From contig NC_079163.1 in NCBI RefSeq assembly GCF_947563725.1, positions 54,758,922 through 54,822,921 on the forward strand: 64,000 nt of DNA. The letters are read 5' to 3'. Under the pieces are notes generated by a model. It had not been told where the DNA came from. It searched no databases and worked only from the letters and a program-made list of their open reading frames with translations. Below, piece after piece: positions 1 to 64,000 of the stretch; positions within the stretch are counted from its first letter, which is position 1, and every line of letters begins with the position of its first letter. The position numbers and the translations under genes were made by a program. Source of the stretch: Argiope bruennichi (Eukaryota).

Positions 1-3000
1 AAGAAGATGCTATTGTATTTTATTCACAAATGTTTTATTCATTCATACATCCAACGCTGTATGTAATACTTAGCAAAAGATTTCGCTTTTTTGCTTATTT
101 TATTAATTAAAGATCCCATACAACTTTTTTACAAATCTAATCAGTTCCCATTTGTTGCTTGAAAACGGAATAAAATTTGTCATAACGAGTTTTCCCTCGC
201 CATCACATTTATTTAAAAAGAAAAAATCTTGACCTAAAGCAATACTAAAAAAATACGCTTCGTTTTTCTTTAATTTTAAAAAATTTTCGTCCCTGCCAGC
301 GATTTTTCTTATTAAATTCAGATGTATCCTAAAAATAGCGAAAATCATGCTTTTCGTTAACAAAATTGTAACACGAAAAATGTAATATTAATTAAATAAT
401 TTCATACCGGCTGTAGTCAACAGTACTCCAAATGCTAAGGGTAGTATCCGTCGAAGCAGTACATATTCGATTTTTTCCAGCCGAACATATAAAAGTTATT
501 GCAGACGAATGACTTTTAACACTTCTAATAATCTATAAAATGAAAAAAACATTGACATTTGAACAATCATAAATAATTTATTCAAATATAATTATTTGAC
601 ATTTGATAGTTAAATACTGACAAATGAGTTTGTTATCGCAGTTCGTATTTTGAAAGGAAAAAAATTGACAATTCTTAAAACGAAAAAAGGACACATCAAC
701 AAAAACATGCAAATATATTCACAATTCCCATCTTTAAATATCATTATGATATGCTTTAGTGTAACAATATAATTTAGATTCATTACGTCAACATCATAAA
801 AGAAAGATATTCAGTAAATGTAAAATAAAGATGTGACAAACTTTCATTGCGCTTTCAGATAATTCGGAAATAAGGACCGAGTGAAGAATAATGATCATTT
901 TTTTTTAATTCTTTTCTTCTAGATCTGATATATATATACATGGAAATTATGAATTTCTGAAATTTTATCAATAGTTTTCATTAGTGCTACTTAATGCAAC
1001 TCCACTCAATTAGACTTATTAGACATTTGCAATCAAGAAACAGCCTCTACGTTCTTTTTAACCTTGACTAAAAGATACTCCATCAATAAATTATTAGAGG
1101 TAAAAAAAAAAAAAATAGAAATTCCTGTGAATTTAAATTTAAAGTTTATTCCATTCACCTTCAACAGACAATAAGAGGCCTCCATAACAATCGTTTCGTT
1201 CACCCATAGCTGCCAATGTTTGTGCTTTCCTTTCGCTACTACTAATATTATGAATCTACATATCAAAGGGGGGGGGCTATATTTTACAATACATATATTG
1301 AATATCACTTCATAAGCTATATGATATTAAAATAATATATTATTCCATCAAGACTTGGAGAACTTTAAATGTATAACTGAAAATCTGTAAGAGAAATATT
1401 GATTAGCGAAATGTTAGAATTTTTTGACTGCTTCGGTTAAGATTTCCCTCGCTAACTTATTGAAATCTACCTTATATAGGATCTGCAATTCTATTAATGC
1501 TAAAAACACGGTACTACATAAAATTGAAAAATTACTACTACGATCCCATACTTCAATATTAAAATTGCAAGAGTTAAAATGTGGCAACTTTTATAGTATT
1601 CAATGGTCAAAATTTTATAAATCTTCAATAAAATCTTCAATAAAAAAGGAGTTACAAACCATGTTTACTATACAACTATTTTCTATGCGTACACTCGCCA
1701 AATCTAAATTAAAATCATTACAATAGCTTTTATTAGTTCTTCAAAAGAGAAAAACTTTTTTAACTCTTAGTTGTTATTTTTTGTTGTTTGAAGGATAATG
1801 TTTTGAATGAAACATAAATAGTGTTAACTGTTTCGATCTAAACTTCGGTACTATTCATCATTATTCAAACCAAATATAAAATTAAAAGGACAGAACAAGA
1901 CCAAATTAAATGTTAGCTTGCTAATTCAGAAGCAATTATTTTTTCTCAAATGAGGCAAATTTCAAAGGTAAGGACAAAATCGAAATTTTGAAAGACAACA
2001 AGATTAATAATGCTAAAAATATTATTACTTCATAATTACAGGAAACACAGAAATCTACATGTGCCAAAATGCCAGCTAAGTCTAAAACAACACTTAAAAA
2101 GCTACCATCAAAATTTATTTCAGTAATTTACCCTAAAGAAAAATAATTTCTTCAGAAATCTCTTTTTTATAAGAAACGAAGTATCTTTGTTTCGAAAAGA
2201 AAGATACTTTGGAACAAGAAACGAAGTAACTTAGTTTAAAAACTTGCCCTAAGTAAAATATAATGCGGGAATTAAAAATATTTTTAGAAAATAAGCGATT
2301 GAAGTGTAGCAGTTGAATGTAATTCAGCAAATAGTTTATAAAAAATACTTAAAGAAATTCACATAAATTCTCAACTCGAAGGAAAAACTCATATTAAGAA
2401 ACCCAATATAAAAATAAACCACGGTGTATTATTTATGATGTAGTTAGTGATATTTCTAAAGAACTGTTCTTAAAAAAACTATGCAAGCAAAATGCAATTA
2501 GAAAAGAAGACATTTCGGTGCTCTTTGAATTAAATAGTAAAAACAGTAGCAAATGCCATTAGGTTATTCAAGCAGAAACGACTTTTAACATTTAAATTTT
2601 TGATGAAAAATTTTAAAAAATATATGTAGAATGGTTTCTATTATCTCTTATAGAATTTTTAAGATCTAACAAAGTCACAAATGCAACAGATTCGGGTATA
2701 TTGGCATGAATTGTTCTGATGTGATGTTTACGAATCAACTTCAATGATCATATAAATTTATTATCCTAATTCAGAAAAAATTAAAACTACTTTAATTGAA
2801 TTAAAAAATTGTTTAAGCGCTCTCATGATACAGTATTGATTGTTGGCGATTTCAGTGCAAAAAGCAAAGTTTGGAATGGTAATTTTGAAGTATTTTACTT
2901 GATACTCTCCTTTCAAAAGGACTTGTTTTAAACGACGAAAATTCGCCTCCGACATTTGACTGTTTTCTAGGAAGATAATGAACAGGTATTATCATCAGTG

Positions 3001-4843
3001 ACCCTTGCATTATCAGATAACATATTTCAATGGAAAATTGATTTAGAACCATCATGCAGTGACCATAATAATAAAAGTTTGTCACTGACTGACTATCAAA
3101 ACAAGTTTTGATTGTCAGTGATCTTCGAATGGTAGTTAAAAAATCAGAGGCGAATTACAGAATAAGTATAAATTGGGAAAAAAACAAGAGAATGGATAAT
3201 TTTATGCGAAAATGTAACATCAAGAGAGCCATTTGGAGATCGTTTTTAAGTGCTAAAAATCCAGATAATATATCCTTCTAACTTAGAACAATTAAAAAAA
3301 AAAAAAAAAAACAGACGGTTCTTAGGCAAAATCTCCTAAAGAGGCGATAGACATTTTACTTGAATTTCACTTCCCCTAGGATGGTCAAAATTCTATGCGT
3401 TTGCATGAAAATATTCAAAACAATAGTCGAATTTTTTCAAATTCTTTAGATCATTTTCTTTTTCCAATATTTTAAGTAGAGTATATTAACAATTGAATAA
3501 TTAAAAAGCTTCAGGTCTAGATGGTATTTCAGAAGAAATTATTAAAGAAGCATTTAAGTGTAACAGTAAAATTGTTTTGATCTTTACTATAGATGTCTAC
3601 ACCATGTTAAATTTCCTGCAAAATGGAAAGTCGCATAAGTTATGCTTTGCTCTTAGACACAGACAGCAATGTTATGAAATGAGCTCATTTAATTTTGTTC
3701 ATATTATAAAACTGCTGTCAAGTTAAGTACATGTTTGGAATTTGCTTTTTGATTTTACATAATACTGGCTTTTGTTTCAATATTTTTCTTCACTGTTTCA
3801 GATTGTAAAATTAAAGAAGAAGAAGAAGGGAAAAAAAAAAAAAATCTCGCATTATAGCAGTGTGAGTTTAAACTAGGACTAAAAATAACAGTAGCTGATT
3901 TACTATCAACAGCGCATTTATGCAGGGAAAGAGCAAGGACCGTATATAATGCTTCAGGAAATTTTGTAATGACAATGAAAGCCTAGACGGTAAAGAATCA
4001 ACTAAAGGTTATTATTAAATTAGAATAGCCAGCGAAGCAGTCCAAGTGCTTTCATAAATCACTCACCCACCTATAGTATAATACTTAAACAAACAAGGAC
4101 ATCAATAAAGTTTGGGAAAAGCGAAAAGCAATCTTTCACCATTTAAACTTAGCTTAACCTAACCTGAGCTGGATTTTCGACAATTGCGGTTCGGCTTTAT
4201 GTCAACAGAAGCGTTTTTACTCCCCACCTCTCACTTTGACCGCAGATTAGTTTTAGAGCTTTTGATTTATTTTTCTCCGCTTTCTCTCACAAGCTATTTA
4301 AGGTTTCATTTCCATGTTACATCGACGGGAACGCAACTGGTTTAATGCGTATTTCTTTTCTTTTGTTACAAGACATATGCTTCAAAAATTTTCTAAACAC
4401 GCTTCAAATAATTAAAAATTTGGGCTATTTAAATAAAAGTTTCATTAAATAACTTAAATCAATTGCATTTTATTGCAGCAATGAGCAGAAGGGCCATTGC
4501 AGTTCACTAATCCATAAAATGATCCAATTTATGCCAATGTTCGATTAACAACCAGAAATTCGTAGAAAACTAAGAATATTAAAATGAGTTTTTTAAGTGT
4601 TATCTACATATATATATAACCCTATGCTTCTAAAACAAAATAATTAAAATTCATGTAAGCACATAACATAAATAGGGCTCAAATTAACCAAATTAAGTAC
4701 TTTAATATATCAAATAAACTATATATCATCCTAAAAACGAAATTGGATTGCATGTTGAAAGTGTTTAATCAAAGTTCGAGAAGTGATTTCTACCAAATAA
4801 TCAAATTACTGAGAAAAATGAAATGCTATAAAAATTCTCTTAC

Positions 4844-4939
4844 TTTCTTGGATGCAAAATCTAGAACTTTTAAATAACCATCCTCACTTCCTAATAAGGC
4901 GTGAGATGCTACTTTCTGACAAGAAGCTGAAGTAATGTT
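4844..4939 (-). CDS. NWD1-like gene exon with a WD40-like motif (NITSASCQKVASHALLGSEDGYLKVLDFASKK). The gene probably continues toward or beyond position 1.
   Basis: It has a TTTTAATTTCAG acceptor and a AAA|GTAAGA donor, in phase 0-0. GSEDGYLKVLD resembles the WD-repeat core GSxDGxIKVWD. Confidence 0.5.
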
Positions 4940-5393
4940 CTGAAATTAAAATAAATTTCTGTAGATACACATTCAGAGAAGAGTATAATACATAATATAA
5001 AATTCGTAAAATTTGCTACTACATAATGTATAAAATTCTGTAAAAATTATTGACACCAAGTTTCTTTTTCTTAATGGAAAAAAATAAATGTAAAAATCAG
5101 ACTAAAGATGATGTAAACATTTAATAAACAATTATATAACCTAATGCATTACACTGGAAGTGAAACTCGAATACGCATCAAAAGAAATTTACATTCAATA
5201 GCAATTTCTTGATAACTGACGATTATCAAAGTAGTGAAATTGAGAATTCATTAAGTAAATATTATAATTACGTTATGTAACAAGGAACTTAGAAGTAGAA
5301 TGTTAAGCCAAGCACTGGCTATGCTAAAGAAAATAAAATTATCCACTTTTATTTTGTATTGGATAAATTCAATAACTAATGAGAAAAGGTTTG

Positions 5394-5426
<33 letters not shown>

Positions 5427-6240
5427 CTTCACATATCGCTCAAAATTACAGATTTCATTTCTTTTTCTGCTCAACGATCCCTTCCAGCCTTCACTGTTAA
5501 CTGAAGTCAGAAGATAATTAATTCTGAGAATGTCCACTTTTACTGTCTTCCAAACTTTAAAACATTTTGTTATTAAGAATATCGATGGTTTAAATACTTC
5601 CTTGAATTTAGTACCTTAGACCGCTAATTCAGCATGACCGTTTTAAGCGCCGCAAAACGATACCAATAATATAATCACAAATTATGTTTTTAAATTATAT
5701 TTCAGTCTTTCATCCTCTGTAACCTTATGCTTTTAATGTATTTAACTGGGTTTTACTACGTTTTTTTACATCACTCGAAGCAAAGGCATCTAATCATAAA
5801 TACTAAGCATTTGCAATACCTAAAAGAAAATAATATCTGCAGGCTCAATGAAATATCAGCTGATTACGCTTATTCGAAAAAATAGGAAAATCGTTTCCTT
5901 CCTTTGCAATGAAAGCATCATTTTGAAATTCACTACCGTCACAATTATGCTCACGAGAAGTCATGAATTACCAAGTAAAAGGAAAGGTTCTACCTAGTTT
6001 CAAAATGTGTAAAATCTTACAAATTTACGAGTCTTCAATTTTCAATGTAAAGCTATCGAAAAACATGAACCAAATCAAATTCCGCAAAAACAGGTACATA
6101 TAAAGTCATATTGAATCATACGAATAAATAATATTTTAATATTTTTTTAGCATTATATTGTAAATGGTGCAAAGAAACAAAAGATTAAAAGACAAATAAA
6201 AAAATCAGCAAATTTTTCAAACTAAATAAAGTATTCATAC

Positions 6241-6400
6241 CTTAAAAAATCCTCTCAGAGTTGCAATCCTAGGATCATGGTCAGAAATAGAAAGACACTC
6301 TACAACAGACGATTTATAAACATCATTTTTCTGAAGATTTAATTTCACTAGAGAATCTGATGGCTCATTTAATGCTTGTTGCATAACTAAATCAGGGTAT
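6241..6400 (-). CDS. NWD1-like gene exon (IYPDLVMQQALNEPSDSLVKLNLQKNDVYKSSVVECLSISDHDPRIATLRGFFK).
   Basis: It has a T(11)CATTAG acceptor and a AAG|GTATGA donor, and the phase is consistent. Confidence 0.5.
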
Positions 6401-7465
6401 CTAATGAAAAAAAAAAATCCCGAAGCATTTATAAGAAAATTCTAACCTTGTAATAACGATAATACAATAATTGGATTTAGAGGTTTTAAAGAATACATAT
6501 AGTGATTTAAAAGGGAAATTGGATTTCACGCTGAAAGAAAAATGAGAGTCAACCTTTTTTTTGTAAATTGCTATAAATTACTTCAGCTTTTTAATTTTTT
6601 ATTAGCTTCATTTTAGTATAATTTTGATAATCCAATATTTATTGTATTTTTCGAAGCTTTAGCTACTTTTGCTCAGAGTGCTCTTTCAAATACATAAATT
6701 CAATTAAAGCAATCCATGTTTTGAACTGAAATGCATACAAATAAAATACAAATGAAATCTCCCTTAAAGTTCACAATAAATTCGATTAGTCAAGCTCCGA
6801 TAACATCTAATTCAACTGCCTACCTTCCTCCAAATTATTTCGTGCAAGAAACTGTTTCATGCTTTTAGAAAATTATGAAAATTTTTGATAAATTATAAAT
6901 AAAAAATCAATAAAGAAATATTAAAAATTTTTAGTGGTTAAGAACTAAATTACAGAGATATTTAAATCATAATTATGGACTATAAAATCAAATTTTATAA
7001 TTAAGAATGAAAGTGATGGGATATAAACAAAATATATAGTCATATTTAAGTACTGATAGAACCATTACAAGAAATATCATGATTTATCACAATATTTCTT
7101 ATTAAAAGTACATTTTAATGTATTTACAACAACCAATTTTGATGCAGTAACATCTTAGCTGTAAATAATATCAGTATTTTCATTTTTAAGCTTCACAGCA
7201 TTTTGTCCAAATAATTTTATTTTAATTCTTATGAAATCAAGCTTTAAACATTTTTTAAAACATTAATAAACTAACAAAGTGATTTAAAGATTTAAAGTAC
7301 TATGAGATTAAAAAAAATCCGTGCAATTTTTAACTTATAACAAAAAATACTTTGCAAATAATTTTTCAAAGAAATAATAATACTAAAAAATTAAATTCTA
7401 CTAATATTGCATCACAGGAAGGATTTATATCAACCAAAGGTCAAGAAGAAAAATAACAAACTCAC

Positions 7466-7775
7466 ATTTGAAAAATATGCAAATTCCGCGACACAAAGTC
7501 GTAAAATGATGACAATAAAGGAAAATGAATTTTTCTTAAAGCTTCACTACTTCCTGTTCGACGTTCTTCAAATAGCAACGAATAATATTCTAAAAGTAAG
7601 TCCGATGCTTCCACACTAAAAGCAGTTTCTAGAAATTGGAGACAACACAGATAATCAGCAAGCTCCTGGTAACAGCTTCCATGGAACAAATGAAAAATTA
7701 GTCCTCTAAAGGCTGATCCAGATCGTCCTTTCCAAGTACCATTGTCTTCAAAGTCGCAGGTGATATAATAATATG
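7466..7775 (-). CDS. NWD1-like gene exon (AYYYITCDFEDNGTWKGRSGSAFRGLIFHLFHGSCYQELADYLCCLQFLETAFSVEASDLLLEYYSLLFEERRTGSSEALRKIHFPLLSSFYDFVSRNLHIFQ).
   Basis: It has a TTAAAG acceptor and a AAT|GTGAGT donor. The entry phase matches exon 19289-19398 across an 11.5 kb intron that holds the Tc1 element and the LINE/LTR-RT nest. Confidence 0.45.
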
Positions 7776-8209
7776 CTTTAAAAGTTAAAAATAGTATTAG
7801 ATAAAAATGTGAACTTAAAAATATAATATTAAATACAAAAAGATAAAAAATTTACGACACACCAAAGAAAAATGCATTAAATGAAATGTAATGCCATTAC
7901 TGACTACAAAATCTCTCCAGAAAAATGTTAAGCAACTATTTAAATGCAAGCTTTTGTGTAGATATAAAGCTCGGAAAGGTCTCATTCTCCCTCTCAACTT
8001 TAAACAATCATAAATATTTTCTATAAGTCATCGAAAGTTTTCTTTATAATTGACTATCAATATCACTTTTTAAAATTATAGTTTTATTCTTAACAAGTAT
8101 GTTTTGGTAAGCCCATATATCTATGTGAAATAAACATTTTTAATTGCACCTTTCTTAAATAAAACAAAAAATAATTTTCTTCATTCAGCTAGGTTGCATG
8201 TGTCCGTTG

Positions 8210-10260
8210 AGCTTCGAGAACCTATTCAAAATATCATAACAAACTTTCCTTCTTTATCCCCCTCCCTCCTCAGGGTTCAACGTCTATAGATAAGTACGGA
8301 TGTCCCATTACCAAGGGATCTTTACTCCCATCAAATTTAACCCTCCCCGATACATTCTACTTTTTACTGAGTTTTTTCTATCCCTAGAAGGCACGATGGG
8401 GAGTTTTCCGTGAGAAGCTGTTGCCAATCCGTTTGCTTATTGCTTCTCATGGACAGCCAAAAACCCATATGCTGGCCATGCATGCCAACTTTTTAGATTG
8501 TGGTGCATTGTTAGTCCCTGCTTTATCAATTTGACCGGTATCCTAATTACTTGGTTAGTCTGCTAGGAATCGAGCGAAAGTGTTATTTTCTGGGGCTGAA
8601 GAGTGGTCAAAATTCCTGGAGATGACTCTCAGCGTACAGACTCCATCTAGCACTATGACAAGCGACACGATTGGAGACGTCTACTCCATGGCTCCATGGT
8701 AGGCTGCGCCGTAGGGGCCCAAATTTTTATCTGTCACGTAAGGGTTTTTCTTCTTCCGACGCTGAACCATTCTCCTATTCTACTAGTTTTATTATTCCTT
8801 GGGTTACTAACGGAAAGCACTCTGAAATATCTCTTCTTGCAGTTGAAAAAGAATTGAATGGTATTAGTGGTAATCCTAAATTAGTTAAAAACCTTCGATC
8901 GGGAGATTTACAAACTGAAACAAATTCTCTATTCAAACTACATCCTTTCTGCAAGCAAAATCTTTTTTAAACCATCCCGTTTCTGTAACACTTCACTCAA
9001 CATTAATTTCTGTAGTGGTGTTGTATCTGAAAAGGAAATTCCTGATAATTTTGCCAATCAAGGTGTTATTGCTGTGAAATGTATACTTATATATATATAA
9101 AAAAAGTAAATACTCTTGTTGACACCAATAGTATAATATTAATATTTAATACAAAAAAAAGTCCCGTCCAGCATGAAAGCAAACTGTTAAAGCACGCCTT
9201 CACATATCAAATCCCATTAAGTGGTATAAATGTCAACATTTCGGTCATTCCAAAACTGTTTGTAGATGAACACGAATCTATTCTAGATATGCGATTGCCG
9301 GTCATATTGCAAATGAATGTACGCTAGATGCTTTTTTGTGTAAACAGAAAACGGCCACATTAATCCGATCACTAGACTCTTTCTCTCAATGGGAATTACA
9401 GAAAAATGTACAGGACCTTACGATAAAGAAAAACATATATTACCAAGCTAAAAAAAACTATTGATTCTCGAACAAAAACCCATCTTCTTAAAAGTAATGC
9501 AATAAAATCAGCAAATTTGCAAAGAATAATGACTGAGAAAATGTTACAATAATTGTTTGCCAGTCAATTGACTAAATTAAAACCTATTGCTGTTAAAAAT
9601 TCCCCCATTAAAAGCGCTCTAACATGCACTGAAATTGCGAAATCGCCAGCAAAACATAAAGTTGAAAAGCAAAAAGACAACAAAAACGCCAACCAAGTGA
9701 AGAGTCCAAAGCAACAATAGCTGCTATATATGCTCGAATTTTTGCGGAGCGTAGAACCCAAACTTTGTCAAATCTATCTGTAACACAGGAAGATTTATAA
9801 AAAGAAACAAAATATCTAGACGACTCTGACACTGATCTTATTTTTAATTTTATCCATCTGACGTCGAAATGTCCCTAAGCGACTCCGATGAATCGACAAC
9901 TTCTTAAGAAAAAGGCATAATGTTTTTTTTTTTTCCAATTCTGGCGCTTTGTTTTCAATTTCTTGGTATTGTCGTGGGTTAAAAAATAAGATTTCTGATT
10001 TGACAGACTTCATCAATGTTTAAGCACCAGTTTGTATCGCATTACAAGAAGTTCGTTTAAAAGCAGGCGACGATATTCATACAGCAAGTAACCATATCTT
10101 ACAAAATGATATCAATGATAGAGCTTCAGGTGGAATGACACTGTTAGTCACTAACGATCTTCCATTTAATTTAAATACTAATTTTCAGGCTATTGCTATA
10201 CGAATACATATGAAATCCTTGATAACAATCTGCAGTTTATATTTACCTTCCAATGAATAT
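8210..10260 (+). mobile_element. 5' part of a non-LTR (LINE) retrotransposon: a GC-richer 5' region, an ORF1 with a pre-C2HC-like motif (KNLRSGDLQTET) and degenerate CCHC knuckles (…AIAGHIANEC…), and the start of the ORF2 APE endonuclease (WYCRGLKNKISDLTDFIN..VCIALQEVRLK). It is cut at 10260 by the LTR-RT insertion.
   Basis: These are three-frame translations of 8671-9330 and 9960-10258. ORF 8671..8970 is in the track. Confidence 0.55.
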
Positions 10261-10675
10261 TATCGCAAAAAGAAAATCTACACATAGTCAGCGTGGCTCA
10301 GAGGTAAAGTACGCGCTTGCAACACACGAAGTCAAGGGTTGTAATCCCATCTGAGTCACATTAAGTTAAAGGGTGAACTTTAATTTGAATTTCGTATTAT
10401 TCATTTGTTAATGTTCTAGAACTTGCTATAACCTTCTTTAAACTTCTAGATTATTCTGTAAAGGTATAAATTCTGAGTTCCATAAGCAATGGAATCAATT
10501 CTTAGCCTGCATGTTACGAGTTGCTAAAAACTAATAAAATTGATATTGTGTTACTTTGTGACTTATTATTTTTTGCATCTTCGTGACAAGTTTGGTGGAG
10601 GATAAAACCCTTTAACCGTAGATTCCGGTGATAGTACTCGTTTAAGCCGTCGTTTAAGAGGATTACCACCTGAAT

Positions 10676-11660
10676 TTGGACTATATTTTCCAGAATCAAG
10701 AAAAAGAGCAAAAATGCCCGATGAACGGTACGCAAACGCAACCAACGGTAGTTATGCCCGTGTACCAACATCTAAGGAGCCCATCAATATTTCGGGAAGA
10801 ATCTGGAGAATATCCTAGCAAATGGCTCAAAGAGTACGATCGAGTGGCTAAATTTAACAAATGGGACGAATTGATATGTTTAGCAATTGTTTATTCCTTC
10901 CTCGACGGCACAGAAAAGCAGTGATTTGTTAACCATGAGGATGCCTTGAATTCTTAGGAAACATTTAAAACTGGACTTGCCCAACTTTTAGGTGATCAGC
11001 AGAAATATAAGAAGCCGAGGAACATAAATATCGAGCTCAACGCGTGGGTGAGAGTACGCAGTTCTACATCCAAAGCGTCTTAGGATTTTGCCAAGAGGTA
11101 AACCCCTTGATGCCAGAGAATGAAAAAGTATCACACCTGATGAAAGGAGTGACTGAAGATATCTATCAGGCATTATCAGCAAGAGAGATCACCACGAAAG
11201 CCAATTTTATAAAATGGTGCGACTAAATCGAGGATATGAAGCAAAAGAGGGTCGGAAGACGAAAATTCGAAAGACTTCTCAAGTGGTACCAATGGCCGAT
11301 ATGGACGAAGAACCCGACCTAGTATCCCTAATACGCAGGATTGTGCAGGAAGAAGTCCAGCGGATGATTAGACCAAAATAGGAACTTTCAGATGTACATC
11401 CACAACCATTGGAAGAGATAGTCCAAGAGGAAGTTGAAAAAGTTCTGGCGTCTGTTTCTGCAAGAACAACGGAACGCCGCCAACGCACCTGCCGAACTTA
11501 CGCTGCTATAGCGCAGAATCCTCGGTCCATTCCATTGACAGAACCTAGAAAAACAGACTTATGGAGAACGACTGACAGCAGATCAGTTTGCTTCCATTGT
11601 GGACGTTCAGTACATGTTGTACGTTATTGCAGGGAAAGAAGAGCTATTTTCAATGACTAA
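10676..11660 (+). pseudogene. LTR-RT gag region with a CCHC zinc knuckle (CFHCGRSVHVVRYC), fragmented across frames.
   Basis: ORFs 10676..10924, 11044..11226 and 11409..11660 are capsid-like (…WLKEYDRVAKFNKWDE…). A CX2CX4HX4C motif is present. Confidence 0.55.
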
Positions 11661-11916
11661 AGAGCCCGCAGACAGAATCTCACAGAATTCAATGATTATG
11701 GAACCCGCCGACAGAATCCCACAGAATTTCACCCAAGTAACGAAGAGGATTACCGACGTCAATCCTCACCCAGTTCATCTCGAGGTTGATCTCCAACACA
11801 TCGCCTTATCGCCGATTCAGTCAATCTCCTAGTCGTAGAAAAGAGGAAAACTAAGCGAGGCGATCTTCCTGGGAGGTGAGGCCGCATACGATGAAAATCC
11901 TCCATCTGCCACCAAG

Positions 11917-14525
11917 ATGTCTGGAAACCAAATCGACGTAATGATAGATAACAAGTCGATACGTACTCTTGTGGGTTCTAGGGCATCTTTCGCAGGCATT
12001 TCAAATAAGTATCGCCAACATTTAATGAAAATTATGTTCTCTGATGACAAAAATGTCGTTCTTAAAGTCACCAATGAAAGTTTTGTATGGCCAATGGGTA
12101 AATGCATCCTACGAATTGCCATAAACAACCGAAAATTACCGTTCGAATTTGTAGTTTTGCAGCATTGCAGCCATGACGTTATACTTGGATGGGACTTTCT
12201 AGAAGCCTCTCAAGTAGTCATAGACTATGGTCGGAGTGAGCTGTTTTTTGAAGACGTCTGTCAAGAACACTCAGTGCCGGACACTTGGAAGTTGTATGCT
12301 ATAAAAGGCTGTACTCTGGCTCTACCGTCTTTAACTAGAGTATCAGTATTGGGAGCAGATATTGGTAAGGACTCCAACATACTTGTAGAAGGCAACAGAA
12401 ATTTACTATTCGCAAAGAATACTGCCGTACCTACTACAATCATCTCTTACCATAATAATAGAGGAGAAATCTGGGTCGCCAATACTCATCTTGGAAAACA
12501 GATTATCCCTAAAGGAATGTGCATCAGTCATGCTTAGCATCTAGATGAAAGCAATTTATGCGCAATAACGGATGAATAAGATGGAACCTAACGGAAACCG
12601 AAAAGCGCATAATTCATGAAGAAGTGGGGAAAATGCTTGAGAAAGGTATAGTACAACCATCTGAAAGTCGATGGTCAGCTCCGGTAGTTCTTGTGAAGAA
12701 AAGAGACGACAAATGGCGTTTTTGAGTAGATTATCGTCTATTGAATAAGATCACTAAGAAAGAGGTTTATCCTCTACCTCGGATTGATGATACACTTGAC
12801 TGTCTAAAAGGAGTAAAGTTCTTTTCTTCCAAGGATTTATGATCTGTTTACTGGCCTCAATCAAAAGAAGTGTTTTTTCGGTGCTCGAGAAGTTAGAGTA
12901 CTAGGCCATCTTGTATCCAAAGAAGGAGTCCTGACCGGATCCCGAAAAATTGAGAGTCGTAAGCAATTTTTCAGTTCCGAAAAACGTACATGACGTAAGA
13001 AGCTTTCTGCGTCTCTGTTTTCATACTTCCGAAGATTTATTAAAAGATTTTGTTATCAGGCTGCATCATTGCAACTTCTGTTAAAAGGTAGCACGAAATT
13101 TAAGTGGGGTTCTCAAGAAATGGAAGCGTTTAATGATCTGAAGAAAGCACTTACTTCTGATCCAGTACTAGGAATATACGATGAAAATGCTCCTACGAAA
13201 ATTCATACGGATTCTAGCGGCTACGGCATCGGAACAGTTCTGGTTAAGATCAAGATGAAGTCGAAAAAGTCATAGTATACGCGTCCAGAACCTTGACGAA
13301 AGCAGAAAAAAATTACTCTACCACTGAAATAGAATGTGTTGCCGTGGTATGGGCTATCAACAAATTTCGGCCATATCTTTTATGGAGGCACTTCACTGTT
13401 GTTACAGATCATCATTCACTCTGCTGGCTCATGAGTCTCAAGGATCCTTCATGACGACTCGCCAGGTGGGCACTTCGACTTCAAGAACATGACTTTTCTA
13501 TAACGTACAAAACCGGTAGGAAACATAAGGACGCTGAAACACTCTCTAGAAATCCAGTTAAAGAAGAAACTTCTATATCAGAGGAATTTATTGCGGTCGC
13601 TACTGATATGAACTTAGCCATCGAACAGAAAAAAGATCTAGATCTCGCAAAAATTATTCTTTCTCAGATCACCTCATTTACTATCAAGAAAGAATTTGAA
13701 GCAATTGACGTAATTTTATACAAAAAGAATTTTGATCCGGCAGGAAAAAAATGGTTACCATTCATTCCCAGACATCTACGTACGGACATTTTGAGATATG
13801 ACGCTTCTACTGCTGGGCATCTTGGTTTCGCAAAAACATATGACAGAATCCGAAAAAGATTTTGCTGGTCAAGGAAGTACCATAACATCATTCGATATGT
13901 AACACATTGCCGTGAGTGTCAACGAAGAAAATCTGTTCCTCAACGACCTCCAGGACGCTTGGTTTCCATCCTACCAGCTATGGCATCCTTTCATCGCATT
14001 TCAATCAATATTCTTGGACGATTTCCAAAAACTACCAGTAGAAACAAATGGGTCATCGTCTGTACAGATTATCTGACGCGTTATGCAGTGAAAAAGTCGT
14101 TGCCAACAGCTGAAGCCCCTGAAGTGGATAAGTTTTTGCTTGAAGAAGTTTTATTGAAAACATGGAACTCCTCGAGTAATTATCACTGCCCGTGGGACGG
14201 TCTTCCAGTCGAAACTAGTTTCATCCCTCGTCGAACTGTGTAACATAAGCCATCGCAAGACGACAGTATATCACCCACAGACAAATGGATTGACGGAGCG
14301 CTTTAATAAAACTTAGCTGATATGTTATCCATGTATGTTGATACAGAACATAAAAATTGGGATGAAATCTTACCATTTGTAACGTTTGCGTATAATACTG
14401 CCAAGCAAGAAATCACTGGTTTCACACATTTCTATTTATTGTATGGACAAGAAGCGGAGACAACGCTAGACACAATGTTACCATTCTGTCCTGATGACGT
14501 GGATGACAGTTATATTCAAGGATGA
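11917..14525 (+). pseudogene. LTR-RT pol. It comprises a retropepsin-like region (ends DVILGWDFL), a stop-riddled and shortened RT (…[45 protein letters not shown]…), RNase H ([30 protein letters not shown]…) and an integrase with an HHCC finger and DDE core (ORFs 13608..14243 and 14322..14525).
   Basis: Translation in three frames recovers the canonical gypsy RT, RNase H and IN motifs, with multiple stops and frameshifts. The RT segment is shorter than in intact elements, which suggests an internal deletion. Confidence 0.65.
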
Positions 14526-28080: not shown

Positions 28081-28255
28081 CTATAATAAATAAGATCATT
28101 ATTATGCCTTAAAGAAATAAAATTAAATGAGTAAACATGGTTTACACAGAACGAATTTTGAAATACTTGATTAAAGAGAAAAGTGTTGTGTTTTGTAAAC
28201 GAAATAACTACTTTCAGTGTCTCTTAATTTCAAATATGGAAATACATCTATTTTA

Positions 28256-28260
<5 letters not shown>

Positions 28261-28313
<53 letters not shown>

Positions 28314-28316
28314 AAA
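28261..28316. repeat. (CA)16 followed by A(24).
   Basis: The run can be read directly. Confidence 0.9.
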
Positions 28317-30606
28317 CCTTACAATAACTTTTGAGTCGCCTGAATCTTTAGTTTTTCTCAGGTCTCAAATTTGAATTACAATAAATTTCATTGTTTAAGA
28401 AGAAACTACCGTATCGGCTAATACTGAGAACCCCATAAAAGTTTGATTAAACTTTTTTACAGATGATTAGCCCGTTTCAAAACAATAGAAGTTGCCAATA
28501 TATTTCTAACTTTTTCTTTCTACGTTTGCTGTCTGTTTCTCTATGATCCATGCCACTTTAAGTGCAAGAGTTCAACAACGATAAATGCTTTGACTTACAA
28601 AAAATTAATTCTTGTTATTTTAAAAATACACTATTCATCAATAATAAAAATTCCATTCATATGAATGATTATTAGATTAAAGCGATTTTAAACCTCTTAA
28701 ACTTTCTTCAAATTTTATATATATATATACTGTAACCGTGTGAGAGCTCCATTGTTTTAAATAATCACAACCTACAGCGCATGCCTTATAATAACAATAT
28801 TTGAAATTTCCTTTTTATTGGTTGAATGGGTATGTCGCTAGAGTTTCATATATCGGGAAAGTTTTCTTTATGACCCTCCCTTACACATATATGTAAAGAA
28901 TGATTTGGAAAAACAGTCGTGGAGTTCTTTAATGACTTATTCTTCTTAATTTTAAGGAAATAGTTCAATTTGAATCTTTTGCAACATTTTTTTTTTTTTT
29001 TGTTGTTTTTTTGTTTAAACTATGGCGAATTCGATGCAGCATATTGACTAGAAAGGCAGAAAGCAGGAAAGACGGTGCATGAGAAAGTATTTGGCAACTT
29101 CTATAGTTCATGAAAGGAATTTGCTAACACAGCTTTTCGTTCTATGAGAAAAAATAATGGTCTGCGCAACTAAAAAGTTAAAGTTACAGTGAAAAACATA
29201 GATAAAGTAAAAATTATTACATATTATAGATATAATTAATTAATTATGATATACCAAGCGTTACTCGGAATGAAAATATTTTCACGTATGTTATCAATAA
29301 AAACATTAACTAGCTAATTCTCTATATGCGGAATTACCATTAACGTTTTAACTTTATTTTGTCTTAAATTTTTGGTACAACACAATCTCTAGAAACATTC
29401 AATTAATTAAATTATTTCAGTTAATCTAATTAATTTAATTTTTGTATTAAACTGTCACTTACTGAATGTTGTTGCAATTATATATTTCTTGTCAGAACTT
29501 TTAGAAAAAACAGTCATAATACAAAAATATAAACTCGATTAAAGCGGCATAATTAAGTAGTACCAATATACAAAGATTTAATTGTCATGAAACAACTAAA
29601 ATCTTCCTTAAGCTTCATATTAGTTGTTAGGAAATTTAAAGAAATACAATTCAGTAGTTTGTACATATATTTCCTTAAAATTACTAATGATTATTCATTT
29701 ATATTTAATAAATAATGAAATTATCAGTTTTACCAAATGATTTTTAAATCTCATAACTTTAGAAATTACAGATTATACCAAACGATGAGAAAAAAAGCAA
29801 TGCTCATTCTTTCCATAAACATATGCAATATTTTTGTGTAAAAATATTTTTAAAAATTAAGATATAAAATCACTTTATGATCTGCAAATTTATTTTTAAA
29901 TAGAGTAAAATCACTAGTTTAAACAACGATTTTTACATCTCTTATCTCCTCACAAGATTGGATTGTAACAAATGATTTTTAAAAAAAATAGGAAAAGATA
30001 ATTTTTTTTCTTAAGTTAGATACAATTTTTAATGAATAATACAAAATTTTAACAAATACTGCGAGTAGCAGAGACAAATAAATAAAATATTTGCAATATT
30101 TTTATTTAATAAGAATTACGACATTGATGATGAAATCGAAGCATAAAAACAGTTTTTGATTACAGAAAAATACCATTTTAAATGATAAAAAAATAACTAT
30201 TTGATTAGTTGTTACCAACCTTTAGTGAAGATTTTTGAATGCTTAATAACATTTGAGAGAAAAATATGAAGAAATCTATAAGTGGCTTTGTAGTTTTATA
30301 GCAACTATAATTCTTATCAGAATTTCACTTTTACAAATTTGAGTTCAAGTCAGCATGGAAGAAAAAAAGAATTCACTTGATATATGTTCTAAAACTCGTA
30401 AATTTAAAAATCATAACTCATAATCTTAAACAAATAATTTAGAAAGGGAAAAATATGATCTAAGAACATTTTAAAAACTCAAACTACCACATCAATGTAG
30501 AAATAATTATCATAATACATCAATGATAAATCAATTATATCATATATAGTTTTCACAAAACTTACAACTTAATACTGAACTGAAAATAAATCTCAGCCCA
30601 ACTTAC

Positions 30607-30663
30607 ACAGTTTTATATTTCCAGCATATCCCAAAGGTGCAACAAAGATTACATTACCATCCA
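30607..30663 (-). CDS. Candidate short NACHT exon (DGNVIFVAPLGYAGNIKL), low confidence.
   Basis: It has a TTTTAG acceptor and a GT|GTAAGT donor. It has a single open frame that is phase-compatible with the 30900 donor choice. Confidence 0.25.
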
Positions 30664-30899
30664 CTAAAATATTGATTTCTTTCATTCTATTTAATTTTAA
30701 TGGAATATTTCTTATAAAAATCATATTTATAGGGAAAGCTTCTGAAGAATTTAAAATTACACTTTGAAGAGAAATTTAACCACTCCATTAAAACAATACA
30801 AGAAGTATTATAAAATGGAGGAAACTAAGAAGCAATGAAAGAACCTAAGAAGAATAAGATTGTATCCTTAATTTATCACAATGAAAATGAAATCATCAC

Positions 30900-31100
30900 T
30901 AGTAAAAATTATTTTGATTACCTGAGGCAAATTTATTGGAAGCCAATCAAGCAGCTGGTCATCAGCTGATAAATGATCTAGTCCATCAATAACTAGAACA
31001 AAATCAGAATTTCCGGTGGAATTAACAGCTTCTTGAAGAATGTCAGGAAAATGATTTCTTACATCACTGAAAGTAATTAAAACAGCTTCCGTCAATTTTA
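30900..31100 (-). CDS. NWD1-like gene, NACHT Walker B exon (…VLITFSDVRNHFPDILQEAVNSTGNSDFVLVIDGLDHLSADDQLLDWLPINLPQ(VIKIIFT)). The exact donor is ambiguous between 30922 and 30900.
   Basis: ORF 30868..31095 carries the hhhhDGLDE-type Walker B and a TS motif shortly after it. The TATAG acceptor at 31101-31105 needs phase-1 entry, which does not match the exit phase of exon 33181-33335. An unseen short exon therefore probably lies between them. Confidence 0.45.
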
Positions 31101-33180
31101 CTATAATTCACTGTAATCAAAATACAATTGTATCAAAAGTTTACAGATACAATTTAAAATTTTGCATCCCAAAAATTTAGAGATTCAATTTTAATAAAGC
31201 ATAAAATCCATTTACAATATTATAAAAAAATTCAAATAAAATAGTCATAAATCCATACAAGTAATGGGTCATGATGATAAATTTGGAAACAGCGTTCTTA
31301 GTTCCGACTCTTCCGAAATTTGTCATGAATACAAAGAATTAAGCACAAATAATTATTGTAATATTTACTTTATTTCAACAAATGGCAAATTTTTTTATTA
31401 TTTTTTTATAAAGTTTCTCAATCTAATGGACCTGCTTTCTTTATCCAACAACTTGCTAAATGAATCTACTTATTCATTATAGCATACAAACGTTTGTGTT
31501 ACCAGCACTTTTTCGCTACAATAAATGTCAGATTCATGTTCTTTCTTTCAAATAACACAATCTAAATTTGGATCCAGCATGTTAAAAGCCTGTCATACTT
31601 AAAAGTTATTGGCTGAAAATAACAAGTTAATTTTGTGAAATATAACAAAATAGAAAGATATATTAACAGCTTTGTCTTCAGAATTCTTTAGAAGGGAAAA
31701 TTAAAGATGGATTTTGAACAGTAGCATTTCAGCAAGGTGTTGTACATAATTTGTATTGTATATATTAAACAAAAACTTTTACGAATACAAAGCACAATTG
31801 TTACTTGAACAAACAGCATGATGGTACAAATGATTCTTAAGAATATTTATGATTAAGAACAATTTTTAAGATAATTTTTATAAGAACAAATTCAGATTTC
31901 ATTCACCTAACGAGCAGGGCTAGTTTATTAAATAAACAAAACAGGCAAATGCCTAGGGGCTACGTAGAGTCCCGAGACCGGGAACAATGTGTTTTAGTAT
32001 TTTCCACTTTCATTTACATTCATTATATTAGTGTGGTAATATACTTGAACATATTCAAGTTATATGTCAAATTTTGTTTAAGCTTAAGAACATTAATATT
32101 AAAAATTTCTTTTTAATGTTCCTAATGTCATATATGGATCCATGTTTTTTCAGATCGTTTGCTGACTCATAAATCAACCACCCTTTAAAACATTGCATTT
32201 AAGCATATAGAATGCATAAAAAAATGTTTATAACTTTTTAAAGTTTTGCTTGAAAAGAAATATTAAAATAATTTTAAAGTAATTTTTTTACACATGACAT
32301 ACTAAAACTCTCTAGAAGTTAGATTATTTAATTGTTTTGTTATCGCCATCTGTCATGAGGTGCATTACTTAAAAACCACTAACATAAAGATTAAATCAAA
32401 AACCATATACGTATATATCGTTGATTTTAAAGTATGAATGGAGAAAGCACCCCCTCCCCCTCCCGAATCTTGTATTGTCTAAGGATTTCTACAGTGCTTA
32501 ATTCAGCCCTGCTAGCTAACTGATATTGATAGAGAAATATAAAACACATATTAAAGAATCACTCAGCTCTTATGGAATGATTTCAATTAATTCTATGATG
32601 AATATCCTGCTAATATTGATAAACAACCCTTTTAGCTTAAACGGTCAAACAACTTTATAACAATATCTTTATAATATTATCAAACATTCAGATATAACAC
32701 CATATCGTGTCAATATCGTATAATATATAATGCTAATAGTGAAGTTTATGAATAAATGATAAGAAACAAAAGCACTCTGCAGATGTTTTAAAAGAAACAC
32801 ATATGCAATAATATATTCAAAGGATATAAATTAGAAATTATGTAACAGAAAGATGTCACTGTGCAATTTCTATGCGATATTAAATAAATAAATAACATTA
32901 GATAGAAATATGCATCACATACTAAATCATTCTTTGGAAAAATCACATGAAAACAGAAAAATATTAGCAAAATTTGATCATTAACACCATTTCTAAGTCA
33001 TGACATAAAACATTATCCCGTATTTTTAATGCGCGATTCAATAAAAGAACACTTAAAATGCAAACAAAAGTTTCATATGTCAATGAAACACCATAACATG
33101 TAATGCACAATTCATAATATCAATTCTAATAATGTAAAATAAATGCGAGTTGCGAATTATAAATCATAAAAAATCATCAC

Positions 33181-33335
33181 CTGGTCAACTTAGGAAATAT
33201 CGAAGAAACCGGGAATGTTCTTGCAATAGAATTAGAAATATACTGAAGCATATATGATAATTCAGTAGATCGTGGTGAAAGACCAACAAAAAACTTTATA
33301 ACAGAGAAATTTTTCAGTCTTCGCAATAAATCGAC
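33181..33335 (-). CDS. NWD1-like gene, NACHT exon after the P-loop (VDLLRRLKNFSVIKFFVGLSPRSTELSYMLQYISNSIARTFPVSSIFPKLT).
   Basis: It has a TTATTATAG acceptor and a CAG|GTGATG donor. It is the only open frame across this segment. Confidence 0.55.
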
Positions 33336-34098
33336 CTATAATAAATGCATTAAAATACTTTATAAAGGAACATCAAATGGACTTAAGAACAAATATATTA
33401 TTTCTTAAAACGGGAGTTTATATAGAAACAATGAAATTTTAAAATTTGTATAGGTTCAGTAATATAATTTCAAATTCGACATTATTTTGTATAATATCAA
33501 AATTGAACTTAATACAATATTATAAAAGAAGACTAGGGAAAAAAATCAGATAAATTTATTAAAAAAATAATAATAGAATGTTATAATTATAAGAAAGAAC
33601 AACAGATGTAGAACTGAAATTTAGTTTCCTAGCTAAATTTTAATAAATTCTACTGGGCAGTTTCTATGTTTAATTACAAGAAAATGAACATTATTTGGTA
33701 TTCTAATAACCAGTGAAACGAGCTATTTCAATAGAGAATTTCAGAAGATTTATTTTAAGAAATTACAAAATCTGGATTATGATTCTTAAAACCCTAAAAT
33801 CTTAAAAGTATTTTTTTTTAATTTCGTTTTATAATGGAGTGTTGCACATTCACAGATTCTTTCAGCCCAATCATCATTCAGTTCCACAAAAAACATAAAT
33901 TTACTTATCTATGAAAAAGATTTTGAACATCAAAGCTTTCTTATAAGTATTCAAAAATATCTTGAACTTATAGGTACCGATTACCAAATTCCAAATTTTT
34001 TTTTTTTTTGAAAATTAAAAGAAATTTAAATTCAAAAGAAAATTCAAAAAGTAAAATCACAAAAATAATAAGATCCATGATTGAATTTAGGTTCTTAC

Positions 34099-34278
34099 AA
34101 CAAAAGTAGTTTTTCCAGATCCAGGACTTCCAGTAATAAGAAAAATACCACAATGCTTTTCAATTTCCTTCATCAAATCCCCCACAGGTGAATTTTTTAC
34201 TTCGACAAAGGAATCGAAAGAATGTAATAACGATTGTTGACACATTTCTTCTTCCATAACATCATCAGCGTATGGATC
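34099..34278 (-). CDS. NWD1-like gene, NACHT Walker A exon (DPYADDVMEEEMCQQSLLHSFDSFVEVKNSPVGDLMKEIEKHCGIFLITGSPGSGKTTFV).
   Basis: It has a TTATTAG acceptor and a GTT|GTAAGA donor, and is 60 codons in phase 0-0. The P-loop GSPGSGKTT is present. Confidence 0.7.
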
Positions 34279-34410
34279 CTAATAAAAAAATGGAAAAAAC
34301 TAAATATGCTTTAGGATGGGAAAAAATCATATCATATATGTAGAAACTTTTTGCTACTTTCCATTACCTAATAAATCAACATTTTCCTTGTTAACAAAAA
34401 AAGAGCATAC

Positions 34411-34528
34411 CTCTTCATGCATTTCCTTTATAGCAGTCCATGTATTATTCAAAACAGTTTTACCAAAATTATCTAATCCTGACAGAACCGGTTTACCATC
34501 CAATACTCCAGCGAAATTACAAGTATAT
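34411..34528 (-). CDS. NWD1-like gene exon preceding the P-loop (YTCNFAGVLDGKPVLSGLDNFGKTVLNNTWTAIKEMHEE).
   Basis: It has a TTTTTAG acceptor and a GAG|GTATGC donor, and the phase is consistent. Confidence 0.55.
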
Positions 34529-35899
34529 CTAAAAATGATAAATAAGAGATGTAATTTGTAATACAAAGCCGGGAACTTAGTTTTAATAAAAACACTTTAA
34601 TAATAATATTGAAAAATAAACTTTATAATAACTCTCTTTTTAAAATTTCAGTTTCTTGAAAGACAATTATCAATATCTTGAAATTGAACGACTATATAGT
34701 GAAGGTCCCCCCCCCCTAACTATGTAAATGAATAGATAAAATAATTTATGGCAAGAGTTTGTAGATAAGTCTAGTGTTATTGACTAGGCAGAAAAAAAAA
34801 TATTTTTGCATATTCCTAAATAGCAGAATAAATCAGTAGAAAATCGGAATAAGAAACTGACCGGGGGAAGGGACTTAAATCATGAAAACGGAAAGGGATG
34901 CACATTGAGTAAGCAAACGAGATTTTACAATTCAAGAATAGTTTCTATTAGAAATTAATAATTTTACAGAGTTATATGAAAATGTTTAGAATTGCTTGTT
35001 ATACTAATAAACTACTACATGTAGCTACTACAAACTACAAGAACAAATCATCAAAAGAATGCAATAACTGAATTACAAATTAACTTCTGGTATAAAGGTA
35101 TTAAATCTGCTACTATTAACTAGCTAACATAATTAATACAACTTTTTAAGAAATGAAAATTTTCTATATGGCATTCATAGAAACTATAGGTCAGTTTTCA
35201 TTTCACTTAACAGAATTTCTTTTAAAAAAATTTCTTATTTTATTTGCATAAATAATTTTTTTTTACGTTCACTCCAAACAGAAACTCAGTTTTTTCCCCT
35301 TTTAATACCTAAGCCAGCAAACTTATGTTTATTGGCTTATTTCCCTCGAGATTTTATTTCGAAATATCTTCAGATTATAAATTCTCGATGTTATGCCAAA
35401 AAAAGTGTGTGTGTGTTATTTAGAAAAGCTCAAAGTTAAGCTCTTAATATTTTAAAATATGTATATCTTAAAAAAAATTACATAAGACAGAAAATACAAG
35501 AATTGTAGAATCTAATAATACGATACACAGAAATTACATTTCAAATAAGTTACATTCTTTAAAATATATAAAATTTTTATATCATAGCGATTACATTTTT
35601 CAGTTTATATCTCTAGGTAATCTGTAACCCTTGAAATATGCCGCCGAATTCCACATTTGGGATAAAACCGCAAAATGAAATCATTTTTATCAGAGAAGAG
35701 TTGTTTTCCTGAAAAGTTTTCATTTTATTTATTTGAGAATATGTACTTCCGTTATTTCCATTAAAGAAACAGAATAAAATTACAACGTTTCACTAGTCTT
35801 TGTGTTTGTTGGTAAATTCTTTTGCAGTAAATCACAGAAACATTATTTAGTTCTTCTCAATATGTATATCATATGACCAAAAAAGTTCTGCCGTTTTTT

Positions 35900-37030
35900 T
35901 TTTGTTGTTGTTGAAAGAAAACATAAAAATGTATAGGAAATAACATAATTTATTCATCAAAATAACCACCTTCACATTCAATAACCTTTACCCAACGGAA
36001 AACAAGCTTATAAATTCCATTTTTATAAAAGTCACGATCTTTAGAGTTGAAAAAGTTATGTAACTCCATTGCCATACCCTCTCTATTTCTGAACAGCCGA
36101 TTTCGCAGATGATTACCTAGGTTTAAAAATAGGTGACAGTCAGAAGGACTACAGGAGGGGGAATAAGAAGGGTGCAAAAGAGGTTCCCATCCAAAGGTCT
36201 GAATTGTGTCAGAGGTCACATGTGCGACATGAGGCATAGCAATATCGTGTAGGAAAAGAATGCCTCGACGGTTCATTAAAGCTGGCTGTTTTTTTCAAGT
36301 GATTGGTGAACTCGACAAAGTTGGTCATTATAGACATTAGCAGTAATAGACTGGCCAGATGGTAAAAGTTCATAGCGATTAATTTTATTTGTAGTCCACC
36401 ATAAGCACAATAAAACCTTCTGTTGATGGATGTTGGATTTGCTTGTCAGTGGTAAAGCATCAGTGGATGACAACCAATGATGCTGTCTGTTGGGAATGCT
36501 GTAAAAGAGCCATTTCTTATCACAGGTTAATAAACGGCCAAGAAAGGGTTCCGTTTGATGGCGATGAAGCAATCCCAAACAAATGTCAGGTTCCTCTAGC
36601 TTATTCGCATTGTCAATTGTTCGGTATCCATTTGTTGAGCTTGTAAACTTTCCCAAGACTGCAAATGTAAACGGACAATTTCATCGCTTACGGAAAATCT
36701 TCGTGCTAACATCTGACAAATTTGAGAGGAATCTTCTTCGACTGCAGCCTGTAATTCATCATCGTTAATGACATACATCCGTCCTTCTCGTGGCGCATTT
36801 TTAAGCGACTCATCGGCGGAAGAAAATTTTCTAGGCCATCTTTGGGTAGTGTGAGTGCTAACAGAACCTTTTTAGAAAACCTGGAATACTTTTTGATCCG
36901 TTTGCACAGCATTTGTTTCAAGTTCAAACTTATACATCATACAAGCACGAATTATAGAGTTTGGAGTACTCATCTTCATGTTACTTTTTATAATGTTAAG
37001 AGATAACATTTCCGCTCCTCTTTATATAAG
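35900..37030 (-). mobile_element. Degraded mariner-like element with its transposase split across frames. It lies in an intron of the NWD1-like gene.
   Basis: ORFs 35950..36276 (LFLHDIAMPHVAH…LLHPSYSPSCSPSDCHLFLNLGNHL…FYKNGIYKLVFRWVKVIECEGGYFDE), 36276..36656 (…DKKWLFYSIP…LLCLWW…YELLPSGQSITANVYNDQL) and an N-terminal HTH (MKMSTPNSIIRACMMYKFELETNAVQ) match the Mos1-type transposase order. The TIRs were not resolved. Confidence 0.65.
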
Positions 37031-38955
37031 ACGAGTCTTAAACCTTGATTAACATATCGCTGTAATTTTAGTGCCATTTATTGTGTATTGCGTGTAACAT
37101 TCTTTAAACTTTGTAGTTTCACAAAAACGATAGAACTGTTTTGATCACTTGATAATTAGATACAATCTCCGTATAAAGTCGCTGGAAATATTGAGTTCTT
37201 CCATATCATGTAAATTACAAAATAGTGTTTTCAAATGTTGCTTAGAAGACTAAATTGACTATTCAAGAGAATTGAAGCATTTAAAAAAGGCTGGGGTAAC
37301 ATATCAAAATTATAACGATGTTTTATTTAATTTTTTAAGCCCCCAAGGAATATTTGGAAAATTTAATAGAAAAAAAATGAAACGGACATAATTATTTATT
37401 TCATTTTATGTCTATAAACGTGTAAAGGAGCGATAGTACTTTTCCTCTTTTATCATGTTTGTTTCACAATTTCACAATATATAAATACCTCTATATTTAT
37501 ATATCAAGGTTAAATGTAGTAGCTCTTCCAGCTATGAAATCAGAAAAATGCAACTGTACTGCATGGGGCTCAAACGGTTAATTAATACACAATGCTTTGC
37601 TTAATATAATTGTCTTCTTAATAAAATATGAATATTTAAATAAAATATTAATTAATTAATATCTGACTTTCAAATGAATGCTTTTTTTTAGAAAAACAAG
37701 TAAAAATTCAAGACAAAAAATGCTGCTTTTTTTTTTAAAGAAATTCATTCAAAAATACTATTTGGTTTTCAATTGTATGAACTGTAATAACTCAATATTG
37801 ACTTTTTATTCACTTGCTTCGCTAAAATAAGAAGGAACACATGCTAAGTATATTCTGATCGATCAAATTTAATTTATATTATTTCCAATGAACAAAATCA
37901 CTTAAATTGAGTGCAAAAACTATTTATATTAATAGCGTATTTAGAGATACATCCCATTATGATCATATCTGATAGCATATATAATAAATTTATTTAATTT
38001 AATTATAGGCAGCAATACTTTTTAAAGAAAGAAATGCTGCCAACTTCCCCTTTGTCTCTTTTGAGTGTATTATGCAAATGTTTTGAATCCTTCTCGCAGA
38101 GCTGATGTTGTTATAATTATTAATTAAAAAGTAAAAATGCATTCTTTTTTCACTTTATGAAATTTTAACAAAACACATCATTCATATATATCAACATCAA
38201 ATGTGCAGTCAGATATATAACCTCCAAAGCGTAAAGAGATACTTTTTTTTTCTAATAATAACAACTGCACTCATTACTACTGCTTTGCAACTCAATAAAC
38301 TGTCACAAGTGACATTATGGTGTATTCACTGGTAGAATTATAATTATTACAGGATAATTTATAACTTTGATAACTATCACTATGGGTAATTCCATTAAAT
38401 ATACATTACTGAACATATAAATAAAACATTAAAAAAATTTAATTTACAAGAATCCGTATGATTATAAAACAAGTCTTCCTCGTAGATAAATCAATATTAT
38501 GATAGCTTAACTAAAAGAAGATACAAAAAACAAGATAATAACTATGGTTATGAGTAATTTTCCTTCAATAATAAATAAAGAAACCAATGTTCTGAAAGCG
38601 GATTGTACTATGTTATAGTCTGGGTATTTTCTATAGGCGGTTCAAGGTCAAATGTTCTACCACGTTACTGGTACCAGACAACCAATAACGAGGTAGAAAA
38701 TGTGAACCTGAACCGCCTATTGAAAATACACAGACTATAATGTGTGCAAAATATATGTGTCTAAATTGTGTATGACACATTTAATTCTTAAATCTAATAC
38801 TACAATTTAATTAAAGAACATTTGTAAAACAGTTTTCCAGTTTATGTTTCCGAAATTATTATTATGCATATTAATTATTAAATGAAAAAAAAATGAAGTA
38901 CACTCAATTTGGGCTCTCTATTTAAATTGAAATATATTTGCAATTGTCTACTTAC

Positions 38956-39048
38956 CCGTCATATACTTTCAGCCCGCTTGAACGTATCTTTGACTTTAGA
39001 GCCTCCACTTTTAGATTTGATTCAGGATTTTCAGATTCAAAGTGACTT
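38956..39048 (-). CDS. NWD1-like gene exon (KSHFESENPESNLKVEALKSKIRSSGLKVYD). An alternative acceptor 23 nt upstream is possible.
   Basis: It has a TACAG acceptor and a GG|GTAAGT donor. Its 2-nt exit phase matches the entry phase of exon 34411-34528. Confidence 0.45.
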
Positions 39049-40727
39049 CTGTATTTTTCAGGCATGAAACTAATGAAAAATCACAGTTCTAATCATAAAA
39101 ATGCATACAATATGTAAAATCGTTATACTAGCTAGTTAGAATTTTAAAAAAATAAGAATTGCAGAGATAAAGAAAGTGAACCTCTATCAGCATGAAGAAT
39201 GTTATACAGTTCATACAAACAAATATATTCATTATTTATTTTAGTACAATTAATAATAACAGTTTTAGCTATTATATTTAGTAAATATTACAGAATAATG
39301 AAATTAATATTGAATATATACTGTTTATTTTTTAATTGATACAATATGACAAAGATTTTCAAGGATGATAAATTATTTCACAAAGAAAAAAAAATACTTT
39401 TATAACAAATAAAACGTAACAAAATGTCTGCATGGTAGACAATGTAGAAAGATATGGCCACATCTGCTACCAGGAAAAATAACAAGTTATCCGACGAAAT
39501 ACGAGATAAGAGTCCATTCATATGACAAAGCAATACCATTTTTGTCTGAAAAGTGTGTTCAATTGTGAATAGTCAAAACAGCATTGTAATGCAGATGAAT
39601 GCAGACTTTTCAATTTGAGGACATTTGAAAAATCAAGAAACGAAATATGCATTCATGCACCAAAACAATAAAGGAAATAGACTTTCATGCAACGTACACT
39701 TTCAAGTCCTTTCAAATCAAACATATTAGGATCAAATTTCTTTAACTCATGTAAACATCACGAACAAATATCTTTTAGGAATCAGGTAATCATACGGAAT
39801 CCACAAAATACTGCAAGCTTTACCAAAAATTAGAATAAAATCTCATTTTCAAACTACTGAACATTCATTGTCGTTATATACGCATATACCAGCACAATTT
39901 TTATCCATTCATCGCAAAACTGCAACTATTATGCTACCGTTGTTTTATAATTACAGTTAATAATTCTGTTTCTGCCGACATTTTAAAATTCGACGGCTTC
40001 GCTATTGGAACCAAGGGACGGCCAGAAGGGATTCCGAACGGTCCGAATGCAAAAAATACCATGACCGATTTTGAAAGAAATGGTATGAATGTGTTTCATT
40101 TTAATAATGAAATGGAATAAATTACTATTTGAATGAGATTTGAGATCCAATAGTGTCAAGAACGATTTACCCTCGATAGGTATCATTTTACTTTGTTATA
40201 AAACAAATGTAAGAAAATGAATAAAAAATTACATATTCTAATAAAACTCTGAATAATGTCTGCTTCCAAGTCCCGTAAATTAATGTTTCACCAAGCTCCA
40301 GTTTTGTCCAGACCCAAAGCATTACCCAGGCATTACCCTATTAAACAAGTACCCTAGTAAGCAAAAAAGATTTACCTCATCAAATATTTCATCTATCGGA
40401 TTCGAATTGGCGCAAAGCTAAATTATGATATTATCAATTAATTTGCTATAAAACATGAGACAAAAACTACTTATTGTAATCTTTTAATAATCTGCAAAGC
40501 AAATCACATTTTACAAGTTTATGAGGTACTTTTGTTATTTGATATAATAACTATTATTTGTGTGGGTGAAATGCTAATTTTACAAAAATAATTTTATCAT
40601 TTATCATTTTTTCTGTATCCCTATATCCTTGTGAAACCAATTTGTGTATCGTATTGAACAGCAAAACGCAATGAATACCATCTTATTAAATAAAATTAGT
40701 TTTATAAATATTAAGAATATTACGTAC

Positions 40728-40967
40728 TTCAAAAAGCTGTTATTTCGAATGTAAAAGAATGCCTTCTTTTTCAATAATTTGTCTTCTCTCAGGGCTCCAG
40801 CATGCATTTCAAGTTCAGTTATTGATAAACCACGAGGGTAATCCTTAACCCATTGAAGTTCTGGGGAATCTGGAGGGTCATAATTAAATATAGTACCGTA
40901 TCTGTCACCCAAGATACCGATGAATAAATCAGATTTCTGAGCTTCCAGAAGGCACAATTCAGCAGCA
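40728..40967 (-). CDS. NWD1-like gene, DUF4062-like domain part 2 (AAELCLLEAQKSDLFIGILGDRYGT...PPDSPELQWV...SITELEMHAGALRED...FFYIRN).
   Basis: It has a TTTTATAG acceptor and a GAA|GTACGT donor. The phase joins the previous exon exactly (CG+T = Arg). Confidence 0.65.
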
Positions 40968-41447
40968 CTATAAAAGAAAGTTAAAAATGTAAGCAATATA
41001 CAGTGCAATATAAACAAAATATATAAGATAACAGAAATTAATGAGATTGCTATTTTTGGTTTCAAATATAATATCATGCAAGATTTAAAAAAATAGTTTA
41101 CATAGTGCAATAAAATAATATATCATTAGTTTTACAAAAAAAAGAACAAAAGAAACATTCAAGAACTTCCAAAGAATCCCATATTTTCATTACATTGGTA
41201 AAGTATTATGGTTATTTACTAATTCAGAATTCATTTACAACGTTGCTGAATTCCATAGCAAACTCTACAGACCAGTTTGTCAGCAAATTTCAATGGTAGA
41301 CAAATTGTTCGGACTCCTTGGGAGCAGATATTGCTGATCCGAAACTTGCTTCATAAACCTTACTCTTTATATATTCCTTAGGGTGAGACGAAAGAGCATC
41401 GCCTCCTCCTAAATTCTTTTCGGATGAGGAAAAATTTCCACTTGGTG

Positions 41448-41451
<4 letters not shown>

Positions 41452-41488
<37 letters not shown>
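41452..41488. repeat. (TA)~18 microsatellite.
   Basis: The run can be read directly. Confidence 0.9.
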
Positions 41489-41490
<2 letters not shown>

Positions 41491-42097
41491 TCTCTTAACG
41501 ATTGTATGCTCCAAACATACACAGCGTCAAAACGAAGTAAATATCCAGAAAAAGGCGGATAAATTATAATCGGTATTGCATTATTGTTTTCCACTCGATG
41601 ATGGGAGATGGTACGAAAAAATGTTTAACAGATTATTCAACGAATTGCCTACATATGTTTTGTCATGTTTCGCTCTTATTTTCATAATTTAACAGATAAT
41701 GCTAAGCGCTTTTGAATGTAAATGCACTTCGTCACATCCTATTAGTTTTTCATAGTAAATTTTTAGAAAATTCAATCTTGAACATTTTTTCAGACAAATG
41801 GAAAATATATTACATAATAGGCTTATGAGAATTAATGAATGATGTAATCGCAATTTTAAAAACTTACAGGTTTATGCTTTTTACATATTAACACTTTAAT
41901 ATGCAAAATGAATACTTTAGAACAATTAATTTTCAAATTAATACTTTAGAATAATTATTTGAGAAGTGACAACAATATTAAACCATTTTTATTTTTGGCA
42001 TAGAATATTAAAAGTGGAAAAACAGCTTTGCATTGATTAAAGAGAAATAAATTTCTTATTTTTATTAGTTTTTAAATAAATAAAAAAAAGAACACAC

Positions 42098-42274
42098 CGT
42101 TTAGAAGCACAGTCAGTTTCAGTGATGCCCCAGCGCAGATCCACTTCATTAATTTTGACAAACACCGAAGCAGCTCTTTTTCTTAACTCAGGAATGACAT
42201 ATCGAATCAACAAATCTCTTTCAGTATGCATATCTTTAAACGTGGAAGAGATGAAAATGCGTACTGTCTGCCAT
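42098..42274 (-). CDS. NWD1-like gene, DUF4062-like domain part 1 (WQTVRIFISSTFKDMHTERDLLIRYVIPELRKRAASVFVKINEVDLRWGITETDCASK).
   Basis: It has a TTTTTTTCAG acceptor and an ACG|GTGTGT donor. The FISSTF...ERD...P.LR...VDLRWG motif string is the hallmark N-terminal domain of NWD1-type NACHT proteins. Confidence 0.65.
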
Positions 42275-43095
42275 CTGAAAAAAAGTTAAAATATGCAATT
42301 CTGGAGTTCTTAAATTATTTATAATAACAGAAGACAAAAATTGTGCAATTGATATGTAAAAAATTAAATACAATATTTTTAAACAATAATCCTCAGCAAG
42401 GGTTAAAGGATTTCATAAAATTATACACTCTCATGTCAGCAATTCTTTTACCATAATCTATATGTCAATGTGGGGAAGTTTTAAAGAATTGAGGGCCCTA
42501 AACTGAGTAATTTGGCATCCCCATCAGAACATAGGAAATTTAAGCGCCTATGATCCAAAAAATAAATCTCTAACAGAGGTACAAAAAATAAGCAGTCCTT
42601 GACATTCTTTCTATCTCACGTAGAGTTGAGGACTTTCTAACTGACTGCCACTGCATTAATATTTTTTGAACTCATTTACATGTTAAATATATAAGGTTAA
42701 AAATCGATGGCTGTAGTTAAAAGTCCTAATAATAGTTTTACTTTTATAACATTTAATGTTATAATTAAATATTTTTTGCTATGAATTAAAATAAAATCAG
42801 AATAGCAGTATATATAGTATGCTATCCATTTTTAAGAATTCATTGTAACACTCACTTAATATATGTAAGTGTTGATTTTACCAATATAATTTTAAAGTTT
42901 ACCAATATAATTCTATAGTTTTGCCAATATAATAAAGTTTATTTTCTTTCAATTATGATCGATAACAAATATGTTTTATGCATAATTTTATTTCTATACA
43001 TATAGTTTTCGTTTTAATTATTAAAAACTAAGAGAAAAAATGCATAAGCCTGAATTAAAATGCAATAGAACAATTGAAAATATCTGAAAACTCAC

Positions 43096-43251
43096 TTAGG
43101 AACTTTTGTCAACACAGGAAGTTTTTCTTGTTCTGGTAAAACATTGAGTTTTTTACATTTTTTAGAAACTACTTTATTTTGAAGATCATATTTCAGATCA
43201 ATGTTTTCAACATATGTAAGCTGTCCTCCACTGGATCGTTCAGCAATAAAT
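43096..43251 (-). CDS. NWD1-like gene exon (FIAERSSGGQLTYVENIDLKYDLQNKVVSKKCKKLNVLPEQEKLPVLTKVP).
   Basis: It has a TTCTTTCAG acceptor and a GTGAGT donor, and the phase is consistent. Confidence 0.5.
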
Positions 43252-43983
43252 CTGAAAGAATTTTTTTTAAAAAAAGGTTTCTATATAGAAACTAATAAAA
43301 ATAAGAAAAAGTACCAATCAACACACATGGTATTTCAAAATACAAGGAAAATGTCAATTTATTATCATTGACTTTATGTAAAAATAAAACAGTTAACGTT
43401 CATTTAAAAAATTCTTTGAAATTTTACTATTCCACATGTTAACACAACATCTTATCGCAAGCAGCATAAAAAGAGTGGAATATGTCTATTTATTGATAAT
43501 AATTAAATCCCTAACAAATTTTCAATGAAAAATGAATATTTTTCATTAAACTCTTCGTCTCAGAATGAATTTGAGCTATTAAAGTTCTAAATTTTGGTAC
43601 ATAAATACAAATATAAGTAGCTGTATTTGCTACATCATACATATGACCATTGTTCTTTTTTTTTAAATAATATTTAGAAGAAAATTTCAAAATAATTTAG
43701 ATTTAAATTAATCCCTCTCTCATTAGAAGAAAGAAAACGAAATATATATTTTAAAGTTATATGAAGATCATTCATTAGTTTGTTAGAATAAAATCTTCTA
43801 AAAGTTGAATTTTTTTAATTAGCATAACAATTTGTATAATGAAATAAAAAAATATCACTTTAAAAAACGAATGAACAACAATTTAAAAAATTTCAACAAT
43901 AAATGGATTATTGTTGAAATTGCCTAAATTATAATAAATGAACTTCGTTATAATAAATGAATTCTGAGGTCACAATTATATAC

Positions 43984-45081
<1,098 letters not shown>

Positions 45082-45534
45082 TATATATAGCATATTTTAG
45101 ACCTCTGATGCACAAAAATAAAAAGAATATAAATAACAGGTTCACAGGCCATTACTATTACTACAAAAGGCTATATCGCATTTTGAAGTGATGTACTACT
45201 GACTACGTATAATACACTAGACTAATATGAACATTATTCATTCGCTAGTTAACAGGATTTTATTGAAACTGTCTAATGTTAAAAAATATGTATATAATGC
45301 TTATAAAATAATTTTTAATGCTAAAAGAATAAATATATAATGCTTATAAATTATTAATTTCATTTCCTAAGCGTTTAAAGACTTCCTGATGTTCAAACTA
45401 TTTAACTTAGAAAAAAAATTTAAATAGGTTTAAAAAATTGCATTGTAAATCTTACAAAATCAGTGTTTCAGAAAACATTCATAATTTCTATTTATTAATA
45501 AATACAGAAGCAATAAACGAAATAAAGTACTTAC

Positions 45535-45603
45535 TTGACTAACTGAGTAGCATTTCCACCAAGGTAAACATCTTTACCATCAGCACTATCAGATTCATCT
45601 AAA
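45535..45603 (-). CDS. NWD1-like gene exon (SLDESDSADGKDVYLGGNATQLVK).
   Basis: It has a CACAG acceptor and a GTAAGT donor, and the phase is consistent with its neighbours. Confidence 0.45.
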
Positions 45604-46630
45604 CTGTGAAAAAAAAAAAAAAAACGTTAATCAAATGTAGATAATGATTTCCATGCAGTAATAACTTGTAAATGCCGAGTTGTTATATAGGATGAAAAAC
45701 AAAAAAGCCACGAATTACTAAACATATAACATAGAAAACATACAAGAGAACTAAAACTTTATTTCGTAAACTTTCAGAAGCACATACATTTCATTTAACT
45801 ACGAACCACAAGCAGACAGTATTTTATATTGAACCGTTTCTTGGCTAATGGTTCCACTAATATGAGACGGATGGAAGCTAGAAGTTAATACCGTAGCATT
45901 TTATTTTAGTGCTATTTCATATTGTTATTCTTAAATTTAATCGTGGGATAATTTATTAATGTATATTCATAAAGCTTGCATGAATAAAATGAAGCTTATC
46001 ATGTGTACTAAAAATTCGCCTACTTCAGTGGTTTTTAGAACTTCCATACGTCACTGTAATAAATTATTACCCTTTTCGAAGCAAAGTTAATATAAATTTC
46101 ACTGCTTTAGCTTGAACACTAGGTCCCAACGAGCTTCTTTAAAATATAGAACAAACAGTTTATTTTATCTGTTGCATTTCTAAATACTGGTATTCCCGTT
46201 GCGAAGTTGGTTAACACCCGACAGTTGAAGTGAAAGGTTGTTTGCTCAGGAGCAGAGAGCTTGGCAATGGCTGCAATTATTCATTTATAATTAAGCTTCA
46301 TTATATTAAATTTCTTTTTTTCTATCTTGTAAATGACTTTTAAATTCTTACAGTAATGTCTAAATAAAAATATGTACGTCTTTAATAGACTAGTCATTAA
46401 AACCCCTGAGGCAAAAAAATGCGCATTTAAACCCCACATCGATGCCACACTATCGTACATGTTTTATGTTAATTTAGAAAGAAAGTAATTTGCCTTTCCG
46501 AAAAAATATTAACACAGAAATAATAACTAATCAGCGAAATATTACATAACATTTATATACATTATGTCGCAAATCATTTTTTTATATATTTATTATAAAT
46601 ATATTTGGTTTCGTAAACCACAATACGTAC

Positions 46631-46779
46631 CTAGAGTTACTCATAAAAAAATCCACATCTGTATACAGCAATTCAGGGTTAACCATTTCCCGATATTTAT
46701 GAAGAAAAGATTTGATTATTTTTTTAACAGTTTCGTCACCATCCGAGCCAGATCCTCTGAGAACTATCACATGATCTAA
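46631..46779 (-). CDS. NWD1-like STAND gene, most 5' coding exon seen (LDHVIVLRGSGSDGDETVKKIIKSFLHKYREMVNPELLYTDVDFFMSNS). A possible ATG lies at MVNPE.
   Basis: A CCTTAG acceptor (plus 46780-46785) and a CTAG|GTACGT donor (plus 46625-46630) flank it. The phase chains into the next exons. The track's leading M for this ORF is a GTG start, not an ATG. Confidence 0.5.
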
Positions 46780-47224
46780 CTAAGGGGGGAAAAAAGCAAT
46801 ATTTCAAATAGCTTTTTTCGACACACATTTGCAAACTAACATGAAAAATGGTTTGAAAATTACGTTAAACAGTATAGCTTCTTAAATATTTTCCATTTGC
46901 GACTTTGGCTACAAGATGCAATTCGACGACAAAAATAATTCGAATGGAAATATTTTTGTTACTCAAAATTTACATATACAGTAAGAGTGGAAAGTATTCG
47001 TATAATAATAATAGTTACGCATTAAAGAAGTCTCATTGTTAAAAACAACACACTTAAAATGCACGATAAGTCATTAAGTATATATAACCAAATATACTTT
47101 AATATTTCTATGTAAAATTTAGATTGAAATAGTTGCATAAATAATTAAAAAGTTTATTAAGCAAAATATCATTTAGTGGTCTAAAAAGTATTCGTGCAAT
47201 ATACATGATATTAACTATTTTTTA

Positions 47225-47440
47225 TCAATACCTTTTGTAGTATGTCTTAAGAATAATTGCTTTGAGTCTAGTTGGCATTCTTTCGATCAAATTTGCTGTC
47301 TCTGAGCTATATATAAAGAACCATTCTAGTTTCGAGAATTTATTACATAATTTGTATAGGAAATCTGTAGATTTATAACCTTTTTCAACCGAAAGTTTTC
47401 CATAGATGTTCAATGGGATTGAAGTCAAGTGGCTGAGAAT
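47225..47440 (-). mobile_element. Tc1-like transposase C-terminal fragment (…WFFIYSSETANLIERMPTRLKAIILK…).
   Basis: ORF 47225..47428 resembles the Tc1 tail seen at 17459-17710 (ESMPRRLEAIVKANG). Confidence 0.35.
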
Positions 47441-50400
47441 GAAATTTTATAAACCTTAGGATGTTAAACCATATCCAGAGAATGGTTCATAGATTTGTAT
47501 GTTTTGGGTAATTAATGCAAGAAAGCGTAATTATCGTTCAGCCTCATTTTTGTCACAACAGATTGGAAATCATTTTTCTAAATATTAACAGAAAAAAGTA
47601 ATTATGGTACTTAAGATATTTATTAAGAGCAGTTATCCTGCAGAAATGCATTTTCCGATTCACAGGAATTTCTTTATATGCATGTAATAAAAATTTAGCG
47701 CATTTGCTTTTATTTCTAAAAAACTTGCCATAATTTGCTTTTTTTTTTCAATAAATTTTTAATTGCCTTTTTTGTATATAGGAGAAAAAATGCTTTAAAA
47801 CATTAAAAAAATCCTATAATTTAACTGCTATAACTAATTTAATTTGGAGATAATTTTGAGAATCCCACACAAAAAACAAAAAATTCCATTTTTATAAATG
47901 GAAATGAAAAAATTTCAATTTAAATTCCAAATTTCAAATCGGCTGGAGTTCGTCACAATTTCTTTCCACATAATTACAATAAGCAAATAGCACTTTTTTT
48001 GCTTCATACCTGATAATTGAACATAATTAATTAGGAGTAGGCACCCGTTTAATTGACCTCGGCTTGATGAAATGAAAGCAACAGATTTGAACTTTCAAGC
48101 ATGCTATTGTTGTGTTACACTGATAAAAATATCGAAATATCTAGAATGGATTGAAAATGCTTGACCAGATTTTGATTTTGAACTAGAAGCAGGAGAAGCC
48201 CGGTGACTAAGGCTGTAGAACACAACAAAGCTTGAATTATTTAAAATACTTAATTTTTTATAACTTTTGCCGAGTGTTCTTTAACTAAATATCGAATATC
48301 ATATACAAATAAAGATTTAATAAAACGCTTCTTAATCAAATCCCAATATGGTTGCAAAAATTAAGTTTCATCAAGTCGAAAAAACCGGAGTTGTATCTCA
48401 CAGCAATTTAGAACAGCTTGAACTGGTGTTAAAACTCGCTTAGTGCGCATGGAGAAATGATGTACAAATAAAACATAAAAGGCGTTCATATGTCCCTACC
48501 GTGGTTGTAGCAGCCCATCGGTAATCATGAGAAGAAATGAGATTTTTTTAATGCTATTATAAGATTTTCCATTCTCAATTCCCCCCCCCCCTTTTCATTC
48601 TTATTCCCTTGTTAGCATAAAAATTTCTTTGCGATTTAATTAAACACGAATTGGAATATTTATAAAACTTGCTTCTTAATCAATATATTCTTATAATGAT
48701 ATTTGCGAATTTTTAATGCATGGTCGTAGATTTTAATATGAAGCCTCGTATTCCTACCAACTAAAAAATTAAGAAACCGATTTTGATAAGTATGAAATAT
48801 GGAAACAGAAAGAGGACATTGCCTTAGTTATAGCTTTTTAATTTATTTATATTTTTAAGATTTTTTTTTCATCTGCATCAAATGCTAAAATCTACAATCT
48901 GGAAGACTTGACGAAAGATTAAAACCGTTGAAAGAAAGGGTAACAACGCTATTTACATAACAGATTTACATCACTTAAAATAAAATCCCCCCCCCTCTTT
49001 CTAGAGAAAACATATTGCAACTGTATCAATCTCAACATATTCAATGCTACAATATTAGGATATATTGCAGTAACATACTCGGTAACAGGAGATAGTTTAA
49101 CTTAAAATATGTTACCTGATAAAAATTAAAAAAAAAAAAAAATACAGAAGGAATACAGAGCATTTTAAAAATACAGGGCATTGGTTCGTTAATGCACAGA
49201 TTCTTTCCTCTTTCTTTAGGTTGTCATAGCACTTTTACCGTTTTTTTTTTTTTTGTCGCATTTTCATTTTTTTTTTATTCCGTTTTCTACGTCTTTTTTT
49301 TTTTTTTTTTTTTTTCACCAGACTTAAAGATTTCCGTTTAGGGGCCATATTCACTATAAGAAATCTAAAGTAAAACTGAATTTAAAGTGAAAATCTCGAT
49401 CACAATTAATGGAAAAAATTCTTAGAATAGATGCTAAAAATTACATATGATTCATCCGTAAGTATTTATTGCTTTTTTGCAAAAGCTTTCCGTTCTTTCG
49501 AGATTTTCTGTTGAAATTAAAAATCAGCGAAATAGATTTTTTTTTTCGATATACGGTAATTGGGGGATATGAGGGTTTCAGTGTATCTTCTAAAATTTAA
49601 TTTAAGCTTATATTCACTGAATTAAAATGTAGCACGAGGTCGAATATTAAAAATTTGTTAACAAAAAATTAACAATAAGTTAACCAAAATTAAAATGCAA
49701 CAAAAACTCGTGTATAGATGTCAAAAATATTTCTATTTAAATAAGCATAATCTTTACTAATTCATGTTAAATAACTGGTAACAATATTGTTATATCGAGG
49801 GTTGAATTCGATACAATTTGTTGGTAAATTAATAGACAATCAGAGTTGATTTTGCAATACATATTTTTCGCTAACTTATCATCAAAAATATGTATATGTA
49901 CTGTTAGACATTCAACATGAAAAAGACCATTTGTTTGAGATGTGTATTTAAAATGTATGACAAGCACGGTTTTTATTCGATTAAATGAATTAAAAATCAT
50001 ATTGTGCTATTAAGAGTAAGGTATTTACACCCTCCCTTCACCTTCTAGCTTTGCCAAAAGAAGCCTGCTATTGAGAAAAGATCGCATTTTTAAAATTAAG
50101 GAATCGAGCTCTTTGTCATACGTCAATGAAGTCCACAAACTTTTCAAAAACTAAGACGCAGATATACGATCTCCCCTCCCCCAAATGCGTTGCCAATGGA
50201 ACATGAAAAACAGGGAACTTGTAAGTATTCACTTAGCCAATACACGAGCGAAAAAGAAGCTCTACAGTTTCAAAGCCTTAAAGAAACGCTAACGTAAGCA
50301 TAAATGAATAACACCTGCATGAAATCACAGGTAAATCTATTAAGAAATCTTCATTTCGTACCAATGGTAACTACAAAATGGTGTGAGGAAGATTCGTTTC

Positions 50401-51751
50401 ATAATCCACCCTTATAAAGTTCAAACAAGTAGCAACAGAAATATAGGATTAATAGAAAAACGCAACTTGGGATTTTACAAAGTAAGTTCAATTTTTTAAT
50501 AAAATTTTGATTTTGATACTCGTTAAGAAAATTTCAAGAATGGCATTTCGAATAAGAAAAGTAACTATACGACGATTATAATAGAAGATACTAATTATCA
50601 AACTATAATATTTATCATTGCTAGATAGTATTTGTAACAGCATTTTGATTTTCGTATTATGAAAGAAAAATTCAAGAATTAAATTTTTTTTGTGTGGAAT
50701 TTATTTGATAGATATCGATTAATTATCGAGTCATAGTACTAAATCTAATATGTAATAAAATAAAGAATTTGAATGATTAAAATTTATTTTAATTTATTGC
50801 AGAAAATATAGCTGCAAATAACTGATTAAATCGTATACTTTTAATTTTATTATTATTTAATAATCACGATTCTGATGTGCATACATTAGTGTGTGTTAAT
50901 TAATTTTTACATTTTAGTTAAACATTTTTCAAATGATATTTCTGTATGGATAATCTTTTAAATTTTTAAAGAATATTTTCAGTATTTAACAGCTATTTAT
51001 CACGATTTTACAATCACAAAAACACTAATCTATAAATTAAAATATATAAAATAAAATAATCCCAAAGCATAAGCATGACCGGAAATTCTACTAAAATTGT
51101 GATGTTTGCTAAAATATTTTTAAGAGTATAATCCTTGTGACATTTAAAATTTTAAAATAACATTTCAAACTGCTGAAATTTACAGAATATTCATTTTTCC
51201 AAAGAGTTCATTATAGTCCTTTTTTTTATTATTTATTTATTTATTTATTTATTTTTTGCTTTTTCAACACTTGAAAATTTTTAAAATAGCATTATATGTT
51301 TGAATAGTTAGGATAAGGGAGAGGTAAGGGTACAATAATCTATTTTTTGAAATAATTATTCATTACAAAGTGGAAATACCGACAGAATTTTAAAAGCAAC
51401 TTCTTAGAAACAATTTCCGCTTGGATATATAAGTTTAAATTTTTTAATCAAAATAAAGTTACTCACTTTCTTTATATAATTTTCTTCGATTTTCGCAATA
51501 TAATTCAAAATAACGGGGAATATAAATAATTTTTGGACAGACACATAAGAATATTACATGGAATCAAAATTTAAAAAAAAAAAAAATAATAAAACTATTA
51601 ACCCTTTCTAGAGCCGTGGGAAGTATGCTTCCCACCAAATTTATCAATCTTTGTATGAATTTATGAAGGTTGGCATAAGTTCTCACAAATTTTTTTAGAA
51701 AGACAGAAATTTAGATGCTTTAGTTCTTTATTTATTAGGTAATCTAGAATT

Positions 51752-51985
51752 TTCGACTTACTGACCTCTCATCGATGTCTAACTGTACAAGATGACAGCA
51801 TTGTACGGTTTCTTCAATTATAAATCATGATCACACTTAGGATACACAACGAACTTATGAATAAAGTTTAATAGGCAATACTGACCTTTCGATGCTCTAC
51901 ATTATTGATTTCTTATTGACGTTTAACTGCATTAGAAAGACAGCACTGTAAGGCTTCTTGAATTATAAATCGCGATCAGGCTTAG
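51752..51985. repeat. Two tandem copies of a ~110 bp unit (…CTGACCTYTCRATG…ACAGCAYTGTA…CTTCAATTATAAATCRYGATCA…CTTAGG).
   Basis: The two copies can be aligned by eye. Confidence 0.5.
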
Positions 51986-53685
51986 GTCTAAGGAAGCTAA
52001 GATAGCAAATACTTCCTCCAGATTCTTTAAAATAATTTTTAAAAGAAATGCTTTCAATTAAAATTTTTAAATCAAAATATAGAAAATTAAATTTATTCAG
52101 ATTTTTAATGAAATAAAACTTTATTTGTATAATTTATTTTGATAAGTTTCAGTACGTCTGGGATTATGAAATATTTTTTTAAAACGGAAAGCCATCGTGA
52201 CTTAAAACAAAAAAAAACAGCTTTATTGCATAAAAAATCGTTTTATCAAAGAAAAACTATATATGTAAGAATTTTATAAGTTTTCCTGACAAAAAAGTAA
52301 AAGAAAGAAACTGCTGTTGCAAAAATTCTGAAACCGAATTATTTATTATTTATATTTTAATTGGAATTTTAAATAAATAGAAAATTAAGAGAAATGTCGA
52401 TGCTTTCCCGCAGTAACTTCCAAAAATATTATTGAAAAAAAACTTTTATTCATGCAATTATGTAATTTTGTAAACAATAATTAAGACGTTATAACGACAA
52501 AAATTGTGAAATTAGCATGTATATAAACTTAAATGTTATATATATAGAAAATGACAAGAGAGAATGTTTAATTTTTGCATCCCACAAATTTTCTTAATAT
52601 TAAAAAATTATTTAAAATAGAAAACGAAAATAACACACCAAACTGAATATACTTGAGTCGAAGAGAAAATACTAAGAGATATAAACCAATTAACAAGTTT
52701 TGCAGAGTTTCTGGCTGCAAATAAGTTAGCCCAGGATTACAATCATCCATCATTGCTTTATTATTTCAACTAGGACTTACAATTTTAGTTTCTAAATTTA
52801 TATTATATTATAACATTATACGTCAATTTAAATCATTCGCTTATACAACTAATCAATATTATAATAAAACAAATATTTTAGTTTTATATTTTTATAAGAC
52901 GGATTCAAGTTCCAAAAATATAGTTTCGTTTTTCTATCAAAAAAAGAACCAAATAATCTCGATACCATTTTAAAATATCTGAATTCAATTCAAACAGCGG
53001 ATATTTAAAACAGCCGAATAGCTAAAATATTACAGGAATGAGAAAAAATTAATTGAATAGCAAGTTTCAGGTATAATAAAAAATTTACAATTTAATGTAA
53101 ATCATTATTATATATTCAATGAATTAGTGATAGATAACATTCCATAGAGCTTATTATTATTATTTTGATTTATTATTTTTTTAATTAAAGAATTTAAGTT
53201 TTTCTACATTTTTTGGAAGTACCAAGCACAAAAAGCGATTTTAATTTAATTCACAGATCTACATTTAATACTCTCAAATAATCAGCAAGTCAGACAGTGA
53301 CTAAAGAGTTTTCAAATTTTAATGTCTTCCTGTATACACATAAATCGCATAAATATGAAATGTATATTTTATGTGCAAGATTTTTTAACAATTTTTAATA
53401 ATTTTTTCAATTTAAAACTCAATTATTGCTTTCAATACAATGTAATAATATGTTAATACCATAGTTAAAAATGTTATTGATTGGAAAAGAATTTGCATTA
53501 GTTATATTTAATTTACAATAATCAAATATAAAAATTTTATTAAAAATATTTACGAAAGTTTTGATTCAACGCCTTCATTTATTTGTCATTTTATATCAGT
53601 CCTTTTAAAGACATATGAATAGAGCTCTGCTGCACTTGTATTTGAAATAATATTCTATCATTGCATATTTTTACCAAAGCATTGA

Positions 53686-56295
53686 ATGCTTTTCTTTCAG
53701 ATGAAATTCTTTGATAAGCTCTGCCTTTTACTTTTCCTCACAAATGTGGACTCCCGACTGAAGGAGCAACATCGGCCATGCTCATTCAATCCTTTATGCA
53801 CATGCTCCAATGGAGGTCCAGATTTAGGTTCCGTATGCTGCCATAACATGCCATTAATGACTGTTCCATCTCAAATCAATAATTCTGCAATTTACATCAT
53901 GAGTCTTAAGGATAACAAATTGCGTTATCTAGAAGATAATAGTTTAAATGGAACTGGGCTCTGGAAACTTCAGATTAACAACAATCTGCTCACGGATTTA
54001 CCGCCCAACGCTTTAGCGGGACTCGAGAAAACATTATCGATTCTAGATTTGAGAAACAATAACTTAATACGAATACCAAAAGAAGCAATACAGAACTTAG
54101 AGAAACTAAGTAATTTGAATTTGGCTGATAACAAAATTGCCTTCTTACAAACAGATGATTTTCGCAATTTGGGTACTAGTTTAAAAGTTTTAGATTTATC
54201 TGAAAACGCTCTAATGCAAGTTCAAAATGACGCATTTCGTAATATGGTATCTTTAGAACTTTTGAATCTTGCACATAACTCCATAATTTCAATTGATGAT
54301 ATAACGTTTCATGGAGGGTTGAATAATTTAAAGCATATAAATCTTATGGGTAATCAGCTTCAGCAAATACCACTGAATGCTCTGGCTAGTTTTAAAAATA
54401 TTAAAACCGTAAACTTGAATGAAAATCTGATTTCCACTATATCCGAAGGAAGGGAAATAAGAAACCGCATCTATTTAGATGAACTGCATCTTGAACACAA
54501 TCTTATAGAAGAATTGACAGCAGAAAGCTTCAGACTTTTTAATCAAGTAAACCGTATCTTTTTGAAGGGCAATCCAATTACAACAATTAATGACACTTTT
54601 CTGACAGCCAATACAACTGAAATTTATATGCCTCATTGTTCGATATCAGAAATAACAAAAAATGCATTTTTTAGTTCAACACATTCATTGCAAGTTTTAG
54701 ACCTTAGTTATAATAAAATAAAAGAATTTCCCTTTTTACCACTGACAAAGTTAAACAAATTATCACTTTCTGGAAATTCTCTAAAAGAAGTTACGCCGGA
54801 AGATATTAAGTATTGTGGGAATCCATTGAAATATCTAGATATTTCTGGATTAAAGATGAATGGGTTGTCGCAAGAAAGCATGAAATATTTACCAAACATA
54901 AGAGAGTTATCACTCAATAAACCAACGCCAGTTATCAATACAGAATACTTACAAGACATTGGACCTTCAATGGAAAAACTATCTTTGACAAGAAGTTCAA
55001 TCAAAGTAATTGAAAATGGAGCATTTCACAGACTAAGCGGATTAAAAACATTAGATCTATCCCATAATGTCATATCAAAAATCGGAAATACCACTTTCAG
55101 GGATGTAAAGCATTCATTAGAAAAACTTGTTTTGCATAATGCTTTAAAATTAACATTATTCCCATATAAAGTCTTAAATTCTCTATCAAAGTTGGAATAT
55201 TTAGATACGAGTAGCAATCGTATCCAATATTTAACACAGAATTCTTTTTCGTCATTTCAAAACTTGAGATATTTAAATTTAAATCATAATGAACTGAAAA
55301 ATCTAGATCCGAATATAGTAAATGATATGCATAATCCAAACCTCTCATACCTGAAAGTAGCATTTAACAAAATTAGAGAACTAAAAACCCACATATTTCG
55401 AAATTTGCGAAATCTGATTTATTTGCAACTAAATGATAATTTGATTGACAACATACACAAATCTGCCTTTCTTGATTTAGACTCGGTAATGATTATTCGT
55501 CTAGAAGGGAATTTGATCAAAACCATTGATAATGAAGCATTCCAAAATTTGCCCAATATTCAGTTAATAAATTTGGGATATAATCAGCTATCTTCTTTCA
55601 ATTTGGAAGCTTTTAACCAGGTAGGAAGATTATCAACTTTAAGGATAGATGTAGATCACAACAACATTCAGAATTTAACAGGAAATTATACGGTTATTCA
55701 TACTTCAAGCAACATAAAGTATCTCAATTTTAGCTATAACAATATATCCTATTTGGACACCAACTACTTAGATCCAATAAGGCTGTCACTTACAGTCTTA
55801 GACTTAAGCCATAATAAATTGGTAAACTTAACTTCCCAGGCATTTACAAATCTGGCTCATCTGCAGACCCTAATACTTTCAAATAACGAGATTGAAAGCA
55901 TAGAAGAAGAAGAATTTAAAGGTCTCCGATCTATACAAATATTAGATTTATCAAAAAATAACTTAAATACTCTACCAGAAAATTTATTTGAAAGACAAAA
56001 GCAATTAAGAATACTTTCATTGGCATACAATGAGATGGAACAGATACCTGCAGATATTTTTAAAAATACTATAATCGAGCAACTAGATTTATCATTTAAT
56101 GACTTGCAAGAATTTCCAGAAGATTCAACATTTCATATCAAAGATACTCTGCAGTTAATCGACTTAACTGGAAATGCAATAGAATTCCTTAATTTCAGCA
56201 ATATAGCATCATTGCCAAATTTACGGTATCTGGACCTTTCCCGAAACACACTAACTCTACTTAGTTCAACAGAAGAAATGCAACTACCACATCTA
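53686..56295 (+). CDS. chp: Chaoptin-like LRR protein, exon 1 (870 codons, phase 0-0). It encodes a signal peptide, an LRRNT cysteine cluster (PCSFNPLCTCS...DLGSVCCHN) and about 30 LRRs. A GTAAGT donor lies at 56296.
   Basis: The track shows a continuous 892-aa ORF. The LRR consensus LxxLxLxxNxL repeats throughout. Motif blocks match Drosophila chaoptin in order: PC.FN.CTCS..DLG.V.C.N.P, LHLEHNLIEEL...VNRIFLKGNPI and GYNQLSSFNLEAFNQVGRLSTLRIDVDHNNIQNL. The ORF tail after 56295 (VSIINFIFK...) is intron read-through. TTTCTTTCAG immediately precedes the second ATG at 53701, so the true start may be 53701 with a 5'UTR intron upstream. Confidence 0.8.
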
Positions 56296-56734
56296 GTAAG
56301 TATAATTAATTTCATTTTTAAGACGATAAAAAGTCTTTCAAATAATATGTGCAAAACTTTTTAAAAAACTGAACTTTCAAGGAAAAACTGTTGCACTATA
56401 TTGAATTTTGCAAAACAAAATTCAAGTATAAAACTCACAGAAAATAAAAACTATAGCATTAATAAACATAAAATAGTTAATAGTTTATTTTCCAAACATG
56501 ATTCAGACTTTTAGATGTTTTATTGTCTCTTGATCGCAATACATATGCTTAGTTTTACTTAAAAGTTTGTCTCCAGACAACATCGTCAATTTCGTTTCAT
56601 TAACGGGAAATTTTGCTCTCTTTTCTCATCAATAAAAAGAAAATATTCAAATTTTAAAAAAATGTGTAGAAAAAAGATGCTACTATTCAAATTTGTGACA
56701 TAGATCTGAAATATATTCTTATTTTCACTTTCAG

Positions 56735-57529
56735 ATGACCCTGGATTTATCTCACAACATAATAAAAGAATTTCCAGCATGGATGAGTAACCAATTACCC
56801 TCTAGTCTTGAGGAACTCAATTTAGCGAATACAAGTTTGAAAGAAATTCCAGTGCTGACATCGTCGTGTAACGTTTTAGTATTGAACCTGAGTTCCAATA
56901 ATATACAAACGGTGGAACACGAGACATGGGAACAACTAAAGAAAATCCAAATTTTGGACTTATCTAATAATCTGTTGATAAATACATACAACAACGTATG
57001 GTCAAACCTGCAGTATTTAAAAAGCTTGTATTTGCAAAAGAATCCAATACAAAAATTATCAAACAATAGCTTCACGAATATGGAAAGGTTGCAGGAGCTA
57101 TTTATAAAAAATTTGAAATTGCAAGAAATCGATCAAGATACGTTCCATACACTGACAGCATTGAAAAAGATAGAACTAGATACATACACAGGAAGGAGTA
57201 CCAATGTATCTCAACTGTTTCATGGTAACCAAGGAATTCATGAAATACATTTGCATGTACAAGAGAATGGACTGGATGGGATTTTCAACGGAGATCTTCC
57301 TAAATCATTAAAATCTATCATTCTGGAAGGTGATAATTTAAAATACTTCGACGAGTCAGTCTTTTCGAGCATTCGAAGTCATACTCTTAACCTGAATATT
57401 CGAAACTCAAACATCACAAAATTTCCACAGAAGGTTTTTGAAAATATGAAAGAAACAAAAAATTTCACAGCAGCATTTATAAACAACAAGTTGCATACGC
57501 TTGAAAAGCTATACACAACAGAGGGAGAG
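56735..57529 (+). CDS. chp: Chaoptin-like LRR protein, exon 2 (265 codons, phase 0-0). The acceptor is TTTTCACTTTCAG|ATG and the donor is GAG|GTAATG.
   Basis: A 267-aa ORF carries more LRRs (LDLSHNIIKEFP, LDLSNNLL...). It joins exon 1 in phase (…MQLPHL|MTLDLSHN…). The splice consensus is present at both ends. Confidence 0.75.
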
Positions 57530-58774
57530 GTAATGTAGTCTTTTTTAATGCAAATAGTTTGATATATTTTTAAACTTTCAAATGTGTAATACAAATAAAT
57601 CACCAAATTTAGATACACGGAATAATAATACAAAAAAATCATTAGTATTTTAGGAAATAAACGCTTTTTTTACACATTACTGAAATAATATTTTACATTT
57701 ATTTTGCTTTAATAATATTTCGTAATTTTAAATAATTTTGCATAGTAATGTTAAGGGTCCTTTTTTAGCATATCAATAGCTGTTTCAATCCAATAATTTG
57801 ACTGCGCGCCCTGAAATTGTACAAGATACTTTTTCAAATGAAAATGATTTTTTTTCTTTTGTTTTGCAGGTTAATTTCATTTTTATAACATCCCCAATTA
57901 AAATAATCAAACAAAGGCTAAAAGAACTGCTTATTCGAAACTGAATATGAGTTCCGGAAAAACAGTAACCAGGATAAGGTTAAGCTCTGATGGGCCTCTT
58001 AGGCAATGCAAGTTTCGAGGGTCATTTTCCTCCTCTCAAACTTCCGAAACCAGATATATTTTATAGATTTTATCTCTATATAAACCAGTTTTTACGAGAC
58101 ACATTTTGCAGTAAATTGAAATAGAACAATTAATTGCAAGTTATCTTAGAAATATTTGTTTCAGTATCTCGATATATAAAAATTTAAAAGTAATTTTATA
58201 AACAAAGTGATAAAAATTTTCAAAACTTTTTAAACGCATTTTAAATACCAAAATACAAAATTTGTAAGGATTGTTTATTGACTTGTGAGCCAGTCAACTA
58301 ATTGATTTGCAAGTGAATTTGAAAATATGGAGAAGAAACCATAACAATGTTCTGAAATTTGTTTGAGTTTATGATCTTTGAATCGAATGAAAACACATAA
58401 TTGGATAACCATGAAAATACCACTATAAAATATCGGGTCTTCCAAAGTTATGAGGCCCCTAGGCAGTTGCTTATATTGCATATTTAATATATATATATAT
58501 ACTTCCTAACTTCCAAAACCAGATTTTTTTTGCCATTGATGTTAATCTTTTTATTTCTATATAAGCAGTTTTAAATAGCAAATGTGACAAACTGAAAAAC
58601 TAAATAATTTAATTTCAGTCATTTTTCAGAAAACTAGTTTTTTATTATACTAAAGTTATATGCAGCCTTCAAACATTATATCATTAAACATGATAGTTTT
58701 CTGCCAATGAAAAACTTGTCATATTGTTTTTATTAAATTTACTTTTTTTTTTTTTTTTTTTTTTTTGCAAACAG

Positions 58775-59098
58775 GTACCAGAAAAGCACCTCAAACATTT
58801 GAAGTTATCTGGAAATCAACTACACTGCAACTGTGACCTTTCCTGGATATGGGAGTGGATAAAAGAATATGAATATGAAACTCAGTGTGAAGAAATGATA
58901 TGCGAAGAGACTTACTTGCACGATTTGCGCGAAGCTGTATGTGTTAACATGAACAACAGATCAATTATTACTGTATTTAAAACAGAACTCGATTGCTTCT
59001 CAAGCGGTACATTAGCAAAACCTGCAATTGGAATATTACTTCATCTCTTCTTGAGCACTGCATTTATGCTATTTTATAACATAGTGATTGTTGCATAA
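58775..59098 (+). CDS. chp: Chaoptin-like LRR protein, terminal exon. It has an LRRCT cap (NQLHCNCDLSWIWEWI...C...C) followed by a hydrophobic GPI-signal-like tail (AIGILLHLFLSTAFMLFYNIVIVA), with the stop at 59096-59098.
   Basis: A T(21) polypyrimidine tract and ACAG acceptor sit at 58746-58774. The in-frame join is TTEGE|VPEKHLKHLKLSGNQLHCNCD. Chaoptin ends DLNCDCDLGW...C followed by a GPI signal. Confidence 0.7.
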   Translation, partial: VPEKHLKHLKLSGNQLHCNCDLSWIWEWIKEYEYETQCEEMICEETYLHDLREAVCVNMNNRSIITVFKTELDCFSSGTLAKPAIGILLHLFLSTAFMLFYNIVIVA

Positions 59099-59375
59099 AA
59101 CTGTATCGCCTTTCCTCAGTAACTGCTTCTTATAAATCGAATTAGAAAATTCATTGAAAATTTTAATATCAAGCACTTAAATAACAATATAGGAATTTTA
59201 TATTAACATAAGTTGCATAATGTTACTTATTATGCTTGATGTAAATATAAATTTAAAAATTCGCCTAAAAGTTACATTAAATTTTCTAAAAAACAGTGGA
59301 TATTAGAATGGATAGTTACTGAAGTTAATAAAAATCAATGTTATTTAATGTAAATTTGATGTGATTTTGTAATAT

Positions 59376-59520
59376 TTCAATATGTAACTTCATGAAGGCT
59401 TTCACTTTTTGATCAAGTTGTATTAAATAAAAAAGTTATGATTTTGTTATGTTTCAATATGAAACTTCATGAAAGCTTTCACTTTTTGATCAAGTTGTAT
59501 TAAATAAAAAAAGTTTTAGT
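59376..59520. repeat. Tandem duplication of a ~75 bp unit downstream of the chaoptin stop (…CAATATGWAACTTCATGAARGCTTTCACTTTTTGATCAAGTTGTATTAAATAAAAAAGTT…).
   Basis: The two near-identical copies can be read directly. Confidence 0.7.
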
Positions 59521-62500
59521 TAATCATTGGAATTGATATTTTTGATTCTATAAGCGATTCTTTCAAATGTTAATTAATCAGTACATACAAAAATCCATTT
59601 AAATCTGCTTAAACTTTAAAACATTTCTTCATTTCATTCAGACAAATTTTTTTTTTTATTTTTTCGTTTTTTCGCCCTTCTGAAAATGTTTCAAAATTAT
59701 TGCTATTGTTTGTTTCTGTAATATTATAAATGCACACTTCAAAATTTCAAGTAGTTATCAAAATATGTTAAAACTTAATTTGATTTGACAATTTAACTTT
59801 TTTGATTGAGACAATTTAAAAACTTTTACAATGTATAAGAAAAGCCACAGTATTTTTTTTTTGGGGGGGGGGTCTTAATCATATCTTAAAAATACTTTTC
59901 GATATTAATAACATATTGAATCAAAACATATCTGGTATGTAAATCAGTCAGTTAAAAGAAAGCAGGAGGATTTCTTAATTTAGATTTCTTAAATTTCTTT
60001 CCATTTATGTATCCTTTGGAAGATGATATACATTATAATAATAGTACATTCCAGTCAGAAAATTTTTTCTAACTCCAAAGTTAGAAAATAAATAAGAAAG
60101 CGAAGAAATAATTATTGAAAACCATATTACCACAGCAAATTTAATGATTTTTTTTTATCAGATGTTTTTTTAAGTTACTTTTATTTTCAAATGTTCAAGA
60201 GTCTCAAAGAAAAGTATTCTTTGATTTCTCAACCTGGATTGAGATCGTGCGTTTAAGATATTCTGACAAACGGCCTTCAAGAGAATATGAAATCTACTAA
60301 AATTATAAATGTTGTGTTTTGCCAAGATGTCGTGAATGAAAAGAAACAGATTCCCAAGGCGAAAAACTACTCAAATCCGAATTTTTTCCCACCAAGATCT
60401 TTGCAAATAATAATTTTTTTAATACACACTGGTAATAGTTAATGCATGTTGGAGTGGATAAATAGTTGTTAATAAGAGGAGTAAAATATTAATCATAACA
60501 ATCTTTCAAAAGATTCTACCAAGGTGGTAATCACTTTTTGAACTTTCATCAATAGATTAACTATGCATAAGTATAATTATCACCTATATTTTTTCAGCAG
60601 TTAAAATGCAGCAAATTAATACCATATCTAACATAGAACATGAAATTAAAAAGAAATGAGTGTGCAAAAATAAACACTGTATGATTATTAATGATGGAAA
60701 CATTAAACAGATATCAAAAATTTAAGTAACAAAAAATAAATAACAATAAATAAATATCAAAATCAGCAATTATAACTCAAATCTAGGACCATTTTGCATT
60801 CATAAGGGGGGGGGACTCATAATTTTAAGATATGGAATTTATTTAATAATTTGGAATTGGATTCACAAACCAAGCAAAAGAAATTGTATATTTACAGGCA
60901 AAAGTAATAATCACTTCACAAATAGCTGAAACGCATACAGTAGATAGAATGGCACAGATGACAAATTTCTTTAACTTTTCAATATTTAACTAAACAATTA
61001 TCTATTATATATGTTATAACAGAAAGCTTACAAATAATTTTTAATATTGACAAAAACATATAAAAGAGGCAAAAAATCGGTTTATTAAATGAACATAGGA
61101 AAATGGAGGCAAAAATAGTTTATCTTCCACAAATTTCATCGTATTTAAAAACTCATTAGCATTAATATTATGTGTATTAAATAGTTTATAATACAATGTT
61201 AATTTCCTTCCTATCGAGACAACAGCATACACTAGTGACATTATTTTTACATTTCTAGTAACAATGTGAAAATTCATAAATTCAGTTAGAATTTATATCT
61301 TTTACACACTCAATCAAATTTACAATAAATACACACACAATGCATAGATATGTTTAAAACATATAAAAAAAAACAGGCGAATATTTGATTTTAAAAAATG
61401 CAGAATATTAAAAGAAAAATCACTTTCGGAACATGATATAAATAATTTGAAAACATTTTTTTAAATATTTTTCGCATTAACAATGCAAATACACAATTAA
61501 AAATATTCAATTATACTAGTATCCAGGTATTAAAATTACTTGTATCAGGATTTAAAAATATTCAGGTATACTGCAACTCCTAATACCGGTTATCAACCAA
61601 TAATTTTTAGTATGTTGTAATTAAATCAAAAACGTTTTCCTCTTCTAAAATTGATTGATAAAAGCAGCACATATTAACAACCGGAGAAAATACTGCATGA
61701 CCAAAATGTTTTTGAATGAACATGATGTTGACCTGTAATAAATTTGATTGCTTCTTTTTATATGAGCGGAAAACTACGTCTAAATTAAGCTTAACGAACA
61801 ATTTAATTTGATAATTCAATCATGGTCTGATACAAGTTGCAATCAGTGACGGTTCCTAGTCAAGAAACAAGCAGAATGAGAAAAAATATCTCATTATAAT
61901 TAAAGAACAATTTTTTAAAAAAGCAGCTTCACCTCTAAATAGACAACAATTTTTAACTATAGTTATTTCAGTTGCATTTAAGAAAAATATCTACGTGTGT
62001 TTCTCAATGAGTGACTTCTAATAAAAGTAAACGAATGTGTATGAAAGCTGATTTCGCCGAGAAAACGTGAGAGCGAAAGCAGATCCAAACAACAGCTAAT
62101 GCGAAAACAAAATCAAAAGAGCAAAAACAAGACTTGTGTGGGAAGGAAGGGATGGGATAAATATCCTCACATAGTTTAACGTGGGCCAGAACATCTCTTA
62201 AGCTGTGACCAGAGCAGCAAGTCACCGGCAATTTCAATGGGAAATTTTTATTTTTACCTTCCGCTAGAACGCAATGAAAGAATTTAAATAATTTCTAGCG
62301 CTGTTCGGAGACCAGTCCCAATTTCCATAGTATTTTTTATTATGCTAAGAATATCAATTTTGTCCCAAAAAAGCCCGATATTTCCTAATTTATTTTCTTA
62401 TCCAACAAGAACTGCAAGAAAATTATGGAAAACTGTAATGTACCGAAGTTTCGTTGAGGCTTAAAAGTTGAAGAATTGATGTGCATGCCTACTATAGTTA

Positions 62501-63430
62501 CAATCGTAAAGAAAGACGAAACAAAAAAGAAAAAAGATGCAGCCTTTTAAACTGCAACTAAAAAGAAATCAATGAAGGTTTATACTTAAGCTTTAACACA
62601 AGAAAAATTATTGAAATATAAAAAGAAATCTATGAAATACTGAAAACTATCTGAATTTTATTATAACTATAAAAATATTGCCACGAAATATATAGGGTGA
62701 TTAGGAAATCAGAAAAATTTTTGAAAATAAATAATTAGCAAAACAATGAAGATAGAGAAATACTTTTTGAACAAAAAGGATAAAAATGATTTTTTGTTGT
62801 CACGCAACTATAATTTATTGGTTGCATATGTAGTGAACGTGATATTTTGGATTGGCAATTAATTGATTGAAGATTTTAAATAAGAAGGAAATTCAAAATT
62901 TTTGTTTGAAAATATAACTTTATTTAATTAGGTATTGTTCTTTTTTTATCGTTGATCTTTTGTCGTATTTAAGGCCGTGTCATAATACTATGTTCATAAA
63001 TATTACGATTTTTGTCGGCAAAAAAACTAAATTAAATAAAATCACCAGCATCATTAAAAATTTTACCATTTAAGTTCTGCATTGAACAAAATAAATAAAA
63101 ATCTAAAAGCGTTATTATAGCTACATGGCGAACATGACAACACATCCCAATTTATCTTTGTAAATTTTTGTCGAGTGACTAAGCATACGAGGGAGGCTTT
63201 GCATTGCCATGTTAGAAAACAACCCGCTAAATATTTGTCAATTCTAGCCTCTTCTCTTGAAATGCATAGACATTTGAATTAACCATTTAGTTCCAAGATC
63301 AAAATTAACAGCATAATCCTTTTTTTTTGGGGGGGGGGATCTCGGATTTGATGTTGTCTAGGCTGAATTCAAAAATAAATTCGCGCAAAAATTACTGCTT
63401 TTAAATAATTTCCTACTCAAAACCAAAGGA

Positions 63431-64000
63431 TATATATTGTTACGAATCTGTGATGCTGCTTCCCAGCATAGTTGGTTCCATCATCAGAAAGATTGTTTTA
63501 CAGTCATATGTATTGGACAGAGTCCGGGTGTCGCGTCGGAGGTCCCAAACCTTGGCGACCATTTGGCGACTTGGCGACGAATTTGGCGACTAAATAGATT
63601 ATACCCGAAACATCGAGAATTTTCCCGGTCCGTTCATTAGTAACCGAGATATGCCTCCAAAGTTCCTGATTGGTTGAGAAGCTTCTAGCCCCGCCTCCTG
63701 AGACCTATAAAAGGAGGCAGTCTGCAGCTGCCGGGGTAGTAGTCGGAATCGACGGTAAAGAACGAGTCTTCCAGAGATTAGCAGAGCAGCGACGGAGTCA
63801 AGCTAGTGCTGAACTAAGCTGTGCGCTACTGTCTGCAGTAGAGTCTTGTTGTATGTTACTGTGTGCACGTCTCGGCTGAAGATAATTGTCTTCTCTATGC
63901 TGTATATAGTTGTCGTCTTTGTGCTGTGCAGTCCTGTCTTCGTGTCAATAAACGTCGTTTTTTTTCTACTGCCGCCTGCTGATTGAGCGTTCTCCACACC
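63431..64000 (+). mobile_element. Partial LTR or 5' region of a retroelement running off the window end. It has promoter architecture and a polyA signal.
   Basis: There is an abrupt switch to GC-rich sequence. A tandem TTGGCGAC x4 lies at 63551-63593, with an inverted CCAAT (GATTGG 63668-63673), a GC box (CCCCGCCTCC 63689-63698), TATAAAAG at 63706-63713 and AATAAA at 63947-63952. Confidence 0.45.
63668..63713 (+). promoter_or_regulatory. CCAAT box, GC box and TATA box core promoter.
   Basis: GATTGG, then about 15 bp, CCCCGCC, then about 8 bp, TATAAAAG. This is the classic Pol II spacing. Confidence 0.45.

Follow-up and report, generated by a model that had tools for sequence, protein, structure and literature searches.

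A tRNA-derived module with conserved A and B boxes, probably a Pol III promoter unit, in the LTRs of coding Ty3/gypsy elements from orb-weaving spiders

A 72-nt tRNA-like stretch present in both LTRs of a degenerate Ty3/gypsy retrotransposon is probably a decayed tRNA-derived Pol III promoter unit, built into the U3 of a clade of orb-weaver Ty3/gypsy elements that prime on tRNA-Ala. The module is certainly tRNA-derived, yet it is no credible tRNA gene. Comparison with related elements shows that an entire clade of coding Ty3/gypsy elements has inherited it with its boxes conserved. This main point, which the original prediction missed, is visible only through the relatives. The copy in the window (the whole 64-kb stretch of DNA that was analysed) is itself an ordinary fossil.

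The element occupies positions 10261-15333 of the window (5073 bp, ~5.07 kb) and was inserted into the endonuclease ORF of a LINE. When its flanks are joined across the element, a single Exo_endo_phos_2 (LINE endonuclease) match spans the junction, and the element boundaries are confirmed by this restoration of the host domain. The two LTRs, all features here being on the + strand, are direct repeats at 10261-10588 (5' LTR, 328 nt, TATCGC...GTGACA) and 14996-15333 (3' LTR, 338 nt, TGTCGC...GTGACA), with 86.6% identity, one 10-bp indel and the inverted ends T(G/A)TC...GACA. A target-site duplication, ATAT, encloses them, read directly at 10257-10260 and again, as the same 4 nt, after the 3' LTR at 15334-15337. 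The element shows the TG..CA-type inverted LTR ends and short target-site duplication of Ty3/gypsy elements; its 5' LTR is followed by a PBS and its 3' LTR preceded by a PPT, and its domains are ordered gag-PR-RT-RNH-IN.

The PBS remnant, TGGTGGAGGAT (10593-10603), starts four bases past the 5' LTR end and is complementary to the 3' end of tRNA-Ala, being decayed after 9-11 nt. It is followed by a gag remnant with a CCHC knuckle (10676-11660, from ORFs and frame translations), broken by stops and frameshifts, and by an aspartic protease ORF (11917-12537; Pfam RVP_2, 22.7 bits). Next comes an RT remnant (12590-13235) whose catalytic core is apparently deleted, the frame translations passing from N-terminal motifs directly to the apparent RT C-terminal/connection region, and then a frameshifted RNase H and integrase region (13236-14900; Pfam Integrase_H2C2, 57 bits). 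The polypurine tract AAGAGGGCAGTAA (14983-14995), read directly, aligns with the PPTs of related elements, GAGGGGAGCAA, AAGGGAGGAGAAA and AAGGAGGGAGAAA, which immediately precede their 3' LTRs. By motif position, TATA boxes (TATAAA) lie at 10465-10470 in the 5' LTR and at 15210-15215 in the 3' LTR, with AATAAA signals at 10533-10538 and 15278-15283, respectively; the GTATAAA and ATAAA of the window LTR align with the same motifs in the Trichonephila clavipes LTR. The pol remnant as a whole is 76% identical (E 5e-212) to Ty3/gypsy pol proteins of T. clavipes.

With its LTRs 13% diverged, its ORFs broken and the RT core apparently deleted, the window element is dead. Its module is likewise a fossil, as the B box of the 5' copy is mutated, there is no terminator and nothing about it is functional in the window. 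Elsewhere in the window there is a chaoptin gene, with 79% identity to Nephila pilipes chaoptin. Together with the pol matches described below, this assigns the window to an araneoid spider, one without proteins in the collection searched.

Within each LTR, the module covers positions 26-97, in U3 and on the sense strand, which corresponds to 10286-10357 in the 5' LTR and 15021-15092 in the 3' LTR. The original prediction had each LTR begin with the module, at 10270-10345; this span lies ~15 nt too far to the left, as the window LTR starts with TGTCGCAAAAAG... and 25 nt precede the module in each LTR. The motifs that it had read in the letters are present as described, namely the A-box-like TGGCTCAGAGG (10294-10304 and 15029-15039), the anticodon-like loop CTTGCAAC and the T arm, or B box, which is intact in the 3' LTR (GGTTCGAATCC, 15072-15082) and mutated in the 5' LTR (GGTTGTAATCC, 10337-10347). 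The A and B boxes both fit the consensus and are 32 nt apart, the canonical spacing of Pol III type-2 promoters, in agreement with the earlier suggestion of a Pol III promoter module in U3. The module sequence is found twice on the + strand, exactly at 10286 and with two mismatches in the first 38 nt at 15021, whereas no match is expected by chance (100 shuffles), so that the presence of a tRNA-like module in both LTRs is confirmed. Nothing else in the 64-kb window resembles a tRNA as closely as this module, and no third copy of the LTR or of the module was found anywhere in it.

The likeness to tRNA is nevertheless that of a relic. ARAGORN with default settings finds no tRNA in the 64-kb window, and Rfam at gathering thresholds finds none either. 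At 95% thresholds, the sole ARAGORN match in the 64 kb is 15021-15092, called tRNA-Ala (TGC); at 80% thresholds the window yields 31 matches, which are noise, and it is only there that the 5' LTR module is called. A covariance-model check of both LTRs, as the original prediction had proposed, gives 18.2 bits (E 0.22) for the 5' LTR module and 15.3 bits for the 3' LTR module with the Rfam tRNA model RF00005 (small windows), both below its gathering score of 29 bits. Thus, the tRNA derivation holds and the tRNA gene does not, and a real tRNA gene in the window was rejected on the ARAGORN default result and these Rfam scores. Chance resemblance was also rejected, given the absence of expected matches, the sole match at 95% thresholds and the absence of the box pattern described below from shuffled sequences.

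The relaxed ARAGORN calls disagree between the two window copies, Ala (TGC) vs Cys (GCA), and the anticodon is indeed ambiguous, reading as Ala-UGC or Cys-GCA through a register shift of 1 nt. The modules of the two LTRs differ at 10/72 positions, the LTR as a whole at 13%, and many differences between the LTRs look like CpG decay. After the CpG repairs allowed by the LTR pair, the reconstructed ancestor of the window lineage falls just below the ARAGORN default. It passes this default as tRNA-Cys only with one extra, unsupported CpG repair, and therefore we assign no isotype to the ancestral window module.

The pol remnant matches >1000 Ty3/gypsy proteins, nearly all of them from orb-weaving spiders and mostly from T. 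clavipes, which also provides the best matches (76% identical). The relatives were sampled as the DNA around twelve related proteins plus one find of a pattern scan (LTR end + PBS), and five lineages were compared, hereafter W (window), T, A1, A2 and M. Lineage T includes six T. clavipes loci (L001-L005 and L012), with LTR pairs 99.4-100% identical and interrupted ORFs, and a deletion variant from T. inaurata (L007). Araneus ventricosus contributes both A1 (L008, its 3' LTR cut by the contig end) and A2 (L006, L009 and L011). Lineage M is represented by L078, from a JGI metagenome contig, with intact ORFs: a 410-aa gag ORF and a 1171-aa PR-RT-RNH-IN ORF without stop and with the full domain set. 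The relatives are 5.4-5.5 kb in size, their homologous gag matches Retrotrans_gag, and the Pol proteins of the lineages are about 60-76% identical to one another.

All sampled relatives have LTRs ending in CGTGACA and a PBS of the form TGGTGGAGGCGC(G/C)GGG, which reads TGGTGGAGGCGCGGGGTA in the intact ones. The PBS of L005 runs on into an antisense primer copy of 41 nt, reading ...TGCGAGAGGTACGGGGATCGATACCCCGCGCCTCCACCA, which we take to be an arthropod-type tRNA-Ala. Every insertion with readable flanks sits at ATAT, and none is beside tRNA genes. The W lineage was not found outside the window, as the sampled T. clavipes proteins, including the divergent-looking P0042 and P0109, all have a T-type LTR. 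The pattern scan of metagenomes returned ~120 stretches, nearly all GC-rich and presumably due to chance, among which only L078 is in the family; that of viral contigs returned one match, which is unrelated. Logan contigs of roughly 5.2-5.4 kb and relatives from pseudoscorpions were also noted.

Across the five lineages, the invariant positions of the module are T.GC...G..GG.A and GTTC.A..CC, i.e. the A and B boxes. Invariant columns amount to 14/25 in the boxes and 5/50 elsewhere in the module (Fisher p = 3.6e-5), a contrast to which alignment anchoring could contribute in part, as could repeated replacement by other tRNA-like sequences, all tRNAs sharing these boxes. On average, pairwise identity reaches 0.75 within the boxes and 0.39 across the remainder of the module, and U3 outside the module is down to 33-53%. 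The longest identical run in the whole W vs T LTR comparison is the 13-nt GGGTTCGAATCCC, which exceeds both the TATA box and the LTR terminus. A search for the pattern A-box-N26-34-B-box gave 16 matches in 212 kb, 15 of which are LTR modules (the window 3' LTR module among them), and none in 200 shuffles.

The cloverleaf, in contrast, is not kept. Pairing is found in 58.7% of the cells, a value reached by 48 of the 500 shuffles, and no excess covariation was detected. Only 6-11 of the 20 pairs of the M cloverleaf are kept in the other lineages, and the acceptor stem is absent from the lineage T module. A conserved cloverleaf, tested in two registers, is thus not supported. The relatives also score below the Rfam tRNA cutoff of 29 (24.6 bits for T, 17.1 for M, 12.2 for A1 and no match for A2), and M, called tRNA-Gly (TCC), is the sole lineage that passes the ARAGORN default. 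The isotype calls shift with register and lineage among Ala, Cys, Val, Arg and Gly. Together, these comparisons show that the promoter boxes have been conserved while the anticodon, the cloverleaf stems and U3 outside the module have decayed.

The position of the module is also shared. In all five lineages, the tRNA-like stretch begins 17-27 nt into the LTR, and the LTR alignments are collinear, with module indels of only 1-3 nt. The M module, that of the least-diverged module lineage, is similar to the reconstructed W ancestor (z 9.7, 0/500 shuffles reaching the score), to A2 (z 6.6, 0/500), to A1 (z 4.7, 1/500) and to T (z 3.0, 5/500), and T and A1 are likewise similar to each other (z 8.4, 0/500). 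The similarity of the W module to T, A1 or A2 individually is not significant. Because M is significantly similar to all other lineages, a single acquisition is preferred over repeated capture, and the simplest reading is that the module was acquired once, before the five lineages split.

Two elements bear on how strictly the module is required. The two LTRs of T. inaurata L007, 93% identical, have lost the same 62 nt, the B box included, and since one deletion is common to both, this element transposed without a B box. The module is thus dispensable for at least one round of transposition, and its role, whatever this may be, is not an essential one. The more distant L010, from an ENA assembly and with the same PBS and LTR end, has a 192-nt LTR without module; our distance trees are compatible both with L010 as an outgroup and with a secondary loss.

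The original prediction also raised the possibility of a captured SINE or of the origin of a SINE family. No evidence for either was found. The module lacks a SINE body and tail and is not enclosed by a separate target-site duplication, and the window and ~148 kb of related spider loci contain no free copies of it. It resembles SINE2 elements, whose decayed tRNA head likewise keeps canonically spaced A and B boxes but not the cloverleaf, and differs from them in that it moves as part of the LTR and not by a LINE. Two free tRNA-SINEs were met by chance in T. clavipes, at L002:16491-16765 (with a 13-bp target duplication and a (CACT)n tail) and at L003:~12125. Their heads compare to the M module with z 1.5 and -0.1, and with about 4 at best to any LTR module. 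Kinship to free SINEs was therefore rejected for these two heads, whose similarity to the modules does not exceed what generic tRNA likeness would give.

Regarding transcription, a TATA box is present in every lineage, ~120-145 nt downstream of the module, and an AATAAA/ATTAAA signal is found in most, although not all, related LTRs. The elements carry 26-36 sense-strand T4+ runs each, no fewer than expected. Given these undepleted T-runs, together with the TATA box and AATAAA signals downstream of the module, the genomic RNA very probably comes from Pol II. Past the module, lineages T and A2 have T4/T5 runs at 15-35 nt, whereas the U3 of W and of M contains no T4 run and hence no terminator. 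A defined short RNA is consequently not a constant feature of the family.

The A and B boxes of such promoters constitute the binding site of TFIIIC. In our view, U3 probably gained a Pol III promoter or TFIIIC-binding unit on a single occasion and has kept it since. To judge from their conservation, the boxes of active copies would bind TFIIIC and probably recruit Pol III. No working tRNA would be encoded. One outcome could be a short RNA from the LTR, some 100-115 nt long in lineages T and A2; another could be that the unit, with TFIIIC bound, acts as a boundary or enhancer through which the neighbouring Pol II promoter stays accessible, as tRNA genes, SINEs and B-box sites are known to do in other eukaryotes. 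We lean towards the latter, DNA-level role beside the Pol II promoter, because a short RNA with a terminator is not constant among the lineages.

The main alternative to a selected unit is that the module is a neutral passenger, i.e. a tRNA pseudogene or SINE head that landed once or several times in the U3 of a master copy and was then carried along, so that the apparent conservation of the boxes would reflect anchoring of the alignment and the universal tRNA consensus. The transposition of the L007 lineage without its B box, the L010 LTR without module and the unconserved cloverleaf and terminator would all be expected of such a passenger, as would the chance-level scores of W against T, A1 or A2 singly and the divergence of the window modules (10/72), which equals that of the whole LTR; the sampled lineages, moreover, are only five. 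Nevertheless, a passenger would hardly show box columns invariant so much more often than the rest in an otherwise eroded U3, nor its position and length kept in five lineages with such small indels, and the ties of M to all lineages point to one origin instead of repeated capture. We thus regard this explanation as rather unlikely, and prefer a retained Pol III promoter or TFIIIC-binding unit. A role as RNA is improbable. In the genomic RNA made by Pol II, U3 forms part of the 3' UTR; there the module, only 17-25 nt past the PPT, could be recognised as a structure by RNase P/Z, the CCA-adding enzyme or element proteins for 3'-end processing, stability or packaging, and the fold of lineage M, good enough for the ARAGORN default, and the near-threshold W ancestor agree with this idea. 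However, the lineages have not preserved the stems, nor do compensatory changes occur in them, lineage T has no acceptor stem, and the conserved part is a DNA promoter consensus rather than base pairing.

The two remaining explanations have even less in their favour. A Pol III promoter could make the retrotransposition template itself, with an R that begins where Pol III starts and ends at a terminator directly past the module, as proposed for Cassandra and Helenus (PMC10886601), and the T4/T5 runs past the module in T and A2 would define such an R. For elements of 5.1-5.5 kb this is very improbable: the undepleted T-runs argue against Pol III-driven genomic RNA, the Pol II signals (TATA box in every lineage, AATAAA/ATTAAA in most) are at their usual U3/R/U5 places, and M and W have no terminator past the module. 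It could still apply to undiscovered short deletion derivatives. Finally, we give almost no credence to a working tRNA gene (Ala-UGC or Cys-GCA) or to a copy of the primer tRNA left by read-through in plus-strand synthesis. The relaxed tRNA-Ala (TGC) call in elements that prime on tRNA-Ala, as well as the occurrence of primer read-through in the family (the 41-nt copy of L005), speak for the idea; yet no lineage has a module that reaches the Rfam gathering score, and the isotype calls are unstable. A read-through copy would be antisense and beside the PBS, as in L005, whereas the module is sense and in U3, and its T arm, GGGTTCGAATCCC, and 3' end differ from those of the L005 primer tRNA-Ala, GGGGATCGATACCCC...GCCTCCA. 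A primer tRNA-Ala copy by strong-stop read-through was therefore rejected on orientation, position and T arm.

A link to the Pol III/TFIIIC machinery is also found in Ty3 and in the DGLT-A/TRE elements of Dictyostelium, which integrate beside tRNA genes. The spider elements would share this link but have the tRNA-like unit inside the LTR, with their readable insertions at ATAT sites. Closer precedents exist in the miniature elements Helenus, Cassandra and Ajax, grouped as TRIMp3 by Kojima (2024; PMC10886601), all of which are non-coding and whose template RNA is thought to be made from a Pol III promoter. Helenus elements are 311-1263 bp long, non-coding and with tRNA-derived sequence in their LTRs, where box A (TRGC...GG) and box B (GGTTC) are kept, the tRNA is non-functional and isotype calls disagree, whereas the LTRs of Cassandra and Ajax contain 5S-derived sequence (PMC10886601). 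The original description of a Pol III module in an LTR as unusual is thus fair, with the qualification that precedents exist, tRNA-derived in Helenus and 5S-derived in Cassandra and Ajax (PMC10886601).

The window element matches Helenus in having tRNA-derived sequence with boxes A and B in both LTRs. Indeed, Helenus and the spider elements share this sequence in both LTRs, the kept boxes, a PBS and a PPT, and in animals Helenus further resembles them in its 4-bp target duplications and Gypsy-type partner. TRIMs, however, are about 0.3-1.3 kb and non-coding, while the window element has 5073 bp with remnants of gag, PR, RT, RNase H and IN; unlike Helenus, the spider elements are 5.1-5.5 kb gag-pol elements, one of them fully intact, with TATA/AATAAA Pol II signals of their own. 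The plant TRIM Cassandra and the nemertean TRIM Ajax likewise have a Pol III small-RNA gene module in both LTRs with long-conserved promoter elements, but this is a 5S-derived type 1 promoter in non-autonomous elements under 1 kb. In addition, the Pol III transcripts of Cassandra have been shown experimentally, whereas the spider modules are known from sequence.

According to Kojima, the autonomous partners of TRIMp3 necessarily rely on Pol II promoters, and long stretches of LTR sequence in common with TRIMp3 are improbable for them; arachnids are absent among the TRIMp3 hosts listed, and 'not a few' Repbase LTRs are said in passing, without description, to resemble tRNA (PMC10886601). In the literature searched, we found no autonomous or coding family of LTR retrotransposons described as carrying a conserved module of tRNA origin in its LTRs. 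The spider family is a useful case, and apparently one not described before, of coding elements with such a module, LTRs with small-RNA-gene promoters having been described so far only for the miniature, non-coding Cassandra, Helenus and Ajax. A coding family that keeps the boxes offers a route to the origin of these miniatures, through internal deletion of an element with a Pol III promoter in its LTR.

A broader proposal, which we consider possible but doubtful, is that this is an autonomous spider Ty3/gypsy clade with a dual-polymerase LTR, in which a selected TFIIIC/Pol III unit lies upstream of the Pol II promoter and from which deleted derivatives would be pre-adapted as Pol III-driven TRIMs. 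The unit would then serve the element as a chromatin boundary, an anti-silencing site or a source of small LTR RNA. If this were true, such autonomous elements would be the missing progenitors or partners of Helenus-type elements, instead of Helenus having arisen by SINE insertion into an existing TRIM. The family also provides a natural system for the effect of TFIIIC/Pol III recruitment on a retrotransposon transcribed by Pol II. In more practical terms, being abundant (>1000 pol matches), it will add pseudo-tRNA calls to spider annotations, one copy already passing the ARAGORN default.

The tRNA-like module carried by both LTRs of the window's element is partly deleted in one related element and absent from another. 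In the Trichonephila inaurata copy (L007), the two LTRs (L007:5021-5294 and 10123-10407) are 93% identical to each other and have in common a 62-nt deletion, by which the anticodon arm, the T arm and the B box have been removed. Since the deletion is found in both LTRs, an element lacking the B box must have transposed. In a more distant relative from an ENA assembly (L010), with Pol 57% identical, the LTR (L010:2428-2619) is 192 nt long and the module is absent from it; the tRNA-Ala primer-binding site (PBS) and the CTACGTGACA LTR end are the same as in the window's clade. The module-less LTR of this relative could represent either ancestral absence or loss. A further variant characterizes one T. 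clavipes subtype (L003:5205-5260 and L012:5026-5105), in which 12 nt of the module's 5' end (AAGTCCCGATAC) occur a second time, immediately preceding the module.

The stretch that separates the module from the TATA box carries TTCTAGAA-type palindromic motifs, which recur in all lineages (window 10414-10440 and 15145-15180, and the LTRs of L001 from T. clavipes, the metagenome contig L078 and L009 from Araneus ventricosus). The 8-nt run GTTCTAGA is identical between the window's lineage and that of T. clavipes, and the 10-bp indel that distinguishes the two LTRs of the window corresponds to one additional copy of the motif. This palindromic motif may be a transcription-factor site.

Free tRNA-derived SINEs were also found in T. 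clavipes. One of them (L002:16491-16765) carries a (CACT)n tail and is flanked by a target duplication of 13 bp (TTCCCAAGAGAAA); in the tRNA head of the other (L003:~12125-12200), the T arm is perfect. Sequence comparison revealed no specific relationship of either SINE to the LTR modules.

The LTR element of the window interrupts a non-LTR (LINE) retrotransposon, whose flanks lie at 9990-10260 and 15338-15560 and, once joined, give a single Exo_endo_phos_2 endonuclease match across the insertion point. The LTR ends are adjoined by ATAT on both sides (window 10257-10260 and 15334-15337). Wherever the flanks of an insertion can be read in this Ty3/gypsy clade (the window, L001, L003, L004, L005, L007 and L009), the same tetranucleotide adjoins the LTR ends, which suggests a strong preference of the clade for the palindromic target ATAT.

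Among the T. clavipes copies, L005 lacks the 5' UTR and the beginning of gag. Its PBS is extended by 41 nt that copy the primer tRNA-Ala in antisense (L005:5633-5673), and gag codons follow immediately. This junction looks as if plus-strand synthesis had read through into the primer and had then undergone an aberrant transfer. Despite nearly identical LTR pairs, the gag-pol ORFs of L001 to L005 are interrupted, which could be due to indel errors in the assembly or to recent mobilization in trans of defective copies.

Elsewhere in the window, a 258-aa ORF on the reverse strand (17711-18487) contains Sleeping Beauty-type and Tc3-type transposase HTH domains and is therefore a Tc1/mariner transposase fragment; an (AT)n run lies just upstream of it (~17170-17210). 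A leucine-rich-repeat gene on the forward strand (53686-57538) assigns the window to an araneoid spider by its similarity to chaoptin; it comprises two long ORFs of 892 and 267 aa, the first showing 79% identity with the chaoptin of Nephila pilipes and 65% with that of Stegodyphus.

What the first reader, a model, noticed from the sequence alone, without database searches (positions are those of the whole stretch)
53686..59098. Chaoptin orthologue with a 2.6 kb intronless first coding exon and a GPI-type tail
Conserved blocks are shared with Drosophila chaoptin in order. These include the N-terminal cysteine cluster, the EHNLIEEL…GNPI block, the GYNQLSSFNLEAFNQVGRLSTLRIDVDHNNIQNL block and the C-terminal NCDCDL…C cap followed by a hydrophobic tail. 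Together they identify a photoreceptor cell-adhesion LRR protein of about 1240 aa in three coding exons. The TTTCTTTCAG just before the second ATG (53701) hints at a spliced 5' UTR.
Basis: partly seen in the sequence, partly recalled or inferred. Interest (0 to 1): 0.5.

Follow-up and report, generated by a model that had tools for sequence, protein, structure and literature searches.

The report
Spider chaoptin gene, ordinary orthologue

Summary
Window 53686-59098 (+) holds three GT-AG, phase-0 coding exons: 53701-56295, 56735-57529 and 58775-59098. They give 1237 aa from the conserved ATG at 53701, or 1242 aa from the upstream ATG at 53686.

The product is 77% identical to Nephila pilipes chaoptin. 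It aligns as one collinear stretch with Drosophila chaoptin (32% identity, 571 bits). Reciprocal BLAST and an NJ tree (100/100 bootstrap) place it in the true chaoptin clade. It does not fall in the older "chaoptin-like" paralogue clade or the artichoke-like clade, and it is not Toll or Slit.

The architecture matches chaoptin:
- signal peptide
- LRRNT cysteine cluster
- about 45 LRR turns (AF2 pLDDT 88)
- LRRCT cap
- a tail of small residues (SSG), a short spacer and 23 hydrophobic residues running to the stop, which is GPI-type

dN/dS against Nephila is 0.07. The spliced 5' UTR is supported comparatively. All five arachnid genomic loci examined have a polypyrimidine tract plus CAG directly before the ATG. 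A 195-bp conserved block at 50215-50406 matches Nephila's annotated 5' exon.

Eye expression and GPI attachment are inferred, not shown. Verdict: supported but ordinary, low interest.

The parts
50215..50481 (+). Candidate promoter-proximal region and non-coding 5' exon(s) of chaoptin. The conserved block is 50215-50406. Conserved donor-like sites are CAG|GTAAAT at 50330/50331 and AAA|GTAAGT at 50481/50482.
   Evidence: This is the only non-coding block conserved with Nephila in the 6.7 kb upstream: 81% identity over 195 bp, E 1e-46, although dS is about 2. It overlaps Nephila's annotated first exons, L003 10001-10012 and about 10125-10178. Similarity to the 5' UTR of the spider mRNA contig L001 is only suggestive: score 25 against shuffles of 19.2 +/- 2.3. 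The exon limits are inferred, not shown.
50482..53700 (+). Putative 5'-UTR intron of about 3.2 kb, ending in ttttctttcag directly before the initiator ATG
   Evidence: A polypyrimidine tract plus CAG abuts the conserved ATG in the window, in L002, in Nephila, in Stegodyphus and in Centruroides. The mRNA contig L001 has an unrelated, purine-rich sequence before its ATG. The Nephila gene model uses this acceptor.
53701..56295 (+). Coding exon 1, 2595 bp and 865 codons from the conserved ATG. An in-frame upstream ATG at 53686 lies inside the polypyrimidine tract.
   Evidence: The ORF is and the gtaagt donor. The Trichonephila clavata and Parasteatoda models start at the equivalent MKF/MKV codon. 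The exon boundary after about aa 868-876 is conserved in Nephila, Stegodyphus and Centruroides. P0004 reads through into the intron at the same point.
53701..53754 (+). Predicted signal peptide MKFFDKLCLLLFLTNVDS, with cleavage after VDS by the -3/-1 rule
   Evidence: The sequence has a basic n-region, an 8-residue hydrophobic core, and V at -3 and S at -1. This rests on a rule of thumb, since no SignalP was available. The N-terminus is conserved in spider orthologues.
53776..53841 (+). LRRNT cysteine cluster (P-C-x5-C-x-C-x10-CC)
   Evidence: Cys32, 38, 40, 51 and 52 in the 1242-aa numbering. These align with the Drosophila chaoptin N-terminal cap and are nearly invariant in alignment A2.
56296..56734 (+). 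Intron 1 (439 bp, GT-AG, phase 0)
   Evidence: The sequence is unique within the window.
56735..57529 (+). Coding exon 2 (795 bp, 265 codons, LRRs)
   Evidence: Nephila and Stegodyphus have an exon of the same 265 codons.
57530..58774 (+). Intron 2 (1245 bp, GT-AG, phase 0)
   Evidence: It contains no LRR-like ORF. It holds only a weak internal 24-nt repeat and a poly-T run.
58775..59098 (+). Coding exon 3 (107 codons plus TAA), carrying the last LRR, the LRRCT cap and the GPI-type signal
   Evidence: It aligns with the C-termini of chaoptins.
58826..58996 (+). LRRCT cysteine cap (HCNCDLSWIWEW...C...C...C...DC)
   Evidence: Cys1153, 1155, 1173, 1178, 1191 and 1209. The cap Cys and Trp residues are nearly invariant in A2.
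59000..59095 (+). GPI-attachment-type signal. S-S-G are candidate omega, omega+1 and omega+2 residues, the spacer is TLAKPA, and 23 hydrophobic residues (IGILLHLFLSTAFMLFYNIVIVA) end at the stop codon.
   Evidence: The last 20 residues have a mean Kyte-Doolittle hydropathy (KD) of 2.04 and no charged residue. It is the only TM-like segment besides the signal peptide. The same layout follows the last LRRCT Cys in Drosophila, other insect and arachnid chaoptins.
59276..59332 (+). Candidate polyadenylation signals: ATTAAA at 59276 and AATAAA at 59327
   Evidence: The related mRNA contig has a 3' UTR of about 180 nt. These are motif matches only.

Best explanation
The locus is the single-copy chaoptin (chp) orthologue of an orb-weaver-related spider genome.

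**Shown:**
- An intact three-coding-exon gene encodes a 1237-aa precursor.
- The precursor has a signal peptide, an LRRNT cap, one long solenoid of about 45 LRR turns with 19 N-glycosylation sequons, and an LRRCT cap.
- Its hydrophobic C-terminus has no cytoplasmic residues.
- It lies in the same clade as Drosophila chaoptin and is under strong purifying selection.

**Inferred from orthology and from the published Drosophila work:**
- The precursor enters the ER, where the C-terminal roughly 31 residues are replaced by a GPI anchor at the S-S-G site.
- The glycoprotein sits on the outer leaflet of photoreceptor microvillar membranes.
- There its LRR solenoids bind those on neighbouring membranes homophilically, which keeps rhabdomeric microvilli tightly packed.

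**Also inferred.** Transcription most likely starts near 50.2-50.3 kb. A roughly 3.2-kb 5'-UTR intron is removed, using the acceptor that abuts the ATG at 53701.
For: **Gene model.** Searches give the exons. An mRNA-like contig from a related spider aligns to the three exon blocks with no extra coding sequence.

**Orthology.**
- 77% identity to Nephila chaoptin, 39% to scorpion and 32-34% to insect chaoptins.
- The Drosophila chaoptin cluster was identified.
- Reciprocal BLAST separates chaoptin from the paralogues.
- The NJ tree gives 100/100 bootstrap support.

**Position.** Nephila has the same neighbours: a DUF4062/WD40 gene upstream on the minus strand.

**Architecture.** Pfam finds only LRR families. 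The AF2 model has pLDDT 88.4 and pTM 0.83, with about 45 regularly spaced beta-strands and a helical C-cap.

**Tail and signal peptide.** Both pass the rule-of-thumb checks and are conserved across chaoptins.

**Constraint.** dN/dS is 0.069 against Nephila.

**Function in flies.** Chaoptin is a GPI-anchored adhesion protein needed for microvillar stability and inter-rhabdomeral adhesion (PMC4021355, read, which cites Krantz & Zipursky 1990, Van Vactor 1988 and Reinke 1988).
Against: - There is no expression evidence from this species or from any spider eye tissue.
- The tissue of the Logan run that yielded the mRNA contig is unknown.
- No dedicated GPI or signal-peptide predictor was available, so the omega site rests on rules of thumb.
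- The tree is a distance-based NJ tree on sequences pre-selected by word-sharing searches, not a full ML analysis.
- D. melanogaster chaoptin itself was not retrieved. D. elegans, the representative of a 90%-identity cluster of 88 Drosophila sequences, stood in for it.
- Identity to insect chaoptin is only about 32%, so functional equivalence is an extrapolation across more than 500 My.
- The position of the 5' exon is inferred from one annotated relative plus conservation.
Confidence: 0.88

Rival explanations
1. It belongs to the older "chaoptin-like" paralogue group rather than to chaoptin proper. That group includes other proteins from Parasteatoda, Argiope, Larinioides and Limulus, crustacean "chaoptins" and insect chaoptin-like proteins. 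The chaoptin name would then be only a database label.
For: Database names are inconsistent, and group-B and group-C proteins are also called chaoptin. All these groups share the same overall architecture and 26-29% identity with the window protein.
Against: Scores to true chaoptins are 555-762 bits, against 337-387 bits to group B and 222-280 bits to the artichoke-like group. The same ranking holds in the reverse direction. Both clades have 100/100 bootstrap support, with the window protein inside the chaoptin clade.
Confidence: 0.03
2. It is a true chaoptin orthologue, but in spiders it is not photoreceptor-specific or has a different main role. For example, it could be a general neuronal or epithelial LRR adhesion molecule.
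For: No expression data were obtainable. Spider eyes are camera-type, with rhabdom organisation unlike that of the fly. Arachnids also keep one or two group-B paralogues that could share roles.
Against: Sequence constraint is strong (dN/dS 0.07), and the full architecture including the GPI-type tail is conserved. A spider comparative-genomics paper treats chp as a visual-system gene, although by annotation only (PMC13372096).
Confidence: 0.15
3. The C-terminal hydrophobic stretch is a true transmembrane anchor, or is simply retained, rather than a cleaved GPI signal.
For: Only rule-of-thumb criteria were applied. The hydrophobic segment, at 23 residues, is long enough to span a membrane.
Against: - No residue follows the hydrophobic segment, so there is no stop-transfer basic cluster and no cytoplasmic tail.
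- A small-residue triplet (S-S-G) lies 6 residues upstream.
- The same layout occurs at the same place in Drosophila chaoptin, for which the cited literature reports GPI linkage (PMC4021355).
Confidence: 0.08
4. The locus is a decaying or non-expressed copy (pseudogene).
For: There is no direct transcript evidence from this genome, and the exact protein is absent from the protein collection, where the best hit is 77% identical.
Against: - The 1237-codon reading frame is uninterrupted and all splice sites are canonical.
- dN/dS is 0.069.
- It is the only copy in the window.
- The upstream block and the acceptor are conserved.
Confidence: 0.02

Closest known systems
Drosophila chaoptin (chp; represented here by the D. 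elegans member P0124 of the 88-member Drosophila chaoptin cluster)
   Same: - The two align as one collinear stretch from the LRRNT cysteines to the last LRRCT cysteine (32% identity, 571 bits).
- They share the domain order: signal peptide, LRRNT, more than 40 LRRs, LRRCT, then a small-residue cluster and a hydrophobic C-terminus.
- Neither has a cytoplasmic domain.
- They fall in the same clade.
   Different: - The window protein is about 78 aa shorter, and the fly protein has insertions near the C-terminal third.
- The fly and beetle genes have at least 7 coding exons, against 3 here.
- The fly gene is not nested in a TEP1-like gene.
- Function and GPI linkage are proven only in the fly.
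Annotated arachnid chaoptins: Nephila pilipes GFS98073.1, Trichonephila clavata GFQ89702.1, Parasteatoda tepidariorum XP_042896279.1, the Stegodyphus dumicola chaoptin-like protein and the Centruroides sculpturatus chaoptin-like protein
   Same: - Identity is 77%, about 64%, 62% and 39% respectively.
- In Nephila, Stegodyphus and Centruroides the first coding exon spans about 870 codons and the start ATG abuts an acceptor. Nephila and Stegodyphus also show the same three coding exons.
- The flanking TEP1-like gene is on the opposite strand.
- The N-terminus MKFFDK... and the tail layout are shared.
   Different: This is a different species, since no exact match exists in the collection. Several database models carry non-conserved N-terminal extensions that are probably annotation artefacts.
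"Chaoptin-like" paralogue group B (e.g. Parasteatoda XP "chaoptin" P0071, Argiope P0054, Limulus P0049, crustacean P0041 and P0042, insect chaoptin-like P0055 and P0060)
   Same: Length, all-LRR architecture and the N-terminal cysteine motif are the same. Identity is 26-29%.
   Different: It forms a separate clade with 100/100 bootstrap support. Its C-termini are less clearly GPI-like in the sequences inspected: mean Kyte-Doolittle hydropathy over the last 15 residues (KD15) is -0.15 to 0.93, against about 2 here.
Toll/TLR ectodomains and Slit
   Same: They are long LRR solenoids with LRRNT and LRRCT caps. TLR3, TLR13, TLR8 and TOL-1 are the best solved-structure matches.
   Different: - Matches are partial only, at most 150 bits and query-normalised TM-score (TMq) at most 0.35.
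- Pfam reports only LRR families, so no TIR domain (Toll) and no EGF, LamG or CTCK domains (Slit).
- The only TM-like segment sits at the very C-terminus, so there is no transmembrane-plus-cytoplasmic region.

Membership tests
Chaoptin (chp) orthologue group | Reciprocal best similarity with, and monophyly with, Drosophila chaoptin to the exclusion of other LRR paralogues | tested here: met
The NJ tree gives the chaoptin clade 100/100 bootstrap support.
Chaoptin (chp) orthologue group | Extracellular protein built almost entirely of LRRs (about 40 or more), between LRRNT and LRRCT cysteine caps, with a signal peptide and no other domain | tested here: met
   Pfam finds only LRR families. There are 33 strict-consensus repeats with a 24-residue period, the cap cysteines and 19 N-glycosylation sequons. 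The AF2 model shows about 45 regularly spaced strands and a helical C-cap, with pLDDT 88.
Chaoptin (chp) orthologue group | C-terminal GPI-attachment signal instead of a transmembrane-plus-cytoplasmic region | tested here: met
   Rule-of-thumb criteria are met: S-S-G, a 6-residue spacer, and 23 uncharged hydrophobic residues ending at the stop. The layout is shared with Drosophila and other chaoptins. No dedicated predictor (big-PI, NetGPI) was available, and the biochemistry is not testable here.
Chaoptin (chp) orthologue group | Photoreceptor-specific expression and localisation to rhabdomeric microvilli | not testable with these tools
   No RNA-seq or tissue data exist for this species. The origin of the Logan run SRR7472191 was not found in the literature search. 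RCSI/P3 motifs occur at chance level: 15 observed against 11 +/- 3 expected.
Chaoptin (chp) orthologue group | Homophilic adhesion, and a requirement for microvillar packing | not testable with these tools
   This is known only from Drosophila genetics and cell-aggregation work (PMC4021355).
Toll / Toll-like receptors | Transmembrane helix followed by a cytoplasmic TIR domain | tested here: not met
   There is no TIR hit. The only TM-like segment is the extreme C-terminus, with nothing after it.
Slit | Four LRR domains followed by EGF repeats, a LamG domain and a C-terminal cystine knot | tested here: not met
   Pfam reports only LRR families. The AF2 model shows regularly spaced LRR strands along the whole length.
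Chaoptin-like paralogue group B / artichoke-like group C | Clustering with these groups in similarity ranking and in the tree | tested here: not met

The most novel reading that the evidence does not exclude
The arachnid chaoptin locus may be an unusually constrained genomic unit.

- In a scorpion and in spiders it lies antisense inside a TEP1-like gene, between the TROVE exons and the DUF4062/WD40 exons.
- The scorpion and the spiders examined keep a single first coding exon of about 870 codons (two or three coding exons in all), while insects have at least 7.
- It keeps a 5'-UTR intron whose acceptor abuts the initiator ATG.

If this nesting has really been conserved for more than 400 My, and also holds in this window, it could reflect shared regulation or transcriptional interference between a photoreceptor gene and a vault/telomerase-associated gene. 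It could also reflect an ancient event that removed most introns from the gene.
Probability: 0.35. Interest if true: 0.3.

Novelty: new member of a known kind. Interest (0 to 1): 0.15.

Why it matters
It matters little beyond annotation. The work gives a clean, corrected gene model for chaoptin in this spider genome: start at 53701, three coding exons and a likely upstream non-coding exon. It also confirms that chelicerates carry a true chaoptin orthologue alongside an older chaoptin-like paralogue, which helps anyone tracing the rhabdomere toolkit (chaoptin, prominin, eyes shut, crumbs) outside insects. The inconsistent database naming of "chaoptin" and "chaoptin-like" across the three LRR clades is a practical trap that the tree here resolves. 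No new biology is implied.

Tried and rejected
1. **Locating the 5' exon by homology with the relative's mRNA.** The 5' UTR of the spider mRNA contig L001 gave no significant match (blastn-short). The local score of 25 is within reach of shuffles (19.2 +/- 2.3, maximum 29) and of other window tiles. A 20/22-nt motif does fall inside the conserved block, so this is kept only as a hint.
2. **tblastn of Nephila's N-terminal extension (MISQKYIGFVSKHKLKLKE).** It found nothing. The extension is not conserved and is probably an annotation artefact.
3. **Search for TROVE exons downstream (59.1-64 kb), to show nesting within the window.** None were found, so nesting cannot be shown in this window.
4. 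**The conserved upstream block in other arachnids.** It was not found within 10 kb upstream in Stegodyphus or Centruroides.
5. **RCSI/P3 homeodomain sites (TAATNNNATTA) as a photoreceptor-promoter signature.** They occur at chance level and are not positionally conserved with Nephila.
6. **Bacterial-type promoter and terminator scan.** It is irrelevant to a eukaryotic locus and was disregarded.
7. **Rfam scan of 49-64 kb.** There were no hits.
8. **Intron repeats.** Only poly-T runs and one weak 24-nt pair were found.
9. **Fold search against AFDB.** This was unavailable. The PDB fold search returned only generic long LRR solenoids.
10. **Apparent absence of true chaoptin from Parasteatoda.** This was an artefact of a fragment serving as the cluster representative.

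Full report
**1. What is in the sequence**

The window is AT-rich eukaryotic DNA, at 25-30% G+C around the locus. An ORF of 892 codons runs 53686-56364 on the + strand. It is followed by ORFs of 267 codons (56735-57538) and 124 codons (58724-59098).

Reading the junctions and splicing them gives three exons with canonical sites, all in phase 0:
- ...CTA|gtaagt at 56295/56296
- ttcag|ATGACC at 56734/56735
- ...GAG|gtaatg at 57529/57530
- aacag|GTACCA at 58774/58775
- a TAA stop at 59096-59098

The product is 1242 aa from the ATG at 53686 and 1237 aa from the ATG at 53701. With this base composition about 8-9% of random codons are stops. By my estimate, an open stretch of 870 codons has a chance probability near 1e-34. 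tblastn of the product against the whole window finds only these three blocks, so the gene is single-copy here.

**2. Support for the gene model from relatives**

The protein is 77% identical over its full length to Nephila pilipes chaoptin. It is 62% identical to the Stegodyphus chaoptin-like protein, and 61% identical to P0003.

P0003 is a 1233-aa protein encoded without interruption on a 4,021-nt Logan contig (SRR7472191), as an mRNA would be. That contig aligns to the window as three collinear blocks inside the three exons. The contig coordinates leave no room for an extra coding exon.

Mapping the annotated proteins back to their genomic loci shows the same structure in Nephila and Stegodyphus: exons of about 868 aa, 265 aa and 105-108 aa. 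In the scorpion Centruroides the first coding exon again spans about 870 codons and ends at the same place; the remainder mapped as a single tblastn block. A genomic Logan contig from another spider (P0004/L002) reads through into intron 1 at the same point.

The fly and beetle genes are split into at least 7 coding exons. A mite orthologue occupies only 3.8 kb. The long first coding exon is therefore real and is a conserved arachnid feature.

**3. Start codon and 5' UTR**

Five arachnid genomic sequences carry a polypyrimidine tract plus CAG immediately before the conserved initiator:
- the window
- L002
- Nephila
- Stegodyphus
- Centruroides

The mRNA contig instead has purine-rich, unrelated sequence before its ATG. 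The Trichonephila clavata and Parasteatoda (RefSeq) models start at the equivalent MKF/MKV codon. N-terminal extensions in other models are not conserved. The working start is therefore 53701, and the ATG at 53686 lies inside the acceptor's pyrimidine tract.

The Nephila model places two small exons about 2.9 kb upstream. The only non-coding block conserved between the window and Nephila in the 6.7 kb upstream is 50215-50406. It matches L003 9897-10089 at 81% identity over 195 bp (E 1e-46), even though synonymous sites are near saturation. The block covers those Nephila exons and keeps donor-like sites at 50330|50331 and 50481|50482.

A spliced 5' UTR with an intron of about 3.2 kb is thus well supported comparatively. 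Its exact exon limits are inferred. Similarity of this block to the relative's mRNA 5' UTR is not statistically significant.

**4. Is it chaoptin?**

Database names are unreliable here, because three related LRR clades all attract the name. I therefore tested orthology directly.

- A search with a dipteran chaoptin recovers the Drosophila chaoptin cluster. It has 88 members at 90% identity or more, including D. yakuba, D. suzukii and D. virilis.
- The window protein aligns with the D. elegans representative as one collinear stretch from the LRRNT cysteines to the last LRRCT cysteine (32% identity, 571 bits).
- Scores to true chaoptins are 555-762 bits. Scores to the chaoptin-like paralogues of spiders and Limulus are 337-387 bits, and to the artichoke-like group 222-280 bits.
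- In the reverse direction, Drosophila and Tribolium chaoptin hit the window, Nephila, Stegodyphus and Centruroides proteins at 567-625 bits. They hit the paralogues at 298-392 bits. The paralogues in turn prefer one another and crustacean or insect chaoptin-like proteins.
- An NJ tree was built from 39 sequences and 1140 columns with Kimura distances. It gives 100/100 bootstrap support to the clade of insect chaoptin plus the window, spiders, scorpion and mites. The paralogue clade also gets 100/100.

Pfam finds only LRR families. The best solved structures are TLR3, ALS, TOL-1 and LGR5, at 150 bits or less over part of the length.

**5. Architecture and likely mechanism**

- **Signal peptide.** From the ATG at 53701 the precursor begins MKFFDKLCLLLFLTNVDS|RLKEQ. 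It has a basic n-region, a hydrophobic core, and V and S at -3 and -1.
- **LRRNT cluster.** PCx5CxCx10CC follows the signal peptide.
- **Repeats.** There are 33 strict-consensus LRRs with a 24-residue period, plus degenerate ones, and 19 N-glycosylation sequons.
- **Model.** The AlphaFold2 model of the mature ectodomain was built on a 39-sequence alignment. It is confident (pLDDT 88.4, pTM 0.83). It shows about 45 regularly spaced short beta-strands and a helical C-terminal cap. Its nearest solved folds are long TLR-type solenoids, with query-normalised TM-scores of 0.35 or less.
- **Tail.** After the last cap cysteine comes F-S-S-G, a six-residue spacer (TLAKPA) and 23 uncharged hydrophobic residues that end at the stop codon. 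This is the only TM-like segment apart from the signal peptide. The same layout follows the last cysteine in Drosophila, other insect and arachnid chaoptins.

These features fit a GPI-attachment signal by the usual rules of thumb: small residues at omega and omega+2, a short spacer, and a hydrophobic end without a cytoplasmic tail. No dedicated predictor was available.

dN/dS against Nephila is 0.069, so the gene is under strong purifying selection.

In Drosophila, chaoptin is a GPI-anchored glycoprotein needed for microvillar stability and early inter-rhabdomeral adhesion (PMC4021355). By orthology I infer the same mechanism here: homophilic LRR-LRR adhesion between outer leaflets of neighbouring rhabdomeric microvilli. 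The inference is untested in any spider. A recent spider genomics paper lists chp as a visual-system gene, by annotation only (PMC13372096).

**6. Context**

Upstream on the minus strand the window has a DUF4062-containing exon within the ORF 40604-41110 (Pfam E 2e-6). A second exon at 46585-46779 is 65% identical to the Nephila upstream neighbour.

In Nephila, chaoptin is flanked by a DUF4062/WD40 gene and a TROVE gene, both on the opposite strand. In Stegodyphus and Centruroides these are annotated as one TEP1-like gene that spans the chaoptin locus. No TROVE exon lies in the 4.9 kb of window downstream, so nesting cannot be shown here. Flies, the beetle and a mite lack this arrangement.

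**7. Verdict**

Minor corrections concern the start codon, the protein length and the exact C-cap motif.

The gene is an ordinary, intact orthologue of a well-known gene that is already annotated in several spiders. The conserved ATG-abutting 5'-UTR intron, the intron-poor structure and the likely nesting in a TEP1-like gene are modest curiosities. Interest is low.

Noticed in passing
window 40604-41110 (-) and 46585-46779 (-); loci L003, L004, L005: Exons of a TEP1-like gene (TROVE + DUF4062 + WD40) lie on the opposite strand upstream of chaoptin. In Stegodyphus and Centruroides this gene is annotated as spanning the whole chaoptin locus, which makes chaoptin a nested antisense gene. In Nephila the gene is split into two flanking models. 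TROVE exons are not inside this window.
   Followed up: partly
window 50215-50406 (+): A 195-bp non-coding block is 81% identical to Nephila, although synonymous sites are saturated. It is the only conserved element in the 6.7 kb upstream and is probably the chaoptin core promoter or first non-coding exon. It contains a short upstream ATG at 50319 that would be out of frame with the main ORF if spliced as in Nephila.
   Followed up: partly
L004 23400-23717 (Centruroides): A second copy of the last chaoptin exon lies 8.3 kb downstream of the annotated scorpion gene. It is 98% identical at the protein level to the C-terminus of P0007. It could be an alternative terminal exon, a local duplication or an assembly artefact.
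   Followed up: no
window 11917-14243 (+), 17711-18487 (-), 36276-36656 (-): Transposable-element remnants. The G+C-richer 8-16 kb stretch holds a retroviral-type aspartyl protease and an integrase zinc-binding domain from an LTR retroelement. There is also a Tc1/Sleeping-Beauty-like transposase ORF and a mariner-type transposase fragment.
   Followed up: partly
protein clusters P0006/P0238, P0043, P0054, P0071: Database naming of "chaoptin" is inconsistent across three LRR clades. The Parasteatoda protein named "chaoptin" (P0071) is the paralogue, while the one named "chaoptin-like" (XP_042896279.1) is the true orthologue. Spider group-B paralogues fall into two lineages. No crustacean true chaoptin appeared among the hits.
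   Followed up: partly
window 62000-64000: G+C rises to about 35% at the end of the window, with short overlapping ORFs on both strands (63437-63997). It was not identified and may be a repeat or the edge of another gene.
   Followed up: no
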